Below, in pieces: positions 1 to 64,000 of a stretch of 64,000 bases of DNA (positions are counted from its first letter, which is position 1; the number at the start of each line of letters is the position of its first letter). A program made the translations under genes and the position numbers. The notes beneath the pieces were generated by a model, which saw only the letters and a list, made by a program, of their open reading frames with translations, was not told where the DNA came from and searched no databases. Source of the DNA: Torpedo marmorata (taxonomy: Eukaryota); assembly GCA_977017645.1 (NCBI GenBank), contig OZ360236.1, positions 24,490,001 to 24,554,000 of the forward strand. Direction: 5' to 3'.

Positions 1-270
1 GTAGGCCATTTAGAACGGAGTTGAGGAAAAACTTTTTCACCCAGAGAGTTGTGGATCTGTGGAATGCTCTGCCTCAGAAGGCAGTGGAGGCCAATTCTCT
101 GGATGCTAACAAGAAAGAGTTAGATAGAGCTCTTAAATATAGCGGAGTCAATGGATATGGGGAGAAGGCAGGAATGGGGTACTGATAGTGGATGATCAGC
201 CATGATCACAGTGAATGGTGGTGCTGGCTCGAAGGGCTGAATGGCCTACTCCTGCACCTATTGTCTATTG
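1..270 (+). mobile_element. CR1-clade LINE 3' end (HER1-like), truncated by window start
   Basis: Typical CR1 ORF2 C-terminus (FRTELRKNFFTQRVVDLWNALPQKAVEA) followed by 3'UTR 'gaagggctgaatggcctactcctgcacctattgtctattg' tail. Confidence 0.85.
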
Positions 271-762
271 GTATCAGGCCCTCCCTTGCCTCCCAAAATT
301 GTCTTATCCTTTAGTTTTGGTGGCTGTGAAAGCTCATTGAAGGGTGCTTGTGGGCATTTCCTGCATTGTTCCTTATTTGCATTCTCTTTTTCAGTCAAGT
401 CAAACCAGAGTTGAGCAGGGGGTTTATTTTTAAACAAATACTAATACCTGACTGTCATAACATGCGTGAGACCTGCGATCTAATTGAAAAACAGAATCTG
501 ATTTATCCATATCAAACTTTAATTAACGTCTGGTTAAAGTAAGAGTAATTGGTTTAATGATTTACACAATACTTTCCTGCCTCTGGTTTCATGTCTGTTT
601 ACAGAATAACGGGATGAAACGACCCACTCAGTTGATTGCACAGCGTGGAGTGAATTTGGGAAATCTTAATTTGTTTTCTAATGGGTGATGACTCTCACAC
701 TTGGAAAGATTGCAGCATTACAAGCAATGGAAGAGAGAAACGAAACGCCAATCCTTTGTTTA

Positions 763-1249
763 GGGCGGCACGGTTGGCGTAGTGGTTAGCGCAACGACTT
801 TACAGCGTCAGCAATCGGGACCGGACAGGGGTTCGAGTCCCACGCTAAGGAGTTTGTACATTCTCCCCGTGTCTGCGTGGGTTTTCTCTGGGGGGCTCTG
901 GTTTCCTCCCACAGATCAAAAACATACTGGGGGTGTAGGTTAATGGGGTGTAAAGGAAAAGGTTCCATTATTGTCATGTAATACTACATTTAGAATGTAG
1001 CATACATAATTCTTTTATTTTTGTCTACCGTAAGGCAGAGGGTCGCTACTTTGTCCAGCGCCCCTCACAGAAACCTACAGAACCTGGTATTCCTCCAAGT
1101 CTCCCCTCCGAGTACTGACCAGTCCTGTGCCTGCTTAGCTTCCGAGATCAGACAATCCCAGTCGTATTCAGGCTATTGGTGCTGTTGGGTGGCACGGACT
1201 CGTGGGCCGAAATGGCCTGTTACCGTGCTGTATGTCTAAATTTAAAATT
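763..1249 (+). mobile_element. tRNA-derived V-SINE (HE1-like), interrupted by a 5S-derived SINE at ~952-1186
   Basis: tRNA-like head (ggcgtagtggttagc...ggttcgagtccc), V-domain 'gtgtctgcgtgggttttctc...ggtttcctcccac', tail 'ggcctgttaccgtgctgtatgtctaaattt'; many copies in the window. Confidence 0.85.
952..1186 (-). mobile_element. 5S rRNA-derived SINE (SINE3-like), copy 1
   Basis: 1071-1186 is the reverse complement of a diverged 5S rRNA (ctgatctcggaagctaagcagg...agtact..gagac..ggaataccagg) joined to a ~120-bp non-5S tail; near-identical copy at 58435-58683. Confidence 0.8.
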
Positions 1250-2453
1250 TACACCGACTATTGACAGAGAAGCAGTCAGCTTTCCTGAACCAGAGCTGGA
1301 ATTTCCTCCTTTAACTTTTATGTCAACTTCCACCATTTTTGACACTCCTTAAATCAGCCTCTTTCACCCGTCCTAATTTCCTGTTTTGACCCATCAACAT
1401 TCCTAACCCTCCCTTTTGGCTGGGTGTCAGTTTGTGTGCAAACTTCTCAAAGGACTTCGATGTCTTACTACTCTGAACACTTCATGTACATAGATTGTCG
1501 GAATGCAATTGTTGAGTGGGAAGAGGAAGAATATTTGTCTGTTCACAACTGCTGTGCCTGCCCTGAGAATGCTTGATGTAATCAAATGCAAAGAAACAGA
1601 TCCTCTGACACAACCATCTGATCAATAAGCTTTCTTCTTCACAAAGAGCACTTTAAGTACAGGACATCAGGGCTGTGTGGGGGAGGGGAGGAGGAGTGAC
1701 TTCATTTCCATTGAAACCTTGGATTTTTTTTGTTCTCTTTTATTGGTGAGTCTGTCCCAGAGTATAAACACTGCTTTTTCAACAGAGGAAGTACTGTCTT
1801 CAAACACCAATGCCTACCAAACACAGATGTGGTGTTAAGTTTCCCTCTAATTCCATCTCTGCCGAAATGAATATCTGCTAATTATGTTTTTTCTGGAGAT
1901 GAAAGTGAGGGGAACACCCTCCAAACTCTTGAAGATAATGTGTGAAAAAATTCATCTTTCAAATAGCAGTCTGTTTGATGGCTAAATTTCAAAGGTGTAT
2001 GACTATTCATTATGGTACACTTTATTTCTAAAGTAGTTAAGATTGCGATGGACAATTAAAGTTTCTTTAGCCTTTCCTTTTGATTTGGTGCATTTAAATC
2101 TAAGTGTGCTGCCCTTGCTCGATGTGTAGACATGGATGGATAAATAACTGAGAAAATGCCTAGGGCAGGATGTTGCAAGGAAGTTTTTTTTTCTTGCCGA
2201 GTTTCATCAAAGAGGTGATTTGTTTTGGCTGGATTTTCCCTTCTGATTGGCAGCCAAGGCAAGCCATCAGATTTGTCCAGTTAACAAAAAAAACCCCACT
2301 AAATTTGCTTTTACATTTCAGTTTGGATTCCAAGAGTTGATTTCCATTGCTTCTGCTGTTAAATCAATTTTTTGGTTGTCCTACAGCCTTGGGGACCCTG
2401 CTTCGACCCGAGTCTGCTGTGGAAAACAGGTTCAGCAGCAAGTACTGGAAAAT

Positions 2454-2656
2454 AAGAAGTAAAACACGAAAGTCTGCAGTCACCGTGGTTGAAGTAAAAA
2501 CACAATGCTGGAGAAACTCAGCAGGTAAAACAGTGTACTTTATATAGCAAGGATACCTTGAAGGGCTCAAGCCCGAAACATTGGTTATGTATCTTTATCT
2601 TTGCTATATAAAGTACACTGTTTGACCAGCTGAGTTTCTCCAGCATTGTGTTTTTA
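2454..2656. mobile_element. Fold-back non-autonomous Penelope-end element
   Basis: Inverted arms match the 3' terminus of the PLE at 18086; 15-bp TSD CAAGTACTGGAAAAT at 2439-2453 and 2657-2671. Confidence 0.85.
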
Positions 2657-3948
2657 CAAGTACTGGAAAATGATCCTTAGAAACTAAATGAAAGAAACAA
2701 CATCAACAGATCCCAAGAAGTCAATATTTCCCTCCCCACCCCCCCCCCCCCTTTCCAGTCGCGTGTGTGTATTATTTGCTATAGTGTAAAAAAAAATTCA
2801 TGGCTTCCAAGTTTCAAATGTAATTTCTTCTAACATCTACAATGTGCTTCTGTTGGATTTTAAACATTAAATGCTCAGACTTACAGCAGTCATAGCAATG
2901 GAATTGTACATTACTAAATTGTGAAAGACTGCTGAATATTCAAGCAAAATCTTTTCAAAAGATTAGTGACACTGGTCACTTTGGGGGGGGGGGGAAATAG
3001 AGCAGAAGGAAGGATTCCTTTTAGTAAATTATTTTGAAACTGCAAATTGCGTGAGGCCATGTCCTTGAACTATGTGACCACAAGTCTGTAGTTCTGAGCT
3101 CTGGGTTGCTTGCATATTTAGACCCCAGTCTTTTAGTCAGTTGTGACTCATCTTTCCTTCTCTAATTGTGCCAGAGATTTCTTGCATCTGCCTACCCCAG
3201 TCATTGCCACCCTCCCCCCACGACTGAGTACGCTTTGTGTAACACATTAAGTTGCTCAGTCCGCATTTTAAGGGCCATAATGGCAATTCCTTCAGCACTG
3301 GTTTCAAGTTACACAACCTGATCAGTGTGTAGCATGCACCCTTGTAATCACGTGGTCTGGGAGAGGCAAACTGCTTTCACATCGCTGCCTGTTTACAAGG
3401 GCTTTGTCTAGGTTACAGCAAGCAGAAGGATTCGGGCAGGAAAGATTTGGGTTTTCCCAGATCAAAATTTAAGGTAAAGTTTCAAAGAAAAAAAAATTTT
3501 AAATATCTGCATCCTTAAACCTTACAACTCCATTGTGAATGGAGATTTCTAATCTCAGTAATCCTACGTAAAACATGCTGACACGGAGTTGTTCTGATCA
3601 GCTCCATCAGCAAATAAAGCTGTGACAACTAATAAGGAGTGCTGCACTAGCCATAGTGAACCGGCAGAGAATACAAATCAGAAGGGCAAGGGAGGATACA
3701 GGGAATCCGATTTATAAAGCGTACAAGGGGACAAAATGGACAGCAGATGCTGGAATCTGGAACAAAAAAAAAACTGCTGGAAGAACTCGGCGGATCCGGC
3801 AACAACTGTCGAAGGAAAAAGGCTGGTCAACGTTTCAGCTCGAGATCCTGTATTGGGATGAAAAAACTGCACTTCCTTGAAGGGCTAGTGTCAGTTTGAA
3901 CTTGAATACAGCAGATCTATGCACAGCAAGCAATTAGAAACTCAATGG

Positions 3949-4706
3949 AGTAAAACACGAAAGTCTGCAGACACCGTGATTGAAGTACAATGCTGGAGAA
4001 ACTCAGTAGGTCAGACAGTGTACTTTTTATAGCAAAGATAAAGATACATAACCATCGTTTCAGGCTTTCAAGGTATGAAGAAAATGTAGGCAGGCGCCTG
4101 AACACTTTCAATACGTACACAGTGTGTCTGAATCATTAAAATTTTAAATTTAGACATACAGCACAGTAACAGGCCCTTTTGGCCCACATGTCCGTGCCGC
4201 CCAATTTACACCAACTAACCTACAACCCCCAGTACGTTTCAAACGGTGGGAGGAACCCGGAGCTCCTGGGGAAAACCCACGCAGACAGGGGGAGAACATA
4301 CAAACTCCTTACAGGCAGCGCGGGATTCGAACCCAAGTCCCGATCGCTGGCGCTGTAACGGTGTTGCGCTAACCGCTACGCCAACCGTGCCACCTCATTA
4401 AGGCACCAGTGGATTTTTTTTTCATTTGTATATACTGGATCTTTACTACTGAGCTCAGAAATTGTAACTTTATATTGTGGTTCTGTTAGAGGAAAATTGT
4501 AAGATTAAATTTACAACTTTAAATTACTGCTTAGATTATGATATAGCAATGTGACATTAGCTCTGAGATATTCATTTGTAACTTGAATAGAGCAGGTGGG
4601 CACCTGCCTACATTTTGTCCATACCTTGCTGAAGGGCTCAAGCCCGAAACGTTGGTTATGTATCTCTTTCTTTGACCTGCGGAGTTTCTCCAACATTGTG
4701 TTTTTG
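3949..4706. mobile_element. Fold-back Penelope-end element carrying a copy of the TGIF 3'UTR and a nested V-SINE
   Basis: Left arm ~3949-4103 and right arm ~4598-4706 are inverted PLE termini; 12-bp TSD GAAACTCAATGG at 3937-3948 and 4707-4718; interior matches 6310-6538. Confidence 0.85.
4140..4394 (-). mobile_element. V-SINE (HE1-like), full length
   Basis: Reverse complement of the 763 family; 7-bp TSD TCATTAA at 4133-4139 and 4395-4401. Confidence 0.9.
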
Positions 4707-4929
4707 GAAACTCAATGGGTTGGTTAGTCTTCTGTCGTTAAACCAAAAAGCTGCAAAGCAGTAAGTGAAGCTTTTGAATCGGAAACACTGGGGCAGAAAA
4801 GTGTATGTTTCTGACTGTTCAGAGGATATCTTTGTGAAAAGAAATCCTGAGCATTGTACAAACTTGCATTGTGCTGGTAGATTCTGTGATTGAGGATTAT
4901 CTGACATTTCCAAATGACAAAGTTGCAGG

Positions 4930-5065
4930 AGACACACAAGAGACTGCAGATGCTGGAATCTTGAGCAAAATAAAAGCAATCTGCTTGGAGGAACTCTTGA
5001 TGAAGTGTTCAGACCTGAAACATTAACATTCTTTTTCTCCCACTGTTCTTCCAGCAGATTTCTTT
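4930..5065. mobile_element. Older Penelope-end-derived short element
   Basis: 'ctgcagatgctggaatc...ttgatgaagtgttcagacctgaaacatt...ttccagcagatt'; same architecture as the younger copies but diverged. Confidence 0.55.
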
Positions 5066-5177
5066 TTGGTAACATTGAAGTTTTGCATTGTATTTTTTTT
5101 TTTTTTATTTTTTTTTAAAGTCACACAGCAATAAACTTAGTGCACTGATTAACTCTGTCTTTGCTTTCAAACACAAG

Positions 5178-5705
5178 GTTTCCAACTGGTTCATCAACGC
5201 AAGGAGGAGACTTTTGCCCGATATGCTGCTGAAAGATGGCAAAGACCCCCATCAGTTCACAATTTCTCGGAAGAGCAAGTCCTCTGAACTGACGTCGTCA
5301 CGAAGAGCAGGTGGACCAAACCTACTGGAGAATTCTGGTGCAGCCACCAGCTCCACTCTCTTACCTGCTGCATCTGTTAGGCCTTCTGTCATTTGTCACG
5401 CAACAACCTCGATGGTTAAGGACATGCCTTTACTCTTCTGCCCAGACTCTGGAAACAACAGTAAGAAAACCTCAAAACTAACCGACCAAAAGTTAGTTCA
5501 ACCTCTGTTCAACACTGATAACCCCACCGCCTTGGTGATGTGCACAGGTTCAACAAGTCCTAACAATGGACTGTTCAACACACCTCCACCCACTCCACCA
5601 GAGCTCCACCAGGACTTCAGTGGGTTTCAGTTGCTGGTGGATGTTGCACTGCAGCAAGCTGCTGAACTGGAATCTCAGAAACAGAATATCAAGGTGTCAT
5701 CTTAA
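5178..5705 (+). CDS. TGIF2: TGIF-family TALE homeobox protein, last coding exon (helix 3 plus C-terminal corepressor region)
   Basis: AG acceptor at 5176-5177; [31 protein letters not shown] and [35 protein letters not shown] are TGIF hallmarks; TAA at 5703-5705. The TGIF2 label rests on linkage to DLGAP4; several residues look TGIF1-like. Confidence 0.8.
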
Positions 5706-7290
5706 ACACATAGGCAGAGAACATTGGTGAATGGGAGTAGAAATGTAGATATCGGAGAAATCTTGTCAGTTGGTTCTAGTCTGTGGATGGGCATTGATGT
5801 GTTGCTTAATAGTTGTAAAATCCATTTTGGACAAATAACTATTAGAATGCATTTCTCTGATTGGAGATCTTAAAATCTGCCCAATTGAATTAAATTTCTC
5901 ATGGGTGAACGGTTGATTGTAGACCCCCGGAATTGAAGGGTTGCAATAATTATTTCCTTAGTATTCTCAGAGCCTCCTTTGTAGCTTTGCACTCTGCAGC
6001 CTGTAGATTCTGGGATTTCAACATAGTAAGCATTATTAGTATTCTGTATTTTTGACTGCAGATATAAACGAGCTGTAGTTGTGCTTCAAGGAACAGCAGT
6101 TTACCCGAATCTTAGATGTTTCATGTTGATTGACCAGTGTGGTCACTGTTCAGGTTTTAAGATTTGGGATAAAGGCTTTTTTTCCCCCTCGGAACACAGC
6201 AGTCGTTAATGCAGATGTAGTGAGAATAGAACAAAAGGGGCAGCACTGAGCTGACCCATTGTTATGTGGATCGCAAGGACTGGAAATTCTTTGGCACGTA
6301 ATTAAATCCTCAATTCGTGCACAATGTGTCGGAATCATTAAGACACCAGTAGAATATTTTTTCATTTGTATATAATGGATCTTTACTACTGAGCTCAGAA
6401 ATTGTAACTTTAAATTGTGGTTCTGTTAGAGGAAAATTGTAAGATTAAAATTACAACTTCCTTTAAATTACTGCTTAGATGATGATATAGCAATGTGACA
6501 TTAGCTCTGAGATATTCATTTGTAACTTTTGAATACAGAACTGTTAAGGTAAACATTTGTTTGTTAGTTCTTTGTGAATGTAGTTATCTTTTGATTTTTT
6601 TTAATGTAGTACATTGTTAAAGGTGATGTGAGACTTTTTATAACAATAGTCCAAAAATCATCTACATGGTAATCTGGGATTCAAATAAATTAATTTTTCA
6701 GATTCTAAAATGTCACACACCATAGTTACAAAATAAATTGTATTGTGAGAAAGTCTTATATATATAAAAAAAAATAGTGATTTTAATATCCAAGTCACTC
6801 AAACTATGACCCTTACAGACCAAAATACTACAAGTCTCCAGTGTGTGGCAGTGGTTCATAATAAATTTGGAATTGTTTTACAAACAAACTGCATGGAAAA
6901 GCCTTTTGCCGGCAGACCATTTACTTTTGATGTGGGAACTGCAAATATTTGCTTCATACACCAGTCCTCTACTGTAAATTGTATACAGGCCTAAACTGTA
7001 TAACTGTGGTTTTACAAAGTAGCTTTACATAAATGCTATTTGTGTCAGAAACTTTGAAAATTTTTGTTCAGTGTTAATGCAAAAAACGAGGCTTTGCAGA
7101 TCATGTAGATAAGGTGAGATAATGCAAATGTGCCTTATGATGGTGGTGTGTTTTTGTTATTTGAAGGGACCACCCAACTTGTCTAGTCTTCACTTTCAAT
7201 CTGTGCAATATTTAAAGGAGTTCTTTCACTCCATTCTTTGTCTTACAGGAACATTGATCACATCTGTGAATTTTTTTTAAATACCACTCT

Positions 7291-7296
7291 AATAAA
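7291..7296 (+). promoter_or_regulatory. Candidate TGIF polyadenylation signal AATAAA
   Basis: Ends a repeat-free AU-rich ~1.6-kb stretch after the stop codon and is followed by GT/T-rich sequence; alternative AATAAA near 6685 and 6732. Confidence 0.5.
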
Positions 7297-8312
7297 GATT
7301 TGACATTTGACCATTGCGTTTTGTAATCATTGGTGACAAAATTCATATTTTAACATGCTCTGTAATTTCTTGAACTATGAACACCGATTATGATATGCAG
7401 AATTCGAGCTGCTGCCACCAGACCTGTTTAGTGAATGGGTGGCACTTCATACCAATTAAAAAAAAAACAAGTGAGGTGTCACTTTAATGCTTCTTCTTCC
7501 CCACCGATCACCAAACACACTTTCCAAATTTATGCTCGAAGCAACATGATCAGAATGACCCATTTTTGAATGGGTTCTTCTTGGCAATTAGCTTCAGTGA
7601 GTCAGAAGACTAGATCTCGAGGTCACAGCCTACCTTTTCAGCTACACCCATTGAGAACGGACAATACCAGTAATGGCAACAGTATAAAAGCAGTAATATT
7701 TCCCAAATCTACAGCAACCACCAGTTTAAAAAGTGAAAAATGTTTTTCTTGTATACATGTTGTGCAGTGAGGGTAAATTTGAGGTTTTTTTTTCTTATTG
7801 CACTGGTTACTTACAGATTCAGTACCACATGATAGCTGCCCAGCCTTTCCACTTCATAGAAATCCATCAGAGGACTCAAACGTCCACAAAATAACAATGG
7901 AAAATTCATTCCTGCTATTGTGAACTGAAATTTTACAGAAGACATGATTTCAGAAAATCCATTTTACTCACACTTTTAAAACATTAAAACAAATCTTTGA
8001 GGACGCTGGTCAAAAGGCAGCGGGTTAACAGAGCAGATAATTATTGGGCTCAATTCTTTTGGAAACATTCCACGATAGGGGAATACTTAAATAATTTATC
8101 ACCAATATTTAACTAGAGTACTGCAGAATTTAAGATGGCGACAAATTTTTCTTGCTTATTTTGTGCCTACGTTAGCAACTTGCTCAAATAAGATGTGACA
8201 ATTATAACAAAGCTCTGTTCTTGTTAACTTGACACTTTGCAGCACTGAGTAGAAAAATAAAACACTCCAGAGATTTCAATTTTTAAAACCAAAAATTGAA
8301 ACAATGAAGTAT

Positions 8313-8820
8313 CACATTTGGAGCACTGTGTACAGTTTTGGGTGCCTTATTTGAGAAAAGGCATTGGGGAGGGTTCAGAGAGGATTTACTAGAATGATAC
8401 CAGGAATGAAAGGGTTAGCATATGAGGAACGATTGTCAGTTCTTGGACTGTACTCGTTGGAGTACAGAAGGATGAGGGGGAACCTCAGAGGCATTTCTAA
8501 TGTTGAAAGGCCTGGACAGAGTTGATGTGACAAGGATGTTTCTCATGGTAGGGGATTCTAGGACAAAAGGGCGTCAATTTAAAACATGCAGAAAAATTTA
8601 TTTTGTCAGAGGGTCGTGAATCTGGAACTTTGCCACGGGTGGCTGTGGAAGCGAGGTCGTTGGGTGTATTTACAGCAGAGATTGACAGGTATTTGATTAA
8701 TCAGGGCATCAAGGGTTACGGGGAGAAAGCCGGGGAGTGGGAGGATGGATCAGCTCGTGATTAGAATGGCGCGGCAGACTTGGGCCAATTGGCCTACTTC
8801 TGCTCCTATATCTTGTGATT
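8313..8820 (+). mobile_element. CR1 LINE 3' fragment
   Basis: Degenerate HLEHCVQFW..VQRGFTRMIPGMKGLAYEERL motif and CR1 3' tail 'ggcctacttctgctcctata'. Confidence 0.8.
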
Positions 8821-10265
8821 CTGGTGTTTTTGGAGTCCTATTAAGCCATAAATAAAAAAAATTATTTCAAAGGAATGATCCAGTGGTTAGTGACAGGGAA
8901 GGAGGCAACAAAAGTGAACCCAAGACTTGTAAACCACAAGCGTTTCACATTTCAGTCTTTTGCACATCAGGCTTTTATTATAATGTGATTATAGAAGTGT
9001 TTTATCATAATCTTTCTCTCCTCCTCCCACCATTCCAGCAGCTGAAATATGATTATCTGGATTCCTGGTGCAGCTGTCACTTAGCTAATGCGTACACTTG
9101 ATGGAGCAAGAGACAGTGTGTCGGTAGGCTCAGGCTAATCTAGGAGTGATGTAATAGCAGCGGCTAGCATTTAAATCATAGGGCAGATGTTTATATTTTT
9201 AATCCTATTGCAGGAAGTAATGACTGAGGCAACAAATTGCTTTAGAGTTTCAAAATGAGGCCAAGCTGAAGAAAAGATTCCCGAACCTGTCGTTAAGCCT
9301 GCCTCTGTTGAACCTGATGAAAGAGGTGATTTCATGACAGTTTTATAGACTGATGAATAAAGAACAGGTACAAGACCTGAATCACCCAGGGTCTTTTGAT
9401 CAACAAACATTACTGGCGAATTTAGAAATGAGACACTACATCATATTCAGGAAGTGTAGCAATTTTCAATCGGACTTTTCCAGCAGTTGAATCCAAGGAC
9501 AAGTCCTTCAGTGATGTTGCAAAACTCTTCCCCTCATATGAATTTAATGCATGTGATTCCTTGTCTGCTAATTTACTTTCTCCCTGCCAACATTCCTTTG
9601 TCAAAGTAGCTCTCATCGAGCTGGTTTTCAGGCAAGGCCATCTGATTTTTCAGCCGACCCTTCCAAAATGCAAATCAAACCATGAAAGGGCAATTATTCA
9701 AATCACTCAGGCTATTACCACACTCGGTGGAAGCACATGTTGAGAAATTGCAAGCTTATTTCCCATATCATTCCATTTAAGGAAAGTTCCCACATCATTC
9801 CATTCATTATTTCAAGGAATGTCATGTTTAGGGAAATGAGTTTTATATAACATCTTGAGTATTGTCCCAAAGCACGTCATGGCTAACGGAATGGCATCAG
9901 AAGTTTTGGCAATGTTAGAAACAATGTGCACACAGTAAGCTCCCAGGTACAATAATGTGACAATACCAACTAATATGTTTTGAATGAAATTGGTTGTTGA
10001 CCAGGACTTCAAGAGTAAATTCATCGGATTGTTCAAAAAAGTACCATATGATCCTTTACATCTGCCTTGGAGAGCAGATGGTACTATGGTTTGACACGTT
10101 CATTGATGTACCACTCCTGTGGTAATGTAGTTGAGCTTTAAGTTCAGAGCCATGGAATATTTCCTATTGATGTTGTGCAACCTGCTGAGTTTCTCCAGCA
10201 CTTTTGTGTATTGCACGACAGAAATTCTTTTGTCTTGGTGTGCTATTCTGTATGCTGGGTAAAAT

Positions 10266-10370
10266 GTGCCGGTTTCCTCCCACCCTTCAAAACGTATTGG
10301 GGTTGTAGCGCAATTGGGCGGCGTGGGCCGGAAGGGCCTGTTACCGTGCTGTATGTCTAAATTTTTTTTA
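10266..10370 (+). mobile_element. V-SINE 3' half
   Basis: 'ccggtttcctcccacccttcaaaacg...ggcctgttaccgtgctgtatgtctaaa'. Confidence 0.75.
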
Positions 10371-11357
10371 AATGAAATTAACTCATGGATCTGCTCTTTT
10401 GTGTCAAGCATCATTATTTTTAACATGACCCACAGCCAAAACACCTCAACTGTCACCAGCACCGAAACAGGCTCTTCAACCAAACTCGTCCAAGCCAACC
10501 AAGTTGCCTACCTGAACTAGACCCATTTGCCTGCGTGTTAAAGTGGACCTTAGGTGTTCCAAAGCAAACACGAATACAGCTGCAGAAACAAACTTTTCAT
10601 CACTTTGCAAAGCGTAAAAACTCTGTCACAGCAAGAGACATAGCCACGAGCTGCTAGCTTACTACAAAGGAGACTAGCCTCGTGGCTTACAAAAACTTAA
10701 GTTATAGTTTCTTATCTCTAGTTTTTGGAACATTCGAATGGGCTGCTCCATACAAGTACCCATTCCTTAAAATTCTCTTGGGATTTGTCAATTAGTCTCA
10801 CACCACTGAACCAAATAAGGAGCTTCTTATCAGCTCCCAAGCTGATAACAGAGAAAAGAATGCAGCCTAAAATGCAACCCATCCCCTTTTCCCTTCCAGT
10901 CACCATTTTGAAACTTCCAGTTACCATTTTAAACTTGCATTTTATTTTATTCTAAAATCTACTTTCTCATGCGTGTGACTCTTTCCTATCCATGTAGCTG
11001 TCTAAATGTCTCTTAATCTTTCTAACTGTATCCTCCTCCACCACTCCCACTGGCACTTCATTCCAACTCAACTGTGTCCAGAACTTGAGTACTTTCATAT
11101 CGGAATCAAATCACTAATCAGCACATTTTTTAGCTGCAGCACCAAACCCATCTCCAGCATAAGCTTAATGACTGTTCATGATTTTAAAATTAGTATTTAA
11201 TGTTGTTTCAATTATGGAATCACAGAATGGTGCCGCACAGAAGGAACACTGATCCCAACATGCTCATGACGGTTCTTTGTCACAAATCTTCACCCTTCTG
11301 CATACCTTTGGCATAATCCTTTCAAATATTTACCCAATTCCCTTTGGAAAATTCAAT

Positions 11358-11590
11358 TTAAATTCAATTTAAATTTAGACATACAGCACGGTAACAGGCC
11401 CTTCTGGCCCGTGACACCCAAATACCCGAATTGACCAACAACCTCCATTCGTTTTGAAGGGTGGGAGGAAACCGGAGCCCCCAGAGGAAACACACGCAGA
11501 CACGGGGAGAACATACAAACTCCTTATAGACAGTGCCGGATTCGAACCCGGGTTGCTGGCGGTGTAATAGTGCTGTGATAACCGCTACAC
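11358..11590 (-). mobile_element. V-SINE (HE1-like)
   Basis: 'aaatttagacatacagcacggtaacaggcc...ggattcgaacccggg'. Confidence 0.85.
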
Positions 11591-12523
11591 TTCTCGAGAC
11601 TGCTTCCATCACTTTTTTAGGTGGTGCCTTCCCAATATCAAAAATACACTATGCAAAAAAAAAAGCATCTTCATCTGGTTGCTGAAAAGGTTTGCCCTGA
11701 TTTATTCTATCAAAAGCCTTCATGGTTTTGAATACTTTTCTTAAATCTCCACTTGATCTTCTCTCCTCCACTGCTGAAACCCTGCTTCAGGATTGACCTG
11801 CCGAGTTCCTCCAGCAGTTTATTTTTTTGCCCTTGATTCCAGTATCTGCAGTTATTTGTGTCTCCAACAACTATGGCATTTCCAATTACAACTATGAGTC
11901 ATTCCTGGCATCATCTTAGTAACTCTGCTCCCAAACCAAGACCTCGACAAAACTGAACGCAAAACTTCAGCTGAACTTTATGAATTTTTCAGGGTTGATC
12001 AATAACTTTATTTTTATAATTGTCTGTTAACAAAGCAAACAAACAGTAGGCTTTTCTCCTCTCTGCCCATCTTCCAATAAAAGCCTTCTCAACTTTTCTT
12101 GCTTCCTGCAAAGGTTTGTTTACAAACATTCTAATATCTCTCTGCAGTGCAGAAAAGAAGTGCCTGAGAAACGCAGCAGGTCATGCAACTTCCATCGGAA
12201 GTAAAAGGCAGTCGACGCTTTGAGCCTGAACCCTTTGTCAGGATTTACCTCCCAGATCTCTCTGTTCTTGCACCTACTTCTAAATTGCACGGTTGGTTTA
12301 TTGTTACCGCTCTTCATTGTTACTACCAAAATGCAACCGTTCACAATTCTCTGCTATGCACTTTGCAGCTCAGTCTTTTCTCCTTCCAAACTCAAATTCA
12401 CCTTCCGACTTGCAATTTCTCAAGCTGGCATCCTCAAGGTGTTGCATCAACACACCATGGGAACTACTGATCAAATTCTCTCTTTTTAATCGGAATCTCA
12501 ACATTTTCTCTTTATCTGACTCC

Positions 12524-12783
12524 TCCACCATCAGACTCCTCAACAACAAACTCAAGCAGAAACTCATTTAAGGATTCTTACTTTGCATATTATTTATTAC
12601 TGAATATTTTTTCTGCATTTCTTTCTTTGTTTACATTTCTCTCTTTTGTATATGTACCTTTTTCTTGAGTACAGTTTGCACTACCAACAAGTAAAAATTC
12701 TGCCTGGCCCACAGTAAAAAGAATCTCAGGGCCGTATGTGATGCCATGTGTGTACTCTGACAATAAATCTGAACTTTGAACTC
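12524..12783 (+). mobile_element. Rex-Babar LINE 3' fragment
   Basis: Matches the 3' end of the element at 29057-30241 (ctccaccatcagactcctcaacaacaaactc...gacaataaatctga). Confidence 0.8.
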
Positions 12784-15223
12784 TCTCTCTATTTGAATTA
12801 ACAACATTCTTGTAAAGTCAATCTCTGCTCATGAACCATTTTGTGACCAGCCCTTTTTGAATTCTTACACAACAGGATTTTTCTTTTACAACTTTGATTC
12901 CAAAAACAGCAGGCTGAATACAAAACTGCACTTGCATGGCCTCAGCAAAATACTTCAACCACAACCTTTGATGAGCATCATACCAACCATCTGCATTTTT
13001 GCTAATTAGTACTAAATAAGGAGAGTTTATTCACCTATGCCAAGCAGAACCTGTGCTGATATTATCGAACAACGTATCTTCATGAAAGCTGGTAGAAACA
13101 GAAGCACAATCCTCACCAATTTATTTGGATTTGAACCCAAGCCAGTGGATGAAATCAATTTGTCTCTAGGAGAAATGTATTGCCAATTTTTACCTCTTTG
13201 ATGTAAGCTGCATCCTGTTTGTATGATTCATTGCACATGCACAATAATGAATGAAAGAGCCTGCTGGTACATACCAACATGTGCAGTTACTGCAAATGGC
13301 ATCTCTCCTACAAAAGTAGCTTGATACTGTGATAACTGCACAAGTAATCAAGAAGAAGCAGCAGGCATTTCACTTTTGTTTTCCATTCAATTCCAACCTC
13401 TCCATCTTTTGCCTTTTCTACTTTTCAACAATTTCCAGCCTTACTTTCACATTCCAACATGGCATCTTTTTTTTCTCTTTCTCTTCTGGCAGTTTCAGAA
13501 TTGATGTGCCTTCACCTCTTGGCACATCCCTGGATATTTTTTTGGTTTGTTAGTCACTGGTCAACATCACTGGCCATTCAATCTCTCCAAGTTTCCACAC
13601 TTTCACAGCACTCTGTTCTCCTCCCACATCCTCTCTCCACTGCATTTACCTTTTTAAAATCAGTGACTAGTCTGGCGACAAAATTTAGATCCCAATGCTT
13701 TGTTGAGAAATTAAGTACAGTTAATTAATTAAATCTGAAATAAGAAGTGTAAAGCGGTAAGAATTATTGTAAAAATCCATCTTGTGTACTTAAGGACTCA
13801 AAAATTTCATCCAGCCAGTGTAAGACTTTATACAATAGCAGGTCATGAACACTTAATTACCCTTTGGATTGGCTTAGCTGGTTATTTGAATGAATCCTCT
13901 GGAAAAGATTATGAATAAAACTGAATGGACAATTCATCCAGTATTAACAAGACTGACACATCCAGGCCAATTCTTATTTCAAAATACTGGATACTTGCTC
14001 CATCCCACAAATTAATTAATAAACACATGATCCTATATATCACTCTGCACAATATCTGTATCAATCCAGACGACAATATGGTTCAATATATTATGGAAGA
14101 ACCTGCCAGGAGCAGCACCAAGTATGAAGTGCCAAACCGGTGAAGATAGAACATCAATGTAATCCTGTGGTAAATAGGTAATTACCAAAATAGCACAAAC
14201 AGAATTAAGCAAACCAATAAGCAAAAGATCAAGTTAAAACTGTGAAATCTATGCTAATCTTTAAATGATCACAGATAACTAGCCAATCATGGAAGAGATT
14301 CTCAGAATCTCCATGAATACAAAGACAAGGTTGATGCATTTATTACAGTGGCAAGTGGATGACAATCTCAGCCTCTTCCTGAGGTAAACAAGAAGTCTAC
14401 AGATAGTGGGGAAGGCATCACTGGTAGTGTTCAGTCAATTCAAATCACTACATGATACCAAGGGACTGCTGAGTGTAATGTATACAGCAGTTGCAATGAG
14501 CCTCAGTATCCCGTCATTATAGTATTGATGACTTTGTACTCCACCATTTCCTGCCCAGGCCAACTGCAAACTGGCATTCATCATCAATAATGGGGAAAAA
14601 TTCCAGGTATGCCCATTGTTAACTAAGATGAATCCAATCTAGCCAATAACCAGTTCATTAGCCTGCTCTGATCACCAGTAAAGAGGTCTTCTCAACACTA
14701 TCAAGTGCCAATTATTCATCAATTAATAGCCAGTCAGCTCCACACCTCCTCACAGCCTTGCCGCAAACTGACAAAAGAGTTGAATACCAAAGGGGAGGCA
14801 AGAATGGCTGCCATTAATATCAAGGGTCACCGAGGAGTCTCGGTGAACATAGTGTAATTTATCCGGAGCTTGCTGAGAGTGGCCTTACAACCCCCTTGCT
14901 ACTGAGATACAGGAAACTTTAGATCTTACCTGAGACAGTCCACTGATATGAAGTTTCAAAAAGGCAAGTTCACATCTAAAATGGGAAGGACTCACACAAA
15001 CAATGAGCCTTGTTAGATACAGGACAATCGCATTGGCCGACAAGAATAAGCTCCACCCATAAAGCAGCTGAAAAACATCATTCACATCTGACTGCACTGC
15101 ATCACAAAGTTTGACTATTTCTTTCAACTACTTTGAATTTTACAAGTATTGAAATTCAAATTAGAGATTAAGCAAATTAAAAGACTCAAGGAAACATTAA
15201 AAGCAAACTATTTTTAAATGCAA

Positions 15224-15431
15224 GATTAAAACACGAAAGTCTTCAGACACCGTGATTGAAGTAAAAACACAATGCTGGAGAAACTCAACAGGTCAACAGT
15301 GTACTTTATATAGCAAAGATAAAGATAATGAGGCTCATACCTTGACGAAGGGCTCAAGCCCGAAACATTGGTTATGTATCTTTGCTATATATACTGTTTG
15401 ACCTGCTGAGTTTCTCCAGCATTGTGTTTTT
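15224..15431. mobile_element. Fold-back Penelope-end element
   Basis: Inverted arms as at 2454; approximate TSD TATTTTTAAATGCAA / TATTTTTTAATGCAA; hammerhead-like motif 'ccttgacgaagggctcaagcccgaaacatt'. Confidence 0.8.
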
Positions 15432-15744
15432 TATTTTTTAATGCAACCTACTTTATTCCCAATACTCCCCTCCCCATTTACTATCCATTACATTCATGGG
15501 CTGAAGATCCTGCTCTAGGTCCAATTTATCCAAGTTCTGTGGTATCATGGTACAAGTGGTGGCACAGTTTTCACAGCAGAGCCACTGTTTCACACTGCCA
15601 AAGGCCTGGGTTCAGTCCTGACTCTGGGTGCAGTCTGTGCAGAGTTAGCAAGCCCTCCCTGTGTCTGCAGAGGTTTCCCATGGGTGCCTCTGTTTCCTCC
15701 CATATCCCAAAGAGGTGCAGGTTGGTAGCCACGGTGTATAGGTG

Positions 15745-15925
15745 TATTGCTTTTGTTTGGATGCCTGCCGGCATTTTCTCATACTTTGATGAAGGGCTCA
15801 AGTCCGAAACATTGGTTATGTATTTCTACCTTTGCTTCATAAGGGACACTGTTTAACCTGCTGAGCTTCTCCAGCATTTGTGTTTTTACTTCAACCACGG
15901 TGTCTACAGATTTTCATGATTTACA
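15745..15925 (+). mobile_element. 5'-truncated Penelope-like 3' terminus inserted into an older V-SINE (~15555-16045)
   Basis: Reverse complement of 18090-18270; flanked by the direct repeat GTGTATAGGTG. Confidence 0.8.
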
Positions 15926-16130
15926 GTGTATAGGTGAGTGGGGGAATATGAGGGGAAATGATGAGAAAATCAGGATTCATGAGGGATGTGCAAATGGATG
16001 GCCAATGGTTGGCATGGGCTGAAGGGCCTGTTTCTGTGCTGCATCTTGATGACGCTGAGTGCTGGTAAATGCAAGAACTTCACACTCTACTCTTTGAACC
16101 TGTTGAATTGGACTCTGAATGTATTACACT

Positions 16131-16501
16131 AGGCCCTTTCACACCGCCGAGTACATGTGGGTTAACCGGGCAATTTACCCAGTAACTTACCCAGTAATCG
16201 TGCGGTGTGAAACGTCCCAAATAGGCAGGGCAGGTCAAATTCAACCGTGCTCGGAGACATGGGGGGGGGGGTACTCTTGGTGCCCGGCCGAGTTAACCCG
16301 CCAATTGCCTTCTGGCGGTGTGAAAGGACAAAAGTCTTACCAGGTAAGATTAGTGGAGGCGGGACCCCCCTTAAAATGCCAGGTTGCCGATTTACCAGGT
16401 AAGTAAGGCTGCAGTGTGAAAGGCCCCGGAGGTGCCGCCTTCCCGGGAACTTTACCCGGTTCCTAGGAGGGTTGGCAGGAATCGGCGGTGTGAAAGGGCC
16501 T
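16131..16501. mobile_element. MITE with terminal inverted repeats (probably PIF/Harbinger-type)
   Basis: TIR AGGCCCTTTCACACCGCCGA / TCGGCGGTGTGAAAGGGCCT; flanked by ACT...ACT (or TA if the TIR is 1 bp shorter); internal repeats of GTGTGAAA and TTACC. Confidence 0.75.
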
Positions 16502-16769
16502 ACTGATTCAAGATTCCTTTACTGTCATGTAATAGTACAGAACATGTAATATTACACAAAATTGCCTTCTGTCTGCAGTAAGGCAGGCAAAGAGTCACCA
16601 ATAGTGTTGCCTGGCGCTCCTTACAGTAAGAAAAAAAGAGAAGCAAATGAAAGCCCCACATGTAAACACAAACAATTCCATGCAAAAATGATGATGTTTC
16701 GGTAAAATTCAGGCCCAATAGAATTTAGGGAAAATCCTACATAGGCTGGATTATACCTAGCTCCAACGA

Positions 16770-17600
16770 TGATGACTATAGTTGTGGTGGCTAATCGTTC
16801 TGGGCCCTGTGCAGGAGTTCCATGCTCAACCATCTGCAGCAAAGGGCTGCAGTGGAGATATTAACTCATGATTATGTGTAGTTCCATTCATAAGTTTCTC
16901 ACATCATAAAGCAGCATGTGGCAAAATGTTGACACCATTCAGATTTGAGGTGATGGGCGGCAGGTATATTTGGAAGTAGGAGGTACTCACCATTTGCAAC
17001 AAAATAGAATCTAATTACTTTTTTTTGACATTCAATATTATCATCATCATATACTCCACCAAAATATGTAGGGCCTGGGTGGTCACTATTTTCCAGTATT
17101 TTTTAACTGGACCAGCTATCATAACTATTGTTACACAAGAGCACGTGTCAAGTGACCCACCTCCCAGGTTTTTTCTTATTGTTTACGTTGGCAGTGTGAT
17201 GGAATATGCCCTGTTCACCAGAATAACCACAGCTCCAACAACGCTCAGGAAAACGCAACACTATCCCAGAAAAGCAGCCCATTAATGTTATTTCCATCCA
17301 CATTAAGCATCAACTTCCTCTGCACAGATGCACTATACTATGTACGTACCATTTACTAGATGCACTGTATTAAATCTCCAAGGTCTCTTGAACTGACCCT
17401 CGAAAGCTACAACCCCTATCGCTGACGATGGAGGTACTCCTTCACATTACACATAATCTTATCGTGGAAAAATATCACCATTTCTTCATTTCCCTGGGCC
17501 AACACCCTATGAATAGGAACAGCAAGGAATCCCTTCACTTCAAAGAGTGCAGAGATTCAAGTTGACCTTCTCAAGAACAGCAAGAGGTGCACTATAAATA
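16770..17600 (+). mobile_element. Highly degenerate LINE (CR1/L2-group) remnant
   Basis: Decayed RT C-terminal motifs (gtgtgatggaatatgccctg..acagctccaacaac.ctcagg); related fragments at ~14600-14850 and ~57060-57430. Confidence 0.45.
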
Positions 17601-18085
17601 TTGGCATATTTATATATGCACAACTCATGAATGAAAAAGCAGCATCATTGCCAACAATCTGCAATTTATCCAGCCCTGATAAATTACAGAAAATGTGACG
17701 TTATGGTTTGTACTCCACTGTATATCAAAGCTCAAGGACTCAAACTAGTTGTTTTAAAATGTCATAGATGAAAGGGTGCTTCTCTCATAAAAAAATAGTA
17801 CAGTTAATTGTACATTAATACTCTACCCAGATCATTACTTCAAAAGACCAGTTCGCTTCCAAGGGACAAAACTACTTGTTCATTTTTTCGGATCTGCAAG
17901 GGAATGGCAGTGCCATCAATTATTACCCATCCTTAATTGCCTTTGAGAAGGTGGGAGTAAGCTACCTTGAATTGCAGCAACCCTTCTTCTGTCAGTGCTC
18001 CCATCATGCTGTTGGGAAGGAGTTCCAGTATTTGGTGATGGACTGGTGATACATTTCCAAATAAGAGAGTATGTTGTGAATGTAA

Positions 18086-19584
18086 GAAAAAAGTAAAACA
18101 CGTAAATCTGTAGACACCGTGGTTGAAGTAAAAAACACAAATGCTGGAGAAACTCAGCAGGTCAAACAGTGTCTTTTATGTAGCAAAGGTAGAAATACAT
18201 AACCGACGTTTCGGGCTTGAGCCCTTCATCAAAGTATGAGAAAATGCCGGCAGGCGTCCGAACAAAAGAGTGGGGGGGGGGTGAAGGGGGGTGGCAAAGG
18301 CAGGAGATGATAGGTGGAGAAAGGAGGGAGGGGACAGCAGCAAAGAGGGGGAAAAGGGATGGCTGGGTGGGTGGAAAAAAAACAGGAAGGACAAGTGAGG
18401 GGGGAGGGGAAGGAAAAGGCAAGCAGGTTTAGTGGAAAGCAGAAAAGTCAATGTTAATGCCATCTGGCTGGAGAGTGCCCAGACAGAAAATGAGATGTTG
18501 TTCCTCCAATTTGCAGGTAGTCTGGGTGGGATAGTACGTAAGGCCATGGACAGACATGTGAGTTTGGGAGTGTGACCCGGAATTGAAATGGCTGGCTACT
18601 GGGAGGTCGCTGTTGTTGCGGACAGAGAGGAGGTGCTCAGCAAAGCGATCTCCCAATCTACGACCGGTCTCTCCGATGTAGAGAAAGCCACAAAGGGAGC
18701 ACCGGATGCAGTAAATAAGTTCTCTGGATGTACAAGTGAAGTGTAGTTTCACTTGAAAGGCCTGTTTGGGGCCCCGGACTGTGGTGAGGGGGGAGGTGTG
18801 GGTGCAGGTGTTGCACCTCCTGCGGGCACAGGGGAAGGTGCCAGGGGTGCGATGGGTGGGGAGGGATGAGTGCACGAGGGAATCGCGGAGGGAGCGGTCC
18901 CTGCGGAAGGCCGAGAGGGGAGGAGAAGGAAAAATGTGTCTGGTGGTGGGATCCTGTAGTAAGTGCCGGAAATTCCGGCGGATGTGTTGGATGCGGAGGC
19001 TGGTGGGGTGGTAGGTGAGGATGAGGGGGATTCTATGTTTGTTGCATCTGGGAGCAGAGGGGGCCAGGGCAGATGAGCGGGAAATGGAGGAAATGCGGGT
19101 GAGGGCTGAGTTGATGGTGGTGGAGGGGAAGCCATGCTTGTGGAAGAAGGCAGACATTTCAGAAGATCTGGACTGGAAGACCTCATCTTGGGAACAGATG
19201 CAGCAAATACGGAGAAATTGAGAGAAGGAAATAGAATCCTTGAAGGGGACAGGGTGTGAGCAAGTGTAGTCCAGATAGTTGTGGGAGTTGGAGGGTTTGT
19301 AGTAAATGTCGGTGGAAAGCTTGTCTCCTGAGATGGAGACAGAGAGATCCAGGAAAGGGAGAGTGTTATCGGAGATGGACCAGGTGAGTTTGAGATCGTG
19401 ATGGAAGTTGGATGCGAAGTGGATGAAGTTGACAAGCTCATCGCGGGTGCATGAGGCAGCCCTGATGTAGCCGTTGATATAATGGAGGAAGAGATGAGGG
19501 GTCTTGCCTGTGTAGGCTTGCAGCATGGATTGCTCCACAAAGCCCACAAACAGGCAGGCGTAGCTGGGACCCATGCGGGTACCC
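18086..19584 (-). mobile_element. Penelope-like retroelement (PLE), 5'-truncated; RT C-terminal half plus GIY-YIG endonuclease
   Basis: ORF 18429-19586: MGTRMGPSYACLF, LPFLDL, IYCIRC..C..LYIGETGRRLGDRFAEH..VASHF; 15-bp TSD ATGTTGTGAATGTAA at 18071-18085 and 19585-19599; inserted in an older LINE remnant. Confidence 0.92.
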
Positions 19585-20789
19585 ATGTTGTGAATGTAAC
19601 CAGTTGGTAAATAATTTTCATGTTATCTTTTGTCATTGCCCTACTTGGTGGTAGTGGTGTCTGGTATGATAGGTGCTGTCTGAGTAGTGAATTTTGTTTA
19701 GGGTGCCAATAAAGTAGGTTGCTTTGTCCCTGTCGAAAACAATGATTGTGTAGAAATGCTCTTTTTGGATGCCAGTAGCAGGAAAATACTTTCAGCACAT
19801 TACACTTGTTCCCTGAGATGATTACAGTATTTTGTCATTTCTCAAAATCTCAGCATACTTAAATCACAATCTAAACTCCATTTTGGGATTGAAAAAGTGT
19901 TTATTAAAAGAAAACTAACTTACTGCTTAAGGTGACAATTGTTACTTTAACAATTTCTGGACCACAATTGCAAAAAAAAACATCTTTAGAACTAAAAAAA
20001 AAACTAACATTAAAAAAAAATTGTAAAATGCTCTAAACACTCAGCGGGTCTGGCAGCATCTTTGGAAAGAGAAACGGAGTTAACGTTTCAGGGAAACCCT
20101 TCATCAAACTTGCCTGACTTGCTGAACGTTTCCAGCATTTTCTGTTTGCATTTCAACTTTTAGGAAATATGCCACCGTTTTGTGAACAAAAAATGTGCAG
20201 GTCCACTCAAGATTTCACAAATGAAAGTAAATAAAAATGTTGCTCCTCTGCAATCATTTCAATTACATTTTACATTTCGCCTGAAAAAATATTTGTCATA
20301 TTACTACTCAACCTGCAGTCTGAAGCCGTTTATTTATTTGGATGCTGGTACCATCGTCAGCAGTTGCAGCAGGTCCGATTCACACGGACACCACGCACAG
20401 ACGTGAAACTGGTAACTCAGCCAGAGTCGGTACAGGGTACAAAGTAGGTTGTCACGGAGGGAAGATACGAGGTGCAACGTTCTCTGATTTTTTTTAAATT
20501 AAAGGTTTGCGATTTTTTATTTGTAATTTCAAAATCTAAGATCAATGCAATATTTGATGTACCTTGGAATTGCTTTGTATACACTCAAGCGAATATAGAG
20601 GTCAATTTACCATACAAGATTACAAATGTAAAATAAAAGTAGCAGTGCTCACACACCAAATTCTGCAAGTCAGAAAATTATACTATGTTTGGGAATGGAC
20701 ATGGTAGGACAACACGATACCCACATTCCCAAATGGAAATGCCTGCAGTTAAACAATGTGCTGGGGTAACTCATCAAGTGGAAGAAAAA

Positions 20790-20920
20790 GAATCGCGTTG
20801 CTGATGAAGGGTTCCGTCCCGTTATATCAACAGTTCTTTTTCTCCCATTGATGCTCCTCGACCCGCTGAGCTTCTCCAGATTGTTGCTCGAGATTCCAGC
20901 ATCTGCGATCCCTCGTGTGG
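20790..20920 (+). mobile_element. Older Penelope-end short element with CTGATGA core
   Basis: 'gctgatgaagggttccgtcccgttatatcaacag...ctgagcttctccag...gattccagcatctgc'; related copies at ~3740, 11770, 12150, 20030, 42885, 46960, 47850 and 63890. Confidence 0.55.
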
Positions 20921-22103
20921 CTTGTGTTAGCATCGGCTTGACAATGCAAGCTTTCCGCGTCATTACAGACAACTCTGCAGCAAATGCAGAGCATCAGCAC
21001 AGCATGTAAAGCTTTGCAGCCAGCAGGCTGGCATGCTTAAACTTCCGAATAGATGATCATGCACAAGCCTGTTCTGTCGGAGGTTGTTCCTCATCTTTTT
21101 TAAATAACTTCATTTTAAATAGCTCCATTCAGCGGTTCGAGCATTTGTCAGTCTGTCTCCCCGCTCCTTTCAATCGATCGATCATTCCCATTATTTATTA
21201 AACTTGAACATTTTCAAACAGCAAAAGATGACGGAATGCTACCAAAATAAATGTTTCAGTGCGACAATCCTCAATCATACGTGCAACAAAGATTGCGACA
21301 ATGCAAAGGGTTAAGCTCTAGGCAGAGTACAGATATGTTCCCGAACATGCTACACATCTTTTTGTACTGCATACGATTCAGTTTGCTGTGGGCCACAATA
21401 CAGCCGCACCACGGACTCGATCACTCAATAACCGTTTGCATTCAATGCTGAATAAAGAATAATATTGCACGGTGACTCAGAGACACAATGAAAGAGGGTA
21501 TCTTGACGCGATAGAAAGGGAAGAAATGATTTTGAAGTGGAAGTGTTAACAGAAATCACACCCACTCACTCACTGCACGTCAAAAAGGCTGGGAGTAAAA
21601 CTACATAAAACATAATTCTGAATGGGCAGAAGTTAAGAACGTGCAAACTGAGGATACAGTTAGGGAGAATGTTTGAAATTATAACTAGAAACTACGAAAA
21701 ACATAGCGAGCGTGAAGGGAAATAAACAAGCAACAGGTTAAATGAAAGCAGTCAATTAGTGAACCATAAAAGGACTGCGCAATCGCCAATTCATTTTATT
21801 TTTGCATGACAAAAATGGTGAAAATATTTTTTGTATTTTGAATTCAATTAATTGTACTAGTATAGTTTTTTTTATATACAAAGTACCTGTTTAGCTGTAG
21901 AAAGTAATTTGGTGCATATGTACAATGTATATGACAATAAACTCATTATGTGACAGAACTGGATAAAACCAGAGTATTTCATCCTGAGGCAGTGAAGAAA
22001 TGAGATTAATGCCAAGGATGTGTAAATTATGCATTTCAGATGGTGGAAGTGAGGAGGGGAGTGGTCAGTACACACAGACTCAACAGAACAAATAGGTGCA
22101 TTT

Positions 22104-23306
22104 CGTGCCCTCCATAATGTTTGAGACAGATACGTTTTTTTCCTTTGTTTACCGCTGTGCTCCAGTTTTCAATTTGTAATCAAACAATTCACATGTAATT
22201 AAAGTGCACATTCCAGATTTTATTCAAGGTTATTTATATATATTTTGGTTTGACCATATAGAAATTACAGCACTTTTTATACAGTCCCCTCATTTTAGGA
22301 CATGATAATGTTTGGGACATTTGGCTTCACAGGTCTTCCTCAGTTCCTTTACGCCTCCACACTTTGCTCTTACCACACTGATACAGGTTAATCTTGGTCT
22401 CCTCTGTCCACAATACCTTTTTCCAGAATTCTGCAGGCTCTTTTAAATACTTCTTAGCAAACTGTAATCTGGCCATTCTTTCTGTGGCTAACTAATGGTT
22501 TGCATCAGTGTTGTCTCTGTATTTCTTTTCATGAAGTCTTCTGCAGACAGTAGTCATTGACATAATGATCTGCCCCCTGAAGACTATTTCTGATCTGTCG
22601 GATATACGTTTAGGGATTTTTCTTCATTATGATAAAAAATTCTTCTGTCATCAGCAGTGGAGGTCTTCTTTGGAATACCAGATCCTTTGCGATTACTGAG
22701 CTCACCAGTACGCTCTTTCATCTTAATGATGTTCCAAACTGTTGATTTTGGTAATCCTAAGGTTTGGGCGATGTCTCTTACTGTTTTATTCTTGTTTTCA
22801 GACTCATAACGGCTTCTTTGACTTTCATTGGCACAACTCTGGTCCACGTGTAGAAAGATGGCAACTGCAGACTCCAAAGGTGATCAAAAGCTTAGAAGCA
22901 AGCCTCGCTCTCTTATACCTGCACCAATGAAGCAATTAAACATACCCGAGAACACACAAACACCTGTGAAGCCAAATCTCCCAAACATATGGGGCGGCAC
23001 GGTTGGCGTAGCGGTTAGTGCAACGCCTTTACAGCGCCAGCAATCGGGGTTTGAATCCCACGCTGTCTGTTACCGTGCTGTATGTCTAAATTTAAATTAT
23101 GGTGCCCTGCAATGAGGGGACTATGTATAAAAAGTGCTGTAATTTCTACACAGTCAAACCAAAATGTTTACAAATGCCCTTGAATAAAATCTGGAATGTG
23201 CACTTTAATTTCATGTCAATTGTTTGATTACAAATGTAAAACTGTGGAGCACAGGGGCAAATAAAGGAAAAAAGTGTCTTTGTTCCTAACATTATGGAGG
23301 GCACTG
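22104..23306 (-). mobile_element. Tc1-like DNA transposon, internally deleted, long IR/DR-type TIRs
   Basis: ~200-bp inverted ends (gtgccctccataatgtttg / caaacattatggagggcactg-like, +TA); ORF 22584-22877 encodes a paired-like HTH: TVRDIAQTLGLPKSTVWNIIK..RTGELSNRKGSG.PKKTSTADDRRI. Confidence 0.88.
22991..23097 (+). mobile_element. Internally deleted V-SINE nested in the Tc1 element
   Basis: tRNA head joined directly to the 'tgttaccgtgctgtatgtctaaa' tail. Confidence 0.75.
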
Positions 23307-23949
23307 TATATGCCAAAGAAAATAGAGCATTCAATGAAAGTTAGAGAGCTTACAAGAATCTGCTATTTGGAAGGCAACATATCAGGACAAATTTTAAAAA
23401 CACAACAGACAAAGGAAAATACAAAGAATTATGAAAAAACAGGTTTTATGGAGAGAGATGATACACAAATTTTATTTTTGCTCATGAGCAACGCTACACA
23501 AGTCATTTTTATATAAAAGATTTCCAGTAATGTTTCATGTATTGTGGGTACATAATAAAACTTTGAATGAAAATTGCAATAAAATGTAATCAAATGTGAA
23601 TAAAATAAATTCAAATTGGTGTACAATTAGAAACAAGTTTCTAACAAGCATTTAGAATTTTTAAACCAAAATTGCTCACTATGGTATACTGCTGAAAATG
23701 GATTGCTGGAATTCACTTTTTAAACCATATTAATGTGGCCCATTGTTAGGTACCATTTAGAGCTGATTTAGAAAAAGCATTTTGTTCACTGCACCCTAAT
23801 TCCTGACTCATCCAGTAAGTGATTACCTATGGATTTGCTGGTGAAGAACAATGGTGAAAAATATTAAACAATGTGAATTTTTAATTTATTATGGCAAAGT
23901 CAGTTTTTTGGTCATGAGAAAATACCAACACTGACCTAAACTGTGAAGT

Positions 23950-24610
23950 TATAGACAATAGGAGCTGGAGTAGGCCCTTCGGCCCGTCAAGCCAGCACCG
24001 CCATTTTACAAATCATGGCTGATCACTACTATAGTACCCCTTTCCAGCGTTATCCCCATAACCCTTAACTCCCCTGCCCACTAGAGTCTTATCTCTCTTT
24101 TGAACATAATCAGCAAATCTGCCTCTACCACCCTCTGTGGCAGAGCATTCCACAGATTCACACTTCGCTGGGTAAAAATTTTTTTCCTCATCTCCGTCCT
24201 AAAGGGCCTTCCCTGTATTCTTAAACTATGCCCTCTAGTCCTCGTCTCTCCCATCATTGGGAACAAGTAATCCAACTTCACCCTGTCTATCCCCTTGATA
24301 ATCTTGTATACCTCAATCATGTCCCCCTCATCCTTCTAAACGCCATCGGATATAAGTCCAGTTTTTCTAACCTTTCAGCATATGTCAATCCTGCCATCCC
24401 TGGAACTAACCTTGTAAATCTGCACTGCACACCCTCTATAGCTAGTATGTCCTTCCTCAAATTTGGGGACCAGAACTGGACGCAATACTGCAGCTGAGGT
24501 CTCACCAGGGCCCTGTACGACTGCAGAAGGGCATCTCTGCTCCTATACTCCAATCCCCTCTTTATGAAAGCCAACATGCCATTTGCCTTCTTCACAGCTT
24601 TCTGAACCTG
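23950..24610 (-). mobile_element. CR1 LINE 3' fragment
   Basis: ORFs 24317-24595 and 24081-24320: KANGMLAFIKRG..YRALVRPQLQYCVQFWSP..TRGH..FRTEMRK..LWNALP. Confidence 0.9.
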
Positions 24611-27600
24611 TTATTATGTTATTATTTGATGTACATATTCATGATTTGTTTTTCCACCCGAAAAGTCCAAGTACCCCACTATTTTTAAGCCAAAAATTTG
24701 TACATGAGTAGCAGCAGTCCTATTAAGCCCTATCAAAGTGCATTAGCTCCAACTAAAACACTTTATGGGGAAAAATAGCACATGTGCAGCGCAATAAATC
24801 CACAACCAGTTCAGTACCCACTGTAGGACACTTGTGAGCAGTAACTTCTGCATCCATTCCAGACAAGAAACGCATCTCTACTTGGCCGCATTAAAATAAA
24901 GGAACTCACCAAAGCAGGAATTCATTACAGCTCACCTGCTGGAGAATGATCTATGTATGAAAGGGCAATTAACCTGGTTAAATATCAATGGACAACACAG
25001 GAAAAAAAAGTTTCTGGAGAGCAGAGATTTGGAGCAATGTTAATTCTTGCTTCTTGGATGTTAGAATATACAAAATGCTACTTTTCTCTGATACTGAATG
25101 TTTCATGCTCCAATTGTTTGAAGTGTAATTAAATGTTGTGAAACATTCAGTGCTGAAATATTAAAATGTGCTGCAAAACACAACATTTTATCAACAATAT
25201 TATTTACAAACACGTCATTAAAAAAAAACTTGGAGCAGTTAGCCCTTATACTTATTGTGAAGAGACTTTACTGTGGATCTTGGAAATGCACAGCAGGATG
25301 CTCTAAAAAAAAGTTGTGATTATTAAGTTTATCACTACAAACTTAACTGTCGTACATAGATTGTCATGTTAAAATAAAGTGCTTATGCTCAATGTACTGT
25401 AATGTGAAAATAATGATCACTGTAAAAATCTGTAGATAATTTGGAAACTTTCTGGCTTACTTTAAATAAAAGCATACAAAATATTTATGGCAAATGAAAT
25501 CAGTTGCACCATAGTCCAAAACCCATCCTTTTATTCCTATTTATATGCTGGTCTGATTGGAGGCATTTTAGCCCTTCATCCAGGCTTGTTTAGTTGGATG
25601 TCACGTGCCAAATAAATTATTAGTGGCAGTTTCCCTCCTGTGGTTAAAAAAAATGGAATGGACAGCACAAAGAAAAGGATTACACATCAAATGAACTTCA
25701 TTTTTCTTGCCATACTTGTCAAGGTAATACCAATAGTAAAAAAAAAACTAATCTTGCAATGAAGTTCTAAAAATAACCTTTTAAAAATAGTTCTTTTGAA
25801 ATATGCAAAACAAAAATAACTACAAACTAAATTGAAAGGATCACAAATATCAAAAATTCTTCACCTCCTCCATCCAAATATTGTTCATAAATAGTCATTA
25901 ATTAGTCATAAATAGTGCAGTTGTTAGCAACTATCCTCAGGTGTTGTATAGCTTTATAGAAGGCTGACCCTTTCTTTTGCTGGTCTACAATAATTGTACT
26001 TCCATGGGGTAAATACAAAATTTCCAACTTTAGGGGGCCATGTTCAGGCATGTTGCTATTTAGGGAAATAGAAGACAGCTCTCATCAAGCCAAATGTATC
26101 ATCAAGCACTGCCAAGTCAGCTTGTAGTTCATTTTACTTTGCTCTAACAATATGATAGAATCTCATCCCTATTCACCCAGCACTGTTTCATCAGTGGGCA
26201 ATCACTTTTGTTTCTCATTCAAAGCTGCCACAGAGCACCACAATTATCTAACTAGAGAACTGTATATTATCTCATTATTTTACATTATGGGATATTAGAT
26301 TTACACCAGTTCTTGTCCTTGAAGAATTTCATACCGCCAAGAATTTGAGACATTTTCCTCACAGTCCTTGGTTAAACTGGAGGGCCATCCAACCATCCTG
26401 TGCTGAAGTTAACTTGTATGATCCAAAGTGTAATAACCAATATCAAATAACCATTCTCAGTTGAAAGTCTTTTATGAAATGTTCTTTCCAGTATGTATTT
26501 CCCAAAGTTGCAAGCTTTGTTCCATATCTGATGGCAGCTAGTCATTCCCAATGTTATTGGTATTACTCAAGGTTATTTTCCAAAGTGCAATGCAATTAAA
26601 GCAGACCAACAAAAATACTAATCAATTATATAATGAAGTAAAATAGGAATGGTTTATATTTCATCACTTTCAGCTACAGCACAGGTATTCTTCGAAAGTG
26701 AAAATAAAAACAAATGATCACGAATCACTCCTTTGGTATTCTTCAATTGCAGCAAAATGTCAGCTTTTTGATTCATACTGCACATATAACCTCATCATGC
26801 TTGGGTACACACGTGTGCATTGAGTTAAGATGGTCATAAGCTGAACTGGGAAATGTGGTTGAGAATCCCTGTAACTGCTGTCTTGAGGTTAAAAATAAAA
26901 GATTGGTCAGACCAAGAATCAGGGATTAGTGCTAAAAGCAGCATTCTGGGGAATTTAAAAAAATAAAATTCTGAGTGACTGTATATTCTAAGGCATATTT
27001 TATCTTTAAAGTTTCTCTAATGGGAATGACGGGACTATCATAAGAAACTCATGCAAGGCATTTTGCCTGTGGTCATCTGTATGGAAAATTTCGATTTTTA
27101 AGGAGTCCATCAACATGATACGATAGTTCATGTTGGTGGACTCCTTAAAAATAGAAATCTCATCTCCTTCAAATAATTCTTATCCTAAAGCCTTCAAACT
27201 TGGGCAAAAGCACAAATGATATCTCAGATGAACAATACACATTAACCACCATAGTGCTTTAAAACTGAATGAGATTTCAAACATTGGGAATCTTTGAAGT
27301 TAAAATCATTTCCTCAAATTTAATTTGTAAATAATGACATCTGAATGTTCAAAATGTAATTTCTTCGCCTAAACGCAGATAATAAAATTTAAAACATGGT
27401 CAATAAACATCTGGCAATCTTCAAAGTATGACAATGTGCAACATGGAGATGGAATAATGGAGAATATTACACAATAAAAAGTATATTTGGACAAAAGCTA
27501 TTAGGTAGTGCTTATTTCACTTTATGAAAGTTCACCAACTTTTTTTGAACAGGACACTTGCACCTAACAGGATTCTTAAGTCAATCAAAACAATGGTTCT

Positions 27601-28465
27601 CTCCATAATTTATCTTCATCTGTCTGTTTAAAATCTTAACTAGTTATCTACATATAAACAACCACTTTATGCTACTACTAGATTAAGGAAGTAACCATAA
27701 CAAATGAGACAAATTCTTCAAAATTTTGGCTGCAAAATCCAAGAACATATTCTAAAAGGTTCTGATACCAGATTGGTTTGGTAAAACCTTTTACCTGCAT
27801 GTGCTTGTTTCATAAAATGATTCTACATTTCTGAACAGTTTTTGTATGTCACTTCTGTACATTGGAAAAAATGTGAGAACATTTAAATGCTCTATTGCTT
27901 TGCTCTACTGAATGGTAGAGTGGTTTTACATCATTTTACAGTAGCACTCAATTTACAGCGCCAATGGAAGCATTATCTGCAAAGCTAGTTTCTGCAGATG
28001 AATTACATGAATACATTTCTCAGAACAGAAGTAGCAATAACCCATAAAATTGAGCTCGGGTTTTGTTATTCAAGAAACTTCATCTTCCTTCAAATTTTTC
28101 ATCAGTTCAAGAAGAATTGATGTACTTTTACCAAAATAAGCCAGTCCTTTTCCTGTGTATGTTTGATTAAACACAATTTGCTATTGAGGAATGAAACACA
28201 AAGCAATTTGTTTACAGAAAAGTTGACTGCAGTGGATAAGACAAAGCCATGCAAATGATAGGGAAACATGGCACCCAATGTATACACTGATGAGATATCC
28301 ACTTTAACATTAAAGAATTTTAGGAGTCTGACATCGAATAGCAATGCTGAATGCACAAATAAGCACTGCATTCTATTATCTGATGCTTATTGTTGCTTGA
28401 AGAATAGCACAGACCAATGAAGTTTTGAAGTTGGCCCAAAATGTATACAAAAGATACACTCCAAT

Positions 28466-28684
28466 TCACAAACGGGTTTGTGCCTCAGGGACATATATTT
28501 CAATACTATCTGCACTCTCTGTTGCAGAGTTCTGCCGGACAGAAGCAGCTCGCTTTGCTGCCATTAATCGCTTGCGAGCTTCCTGGCGTTGCTTGTCAGC
28601 TGAATCTGTCAGTTTTTCACGATTTAAAGGAGTTTTAGTCTTTGCTGGTTTCTTTGGCACTGGAGGGGGCAGCCTTTTCTCTTC
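28466..28684 (-). CDS. DLGAP4: DLGAP4/SAPAP4 last coding exon (C-terminal PDZ-binding QTRL)
   Basis: EEKRLPPPVPKKPAK..DKQRQEARKRLMAAKRAASVRQNSATESADSIEIYVPEAQTRL*; AG acceptor at 28685-28686; 219 nt, phase 0. Confidence 0.93.
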   Translation of the reverse strand, partial: EEKRLPPPVPKKPAKTKTPLNREKLTDSADKQRQEARKRLMAAKRAASVRQNSATESADSIEIYVPEAQTRL

Positions 28685-29056
28685 CTTGGGAGGGTGGGGG
28701 AGAAAAAGTTGCAAGAATTAGAAAAGATGCTATTAATTAAATCAAGACAATAGTTTGGACTACAAGAGTCTTGCATCAATAAGATGGGCCAGTTCTTTTT
28801 GAATTCTCAGACTTGGTTGCCAAGTTGAACTGGAAACAGCAGCAATTCCGTTTTTTATTTTTAAGAAAGATTGGAGGATAAGTAACGCATAAGTAACAAA
28901 GGTACAACTCTAATATCATATGAAATTTAGGATGAAATAACTTTTTTGTTAAAACAGCAAGTGTGGAATGTCTGAAACATATGAAAGAAGTTTTCACATC
29001 TATTACGACAGGTTTATAATGTTAACATTGATGCAAGCAGTTACAACTTTATCTTT

Positions 29057-30241
29057 ATCGACTCTTGTTCGGCATTTAACACCATCATCCCCTCAAAACT
29101 GATCAGCAAACTCCAAGACCTGGGACTCAACACCCCACTGTCCAATTGGATCATGGATTTCCTCACCTCCAGACCACAATCAGTGAGGATTGGTAAGAAC
29201 ATTTCCTCCACAATCTGCATCAGTACCGGAGCACCACAGGGCTGCGTTCTTAGCCCCCTGCTCTACTCACTTTACACCTATGACTGTGTGGCTCGGTACG
29301 ACAATAACACCATCTACAAATTTGCTGACAATACAACGGTAGTGGGTTGTATAAAGGAAGGTGATGAGTCAGCATACAGGAGGGAGATTGAAAACTTGGC
29401 TAAATGGTGCACCAACAACAACCTTGCACTCAATGTCACCAAAACTAAGGAGCTGATTGTTGACTTCAGGAAAGGAAAGCCAGAGGTATACAACCAAGTG
29501 ATCATTGGGGGATGAGAGGTGGAGAGAGTGAGCAAATGTAAGTTCTTGGGAGTCACTTTCTCGGAGGATCTTTCCTGGACCCAACACACTAATGCATCGA
29601 GAAGAAAGCAAGTCAGCGCCTCTACTTCCTCAGGAGTTTGCGGAGGTTTCGTATGACACCAGAAACCCTGGCAAGTTTCTACAGATGTGTGGTGGAAAGT
29701 GTGCTGACCGGCTGCATCGCGGTCTGGTACAGGGACACCAATACCCCTGAGCGTAAAGCCCTCCAAAAGGTAGTGGACACAGCCCAGGACATCACAGGAA
29801 AAACCCTCCCCACTATCGAGAACATCTACAGGGTACGCTGCCGTCGGAGAGCAGCAGCAATCATCAAGGATCCACACCACCCAGCACACGCTCTGTTCTC
29901 ACTGCTGCCACCAGGAACAGGGCCACAAGACTCGCACCACCAGGTTCAGGAACAGCTGCTACCCCTCCACCATCAGACTCCTCAACAACAAACTCAATCA
30001 GGGACTCATTTAAGGACTCTTACTTGTGCACTTTATTGATTTTTTTATTCTCTGTGTATTTTGCACAGTTTGTTTACATTCATTATCTGTTTACAGTTCT
30101 TTATTTGTTTACATGTATACACTGCGTACAGTTTTTTTTGCACTACGAATAAGTGGTAATTCTGCCTCGCCTGCAGAAAAAAGAATCTCAGGGTTGTATG
30201 TGATGTCATGTATGTACTCTGACAATAAATCTGATCTGAAC
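29057..30241 (+). mobile_element. Rex1/Babar-clade LINE, 5'-truncated, frameshifted
   Basis: [64 protein letters not shown]; 3' tail aataaatctgatctga. Confidence 0.88.
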
Positions 30242-30827
30242 TTTGTGCAGGTGATCAATATACGATGTATTCAACCGAGAGAAGTACAGGATGTCCCCTG
30301 GCATCTCATTTGGAATAAGAACAAGGTCATGTCTCCATTGGATTTAGACTGCATTTTCATGACTACTGATTTTTGACATGAAACCTTTTAAAAAGTATCT
30401 GATACAGAAATAAAAAAAAACACTTTGTAGTTCTAACAATGCCATTCACAGGAAATATTAACTACTACAGGTGCTACATGACTTAGTGTTTTTGTTTCAT
30501 TTCAAAATAATTAATCCCAGGAGCATGGGATTAATCATGACATTCTGATCAGTTTTACCGTTGAAAATTATTTAACAGTTGATATGTCACTTCGCAAACT
30601 GAACATATGTGAGTAACTTTTCTGCAAGTATGATTAAAACTGATGTTTGAAATGAACATGAAAAATTGATTGCTTTCTACTTCACATTGCGACAGATTAA
30701 AGTACAAGACCAAAAAAAAATGTTTATGGATTATTTAATTTTCTATGCAAATTATTTAGCCAGCATATAATGTATTCAGCTTGTGCAATTATTTAGCTTT
30801 GGCCTAGCATCAGTAATGAAAAGTATA

Positions 30828-31170
30828 CAGATAGTCCCCGATTTACGATGATCCGACTTACGAATTTTCGAAGTTACGATGGTTCGAATCCGTACTTTCG
30901 ATTTCGAGTTCAGATTTGACCCCGCGCTTGCAATATGCGGCACGCTACTCTTGCGCGATTCTGGGTGACGGCAGCATCGCGCGAGAGTAGCGTACAGCAT
31001 ACTCTCTCGCGATGCTGACTCAACCACGCTCGCAGTCGCTGTATTCAACATGTATTCAACATTTAATTATAAAAAATGGTAAGTGCAGTATTCTTTTTCG
31101 AGTTACGATTTTTTTCGACTGACAATGGGAGTGCCGGAACAGAACCCCATCGTAAGTCGGGAACTACCTG
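30828..31170. mobile_element. Tigger/pogo-type MITE
   Basis: TA|CAGATAGTCCCCGATTTACGATG ... CATCGTAAGTCGGGAACTACCTG|TA; CpG-rich interior. Confidence 0.85.
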
Positions 31171-31631
31171 TAGTGGTCTTTTATTAATCCCGAGTTGACT
31201 AAACCCACATATGCACTTGAGCTGAACCTCAATGCATTCCAATATGACTTCTTTGCGGAATCACAGCAGTTTACTGATTAATGGCATTTTTTTGGTGAAC
31301 GTTTATCAGCAACATTAAAAGGTGAACCTTCTCATCATTTCACCATTATCTTCAGGCCAATTGAATTGCTAACTAAGCCGATTTGAAGATAATTAATCTT
31401 GCAAGTCTCATCAGCCCATGCCAGGATAATTAGTGATCTTTACAGACCAAGTTAAATTCAAGTGCATATTTTAATCTTAATTTCAACTGAACAGCAACTA
31501 ATGTAAAGAATTATCTGTGCACTTGTACCTTTCCATGGATTATTTTCCAAAATAATCTCTGCACTGGCATAGAATACAACTGTCTTCATTCATTGTTACT
31601 CCCCAAATTCTTAGACAAATCTTTAACTTAC

Positions 31632-31784
31632 CTTCTTTTCTGGCATTTCAACAAGTTGCCAGTCATTTGCCTTGAGATGATAAAGTTCATCAAATTTCAA
31701 ACTAATATCTTCAATGGAAAGTTGCAACATATCCCAAAAACCAGCTAGATCCTGTGCAGTAGGTCGTGGATTTGCATTCTGGTT
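31632..31784 (-). CDS. DLGAP4: DLGAP4 exon (GKAP homology domain)
   Basis: NQNANPRPTAQDLAGFWDMLQLSIEDISLKFDELYHLKANDWQLVEMPEKK; ttgtag acceptor, gtaagt donor; 153 nt. Confidence 0.93.
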
Positions 31785-33517
31785 CTACAAAATCAAAATG
31801 AAAATAGGTGTCAATTCTGAGAAATGTCTTATTACTATTTCTCTGCTTTCTGACTAACATCGACTCTTGTGCTGCAATGGGTATTAGTCAGAAAGGAGAG
31901 AAATCAGTGACAAGATTTTCATAGCCTGCCCTGTTGAACCACCTTCATGAAAGTGCTTCAGTAAGACCAGTAATAGAGGTGATTTTGATCTTGAGTCAAA
32001 TTCTGTCCTCACTCCACACATTCACACTTTTGCCACTAGCTGCAGAAGTAAACGAATTATTTCTCCTCGATGTTGCAAATAGATTTGCCTCTGTAGCCAG
32101 TGACAATGGTCACCAAGTTAAAATTACCAGAATAATTTCTTTACACAGACCTTTGGAGCAAGCCATGATAGGACACAAAGTGTTCGAGTCAGAGTCCATG
32201 ACTATTACATTTTCAATTCAAGTGTTTGAGGTTAACAATGAAGACATTATTCTCACCATATTTCCAGAAAATATGCAGGGCATCCATCCTGCTATTTCTA
32301 ACTCAAATCAGATTCAAAAGTGTTCGTGCTTTATGCCCAACTTTCCTTGTTTTAATCCTTTGAATCAAGCTTTCTGCTTTACTATTGCAGCAAAACAGCT
32401 GAAATTCTATGTTGTTGAGAATCTATTCCCTCTCATCCCACAATTTATTTGTCGCCTTCACAGTTTACAGCACCATGGACCTTGAACACGATTTATTCAG
32501 CTGGATGATACCAAACTTGCCTGTTCCCTTCTTATCTATTCAGTTGTAACAAGAAAAATACTTTTCTTGCCATGCTTTCCCTCTCCAAGTTCATCCATGA
32601 AACTAATTTTCACTCCCTTGAGCTCATTCTCACTGGAAGACCATCAAATTTCCTTGCAAAGCCCACGCTAGCTGATGCTTTAAATGGTTCCCACTATTCA
32701 GGAACTTGCTGTTCTATTTTATAATTCCTCATCAAAAAATAAATAAACAACCACTGTCTGTACCAACTTCTCTTCAAGGTTCCTTGTTGCATTATCAAAA
32801 GCAACTCTCCCAAAATTTCATGCTTGAATCTCTCCAACTTGATTTTAAGTGTGATAAACAAGATGAGATCTTTGGGGCAGGGAAGACACAGCATTAATGC
32901 ACAAAATATGGAGGCGATTTGCTGTTAAGTGATCCATTAACCAAAACAACAACCCTGTGAAATTCTGTGCAAACTAGCAGAAGCTAATGATTCGTGAAGA
33001 TGGAAAGGAAATGTCATAACTATTTCTGCATACCCTTGCACAGATCTTCTTGCTTGCTCTCTGACAAGTGGCCATATAGGAATTGTCAATGGACTACTCT
33101 TCAATGGGAAAAAAAATCCCGATCAATCAAATCAACTTACAAACAACATATTTAATAACCAAGTGAAAATTAAAACGAGAACCACCTACTTGTTTCCCTT
33201 CAACATGTGAAGACCAGTATTTTCATTCATTTCTATCTTGGGGATAGTTAAAGAGAAATTGCTCAACTTTCAAATAAGATTAGTTAATTTAATAAAGAAC
33301 ACAAATTCCCCTGCTTGGGAGTGGAATATCAGGAGTGGAATTTAACAACAGGAACATTGGGAACATCTGCTATGAACACACAAGTTTGACACATACCATT
33401 GCTGACAACACATTCTTTGAAATGTCATACCATTTTGTAGAGTATCCTATTCTTGGAAATTAGAAATCATGCCAATTATAACCATTAACTTATTAATGAT
33501 AAGTCAGGTGTAAATAC

Positions 33518-33609
33518 CAGATTCTGTTCGCAGAGACCGTGGAACTGCTTCAATTTCTGAGACATCAAAAGCTGTGCACTTCCCACTGCACTTCGGATTT
33601 TTCCTAGAA
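33518..33609 (-). CDS. DLGAP4: DLGAP4 exon (GKAP homology domain)
   Basis: (V)LGKIRSAVGSAQLLMSQKLKQFHGLCEQNL; ttttttatcag acceptor, gtattt donor; 92 nt, phase 1 to 0. Confidence 0.92.
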
Positions 33610-34389
33610 CTGATAAAAAAGAAAAAGGATTTTCCATATGCAGAGCAAACTATATTTAGAATCATTTCAAAATATTTTTTATACTGGACAATAAACACAA
33701 GATAAAAGGAAAAAATCAGCAGAAAGCTCAACTGCGAAAATCAGCAACAGAATCAAAGAATAAAAATCAATTTAACACCCTCACTTGAAGCCACCTACTT
33801 GTTCCCCTTCAACACCTGAACAGTCAACAAATTCTGTTGTTCTCACCTACCTTCTATCCTACATAGCTCCTGTTACGTTTTTTTCAAATGTACATTAAAA
33901 TACTAAATATCTTCCTGTCACTTCCTGCACCGCATTAAGAGGATGTAAACAGCTAGAGTAGCTCCAGAAGTACTCTTCATTCCTCCAGCTAGAAGTTCTG
34001 GTCCCTATGCTTAAGACCCTGACGGAATCACCTACTTCAAGAGTAGAAGTGATACTGATCCAGCTTCCTTCGAGAGAAAGCGAACACAGTTGTAAGTCAT
34101 CTGAACCAAATCATATTTAATGGTGTAGTATAAAAGTAAGCACACAAAAATACATCAGCACTGAAATAACAGTGCCAGTATATCAACATCAGGAAATTAA
34201 CTTGAAAAGTGTGTAATTTGGACTAACTATACTTACATTTTTTATATCAATATCTAATATTACTCTGAAGAATGCTCAAGTATTTGAAGTAGGGATAAAA
34301 TCTAATAAGCATTAGTTTATTTTTTAACATTGTGGAACTTTTTAAACTGACAGTGTTATTAGTACATGAACATGGAAAAAATACATAAT

Positions 34390-36382
34390 TGTGGTGGGAG
34401 GTACAGGAGACTGGGATGTAGGAGAGAGAGGAATAGGGATCTCATCGTCGTCTGAATCCGTCAGGTCACTAACGTCTACACCTTCTTCTATGTCTGCCTG
34501 CCTCGATGTCGAAGGTCGAGGTTCGTTGTCTGCTGTGGAAGGCTTGAAATATGACAGTATGCTTGACTGCTTAGCCTCACGCGTTTTTCTATCATACAGT
34601 TCTTTGTAGGCACTCAAAGCATCCAGCAAAGTTGCTCTAAACCTATGTGCCCTTTCAAAATTAAAGTCATACTTTTCTGCAATCAGTGCAGCATTGTCAA
34701 TCGTGGAGAAAATCGCACGCAAGTGCTTCACGTTCAGTTCCTGGATTACTTCACTTTCGGGCCGTTCGCTATTGCGTTCAGTTTCGATTCGTATCCTTTC
34801 CTCTTTTGCAATTGCATCAGGTCTTCATCTGTCAGTTCTTGGTCATGGGATGCCAAAACCTCTTCAACATCATCTTCGTCAACTTCCACAAACCCAGCCT
34901 CCTTAGCCAGATTCACTATTTCCGTATTTATTATTGTTGGTTCGAAGCCTTTAAAATCGTTCACTGCTTCGGGACACAGTTTCCTCCAAACGCCATTTCT
35001 CATCGAGACTGTTAGCCTATCGAGAGCATCTCCAAGGTTGCCAATTGCCAATTTTTATATTGTAGTCTTTCCAGATCTTTTGCAAAGATGCTTCGGAGTT
35101 GCCCTCTCTGTTAATGGCTCTTACAATAAAACACATCACACTTTGCATGTAGTAAGCCTTAATTGTGGCTATTAGGCCTTGGTCACACGGTTGCAGCAAC
35201 GACGTCATATTCGGCGGTAAGAACACAACATGAATGTTACCACCATACTCGGTAATGCCAGGTAGATGAGCAGCACAATTATTGACAATCACAACACACC
35301 TCTCATCGATGCGATTTTCTCTACAGTATCTTTCAACAAACGGACTAACGTATCCACTCATGTACTCAGAGAAAATCACTTGGGTGTTCCAACTGCTTGG
35401 ATGTGAACGAAACACAACAGGACGTGTATTCTTATCAACGCCTTTAAGTGCCCTCGGATTTTCTGAATGGTACACCATTGGAGGCCTAAGAACAGCATCA
35501 CCAGTGGCGTTAATAAAAGGCATTAGGGTAAACCTGTCCTTTGATGTCTTGTGTCCCTTAGCCTGCTTTTCTTCCATTTAAATGAATGTCCTGCTCGGCA
35601 ATTTTTTCCAATAAATTGCAGTTTCATCACAGTTGAACACTTGCCTATACGAAAAAGCACCTTCTGTGATTATTTTCTTCAGTTCTTCTGGGAACTTTTC
35701 GGCAGCTTCAGTATCAACCGAAGCACTCTCTCCAGTAATCTTTAAGCTATGAATCTGCCCTCGCCTCAAAAATCAATCAAACCACCCATGACTACCTTTA
35801 AATTCCACTTTTGCAACACTTTCATCTCCATCGTCCAGTGCTTTCTGTTTCAGTTTATGAAAAAGAGTGACTCATTACTCCTTAAGTATAAGATAGCTTA
35901 ATGGAACACTACGCTTTGTACACCCATCAATCCACTCAAGCAATAGACTTTCCATTTTCTCCATTACTGGATGCCGACTAAAAGAGATCACTTTGTTGCT
36001 AGCAGAACCAATAGTAACTTCGGCAGATTTAAAGATTATTTCTCTCTGCGTGTAAATAGTACGAATAGTGGATGCAGGTAGGTTCAACGCACGCACAATG
36101 TCTTTATTTCGTTCACCACGATCCAAACGTTTAATTATGTCCAGTTTTGCGGTAAGCGTAACAACCTTACAAGCTCTCTTAGGCTTTTCCAATACCTTGG
36201 GACACATCCTGCTAACGGATGTACAATATAAATCAAGATAAAGCACAGATGCTCACAGACACAGTAAAAAGCCTTGATGCTGGGTGTAGTTCCCGGGGAA
36301 GGAGCTGCACGCAGCCTCAGGTCGCATTTCTCGTAAAAGCAAATTTTCGTAATTCGAGTATTTGTAAAGCGGGGTACACCTG
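34390..36382 (-). mobile_element. Tigger/pogo DNA transposon with disrupted TIGD1-like transposase; 3' end not found
   Basis: ORF pieces 35875-36246 (CENP-B HTH: KLDIIKRLDRGE..LNLPASTIRTI), 35578-35769 (QVFNCDETAIYWKKLPSRTFI), 35017-35577 (KDRFTL..NATGD..FLPPNMTSLLQPCDQGLI), 34746-35051 and 34342-34731; 5' TIR CAGGTGTACCCCGCTTTAC preceded by TA. Confidence 0.9.
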
Positions 36383-36684
36383 TATCTACTTTTGTAGTGA
36401 GAAAATTAAATTAATTGACAAAAAACACAGATTTTAAGGGCCTAAATTCCCAACTGTTGTTACCATGCCAATGTAATATTTACTTAGAGAAGATTGATTT
36501 TATATCCAGAAAAATAAACAAATTAGAAATCGTACATCTTCAGAAAAACAAATCAGCCTTTACGAAGATTATTTTAGGTAGTCATTTGTGCAATGAGTTA
36601 AAGGCAATTTGATCAAAAGACCAACTGCGTTCTCCACTGAAATAAAGGCAAATTCAAGCCCAAAAACCAAGATGAAAAATTCTG

Positions 36685-36875
36685 ATTTAAACCACACGAG
36701 CCCCTGCCGCTCAATTAACCTACAATCCCGTACGTTTTGAATGGTGGGAGGAAACCGGAGTCCCCGGGGAAAACCCACGCAGACACGGGGAGAACATACA
36801 AACTCCTTACAGACAGCGCGGGATTCGAACCCCGGTCGCTGGCACTGTAACAGCGTTGCGCTAACCGTGCTGCCC
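36685..36875 (-). mobile_element. V-SINE (HE1-like)
   Basis: 'ggtgggaggaaaccggag...acccacgcagacacggggagaacatacaaactcc...ggattcgaaccc'. Confidence 0.85.
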
Positions 36876-37556
36876 TTTCTTCATCCTAAACTTTTTGGAG
36901 TGGAGGAGGAGGGTCTTACAAATCAATGATGGCAGGTCTGGCCACTTCTCATGCAGGGAAACCAACACAATCATTACTTGCATATTAGTATCATGCAGAT
37001 ATTATTTTGAAAAGACTGGCTAAGCACTGGAATAACACTTATTCACTTGCCATGAAGTACAATGAGGCATGGTACCTCACCTGGGAACAAATAGTTTGTG
37101 AGGCAGACCATCTGTCAAATTTAGATTGTTCTAGTCGGATCATTTCTCTAAATCCCAGAACCACAGTTATCAAGAATGTTTAAGAATTTGCAGTGGAAGC
37201 ATCCTGGTCAGGCAGAGACTAGAGTAAAAACACCTCAAAAGCAAATTCCAAATTAGTCTTTGATTGATATAACTGAAAAAGATGGTTAACATGATACATT
37301 ATTGATGATTTTATGTGCTCCTTAATTTGCACACCTTGGGAGAGTGGAAAACTTTCCCTCAGTCAAGCTCCATATTCTCCCACAATATTACACTTTGTTT
37401 TAAACAAAAACTGAAGGGAATCAATGAGATGGCTTAAAGTATATAGAATGGTTTTGAGATCGTCGATATTCCATTTTTATTTAACCTTAAAACAAACCAA
37501 AGAGTTGAAGTGAATTCTAATAATGGAGGTAAAATATAATTGTCCCATTAGTGTAC

Positions 37557-37975
37557 CTTCTTCAGAGAGATTATTTTCTTTGGTTTCTTTCTCCATTTGA
37601 TGACACCATCCTTCCATTCTTTCTTTCTCTGCTTGCAATAGTTTCAAGAACCAGTAGCCATCCCGACGACATGAAGCAGCGTGCACTGGTTCGACAGGAA
37701 GATTGTTAGCAGATTCTAACCATGGTTCTGGCGGTGGTAAAGAGGACGGATCTAGGGCTGGGTCTAAGTTATCACTGTAAGCAAAAGCTTTGTTTTTTGT
37801 CTGGGATCCTTTTGCATGCTGCCGAACAGGAGGTTCAGAGTTTGAGATGTTATGATGCTGGGTTGAATCAGTAAATTGATTGCTTTTGTTCTGGGATCCA
37901 GCAGTAAAATTACTACATTCCTGTGTATCAGAGTCAGTTTCTTGTTTTGACGTCATGCTGCTGGAGCGGCTTAAA
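37557..37975 (-). CDS. DLGAP4: DLGAP4 exon
   Basis: LSRSSSMTSKQETDSDTQ...DPALDPSSLPPPEPWLE...CRRDGYWFLKLLQAEKERMEGWCHQMEKETKENNLSEE; aaacag acceptor, gtacac donor; 419 nt, phase 2 to 1. Confidence 0.92.
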
Positions 37976-38774
37976 CTGTTTTATGGAGACAAAAGTTCAG
38001 AATGACTTAACGACTCCTTTCAGTGAGCAAATAACAAGCTGGAATGCAAGCTGATAGCACAGGAAAATAATTTGTACAGTATTACAATATGAAATACAAC
38101 CCAAAAAGATGTACCTGCTCATCATAAAAACAGAAATGAACAAATGTCGCAATACAAAAGTCTGCGTGAGCATTTTTAAACCCTCAAAGTACCCCCAAAA
38201 AATTACTGCACAAAAGGGAATCAATTGGTCCATTGTGTCCATTCTGACTGAAGAAGAGGTACCAGGCCCAATCCCACTATCCCTGCAGGCCATGGATTTT
38301 CAAGTACACATCCAACGACTTTTAACAGTGACATTTCATCACATAAAGAACCACGGTACACAGGATTCATACAGAACAATAAGATCAATTCAATTATTTG
38401 AATGAAAGGGAGAACATCATTGACACAAAATCTAACAAACAAATCAAAATAATTCCTTCAGGCTTCACAACCAAATTGCTTCTGATTAACACTTGCAAAG
38501 CAGCACTGTAGAACAGCAGATAGTATTCCTGCACAGCTCCAGAGGTCTGGGTTTGATCCTGACCTTGTGGAGTTTCCCCCAGGTGCTCAGGTTTTCACCC
38601 ACATTAAAGAGGTGCTGGTTGGTATGATAAATGGCTACTTTAAACAACCTCAACTCGATGAGGGTGGCAGAAGAATCAGAAGGTGATGAAAGAGAATGGG
38701 TTACAAGGAAATAAGTGGGGGTGGGGTCTTGATGGGAACTCTCTGACATGGCACAAAGTGAATGGTTTTATTTA

Positions 38775-39413
38775 AGATCCCGCGACCACGGAGTCTGCGC
38801 CCAATATGGCAGCGCCTTTTAACCGGCAGCAGCCACGAGGGGCTGCAGATTCCGGGGAAGCGGAGGACTGGAGCAGGGCACCAGAGGACGGGAAGATCAC
38901 CCCCCCATCTGAGAAGGAGAAGCGGAGGAGACGACCCACAGGATGGTGACCACGGCGACGGATCGGTGAGGGGATCTGAGGCTGAAGGACGAGGCGAGGA
39001 ACCCACGGAGGCTGTGGGCTGCTGGAGACTGCTGTCGGGGGACTCACGCTGGGCTGCGGACTGCTGGAGGCTGGCTCGAACTGGCTGGAGGAGTACCAGG
39101 TATCGGAACCGGGATGCGAGGGGGTGCCGAGGGCGACCTGACCGTGTCGGAGGTTCGGATCTGGAGCTCGGGATGCCGATCGTTTGGACTGGACTCTGTG
39201 TGGCTGCGGAAGCGCTGGAGGTGAATCTATGGACACTTGGTGACTCTGGGGGGACTCTCTTTTGCTTCTCTTTCTCTGACTGTAAGGAATGTTAGAGGCA
39301 CTTAGGCAATTTCTGCCGGTAGCGAATCTGTCTGCCTTGCAGCAGGCAAAAAGAAATTTCATGGAATATGACACTGTCTTATTACTATGACAATAAATTG
39401 AATCTTGAATCTT
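38775..39413 (+). mobile_element. GC-rich non-autonomous retroposon with (TTGAAT/TCTTGA)n tail
   Basis: Head 'aatatggcagcgcc', CpG-rich body, 'gacaataaattgaatcttgaatcttga' tail; related tails at 16505-16650 (-) and ~62060-62462 (+). Confidence 0.55.
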
Positions 39414-39869
39414 GATCTCCTTATCTGTTGTGGGAGGGAGGGGATGAGAAAAGCTACCCGAAGAGGCCAAGTTAAATGTACTGTGGTTTTCACAAAAAAA
39501 TCTCTCTTGGAAGGCAAGCAACATTGTCAGAAATTCTACAAGTGTAAACATTTCTGAAAATATGTAATTTTTAATAAATTTATTGTTATGTAATAGGATA
39601 ATGAATAATTATTATCTATAACCTTTAACTTTCAGTCCTAAAACAATTATGTTAGAATAGATATACCTACAAATCAAATTAATACCAGAAATAAAAAGGG
39701 AAAAATGCATTCTCAAAAAAGCTAACAATTTCCAAACTGCAACACAGTGCAAGCAGTGGTTGAAGAATAGTCGCTCACTCAAGTGGAGATGTGGGAAGTG
39801 CTGAAACTGGAGATTTTTGTTTAAAAAGATATTAAACTGATTCATTTTAGCTGAACCAATTTCACTCAC

Positions 39870-39961
39870 TGCCACTCGTTTTCCACTTGTATTCCAATGG
39901 ACTGAAACTTGTTGATCAGTTGAGAATCTTGTTCTTTAATTGAGTTTGGGGAACAGTCAAC
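39870..39961 (-). CDS. DLGAP4: DLGAP4 exon
   Basis: VDCSPNSIKEQDSQLINKFQSIGIQVENEW; ctttag acceptor, gtgagt donor; 92 nt, phase 0 to 2. Confidence 0.9.
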
Positions 39962-40339
39962 CTAAAGAGCAAGAAATTACTCCGTGAATGACGAAAAATG
40001 TCAATTTTTCCAACTCTGTTCTCAATACAAGAACAATGCCTTTTTTACTTAAATAAATTATAACAAACTACGTATGCATTTTGCAAGAGGAACTGAATGT
40101 GGTATTCGCTTCAGAAGTAATACATAACTGTTGCAGGCATCTATACATAATTACTACTGGCAATAAGTAATTCTCCAAATGAATGTAAATCAAGGGTAAA
40201 TCTCTCTTCAATATAAATATAAATAGCAAAGTTGTAATTTTTTACTGTTCAAATAGCAGGATGTGTAATTAGAATTATTAACTGTGAACAATTCTGGCAG
40301 AGAGCAGCATGACACAAAACAAAGCTGAACATGCAATTA

Positions 40340-40855
40340 AACAAGAAAGTCTGCAGACACTGTGATTGTAGTTCAATACACGAAAGTGCTGGAGAAACTC
40401 AGTAGGTCACGTAGTGTTCCTTGCGTAGCAAAGATATGTAACCAACGTTTCAGGCCTGAGTCCTTCATCAAGCTATGAGCAAAAAACAAGTAGGTGCCTG
40501 AATAAAATGGTGGGGGGAGGGGCGGGGTGTGGAACACAGGCAAGAGTTCATAGGTGGATATGGGTGGGTGGGAAGTGATAGCTCTCTGAATACAGAGGGA
40601 TGGGGTTGGGAGCAGGAGGAAAGGAGACGGGTATATGAAAGAGAAGAGATGGGGGAGGGGGGGGCGGTGGGCAGTATTGGCAGGAAGGAAGTGGCTAACC
40701 ATTTCAATTCCATGCCCCACTCCCACACCAACATGTCTGTCCATGGCCTCATGTACTGCCAAACCAAGGGCACCTGCAAATTGGAGGGACAGCACCCAAT
40801 TGGGCCCTCTCCAACCAGATGTCATTAACATAGACTTCTCTGGTTTCCATCAGAC
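40340..40855. mobile_element. Rearranged Penelope-like remnant (terminus on -, GIY-YIG tail on +)
   Basis: Terminus 'gaaagtctgcagacactgtgatt..ctggagaaactcag' plus a + strand piece VANHFNSMPHSHTNMSVHGLMYC..KLEGQH, homologous to the PLE ORF end. Confidence 0.75.
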
Positions 40856-40859
40856 CCTT

Positions 40860-42880
40860 TCCCTTGCCGGATTTAAGTTTATACTTGCTTATTCTAGGCA
40901 GGGATTTCAACTGTTGGTTGGACCCCATCCTGGATTGTTCATCTTCTAAGCCGGCTCCATTAAACAAATCTGCCCTATTAATACATTCTTTTTTTAAAAT
41001 CAGATTACGGCATTTCAGATGTTTGGTGATTCTTTTATCCTACCAACAGAGAATTTTTTTCCCTCCCTGTTCATCACACTTACTCACGTATTGATTATTT
41101 TTTTATTGATAATCATTTAATTTCATTAACTCATTCTTGTGAATACCACAGTATTGTAATATCTGATCATGCCCCTGTTACAATGTCACTGAACCTTCCT
41201 AATTTTCCTCAAGATAAAAGACACTGGCATTTTAATTCAGTGTTATTATCAGATAAGGACTTTTTAAAATTTATGGAAGAACAGAGAGTTTTCTTTTTTG
41301 ATACTTTGAAGGCTTTTCTTAGGGGGCATATACTGTAAATAAGAAAAGGAAGACTAATAAAGAAAGATCTGTTAATTAAACAAATTAAAGAGTTAGATCA
41401 ACAATATGCTCAAACTAAAAACTCAGATGTATACAAAAAAGATTGAATTTAAAACTAAATTTGATCTTCTCTCAACATACCCAGCCGAATGCCAATTTTT
41501 GAAATCTAAAAGTCAATTTTACATTCATGGTGATAAATCTGGTAAGTTTTTGGCCAACCAATTGAGAGGATTTGGTGCTAAACGACACATCATAAAAGTC
41601 CGTAAAGATAATGGTATTATGACTTCAGATCATTTGGAAATAAATGATACATTTAAAAGATTCTACTCCAAATGATATTCTTCCGAATGTACGAACGACG
41701 GTAATTTGATGAAAAATTTCATAGATCGATTGAATATCACCTAGATTTCTTTAGATAGTCAAATCAAACTGGATGAATCTATTTCGCAAGAGGAAATAGC
41801 AGCTGCTATTTCCTCATTACAATCTGGAAAGGCCCCTGGACCCGATGGGTTCCCGGTGGAATTTTTCAAATTATTTTCTCAATGGCTCACACCTTACCTA
41901 AAGGTGGTGTTTGCTGATTTGTTTGAACAGGGTAAACTTCCAGACTCATTTAATAAGGCTTGTATATCTTTAATTGCGAAGAAAGGCAAAGACACAACCA
42001 AATGTTCCTCTTATAGACCGATCTTCCTATTGAATGTCGATGCTAAAATTTTAGCCAATAGGATGGAAAACATTCTACCATTAGCTATTTCTGAAGATCA
42101 AACAGGGTTTATTAAAAACCAATATTCCTATTTTAATATATGTCACTTAATGAATATTATGTATTTGCCTTCTGGGAAAACTCATGAGTGTATTCTTTCA
42201 TTGGATGCTGAAAAAGCTTTTGATCAGATGGAGTGGACATATCTGTTTACAACCCTTGAAAAATTTAATTTTGGTTCTGATTTTATTACATGGGTTAAAC
42301 TATTGTATTAATGACCCTCTGCCACAATTCTTACTAATTTACAAGAATCTCAACCTTTTAATCTGCAACGTGGCACTCGTCAAGTATGCCCGTTAATCCC
42401 TTTATTATTCGATCTAGCGATTGAACCATTGGCAATTGCATTTATTGAGTGCAAGGACATCTTGGGGATATGGCGGAAAGGGATTGAACATAAGGTCTCT
42501 CTTTATGCAGATGATCTCTTACTTTACATTTCAAATCCAACCACCTCCCTCCCTCCCCCATATGATGTCATTGCTTTCACAATTTAGTCAATTCTCAGGT
42601 TATAAATTGAAGTGCATAAAAGCGAACTTCTTCCATTGAATTTTTCTGCAGCAGTGTGTGGTGATTCTCCTTTTAAGGTTGTTAAAAATCAGTTTACCTA
42701 CCTTGGTATTACAATTACAAAGAATCATAAGCATATTTTTAAGGAGAATTATCTTGCTATGCTTAAACAAGTGAAACATTCCCTGACCAAATGGTCACCT
42801 TTGTCTACAACTCTAGTTGGCCATATAAATTCTATTAAAATGAATATTTTGCCTAAATTTTTTATATCTTTTTCAATAAA
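40860..42880 (+). mobile_element. L1-clade LINE ORF2 fragment (APE endonuclease + RT), frameshifted
   Basis: DFNCWLDP, YSRIDYF, SDHAP, KAPGPDGFP, YRPIFLLNVDAKIL, SLDAEKAFD, SLYADDLL, FTYLGI motifs. Confidence 0.88.
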
Positions 42881-43779
42881 AACAAATCATGCTGGAAATA
42901 TTCAATAGATCGGACATTATGTGAAAAAGGAACAGAGTTTGTGTGTCAGGTTGAAGACTCTGTCTGAATTGCTTGTTTCCCTTTCCCAGATGTTGCCCAA
43001 CCAGATGAGTGTGTCCAGCATATTGTGCTTTTACTTCAGATTTCCAGCATCTGATTTCAGAACCTGTTTATTGGAGGCATATTCTTGGATAATTATAAAT
43101 ATACATACAGTTACAAACATAATTATACTTACAACAGACAATAAATTTTGCATGGTGTACAATTGTTGTCAATAAAAGATTCCCTTTTCAACCACGGTGT
43201 CTCCAGACTTTCGTGTTTCACTTCACATCTTAACATTGCTCACAGGTCCTTTCCAATCTTGGCTTTCCAAACCTTACATATGCTTCCTCTTTCCTTTGGA
43301 CTACATTCATAGCCTCTCTCATTCAAGGATCCCTTACCGTGCCATCCTTGTCTTCCTCCTCACTGGAACATTCCATTTGGTCCTAAAACAACCCCCAAAT
43401 ATGAGACATTCACTTGCCCAATAACAGCTATTCCCAATTAACTCCCCCAAGTTCCTGCTTAATAACATCGTAATTTGCTGTCCCCCAATTTAGTACTTTT
43501 AAGCAAGATCCAGACATCCTTATTCAGAACTATCTTAAAACTTAGAGTTGCATTCAGTTCTCAAAATGCTCACCCACTGAAAGGAAAGGCCAGTCACCTG
43601 GCCAGGCTCATTTCCTGAGACAAAGTCCAGTATGGTCCCCCCTCTCATATGCACGGAAGAAATCCTCCCAATCTAATGCATCATGCACTAAGGCAGTCCC
43701 AATAAATATTGGGGAAGTTAGTCACCCACCTTGACAAGCCTGTTGCTTTTATGTCTTTCCATAATCTATCTACAGGTAT

Positions 43780-44259
43780 CAGAATCAGAATTTATCGTCA
43801 TGAACAAGTCATGTAATTTGGTGTTTTGCGGCAGCATCATAGTGCAAACATTCATATTATAACCATCTTACGACATTACAATAAAAAATGTATATAAATA
43901 ATAGTGCACGAATAGTAAGGCAGTGTCTTTGGTTCATTGATTATTCAGGAATCTGATGGCAGCGGGGAAGAAGCTGTCCTTGTGCCGTTGAGTGCTCGTC
44001 TTTAGGCTCCTGTACCTTTTTCCCGATGGTAGCAGAGTGAAGAGGTCATGGCCTGGGTGGTGGGGGTCTTTGAGGATAGAAGCTGCTTTTTTAAGACACC
44101 GCCTCAGGTAGATGTTCTCGATGGAGTGAAGTCTGGTGCCTGTGATATCACAGGCCGAGTTAACAACCCTCTGGAGTTTATTCTTGTCCTGAGAGTTGGC
44201 GCCTCCATACCAGGCAGTGATGCAACCAGCCAGAATGCTCTCCATGGTACACCTGTAGA
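43780..44259 (-). mobile_element. Rex-Babar LINE 3' fragment
   Basis: ORF 43934-44245 ESILAGCITAWYG..KLQRVVNSA..ILKDPHHPGHDLFTLLPSGKRYRS..SFFPAAIRFLN; TSD AGGTAT at 43774-43779 and 44260-44265. Confidence 0.85.
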
Positions 44260-44404
44260 AGGTATGCGCCGCTTATCGTCCGTTCGGGCAACGTCCAACC
44301 GCATATACGTCCGAGGTCCCATAATTATTCAGTTACGCGAGCAAGTCCGCAGCAATTTAGAAAAAGCGATTGCTAGCTATAGGAAATTGTATACTGTATA
44401 CCCA

Positions 44405-45060
44405 AACTGATCCGACTGCCCCGCTCTCTCCCCACAACCCTGTATCAGTCCCAACTAATCCCACTGCCCCGCACTCTCCCCACAGCCCCGTGTCGGTCCC
44501 CACACTGATCCCACTGCCCTGCTCTCTGCCCACAGCCCCGTGACGGTCCCCACACTGATCCCACTGCCCTGCTCTCTCCCCACAGCCCCGTGTAGGTCCC
44601 CACACTGATCCCACTGCCCCGCTCTCTCCCCACAGCCTCATGTCGGTCCCCACATTGATCCCACTGCCCCGCTCTCTCCCCACAGCCTCATGTCGGTCCC
44701 CACATTGATCCCACTGCCCCGCTCTCTCCCCACAGCCCCGTGTCGGTCCCCACACTGATCCCACTGCCCCGCTCTCTCCCCACAGCCTCATGTCGGTCCC
44801 CACATTGATCCCACTGCCCCGCTCTCTCCCCACAGCCCCGTGTCGGTCCCCACACTGATCCCACTGCCCCGCTCTCTCCCCACAGCCCCGTGTCGGTCCC
44901 CACACTGATCCCACTGCCCAGCTCTCTGCCCACAGCCCCGTGTCGGTCCCCACACTGATCCCACTGCCCCGCTCTCTCCCCACAGCCCCGTGTCGGTCCC
45001 CACACTGATCCCACTGCCCCGCTCTCTCCCCACAGCCCCGTGTCGGTCCCCACACTGATC
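44405..45060. repeat. 50-bp minisatellite, ~13 copies
   Basis: Unit ccactgccccgctctctccccacagccccgtgtcggtccccacactgatc repeats at exact 50-bp spacing from 44461 to 45060, with one degenerate unit before it. Confidence 0.95.
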
Positions 45061-46229
45061 TCTACTTACAAATAAAAAGTTTACAGGTACACTACAGTAT
45101 CCCACATAGCTTTGCTAAATATATATGGTGTTCGCACAACGTCCACATCGCATAATGCCCAATTTCACAGAACGTATTGTGGACGTTAAGCGGCGCATAC
45201 CTGTACAGATGGCTATTGGGAGGTCTCTAGTACAAAAACGATATTTAACACCAAAGGCAAATCCACATGGCAAAAAAAATAAGCCAAAAAAAATCAGCCA
45301 TGGAAGCTGTCATTTAAATTCTTGCAAAAATTAACATATCTCCCAGAACAGCCGTGGCAACATTTGAAAGTGTTATAAAAAAAGAAATACCTTTGCAGAG
45401 AAATCAATGTGCATTAAATAAAAATAACATACAAAATGGTGTGAAATTGATCTGCTAAATAAAATGCTAGCAATATCATTTTATCTCAGATTTTCAATCT
45501 TCAAGTGAATGGGTGTTGAAAATGCATGTTGTAGGACAAGCCAAGAGAGAGACAAAGTACTGTAATTCTATAAAGATGAGTTAAACTGGGGTTAAATTAC
45601 AATTTATAATTCTGATTTATAAAGAACCCTTTTTAAAAAAAAAAAATCAAGAGTATTACACCACAGGATTTTAATGTACTTGTCATAGCATCATTTTTAC
45701 ATTGATGTTCACCTAATACTTTATACTGATAAAGCAGCAGCATTATTACACTCCTAAAACAAAGTACCATCTGGTGTACTGAATCTAAACTTGACAGTAT
45801 TCCAAAAAGATGCATGTTCCTGCTCAACAGAAAAGAGTAGTATTTTAATGGCCAGTTTTACAGATGAAAGAGTGAATCCTTGTATACTTGCTTCTCACCA
45901 ATTCATAACTACAATCTAAAATTTACTTGTGCTACAGGTTTTTTCCAATCAATCCACTGAACTCTTCAAACTGTTGCAAATTTTTGAACTGACATCAACA
46001 AGGCTTAGATCTTCAATCCTGGCAGCAATGAGGAATTCATGAGGGAAAAAAAGACAACTGTGACAGAAAGGGAGAAGCACAACTGTAACGAGACAGGAAG
46101 GAAGTACTGTACTTAAAGAAAACCCATAAATCAGTCTGGGAGTTCTTTGGCTTTAGAATGATTCTCTCCACAATAATTCAAAAATAAGTTGATTCTCCCA
46201 GTTAAACAAAAAACATAATAGAAATATTA

Positions 46230-46490
46230 CATAGAACATAACAGCACAGTACAGGCCCTTCATTCAGCCCACAATGTTGTGCTGAACTGTATGTACCTAC
46301 CAAAAAAAAACTAAACCCTCCGTACTCATAACCCTCTATTTTTCTTTCATCCATGTGCCTGTCTAAAAGTCTCTTAAATGCCCCGAATGTTCCAGCCTCC
46401 AGCAATGGATTCCAGGCACCCACAACTTAGTGTAAAATAAACACTTACCCCTGATGTCTCCCCTAAACTTTCCTCCCTTCACTTTGTTCA
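46230..46490 (-). mobile_element. CR1 LINE 3' fragment
   Basis: KVKGGKFRGDIRG..GAWN..EAGTFGAFKRLLDRHMD plus 3' tail. Confidence 0.8.
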
Positions 46491-47140
46491 GATATATATT
46501 AACAATAAAAATTCCAAAGAAACTGCTGTTAATGAAAGAATTACAAAAATGAATAAATGTCAAACACAAATCAAATGACTTGATATTTTACACTTTGTGG
46601 TTTTCCCCAATGTCAATTGCAGAGAAACTAGAGTTACACTAGTTTTGTTTTTGAAGTTTCAATGCTTGTATTTAAACATTTGTGGCAGAGAGGAGACCCA
46701 TTTATCTGATAGAATGTAAATGTCAAGAATCACTTGAACTATAAATTATTTTACTGACCGCTCATTTATTTGAAAATTGGAGAGATGAGATATAGCTAGT
46801 ATTGCCAGTATTTTCTTAGCAGATCAGATAAAAAGAGAGATACATAAGATAAAGTTCCCTGACTTCATCCTATCCAAAACATTCACTTGGTTCTATAGCC
46901 ATCCCTCCCCGATTCTCTCTGCAACTTCAAACTAACTTTTTTCCTTTCAATTAGGATGAAATATCTTTGACTTGAAACATTGCCTAAGTTTCTGTTTCAA
47001 GGGATGCTGCATGACCTGCTGAATGCTTCAAACTTTTTATTACCTGTTTACTTGGTTTAATTACATAGTCGATGGCTTGAGAACAATATTCTGCATTTCT
47101 AGAACTATAATACTGATCTGCAAAATATGTCAGAAATTAC

Positions 47141-47505
47141 CTGTATTCCTATGGAAGAAAGCTTTCTCTTTGGGGGAGTTTCCAACTTTGGATCCTCACT
47201 GATGAGTGATCCCTTCTCAGTTGTCACTGTAGCATTTCGATGTTGGCTCTCTGTCTGTTCACGAACTGGAGCAATGACACTTCCTGTTTTCGTACTGTTC
47301 AGAGCTCTGGCACTATCTAAGCTGTCCGAAGAATTGCTGAGACCAGATTGACTGTTGATGTCACTCTTGTGGTCCTGATTGTCAAGGTATGTGTCTTGTG
47401 CCGATTCTGTACTGCTCTGGACTGTAACTGAAATAAATGGTTTAGATGTGGTTCGCGGTGGAACTGGTGGAGGAGTCTTCTTATAAGTGGTTATACACGA
47501 TGACA
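47141..47505 (-). CDS. DLGAP4: DLGAP4 exon
   Basis: SSCITTYKKTPPPVPPRTTSKPFISVTVQSSTESAQDTYLDNQDHKS..SQSGLSNSSDSLDS..KRKLSSIGIQ; ttctag acceptor, gtaatt donor; 365 nt, phase 1 to 0. Confidence 0.93.
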
Positions 47506-48851
47506 CTAGAATGTGGAAAAGAGTGGAAAGAAAAGAAAAAAATTAACAGCATTTTATAATGTCATGTTACTACACAAGTCATTATTCTTCTGGAAAGTTC
47601 CACGTTTGCTCATTTATTTTGAATTGGAACAACATGCAGAAAAATCGCTGGCAACTTGTAATGAGTTTTGTCATTTCTTGAGAAGAAGTCAAAGACAGAA
47701 AGGGCCATGCCCTTCAACTGGAGATAAATGGATATCCAAGTTTATAGATGTTATCTCTTTTGGAGGCACATGAAGTAGGAAGGAGAATCATGAAGGAACA
47801 ACTTTGCAAAAATATGACAGCTAAATTTCATTGTGGGAACAAAAAACAATACCAGAAGAATTCAGTGGGTTAAACAGGATCTGTGGAGGCAAAAGGTGCA
47901 ATCAAGGATTCGGGTTGAGACCCTGCATTAGGACCATATCAGAGAGATTTCATAGTGGGTGAAACAGGTGTTTTAGGGGAAAGCGCTAACTGGTCCATTC
48001 TTTGGAGGATGTAAAGCTCATGTTAAAATCAGGAGAGATTAATGGATGTGCAAGAACAAAAGGATTTGAATGTCAAGCTACATTAACCACAAATGGCTGG
48101 TGTTCAGGTAGAAAATCAATTTAAATGAGTACCGTAATAGAATTTGCCCTGGAAAAATGGACTTAGGTCAAGGTATAACACGGATTCATCTGAATAAAAC
48201 CAGGACCAAATGGGCTTAAATTCAAAATACGTGACTTAAACTTGAATTCTATTGCCTCGAGTTTATCAGTTTGATGGATGATCTCATCAAAGCACTCTAA
48301 AGAGTAAAACAATTTTGACAGTACATATGCAGATGAACTACTTTCATTGCTGGCAGAACAAGGACAAGAATAATTCTAAAATTTGAGGAATAGCATTTAA
48401 ACTCATCAGGCCCCACCAAACAAAGCAAACTAAGAATCTGGAGTCCTCACCTCCAAATAATTGTGGATGTTGGGTGAATTTATATATATGTTTTACATAT
48501 TCACAGCACTGTATTTTTGTTAAGCTCATGGATAAACTGTGTCCAAACAAAATTCAGTAACAGATTAGGCATGATCTGAATGAACAGACTAGTTCCAGGG
48601 TCTAACCAGTTTCCTGCACGGCAAAGCTAAAATCTGCAAACTAAAATTTGTGTCTCCAGAATAAACTAAATTGTTGTGGTGTTAATTGAAAACAATATTT
48701 CTAACCATCAATCCTCAGATATATTAAGCTTGCAAGTGGTATTAACCCACCTGAACCTTGAACATAAACAAGTGAATGAAATTTGCAACAGAATTCACTT
48801 TGCTCCGTCGTTATACCCAAAACATGTTTTATCATACTGGTTTCTTTTTTT

Positions 48852-49101
48852 TTTAAATTTAGACATACAGCACAGTAACAGGCCATTTTGGCCCACAAGT
48901 CCGTGTCACCCAATTTACACCCGATTAACCTACACCCCCAGCATGTTTCGAACAGTGGGAAGAAACCGGAGCCCCCAGGGAAAACCCACGCAGACACAGG
49001 GAGAACGTATAAACTCCTTACAGAGAGAGCGGGATTCGAACCCAAGTCCCAATCGCTGGTGCTGTAAAGGTGTTGCACTAATCACTACGCCAACCATGCC
49101 G
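48852..49101 (-). mobile_element. V-SINE (HE1-like), full length
   Basis: Near-identical to 4140-4394. Confidence 0.9.
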
Positions 49102-51071
49102 TTTCATTTTATTAAAATAAATCATTGGCAATATTACTTGCACACAGGCCAATTCCTGTTCCATTGCTAGGATTATTTGTTAATCTTCTGCCAACTGTCT
49201 AAGATAATGCATCTTTCATTAAGAGGACTAAAACTTTTCACTGAACTCCAAATGTCACCTCATTAGTCCTGTACATTTGTACCAAGTCCTCCCTGCTTTG
49301 AAAACCAGCTTTCCACAAAGCATTAATAATGATAGCTTCTCTTGGTTTATCCCAATTTCTTCAGTGCAAAAAATATAATTAGTGACTGGGCCTCAATTCA
49401 ATAGTAAAAGCAGCATAATTTTTCACACAAAAATAAAGCAGAAAACTGAAATTCTTTTCCATTAAATAGTGGTGAACATGGTGTCAATTGAAATTTCTAA
49501 GACCGTGATCAACAATTTAATCAAAGAATAAAGATCTATCCAGGATGGACAACCAAAAATCAAGGCACAAATTGACCGCCATCTGCCTTCATCGATGGAT
49601 GGACTCTTACGATTGAAAGCCTGGTTCTTAATTAAATGGCCATAATCCAGAAAAGCACAGCAAAGAAGCAATTACTGAATGAAAGTAGAAAGATCACTAC
49701 AGTACAGATGACAATTCCTAACCAACTATATCATGGCTAACATGTGTTTCACACGTCACTTTGTTAATGAAGTTGAACAGCAGTTATGATGCATGTTGCA
49801 AAAGTAGGCAAGTTATCCCCAAAATTATGTAGCTCTATGGCTTTAAATAGGATGGTGACAAAAATAGCAACAATTGTTTCATTTTGAATTTCTGACAGAC
49901 AATACAACCAGAAACAATTACACCAGCTTGAAAACAGTAATTTCAAACAAAAAATAAAGTTATCAGAATAAAATACCAATTATCCCAATGTGAAAACCAC
50001 CAGTTTTAGAAAACATTCCATAGATTTCAGTGTAGCAGATACAGGAAATAACATTTTTATTGCCATTGAAACACATGGAAATGGATTTAAATTACAGGTG
50101 TGTAAAGTTGTGTTTACATACATTTAAAAAACAAAGAAATGAAGTATTTGGACACAGAAACAAACCACAAATAGTCTTTCCCTAGCCAGACACCAGAATT
50201 TCTCTCAATGGATGGGAAACATTAAAATATGGATCTTTATGTTTCTGCTTAAAATGCTTTCAAAATTTTGCTTGGTTCTCAAAAAAGTCAAATGTTCACT
50301 TGTTTATTTTTAAATTAAACAGTGAAATGAAACTCGTGCTCAGTGAATGATGCTACAAAATAAAGTGTCAAAAAAAAAACTCCAAATACTATCAAATAAT
50401 TTCTGATCAACTCATAGCAGGAAAATCTGCCCATTACTCAAGTTGCATTTATTAATTTTATTGAACCAATTTTCTCCAGGCACAAAGCAGAACCATTTCA
50501 TCAGCAGAGCACAGCAGCGCAATGGACAGTACAAACTACATGCACAAGCACACAATAGTCCAGGAAACATAATTTGCATAATGTGCCTGAATCATGATGT
50601 AAATCCGTTTCTAAGAGACATCATGGGCCAATCCTACAGGTCTTCCAGCAGTGCAGCAAAAAGACATTGACACTGCCAGCATTCTAATTGGAAGCCAATT
50701 GTTAGACCACAACTGTGATGTTTTGACCATGTCACACTGAAAATATTTTTGGCACAGTTTGCACTGGAATAAAGCCTCCAGTGTAAACTGGACACCATTT
50801 AAGAAAATAGAACATTAGCAAGAATAGAATGAAAGATACGCAACAATGAGAGCATACAAGTAAAGAAATCAAAGAGACAAGTAAGATAAAAGCAGATAAT
50901 AAAGGACGAGGACTTGAAACTTTTGTTCCTAAAGCAACAGATCCTTCACATTCAAAAGCCCAATTATTAGACGAAGCACCTGCTGCATTCTTGCAGCCAA
51001 GAATAAACTGGTAAAGAAGCTCTTCTAGAATTTTACACTGTACATCAGACACACAGTACTGTATATCTTAC

Positions 51072-51125
51072 CAGTAGACTCAGAATAGTTCCTCTTCAGC
51101 ATACAGTTTGTAGCCACGTTTTTAT
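51072..51125 (-). CDS. Candidate 54-nt in-frame DLGAP4 cassette (or alternative first) exon
   Basis: ttttcgttttacacacAG|...ACTG|GTAAGA; phase 1-1, no stop (xKNVATNCMLKRNYSEST), in repeat-poor sequence. Confidence 0.45.
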
Positions 51126-53089
51126 CTGTGTGTAAAACGAAAATCTTTTAGGCAGCTATTTCCAGGGATGGCAATAATTTGGAAACGCACACCAGTACTC
51201 CTTGGCTTGGATCAAGAAATCACCACTGGCTCAAATTCTCTGCAGCTAAAAATGGAGTCAACCTTCCCAACAGTGTGAATTGCAGCATTCTCTTTGTTTT
51301 TGTGGTACAGGTAATACAAAATTCAAATGATTTAAATCTGGGCTTGTTACAATTGAATTGAACAGAATAATAAAAAGACAGTTTCTTCAGAAAATTCAAT
51401 TCTCCTCTCTCTGAAGCATTGAAGCCAATTCTCTAAAATTATTTCTGTAACACATGTTGTGGAAAAGAGAGCAAATAAAGACTTTTGAAACTGAATCTAC
51501 ATCAAGCTGTCATCAAACCAAAGAGGTAAATGCTTTGTTTCTGATAAGGGCATCCATATTTGACTATAAAATAATTCTTTCAAGGCCAAGGAGCAAAGTC
51601 GAGGTTGAACAACAAGCAGGTGATAAGCACACACTTCACTAGCAAAATATTTATACTGTTCATCATTGTGCACCTTGGCACACAAGCTCTAGCACTCCAT
51701 AACACTTCAATTCAAAAGTACTTGCGGAAGGGAGCTTTTGCCTCGTGCAATACCAATAACGCTGGGAGTTTACAGAAGAGCAACCGTGCCTTTATATTAA
51801 AAGTGTTCAGACTTTTAAAACCTAAATTAATCATAGCTATCCCTGATTTTCCTGGCCTTTCCAGCTTCTGCAGTAATCTATACCTCTCCTAATTTCCAGA
51901 TGACTTTTTTCCCCCGAAGACAATTAAACATTTTAAAAAATGTTCAGAAATGTGTGAATAGTGAAATAACACAATTAATTAATAGTTCAGCAAATTGATC
52001 TCAACACAGAACTCAATTTCCAGCTTTTACCTTTTAGCTGATCACAAATGAGGCAATGCACAAGTAACATAATTGGATTTGGTATTCAATTTATTTGGGT
52101 TTAAATAAAAAAAGAGTATTCCTTCTCCTGATTGTCACCAAGCAACTTCTCCAGGCAATATATGTGAAGATGTCAGATGAGGCCAAAAGGCTCATCAACT
52201 GAGGTCACTCCTTCCTTAAATTCCTAACACAAATGTTGCAGTCCAACAGAAAGTCAACTTTGCTGAATTTCTGTACAGCATCAAGCACTCTCAGAGCATT
52301 TGTCAGCAAGCAGTCAACATCTGCAGCAGAGGAAAAGTTGGGAGAATTCAACTGATCTAAACAGAAAAGCACTAAAATTTAAAATATACTAAATGGTCAG
52401 ATTCAGTTCCAAGTAAAATTTGATTTCAGCATAGCAACTGACAGTAACATTTAAAAAATATATTCATATAATTTTGGCCCAGCTTTTGCAGCAAAAAACC
52501 TTGAGAGCATCATTGCTAGAATAAGCAGAAGAGCAGCTTATTGTAGCTTATAGATGTTGGAGGCCATTCAGCCTATTGGATTTTTGTGCCAGCTCATTGT
52601 ATTCCCATCAATCCCATTCCACTTACTTGCCTGCAACTCGTCTCTCACATTCTCATCAACTCTCCCCGCACCACAATTCTCCTACCAACCATTTATATCA
52701 GCGACAACTTAAAATGGTTAAATAAGTGGAAATCAGAGCACATGGGCCAAAACAATAGCTATTGGGAAAACATGCAAACTCCATACAGTGAGAGCAAGTT
52801 CAGGATCTAACCAGTCTGTGCACCATAGTTCAGTACATACAAGCAAAGATAACAGATACAAAGAAGCTCCTGTCCAAGTTTCCCTGCTCTTTTCAAAGCT
52901 TTGCTCTCCAAAGATTATGCCGTTATGTAGCAAGGGAGAGAATATTTAACCAAAAGATACCCAGAGAATATGCTACTAAAAATTAGCAAGTGTATTTTAT
53001 TTTTAAGAAACACACCTCGTGCCAAGTACGAGTTAGCATCAAATTAATATTCTAACTTACAATTTCTTGCTTAAAACTAGGGAAGGGTA

Positions 53090-56000
53090 AGACAAATCTA
53101 AGGAAAAGGAGGGAATTTATGGCTGGAGCCAAGGGAAATGAGAGAGGTACTAAACGACAACTTTGCATCAGTGGTCATCAAGGAAAAGGACATGCAGAAC
53201 AATGATATTCTTGCATATGTTGTTATCAACAGGAGGTGGTGCTGGGTCTCTTGCATAACATTATGCTAGATAAGTCCCCAGGACCCGAGAGGATTAATTC
53301 CATATTACTGAGAGAAGCAAGAAAGGAAATTGCTACAGCCTTGACAGATTTTTTTTTTTCATTAGCCACAGTCGATGTCCTGGAGAATACCCAATGTTAT
53401 CCCCGTTTAAGAATTGCAATAGTGACAAACAAGTGCGCCTTACATCAGAGGAAAGAAATTATTATTGGAGAAGATTCTCAGGAAATAGAATCAACTCACA
53501 TCCGGAAAACATTTATTTGGGATAGTCAGCATGGCTTGGTGCAGTGGAGGTTGTCTCATAAACAATTAGGTTTTATCAGGAGGTTAAGAAATTGATTGAT
53601 GAGGGTAGGTCTGAGGTGTGTTATGCATGAATCTAAGCTGTCAACAAGACCCCTCATAGTAGGCTGAACTAGAAGATTAAGGCACATAGTGATTTGGTCG
53701 AATCAATTCAAAATTAGCTTGGCCATAGAAGACAGAAGGTAGTGGTAAAAAAACACAAATGCTGGAGAAACTCAGCAGGTCAGTGTCTTTTATGTAGCAA
53801 AGGTAGAAATACATAACCAACGTTTCGGGCTTGAGCCCTTCATCAAAGTATGAGAAAATGCCGGCAGGCGTCCGAACAAAAGAGTGAGTGGGGGGGTGGG
53901 TGGCCAAGGCAGGAGATGATAGGTGGAGAAAGGAGGAAGGGGACAGCAGCAAAGAGGGGTAGGAGGGATGGCTGGGTGGGTGGAAAAAAACAGGCAGGAC
54001 AGGTGAGGGGGGAGGGGAAGCAAAAGACAAGCAGGTTTAGTGGAAAGCAGAAAAGTCAATGTTAATGCCATCTGGCTGGAGAGTGCCCAGACGGAAAATG
54101 AGATGTTGTTCCTCCAATTTGTGGGTAGTCTGGGTGGGATAGTACATAAGGCCATGGACAGACATGTGAGTGTGGGAGTGTGACTCGGAATTGAAATGGT
54201 TGGCTACTGGGAGGTCGCTGTTGTTGCGGACGGAGAGGAGGTGCTCAGCAAAGTGATCTCCCAATCTACGATCGGTCTCTCCGATGTAGAGAAAGCCACA
54301 AAGGGAGCACCGGATGCAGTAAATAAGTTCTTTGGATGTACGTTAGGGAAGTGTAGTTTCACTTGAAAGGCCTGTTTGAGGGGAGAGGTGTGGGCGCAGG
54401 TGTTGCACCTCCTGCGGGCACAGGGGAAGGTGCCAGGGGTGCGATGGGTGGGGAGGGATAAGTGCACGAGGGAATGGCAGAGGGAACGGTCCCTGCAGAA
54501 GACCGAGAGGGGAGGAGAAGGAAAAATGTGTCTGGTGGTGGGATCCTGTAGTAAGTGCCAGAAATTCCGGCGGATAATGTGTTGGATGCGGAGGCTGGTG
54601 GGGTGGTGGATGAGGATGAGGGGGATTCTATGTTTGTTGCGTCTGGGGGCAGAGGGGGCCAGCGCAGATGAGTGGGAAATGGAGGAGATGCGGGTGAGGG
54701 CTGAGTTGATGGTGGTGGAGGGGAAGCCACGTTTGTGGAAGAAGGCAGACATTTCAGAAGATCTGGACTGGAAGATCTCATCTTGGGAACAGATGCGGCG
54801 GAGACGGAGTAATTGAGAGAAGGGGATGGAATCCTTGCAGGGGACAGGGTGTGAGGAAGTGTAGTCCAGATAGTTATGGGAGTTGGAGGGTTTGTAGTAA
54901 ATGTCGGTGGAAAGCTTGTCTCCTGAGATGGAGACAGAGAGATCAAGGAAGGGGAGAGTGTTATCGGAGATGGACCAGGTGAGTTCGAGATCGTGGTGGA
55001 AGTTGGATGCGAAGTGGATGAAGTTGACAAGCTCATCGCGGGTGTATGAGGCAGCCCCGATGTAGTCGTCGATATAACGGAGGAAGAGATGAGGGGTCTT
55101 GCCTGTGTAGGCTTGCAGCATGGATTTCTCCACAAAGCCCACAAACAGGCAGGCGTAGCTGGGACCCATGCAGGTACCCATGGCTACTCCTTTGATTTGG
55201 AGGAAGTGGGATGAGTTGAAGGAGAAGTTATTGAGAGTGAGGACAAGTTCTGCCAGGCGGAGGAGGGTGGTGGTAGAGGGTGACTGGTCTGGTCTTTGGT
55301 CCAGGAAGAAGCGAAGTGCTTTCAGACCTTCTGCGTGGGGGATAGAGGTATAAAGGGATTGGACATCCATGGTGAAGATGATGCAGTCCGGTACAGGGAA
55401 TCTGAAGTTATTGAGGAGATGGAGGGCATGTGAGGTGTCGCGGATGTAGGTGGGGAGGGATTGGACCAGGGGAGAAAAGATGGAGTCAAGTTAAGATGAA
55501 ACTAGTTCGGTGGGGCAGGAGCAGGCAGAAACAATGGATCTGCCCAGATGGTTGGGTTTGTGTATCTTGGGTAGAAGGTAGAAATGGGCAGTGCGGTGGT
55601 GGGGGTACTGGTGAAGGGCTTTCATTCTGACTGTAGTTTTAAGCAGCAGTGTTCCACCAGGATCAGTGATGGGACGTCTGCTGTTTGTATTTGTGATTTG
55701 GAGAAAAATGGAAGATTTTAGACAACACAAGAATTTGTGGAATGGTGAACACTGAGGAACATTGTCAAAGGATTCCACAGGATATAGGTCAGTTGGAAGT
55801 ATGGGTAGAGAAGTGAAAGAACCAGTTTAATCCTGAAAAGTGAGCGGTGTTGCACTTAGGGCGTCAGATGCAAGTGGAAAGTACACAGTAAATAGAAGGA
55901 CCCTTAGGGGCATTGATGTAGAGGGATTTTGAGGTCCAAGTCCATAGCTCCTTGAAAGTGGCAACAAAAGCAGATATGGTGGTAAAGGCAGCACATGGCA

Positions 56001-56580
56001 TACTTGCCTTTACCAGTGAGGATATCAAGTATAAAAGTCAGAATGTCAAGTTTCATCTGAAGAAAACTTTGGTTAGGCCACATTTGGAATACTGCAGTCG
56101 AAGCATTACAGGAAGGATATGGAGCCTTTGGAGAGTCTCAGAAGTTCATCAGGATGTTGCCTGGATTAGAGAGTATTAGTTACAAGGAGAGGTTGGACAA
56201 ACTCGGAATGTTTTCTCTGGAGCATCAGAAGTGGGAGTGACCTGATAGAAGTATATAAAATAACAGGCATAGATGGTCGGTCTTCCCCCACCCACCCCCT
56301 CTACTCCCACAGGTGGTAATGTGATATACTGGAAAGCATAGTTTTAGAGTGCAAGGGAGAAAGTTTAAAAGGAGATAGGCGAGGCGTTTAAAAAAAATTA
56401 TACAAACACAGAGACTGGTAGGTCTCTGGAACACACTGCCAGAAGTGGTGACAGCAGATACCATAGCAACGTTTAAGCACTTACACATAACAAACAGAGA
56501 AAAGAAGGATATTAACCATTTTCAGACAGATGTGCAGTTTAAATTGGTAGAGTGGAACTGCCTGTTCCTGCACCACATTG
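53090..56580 (+). mobile_element. Degenerate CR1 LINE split by a PLE insertion
   Basis: DKSPGP..ILLREA before the insertion; after it KTLVRPHLEYC and 3' motifs; the sequence resumes across ggtagtggt/ggtactggt. Confidence 0.75.
53748..55606 (-). mobile_element. Penelope-like retroelement, 5'-truncated, same family as 18086-19584
   Basis: ORF 54204-55370: MDVQSLYTSIP..GVAMGTCMGPSYA..LRYIDDYIG..LPFLDL; frameshifted GIY-YIG tail 54037-54264; upstream FYLLPKIHK motif. Confidence 0.92.
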
Positions 56581-57459
56581 ATGTTAAATTCTGAACTCTA
56601 AAAATTCTTCAATGTAATTTGACAAAGAGAAATTGTGTTATTTGTCCCATTTACTCAGATATCAAATCTCTGAAGAGGATGCTGCAAGTTCTTTGGCCTC
56701 TAAATAGCTCACTGAAAGTCTATAGGCTAACATTATGGGTAAGAAACATCTGTTTACCAAAAAATCTAGGCCTTTATAAAAAGAATTGTTGTGAACAGTC
56801 CTCTTTGTTTATCCCCAATCCCAACAAAATTTGATTCTTATGAATCTACAATTCCTCTGAGGCATTTGAAATGCATTTTAATATGTGCTTTCCAATCACG
56901 TTAGATTGTTTTCACAATTAATGTTCAACTAAGTATAACACATTATTCTGCTGCACATTGCCTGGATCTTTAGGGAAGCGATGATCAATGTTATCATCTC
57001 AATTACTTAACAAATTAGAACACACAAGAGTGATTTTCAATCTTGGGACTTCCCAAGACACTTTGCATCCAAACAACTCCCTGTTGCTATGACTGCCATT
57101 TTCAAACATTGCAATGTTGAATTGCTTGGCATCATGTGTGCTGAAGTTAATTACAACAAGGTAACTCAGATAAGGACGAGTGTCAATATTAGGTTAGCTG
57201 AAACAATGGAAAAACAAATGATGAACAAATCAAATGTTGATCACATAAATCTAGAATGGTTACAACTACTAGACTTCAACAGATCAGCATCAATGCATGT
57301 CAGAGTCTGCAGGTTTGATGATGCTGTACATGACTCATTAAAGGACATGTCAAATGGGTACAGAATGGTCAGCACCCAACTGGCTCAAAGGACTATCAAG
57401 TTCAGAAGACACATTCAGAAGTCAAGATTGCTCACAGTTCTCCAGGAAACCGGGATGCG

Positions 57460-57885
57460 GAAGTTGATCGTCATCTGACTGTACATATACAACCCGATGA
57501 AACAGTGTTTCTCTGGACCATGGAGCGCGCGTACGCACACAGTATATAATAATCACAAATATACAAAGATATAATTTAAAATATAAATAATTTGGGATGA
57601 TTTACTCAGTTACAGGATACTGTTCATCAATCTCACAGCCTGCGGGAAGAAGCTATTTCCCAGCCTGGCAGTCCTGTTTTTGGTGCTCCTGTACCCCCTT
57701 CTTGATCGTAGTGGGTCAAACTTGTTGTGTGCTGGATGAAAATTCTTTGAGCACTATTTAAGTAACACTCCCATTAAATATGGTCAATAGAGGAAAGGGA
57801 GACCCCAGTGATCTTCTCGGCCGTATTGATAACCCTCTGTAATGACTTCCGGTCCGATGCTTTGATGTAGCCAGAAAGGACACTA
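57460..57885 (-). mobile_element. Rex-Babar-like LINE 3' remnant
   Basis: 'cagcctgcgggaagaagctattt..ctcctgtacc' resembles 43960-44020; similar remnants at ~59320-59790 and ~61150-61480. Confidence 0.6.
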
Positions 57886-58434
57886 TTATTAAATTGCACA
57901 TTTAGCTGTAATTTGAACAATGATTTCAGGATTGTTTAACGACAACTAAATAAGCAGATTGATTTTGGATAGCTCACCAAAGGAACCTTCTTACTCTTTG
58001 AATAGTACCTGGAAGCTTTTATATCCACTTCCAAAATGGCATAGTACTATGAATAGCATTCAAAAAAAATGCCAGCTCCCACAATGCACCAGTCTTTGAG
58101 CAGTGAAATGAATTACAATCCAAATTATGAATTTAAATCCTGCAGTGATTCAACAGTGATGCAATGCCTGATTTTACATCCCATCACTAATTAAAATCCA
58201 AAGATTTAATGTGGGCCATGTCAAGCTCAAGATACAAAAGCTGATTACCCAACAGATTTCATAAAGCTATTTTGGGACCTCCATCTTCAATAGTTTGGTA
58301 GTACACCAACATAGCATGTTTAGCTTGTTGAAATTATTATATAGCAAAAACTTATCTCAAGTTTTCAGTCTGAAGTTAACAATCTTCCTTTAAGTTCTAA
58401 GTTGTAATTGTGAGAAGGACAAATAAGATAAAAT

Positions 58435-58683
58435 AAAGGTAAAGGTAAAGGTTCCATTATTGTCACGTAATACTACATTTTTAGAATGTAACATACATGA
58501 AATTTTTTATTTTTGTCTACCGTAAGGCAGACAAAGGGTCGCTATTTTGTCCAGCGCCCCTCACAGAAACCTACAGCACCTGGTGTTCCTAGGCGGTCTC
58601 CCCTCCAAGTACTGACCAGGCCTGTGCCTGCTTAGCTTCTGAGATCAGACAATCCCAGTCGTATTCAGGCTATTGGTGCTGTT
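58435..58683 (-). mobile_element. 5S rRNA-derived SINE (SINE3-like), copy 2
   Basis: 5S-like head ~58568-58683 (rc: ..gatctcagaagctaagcagg..ggcctggtcagtacttggaggggagaccgcctaggaacaccaggtgctgtaggttt), shared tail, (TACCTT)n 3' end. Confidence 0.82.
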
Positions 58684-60346
58684 CTTGTGATACCTCCATG
58701 TGCCTGTTTAGGTTGGCACAGAAAGTTTCTGGTTCACAGACTGCAGCAGCCACATGGCCTTGAAATACACACTTTTAATGCCAGAAAACATTTCCATCAA
58801 AAGCAAGCATTCCTGGATTGTTTTACACCAGCAAAAAAGTTTAGTGTTTCATTGAAAGAGGGAACATTCAAAAATATTCTCTTCATAAAGATATCATAAA
58901 ATAAATTTCAACAAACGAATATCAAAGTGAAAGCACACAGATGTAGTTTCCAAATATTTTATTGTTGGAAGTCTTTTTTAATGAAATGGTTAAAATTTCA
59001 ACAATTGTTAAAATTGGTGAAAGTTTGAGACACACAAACATTTTTCATTTGTAAGATTTGTGGAAATATAAATTGTCTTACGAGAAGAATGTTCCTCAGA
59101 GAGTTCAATGTTACATCCATCTAAAGTCCAGTCCCTAACTTCTGATGAATGGTCAAATTGAAATGGTCAGTATACAAAGATGACAATCAAAAAGGACATC
59201 AGTACCCACACCTCTCCTTACCAAATAGTGGTTAATGGATAATTGCCATATGAAGAAGCCTCTATGGTCACCACAGAACAGAGCAGAATTGCTTGTCCTT
59301 TGTAAATATAATTTTCAGCTACATAATTTCATATTAGTGTTTATTGTCAAATACACAAGAACAATGTACAGATCACCATAATTCTTACTTCCTGCAGCTA
59401 AACAAGAATGCAACATACAACAATAGTATACATTAAAGTACCACAATATGTCAAGTCAAAAAGGGTTAATGAGTATAAAGAATACAGAGTTACAATTAGT
59501 GCAAGAAAAAAGTGAAATTTCAATAGTGCCTTCAGGTCCCAGAGTAGTTTATTGTTGGGGTAGTAAGGGGAGATTCAAAAGCCTGATAGCTGGTGGATAA
59601 AAACTGTTTTTGAACCTAGAGTGCAAGACCTCAGGCTTCTGGTCCTTCCATCTGAAGGGAGTAGCATGAAGTGGTTTTGACCAAGGTAAAGGGATCCTTG
59701 ATGAAGTTGTTGCCTTCTTGAGGCAATGTCTCATATAGATGTCTTCAATGAACAGGTGGTCAGTGCCCATGATGGACTTGCAAGGCTTGCCACTATCGGC
59801 AGCCTCTTTCCTTCCCCTTCCTCTATCCTTCACTGCCTTTTCTTCCTTCTCCTTTTCCCCCTTTTTCTTTTTCCTCCGTCAGTCTACCCACTCGCACTCC
59901 GCACCATTCGGATTGCTTGATCGCTATATCCCATGTCCCCCTAGCTGACCGGCCAAACTTCTTCTCCCAATCTCCTAGTCAATTATGCTGATAATTGTCA
60001 CAATTCCTTCTGAAATTCTGGATACTCATTACCCACCATATTTACCGGTGAACCTATTCCTGATTTCTCGAAAATATGCCCCATGTTTATGTTCAGAGAT
60101 TTAGATTAAATTTTGCTTAAATACAAAACCCGACCCGTGGGACTCTAACCCACGATGCTTACAGTGGGACTCTAACCCACACCCAAATCCTTGCTTGCTG
60201 AGACTCTAACCCACTCTCAAACCCTTCAGGTCCTTTGTGGGTCTCGTCAAGGTAGTCTGAGGCACACAAGGGCGAGGAACGGCGTTGGGAAGGGGAACGA
60301 GGGGGGGGGGGGAGAGAGAGTGAGAGAGAGACCAAGGTAATCTCAC

Positions 60347-60440
60347 CTTGTGGGCCCATCCGTCTCCGAGTTCCGTTCCAATGCGTGTTGCTTATTCAGC
60401 CCGCTGTTGTCTTCCGACTCCTGTCTGGAGACCCTGTTCA
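60347..60440 (-). other. Candidate internal first exon of a short DLGAP4 isoform (5' boundary unknown)
   Basis: ATG GGC CCA CAA G|GTGAGA; phase-1 donor compatible with the 47505 acceptor; locally GC/CpG-rich. Confidence 0.4.
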
Positions 60441-60736
60441 CAGCACCAAATGTGATAGTCCGCACCACTCTGGACTTGTAAATATATTTTCAGGACCAGT
60501 AAGATCAAACATCTTTATTGCTTTGCAAAGTCTGAGTACCCCGTTGCAGCAAGAGGCACTGCAAAGCAGCTGGTCCTTTCCCAAGGGAATCTCCTCTCTC
60601 CTCCAAAGTACAACGATATTTGTACATACAGAGTATGTGACAGACAGTTTGTTTTTCAGTTCTCGCAGTTACATTGCTGTAACATAATTTCTGCTATCTC
60701 AAGATACATGTATTCCATTGTAATTAACCCAACACA

Positions 60737-61065
60737 AAATACTTTTTGTCATTAATCAAACAATTAGTAAGCTTCTGGCATGATCTCAGAACATCTGCTG
60801 ATCACCTTAAAAATACTTTTTGTCCTTAATCAATCAATTAGTAACCTTCACCTGGGATACTGGCATGGCCTCAGAGCATCTGCTGATCACCTTAAAAATA
60901 CTTTTTTTGTCTTTAATCAATCAATTAGTAACCTTCACCTGGGATACTGGCATGGCCTCAGAGCATCTGCTGATCACCTTAAAAATACTTTTTTGTCTTT
61001 AATCAATCAATTAGTAACCTTCACGCAGGATACTGGCATGACCTCAGAGGATTCGCTGATCACGT
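60737..61065. repeat. ~86-bp tandem repeat, ~4 copies (first copy partial)
   Basis: 'ctgatcac' anchor at 60798, 60883, 60970 and 61056. Confidence 0.9.
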
Positions 61066-62879
61066 TACAGCTTGTTTTTCAGTATTTCAAAAGTTCTTAG
61101 TCACGTGGTTACAATGTTAACCCCTTGAATGTCACTACACTTCAACAGCAAGGAGTGGTTGTGACCAAGGTAATGGGATCCTTGATGAAGTTGCTGCCTT
61201 CTTGAATGGACAGGACGTCAGTGCCCACGATGGAGTTGGCAAGGTTTGCCACTACTGGCAGCCTTCAACGTTCCTGGGCACTCGAGTTACCAAATTAGAC
61301 CAGAAAGCAACCAGTCAGTATACTTGCCACAGTACAACCATAGAAGTTTGATAAAAGTATTCGATGACCTGACAAATCTCCTCAAGACTTTTGAGAATGT
61401 GGAGGACCTTGGTGCGCCTTCTTCACAGTTGCATTCATGTACTGGCTCCAAGAGAGGTCCTCCAACATGTGGACTCCCAGAAAATGGCTCTGGTGAATTG
61501 TGCAACTTGGCGTTGACACATACCAATTTAAAAATCATTCTGGTCATGTGGTCTCTATTGAGACTGATCATTTTCTTCATTCTTCTAGTAACCTGCTACA
61601 ATCTGTATTACTTTGCCTGTTTTAGTGCTTTAATTTCTACCTCCTCAATCAACATCCTTTAGCTAATCACAGAAACCTTGTATTCTATATTATCTTTGAT
61701 TCAGCTCATCATACATTCATCGTCTCATTTCTGCCAGTTATAGTTTCTTATAATGATGTTATTTGACCCACTGAAGTATGAGGCATTCAGAGCATTCCCA
61801 CCAGTTTCATTCACCCACTTATTGTCCTGCAATCTGCTCACCAATCAATTTTCCTAATTCTCCTGCAACCCACCAACTGCAGTAACAATTTAGAGCAGCC
61901 AATTAACCCAAAATCATGTACATCTTTGGGACACGAGAGGTAACTGAAGTCAACATGGTCACTAAGAGAATATGCATACCCCACATGGACAGCACTCAAG
62001 GTCAGGATCGACCCGAGTCACTGGAGCGGTGTACTTTTGTGTTGCTGCGCCACCCCACTGAGAGACAGAAGCAGACCAGCAGGGGCTCGGTGGCCAAAGG
62101 CCTCATACCAGGCTGTGGGCTTGTGAGAATGAAGTATCGGGACCAGGAATTGTGAGGGTGCCGATGGCAAACAGGGCTTCCGAAGGACCTCGGCTTTTGG
62201 AACCAGGGGCCAAGGAGGGCGACTTCACCACTAGAACAGACGAGAGGCTGTGCAGCTACAGAGGTTATAGGAGTGTATGAGGCAGCGGCATCTGAAGAGG
62301 TGGCAGGATCCATGGACAGTCGATGTCTTTGAAGGTATTCGCTCTTCCTTCTTTTTCTCTTCTTGGTAGGGCTGCTGGACTAGTGGCACCTCTTTGTGTG
62401 CCTTTACAGGGCAAACAAAAGCAAAGAAACTGTATATTTATGACAATATAGGAATCGAACATTCAAACTACCAGCAATACTTGCCAATGGAGTTTAACCT
62501 TGAAGAATTTTGATATCTGTAAAAAAATGAAATACCTGCTGGACTCACAAATGAAAATCTGCACTAAATGCACTTTATAAAACTTTATGCATAGATATTA
62601 ATAGGATGAATCAAGCACCGGCTAAGCTGTTACGCTGACACAGGAACCAATAATAAATGAAACTTCAGGTTTAAAGACTATTGAAAAATCTCTTGCAGAG
62701 GACAACATCTGCAACATTTCCAACCCTCCAAATAAGTAACCTGTAACGCGGGGAAAGGGGAAATTATAGATTTCTGGAAGGCAACAAAAGTTGCTCAATC
62801 AATCTGAAAGCTATTCTGGAAAATAAAAGCTCCAGGTACAGAAGTTTGGTAAAACAATGGCTACCAAGAAGAAACACAA

Positions 62880-63735
62880 GTAGCATAAATGATCTTTTTC
62901 TGCTTGACAAATTTTCTAATTAATGTTGTGTCACAGGGATCAATGTTGGGATCTCAATTTTTTACAATTTGTTTGAATGAATTGCATGAAGACATCAAAG
63001 TTGCAATTGCTAAATCTGTTGATGTCATGAAGACAGTGGGGGGAAAAAACTGAAGAGGACACAGGGAGGTGACCAAGGGATACAGATTAGTTAAGTGGGC
63101 AGAGATCTGGCAAATGAAGTCTAATATGGGAAAAATGAGAAACTCCCATTTTGGCAAGAAAAAGAAATAAGCATTTTATGGTGAGACATTGAAAAGCCCC
63201 ATGGTTCAAAGGAATCTGAGAATACAGGTGGAAAATTTGCAAAAAGGCAAATTTCTTTAATAAATTATTAGCTTTCTGAATTATTGCAAATAATTCAGAA
63301 TAAAAGTATTTGTCTCCTTATTTCAAGAAGAATATTCTGTAAATGCATTGGAAGCATTAGATAGTTTACTTGATTGTTAGAAGAAATAGACAAATTGCTT
63401 TATGAGGAAAAGTTGGACAGAATAGCCACGCATATCCTGGACTTTAAAAGAATGAAAGGTGATTTGTTTGAAACAAAAGGGTCTTAAATATGGGAGTTCA
63501 AAAATAAAGGGGCACTCATTCATGAGAAATGTGGCAAACTTTTCATAAAAAAGAGGACCCGTCTTTGGAAATCTCTTGAAAACATTTAATATTTTAAACA
63601 ATTCTTAATGAGCAATGAGGTGAAGTGTGACCAGAGTAGATGCAAATGAGGACTTGAGGTTACAATCTGATCAGCCACATTCTTAATAAATGGCTGAGCA
63701 AGCTCGAGTAGCCAATTGACCTTCTCCTGTTCTGA
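62880..63735 (+). mobile_element. Degenerate CR1 LINE fragment
   Basis: 'gtgtcacagggatcaatgttggga..gctaaatctgttgatg..agtgggcagagatctggcaaatgaagt' RT-like motifs and CR1-like 3' tail. Confidence 0.65.
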
Positions 63736-64000
63736 ACCACGTGTATAAATAAAGTATAGTGATTCAAAACTTGAAAGTCACTTGGCCATGCAAGAATTTC
63801 AATACTCATTTATTGTGCCCCTTTAAAAAAAACATTAAAAGTGTTGACTTGGCCTCTCCCCCATCATATATGTAAAATCATATTTTTACTTTAGCCTTGA
63901 TAAAGGGTCCTGACCAAAAATGTTGACTGATCATTTCTACCAATGGATGCTGCCTGGCAGAGTTTCTTCAATAATGTTATGAGTTACTTTCATCGCCCCA

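Follow-up and report, generated by a model that had tools for sequence, protein, structure and literature searches.

Pack-MULE-type elements are DNA transposons that move as a unit, each with a host fragment lying between terminal inverted repeats within a TSD, and 3' transduction is a related behaviour of L1. Closer to the present locus is Adineta vaga, in which pLTRs frame a host gene and other sequences within TSDs, the allelic site is empty, and template jumps have been proposed (Arkhipova et al., 2013; PMC3846280). The same report mentions non-coding DNA lodged between solo pLTRs in "a few other cases", as well as an inverted pLTR with the tail on one copy only. In Penelope-like elements (PLEs) the tail is often present at just one end, and inverted insertions with a 30-40-bp tail are found (Craig et al., 2021; PMC8557442). 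Biochemically, two RT start sites bound this tail, and both cut strands are extended in vitro (Frangieh et al., 2024; PMC11167929).

Here we describe an old PLE fold-back insertion, unit A, with a copy of the neighbouring, likely 3'UTR of a TGIF-family gene at its centre, together with a sister unit, B, in the same intron. Like the Adineta vaga cases, they consist of host DNA framed by pLTRs in one TSD, with an empty site in the case of unit B (organism F, one contig). The main cargo in Adineta vaga, however, is a whole intron-bearing gene between direct pLTRs which has moved elsewhere (PMC3846280), whereas here a short local piece lies between inverted arms, the source and its copies are in one gene, and the captured junction has been used twice. 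With canonical endonuclease-bearing PLEs the units share the inverted 5'-truncated copy, the tail at one end, the two RT start sites, and the cutting and extension of both strands; no host spacers or local re-copying are described in the excerpts of PMC8557442 and PMC11167929, and the tail polarity (27 of 27 units) is counted here. L1 twin priming and template switching are alike in that both target ends are primed, inverted segments arise, and jumps onto the 3'UTR of host mRNAs occur (PMC11702581), but the enzyme is of a different class, and poly(A) and non-overlapping inverted parts are seen there, while here both arms copy the same pLTR without poly(A). As in Pack-MULEs, a host fragment lies between inverted repeats inside a TSD, but these repeats arise as a side effect of reverse transcription, and the unit is not dispersed. 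The name "Pack-PLE", given to unit A in the initial annotation, says too much: the unit never spread as a family, and exists as two copies in one intron with different right junctions. The same annotation knew of no such capture in vertebrate PLEs. This holds insofar as no report of vertebrate PLE host capture or local re-copying was found in a literature search of incomplete coverage, but the novelty is put too high, as host capture between PLE repeats within a TSD is already known from Adineta vaga (PMC3846280). The present analysis contributes a junction used in two insertions, a strict rule of tail polarity and another local copy.

The parent family

The parent family is an endonuclease-bearing Penelope-like element, with an RT, a C-terminal GIY-YIG endonuclease and inverted copies. 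Both domain matches fall below the curated Pfam cut-offs: RVT_1 reaches E 1.2e-4 in the copy at 53748-55600 of the window (the whole 64,000-nucleotide stretch analysed), and PF01541 reaches E 5e-4 over residues 290-358 of window 18432-19586, minus strand. An inverted truncated copy, a tail at one end and a TSD are found in 27/27 units. In the translation, a Cys cluster precedes the GIY-YIG domain; a Cys-rich stretch between RT and endonuclease is a trait of the Neptune clade. Minimal hammerheads have been described in fish PLEs (PMC4209133), and 47 intact minimal cores are present in the surveyed 1.314 Mb when counted with an ad hoc pattern; the Rfam search gave no hammerhead hit. The 5'-truncated copies with RT and GIY-YIG remnants lie at 18092-19587 (15-bp TSD) and at 53748-55600.

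The host gene and unit A

The homeobox exon upstream, whose best structural matches are TGIF1 (E 7e-16), is joined to the last coding exon through a 21,344-bp GT-AG intron. The host gene can be assigned to the TGIF family, a call that rests on this upstream exon; the last exon alone yields no domain in the Pfam search. Unit A lies in the same 21.3-kb intron, about 460 bp upstream of the last-exon splice acceptor, and its features are collected in Table 1. Since it is located between the stop codon and the first AATAAA (6684), the source segment is likely 3'UTR. An ATTAAA at 6301 was considered as the reason why the copy ends at 6310, and found no support.

Table 1. Coordinates of unit A, its source and the adjoining exon, numbered from the first letter of the window.
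Feature	Position	Strand	Remarks
Unit A TSD, left copy (12 bp)	3937..3948	+	GAAACTCAATGG; exact match to 4707-4718
Unit A left arm	3949..4104	-	PLE 3' end with ~35-bp tail; antisense to host gene
Arm-to-UTR junction (left), unit A	4091..4115	+	Base-exact identity with sister unit B
Captured host segment, part 1	4108..4139	+	Corresponds to 6310-6341
Later tRNA-headed SINE	4140-4394	-	7-bp TSD at 4133-4139/4395-4401; segment holding the SINE has 121 matches in 1.31 Mb
Captured host segment, part 2	4402..4592	+	Corresponds to 6342-6538; old 4-bp and 2-bp deletions
Right junction filler	4593..4606	+	Short palindrome repeating left-arm end (4086-4100); precedes right-arm start
Unit A right arm	4599..4705	+	PLE 3' end without tail; sense to host gene
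Unit A TSD, right copy	4707..4718	+	Exact match to 3937-3948
Last coding exon, TGIF-family gene	5178..5706	+	AG acceptor; stop 5704-5706
Source segment, likely 3'UTR	6310..6548	+	A copies 6310-6538; B copies at least 6310-6548

The initial annotation had read this structure as a PLE fold-back with a same-strand copy of 6310-6538 between its arms, enclosed in a 12-bp outer TSD and later interrupted by a SINE, and each of these points is confirmed. In BLAST, 4395-4592 matches 6335-6538 with 92.6% identity over 204 bp (E 3e-82), and 4108-4139 matches 6310-6341 with 87.5% over 32 bp; the spacer is 7-9% diverged from its source. The TSD is exact, and its score was equalled by none of 300 random arm pairings. 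The SINE has its own TSD and a T-loop match, and is a putative V-SINE. V-SINEs combine a tRNA-derived head with a conserved V domain. Both arms have decayed, the left by 6-bp and 11-bp deletions and the right by one of 21 bp. The right-junction filler is better preserved in organisms C and D, and the relatives' alignments have loose ends at 6528. A degenerate inner repeat of about 15 bp stands on both sides of the spacer, which is also compatible with a later filling of the hairpin tip or with host repair after insertion.

A sister unit shares one junction

When the source is used as a genome query, three matches are obtained (3/3 candidates scored): the source itself, unit A and unit B. The spacer is thus not a dispersed repeat, as the initial annotation required of its reading. 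Unit B is a second fold-back (L002 1357-1907; G000:C49:24474221-24474771) situated 15.6 kb upstream of the window, in the same intron as A; its distance to A is 19 kb and that to the source 22 kb. It has no SINE, its own TSD of about 16 bp is decayed, and its spacer extends to at least 6548, so that the spacer of A (6310-6538) is nested wholly within it. The tail polarity is opposite, with the tail of B on the right arm and that of A on the left.

At the left junction, A and B are identical in the last arm base, the short T filler and the first UTR base. The 25-nt pattern covering this junction has two matches in 6.2 Gb, and the control none. At the right, the junctions differ, and the flanks of the two units are unrelated. 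Among 12 short empty fold-backs of the surveyed region, none shares its centre junction with another copy. The shared left junction implies that one unit re-copied the other, or that both go back to a lost master, rather than each having captured the UTR directly. The capture very probably had a single origin. Consequently, the earlier view that capture and insertion were one event stands in part: the TSD makes the two arms one insertion, but the junction shared with the sister unit means that one of the units was re-copied.

Substitutions add a constraint on timing. Over 213 ungapped spacer columns compared with the UTR, unit A has nine differences of its own and unit B 14, and the two have three in common. 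Two of the shared states are present in the UTRs of organisms C, D and F, and the remaining one, close to the end of a contig, only in that of F; the UTR therefore changed later, and no shared derived substitution remains. The shared variants were thus rejected as proof of common descent, being ancestral UTR states. The four arms have no private variant in common beyond one CpG site, so arm variants were uninformative as an indicator of the direction of copying. On these comparisons, the two copies would have separated right after the capture, with no shared derived change left. Hammerhead cores are broken in 4/4 arms and the spacers drift; both copies look dead and are probably functionless.

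Presence in relatives

Contigs of organisms B, C, D and F were aligned to the source and to the unit B locus. The right junction of unit A and its 4-bp deletion are present in organisms B, C and D (3/4), F being represented by UTR contigs only; as the initial annotation had assumed, the unit is not an assembly artefact. The flank-to-arm join of unit B is present in organisms B and C, with almost no cover in organism D; the remainder of its spacer does not appear in the contigs of B or C, nor its right junction in those of any relative. In organism F, the site reads TSD and then right flank, which is an empty site (one contig). Neither arms nor spacer are present at this outgroup site, so that for the sister unit there is no sign of a UTR copy predating the arms, in agreement with the original reading. 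Unit A was present before the split from organism C. Capture and re-copying would have been close in time, before the split from C, with B arising after the split from F.

Compared with the focal UTR, the unit A copies of C and D show 7 and 13 letter differences in about 150, and the UTR contigs of C and D show no substitution at 6332-6547 among the alignments listed. Within C, D and the focal genome, and for these listed alignments, the copies drift while the source is conserved. The captured part of the UTR at 6332-6547 is unusually conserved among the three, and is possibly a regulatory element.

Fold-backs around the locus

The survey covered 1.314 Mb (G000:C49:23840001-25154000), or 0.02% of the genome. 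It gave 200 arm hits and 89 candidate inverted pairs, 27 of them with a TSD score of at least 9, a value reached by 1/300 random pairings; one of the 27 is uncertain, as its left arm has two possible partners. Unique host sequence is carried by two of these fold-backs, A and B. Counted by origin, capture amounts to one event among 27 fold-backs in the surveyed 0.02% of the genome. Where other fold-backs have a non-PLE interior, it consists of elements nested there later, of low-copy repeats, or of PLE body that the small reference library lacks. A candidate spacer of 296 bp at -152417 was discarded: its left arm has its own TSD, hence it is no fold-back. When low-copy local duplications next to PLE arms were searched for, the LTR pair of a nested element was the sole result besides A and B.

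In each of the 27 TSD-flanked fold-backs, one arm is tailed and the other lacks the tail (p 7e-9 vs 50%), while 82/146 of the other arms of the survey are tailed. This one-tail rule matches the two RT start sites and the extension of both strands in vitro (PMC11167929). A fold-back would thus be the normal two-ended product. Either arm can be the longer one, and this speaks against a model in which the first cDNA simply snaps back and is copied. In a weak test of whether partner arms come from the same template, the partner ranked first in 8/22 units, only three of them without ties, and 5/27 units were too short. Private variants are shared by both arms of single fold-backs at L024 (window-scale -96887 to -96126), L008 (-13489 to -13187) and 567874-568132; these reflect one template read twice or a later hairpin conversion. 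By eye and without a count, tail-less arms often begin in microhomology with the end of the TSD.

A younger local copy

A younger insertion, L132:1328-1600 (window-scale 92227-92499), has its own 15-bp TSD and is made of an 11-nt tail-less stub and a 232-bp copy whose source is a fold-back at a distance of 56 kb (L133:1354-1585). The copied part comprises the right arm of the source from the hairpin centre onwards, its TSD and about 75 bp of flank, and it is identical to the source at 228/232 positions without gaps. The direction from L133 to L132 is clear, since the source retains both TSD copies. The arm-flank junction of L133 has 10 genome matches, the flank being a repeat, and this is why the scan for low-copy duplications overlooked the insertion. 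Of eight other loci with this junction, four were inspected and all four need gaps in the flank. A read-through RNA, bound at its pLTR, would be a simpler source of the copy than DNA invasion, because the copied part has no homologous arm ahead of it. L131 and L133-L136 show several PLE insertions into a common repeat, each at one and the same base, possibly a preferred target site.

How the units may have arisen

The reading that we favour, if by a modest degree, is a PLE-driven capture at integration followed by local re-copying within the same intron. The PLE protein would cut both strands, and cDNA would be primed from both target ends, at the start of the tail and at an inner T-tract. One growing end would quit the PLE RNA and copy about 230 nt of nearby TGIF sequence, either nascent RNA or DNA; this end would then rejoin the other by microhomology, the spacer being whatever was picked up before joining. 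No intron falls within the captured piece, which also lacks poly(A), and because both target ends are primed, its orientation is compatible with an mRNA as well as a DNA template. Soon afterwards, a new local integration would be templated by the first unit. That A came first and B was copied from it is our tentative choice, held with slightly less than even confidence, as the source is only 1.7 kb from A, the tails are swapped, and an RNA route is available. B would owe its swapped arms to transcription of A in the antisense direction and to the reading of that RNA from both start sites. The additional nucleotides of B (about 10) could come from a switch to the then-identical real UTR or from later trimming of A, which has five other small deletions besides.

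Taken alone, the nesting of the A spacer within that of B favours the opposite order, which we hold to be unlikely on the whole. B would have captured the UTR first, and the left end of A would have paired with the homologous left arm of B and copied junction and spacer, either during the integration of A or when the host repaired a break at an empty A hairpin tip (one-sided gene conversion with end joining). Homology would then account for the preserved left junction, no lost sequence is needed, and the inner repeat flanks the A spacer as expected. But the primary capture would have reached 22 kb, leaving the proximity of A to the source to chance, no B-private variant occurs in A, and the younger local copy starts at the hairpin centre of its source instead of in a homologous arm.

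A lost master would dispense with copying between the two units. In this improbable scenario, the UTR formerly carried a truncated PLE end at 6310, antisense read-through templated both A and B (a 5' transduction), and the allele was then lost. The same left junction, the free right ends, the swapped tails and the star-like divergence would all follow, and neither right arm extends past the junction position. In organisms B, C, D and F as well as the focal genome, however, the UTR runs uninterrupted across 6310, and the loss of the master while A was fixed 1.7 kb away would take a rare recombination or a clean excision. Two independent template jumps to one UTR position, favoured by a hotspot, would fit the separate TSDs and right junctions and the lack of shared derived substitutions, but are very improbable given the same arm base, UTR base and short T filler in both units, and a junction without clear microhomology (letters 6308-6309 of organism F lie outside the comparison, and an ancestral T run is possible). 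Although inverted PLE structures trouble short-read assemblies (PMC8557442), an assembly artefact, a dispersed repeat or a plain segmental duplication is hardly credible with this divergence from the source, three copies only, unrelated A and B flanks, the right junction of A in three other organisms and the empty B site in F.

Under PLE-driven capture with local re-copying, the twin units suggest that PLEs can duplicate neighbouring host DNA. We further consider, with clear reservation, that the vertebrate PLE protein may act in cis, loading on nascent pLTR-containing transcripts, reading both start sites and integrating within tens of kilobases. If so, old insertions would be re-copied locally together with the host DNA that they hold or abut; A, B and the 56-kb insertion would then be relics of "capture and hop", a local route that copies conserved regulatory sequence into intronic hairpins. 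The twice-used junction, the tail polarity and the 56-kb copy make such cis action testable, and a marked template in two insertions, the one-tail rule and a directed local copy provide genomic predictions for the in vitro PLE system. Should local re-copying be widespread, PLE-rich genomes would contain many short local duplications of this origin.

Other elements in and around the window

The TGIF intron and its surroundings (L006-L008 and window 1-20000) are rich in PLE ends: a 50-kb stretch around the start of the window has 21 arm hits, against 1-9 per 25 kb in the rest of 514 kb. Two empty fold-backs with TSDs of 14-15 bp, at 2458-2657 and 15227-15436 of the window, belong to the same family. 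LTR-type elements are nested in PLE fold-backs at window-scale 553977-558487 and 656083-661295, and a DNA-transposon-like insert is found at 120606-121337. From -140318 to -125173 on the same scale, recent low-copy local duplications of 91-99% identity are clustered, with no tie to PLE arms. Finally, a tandem array with a 50-bp period occupies 44401-45060 of the window.
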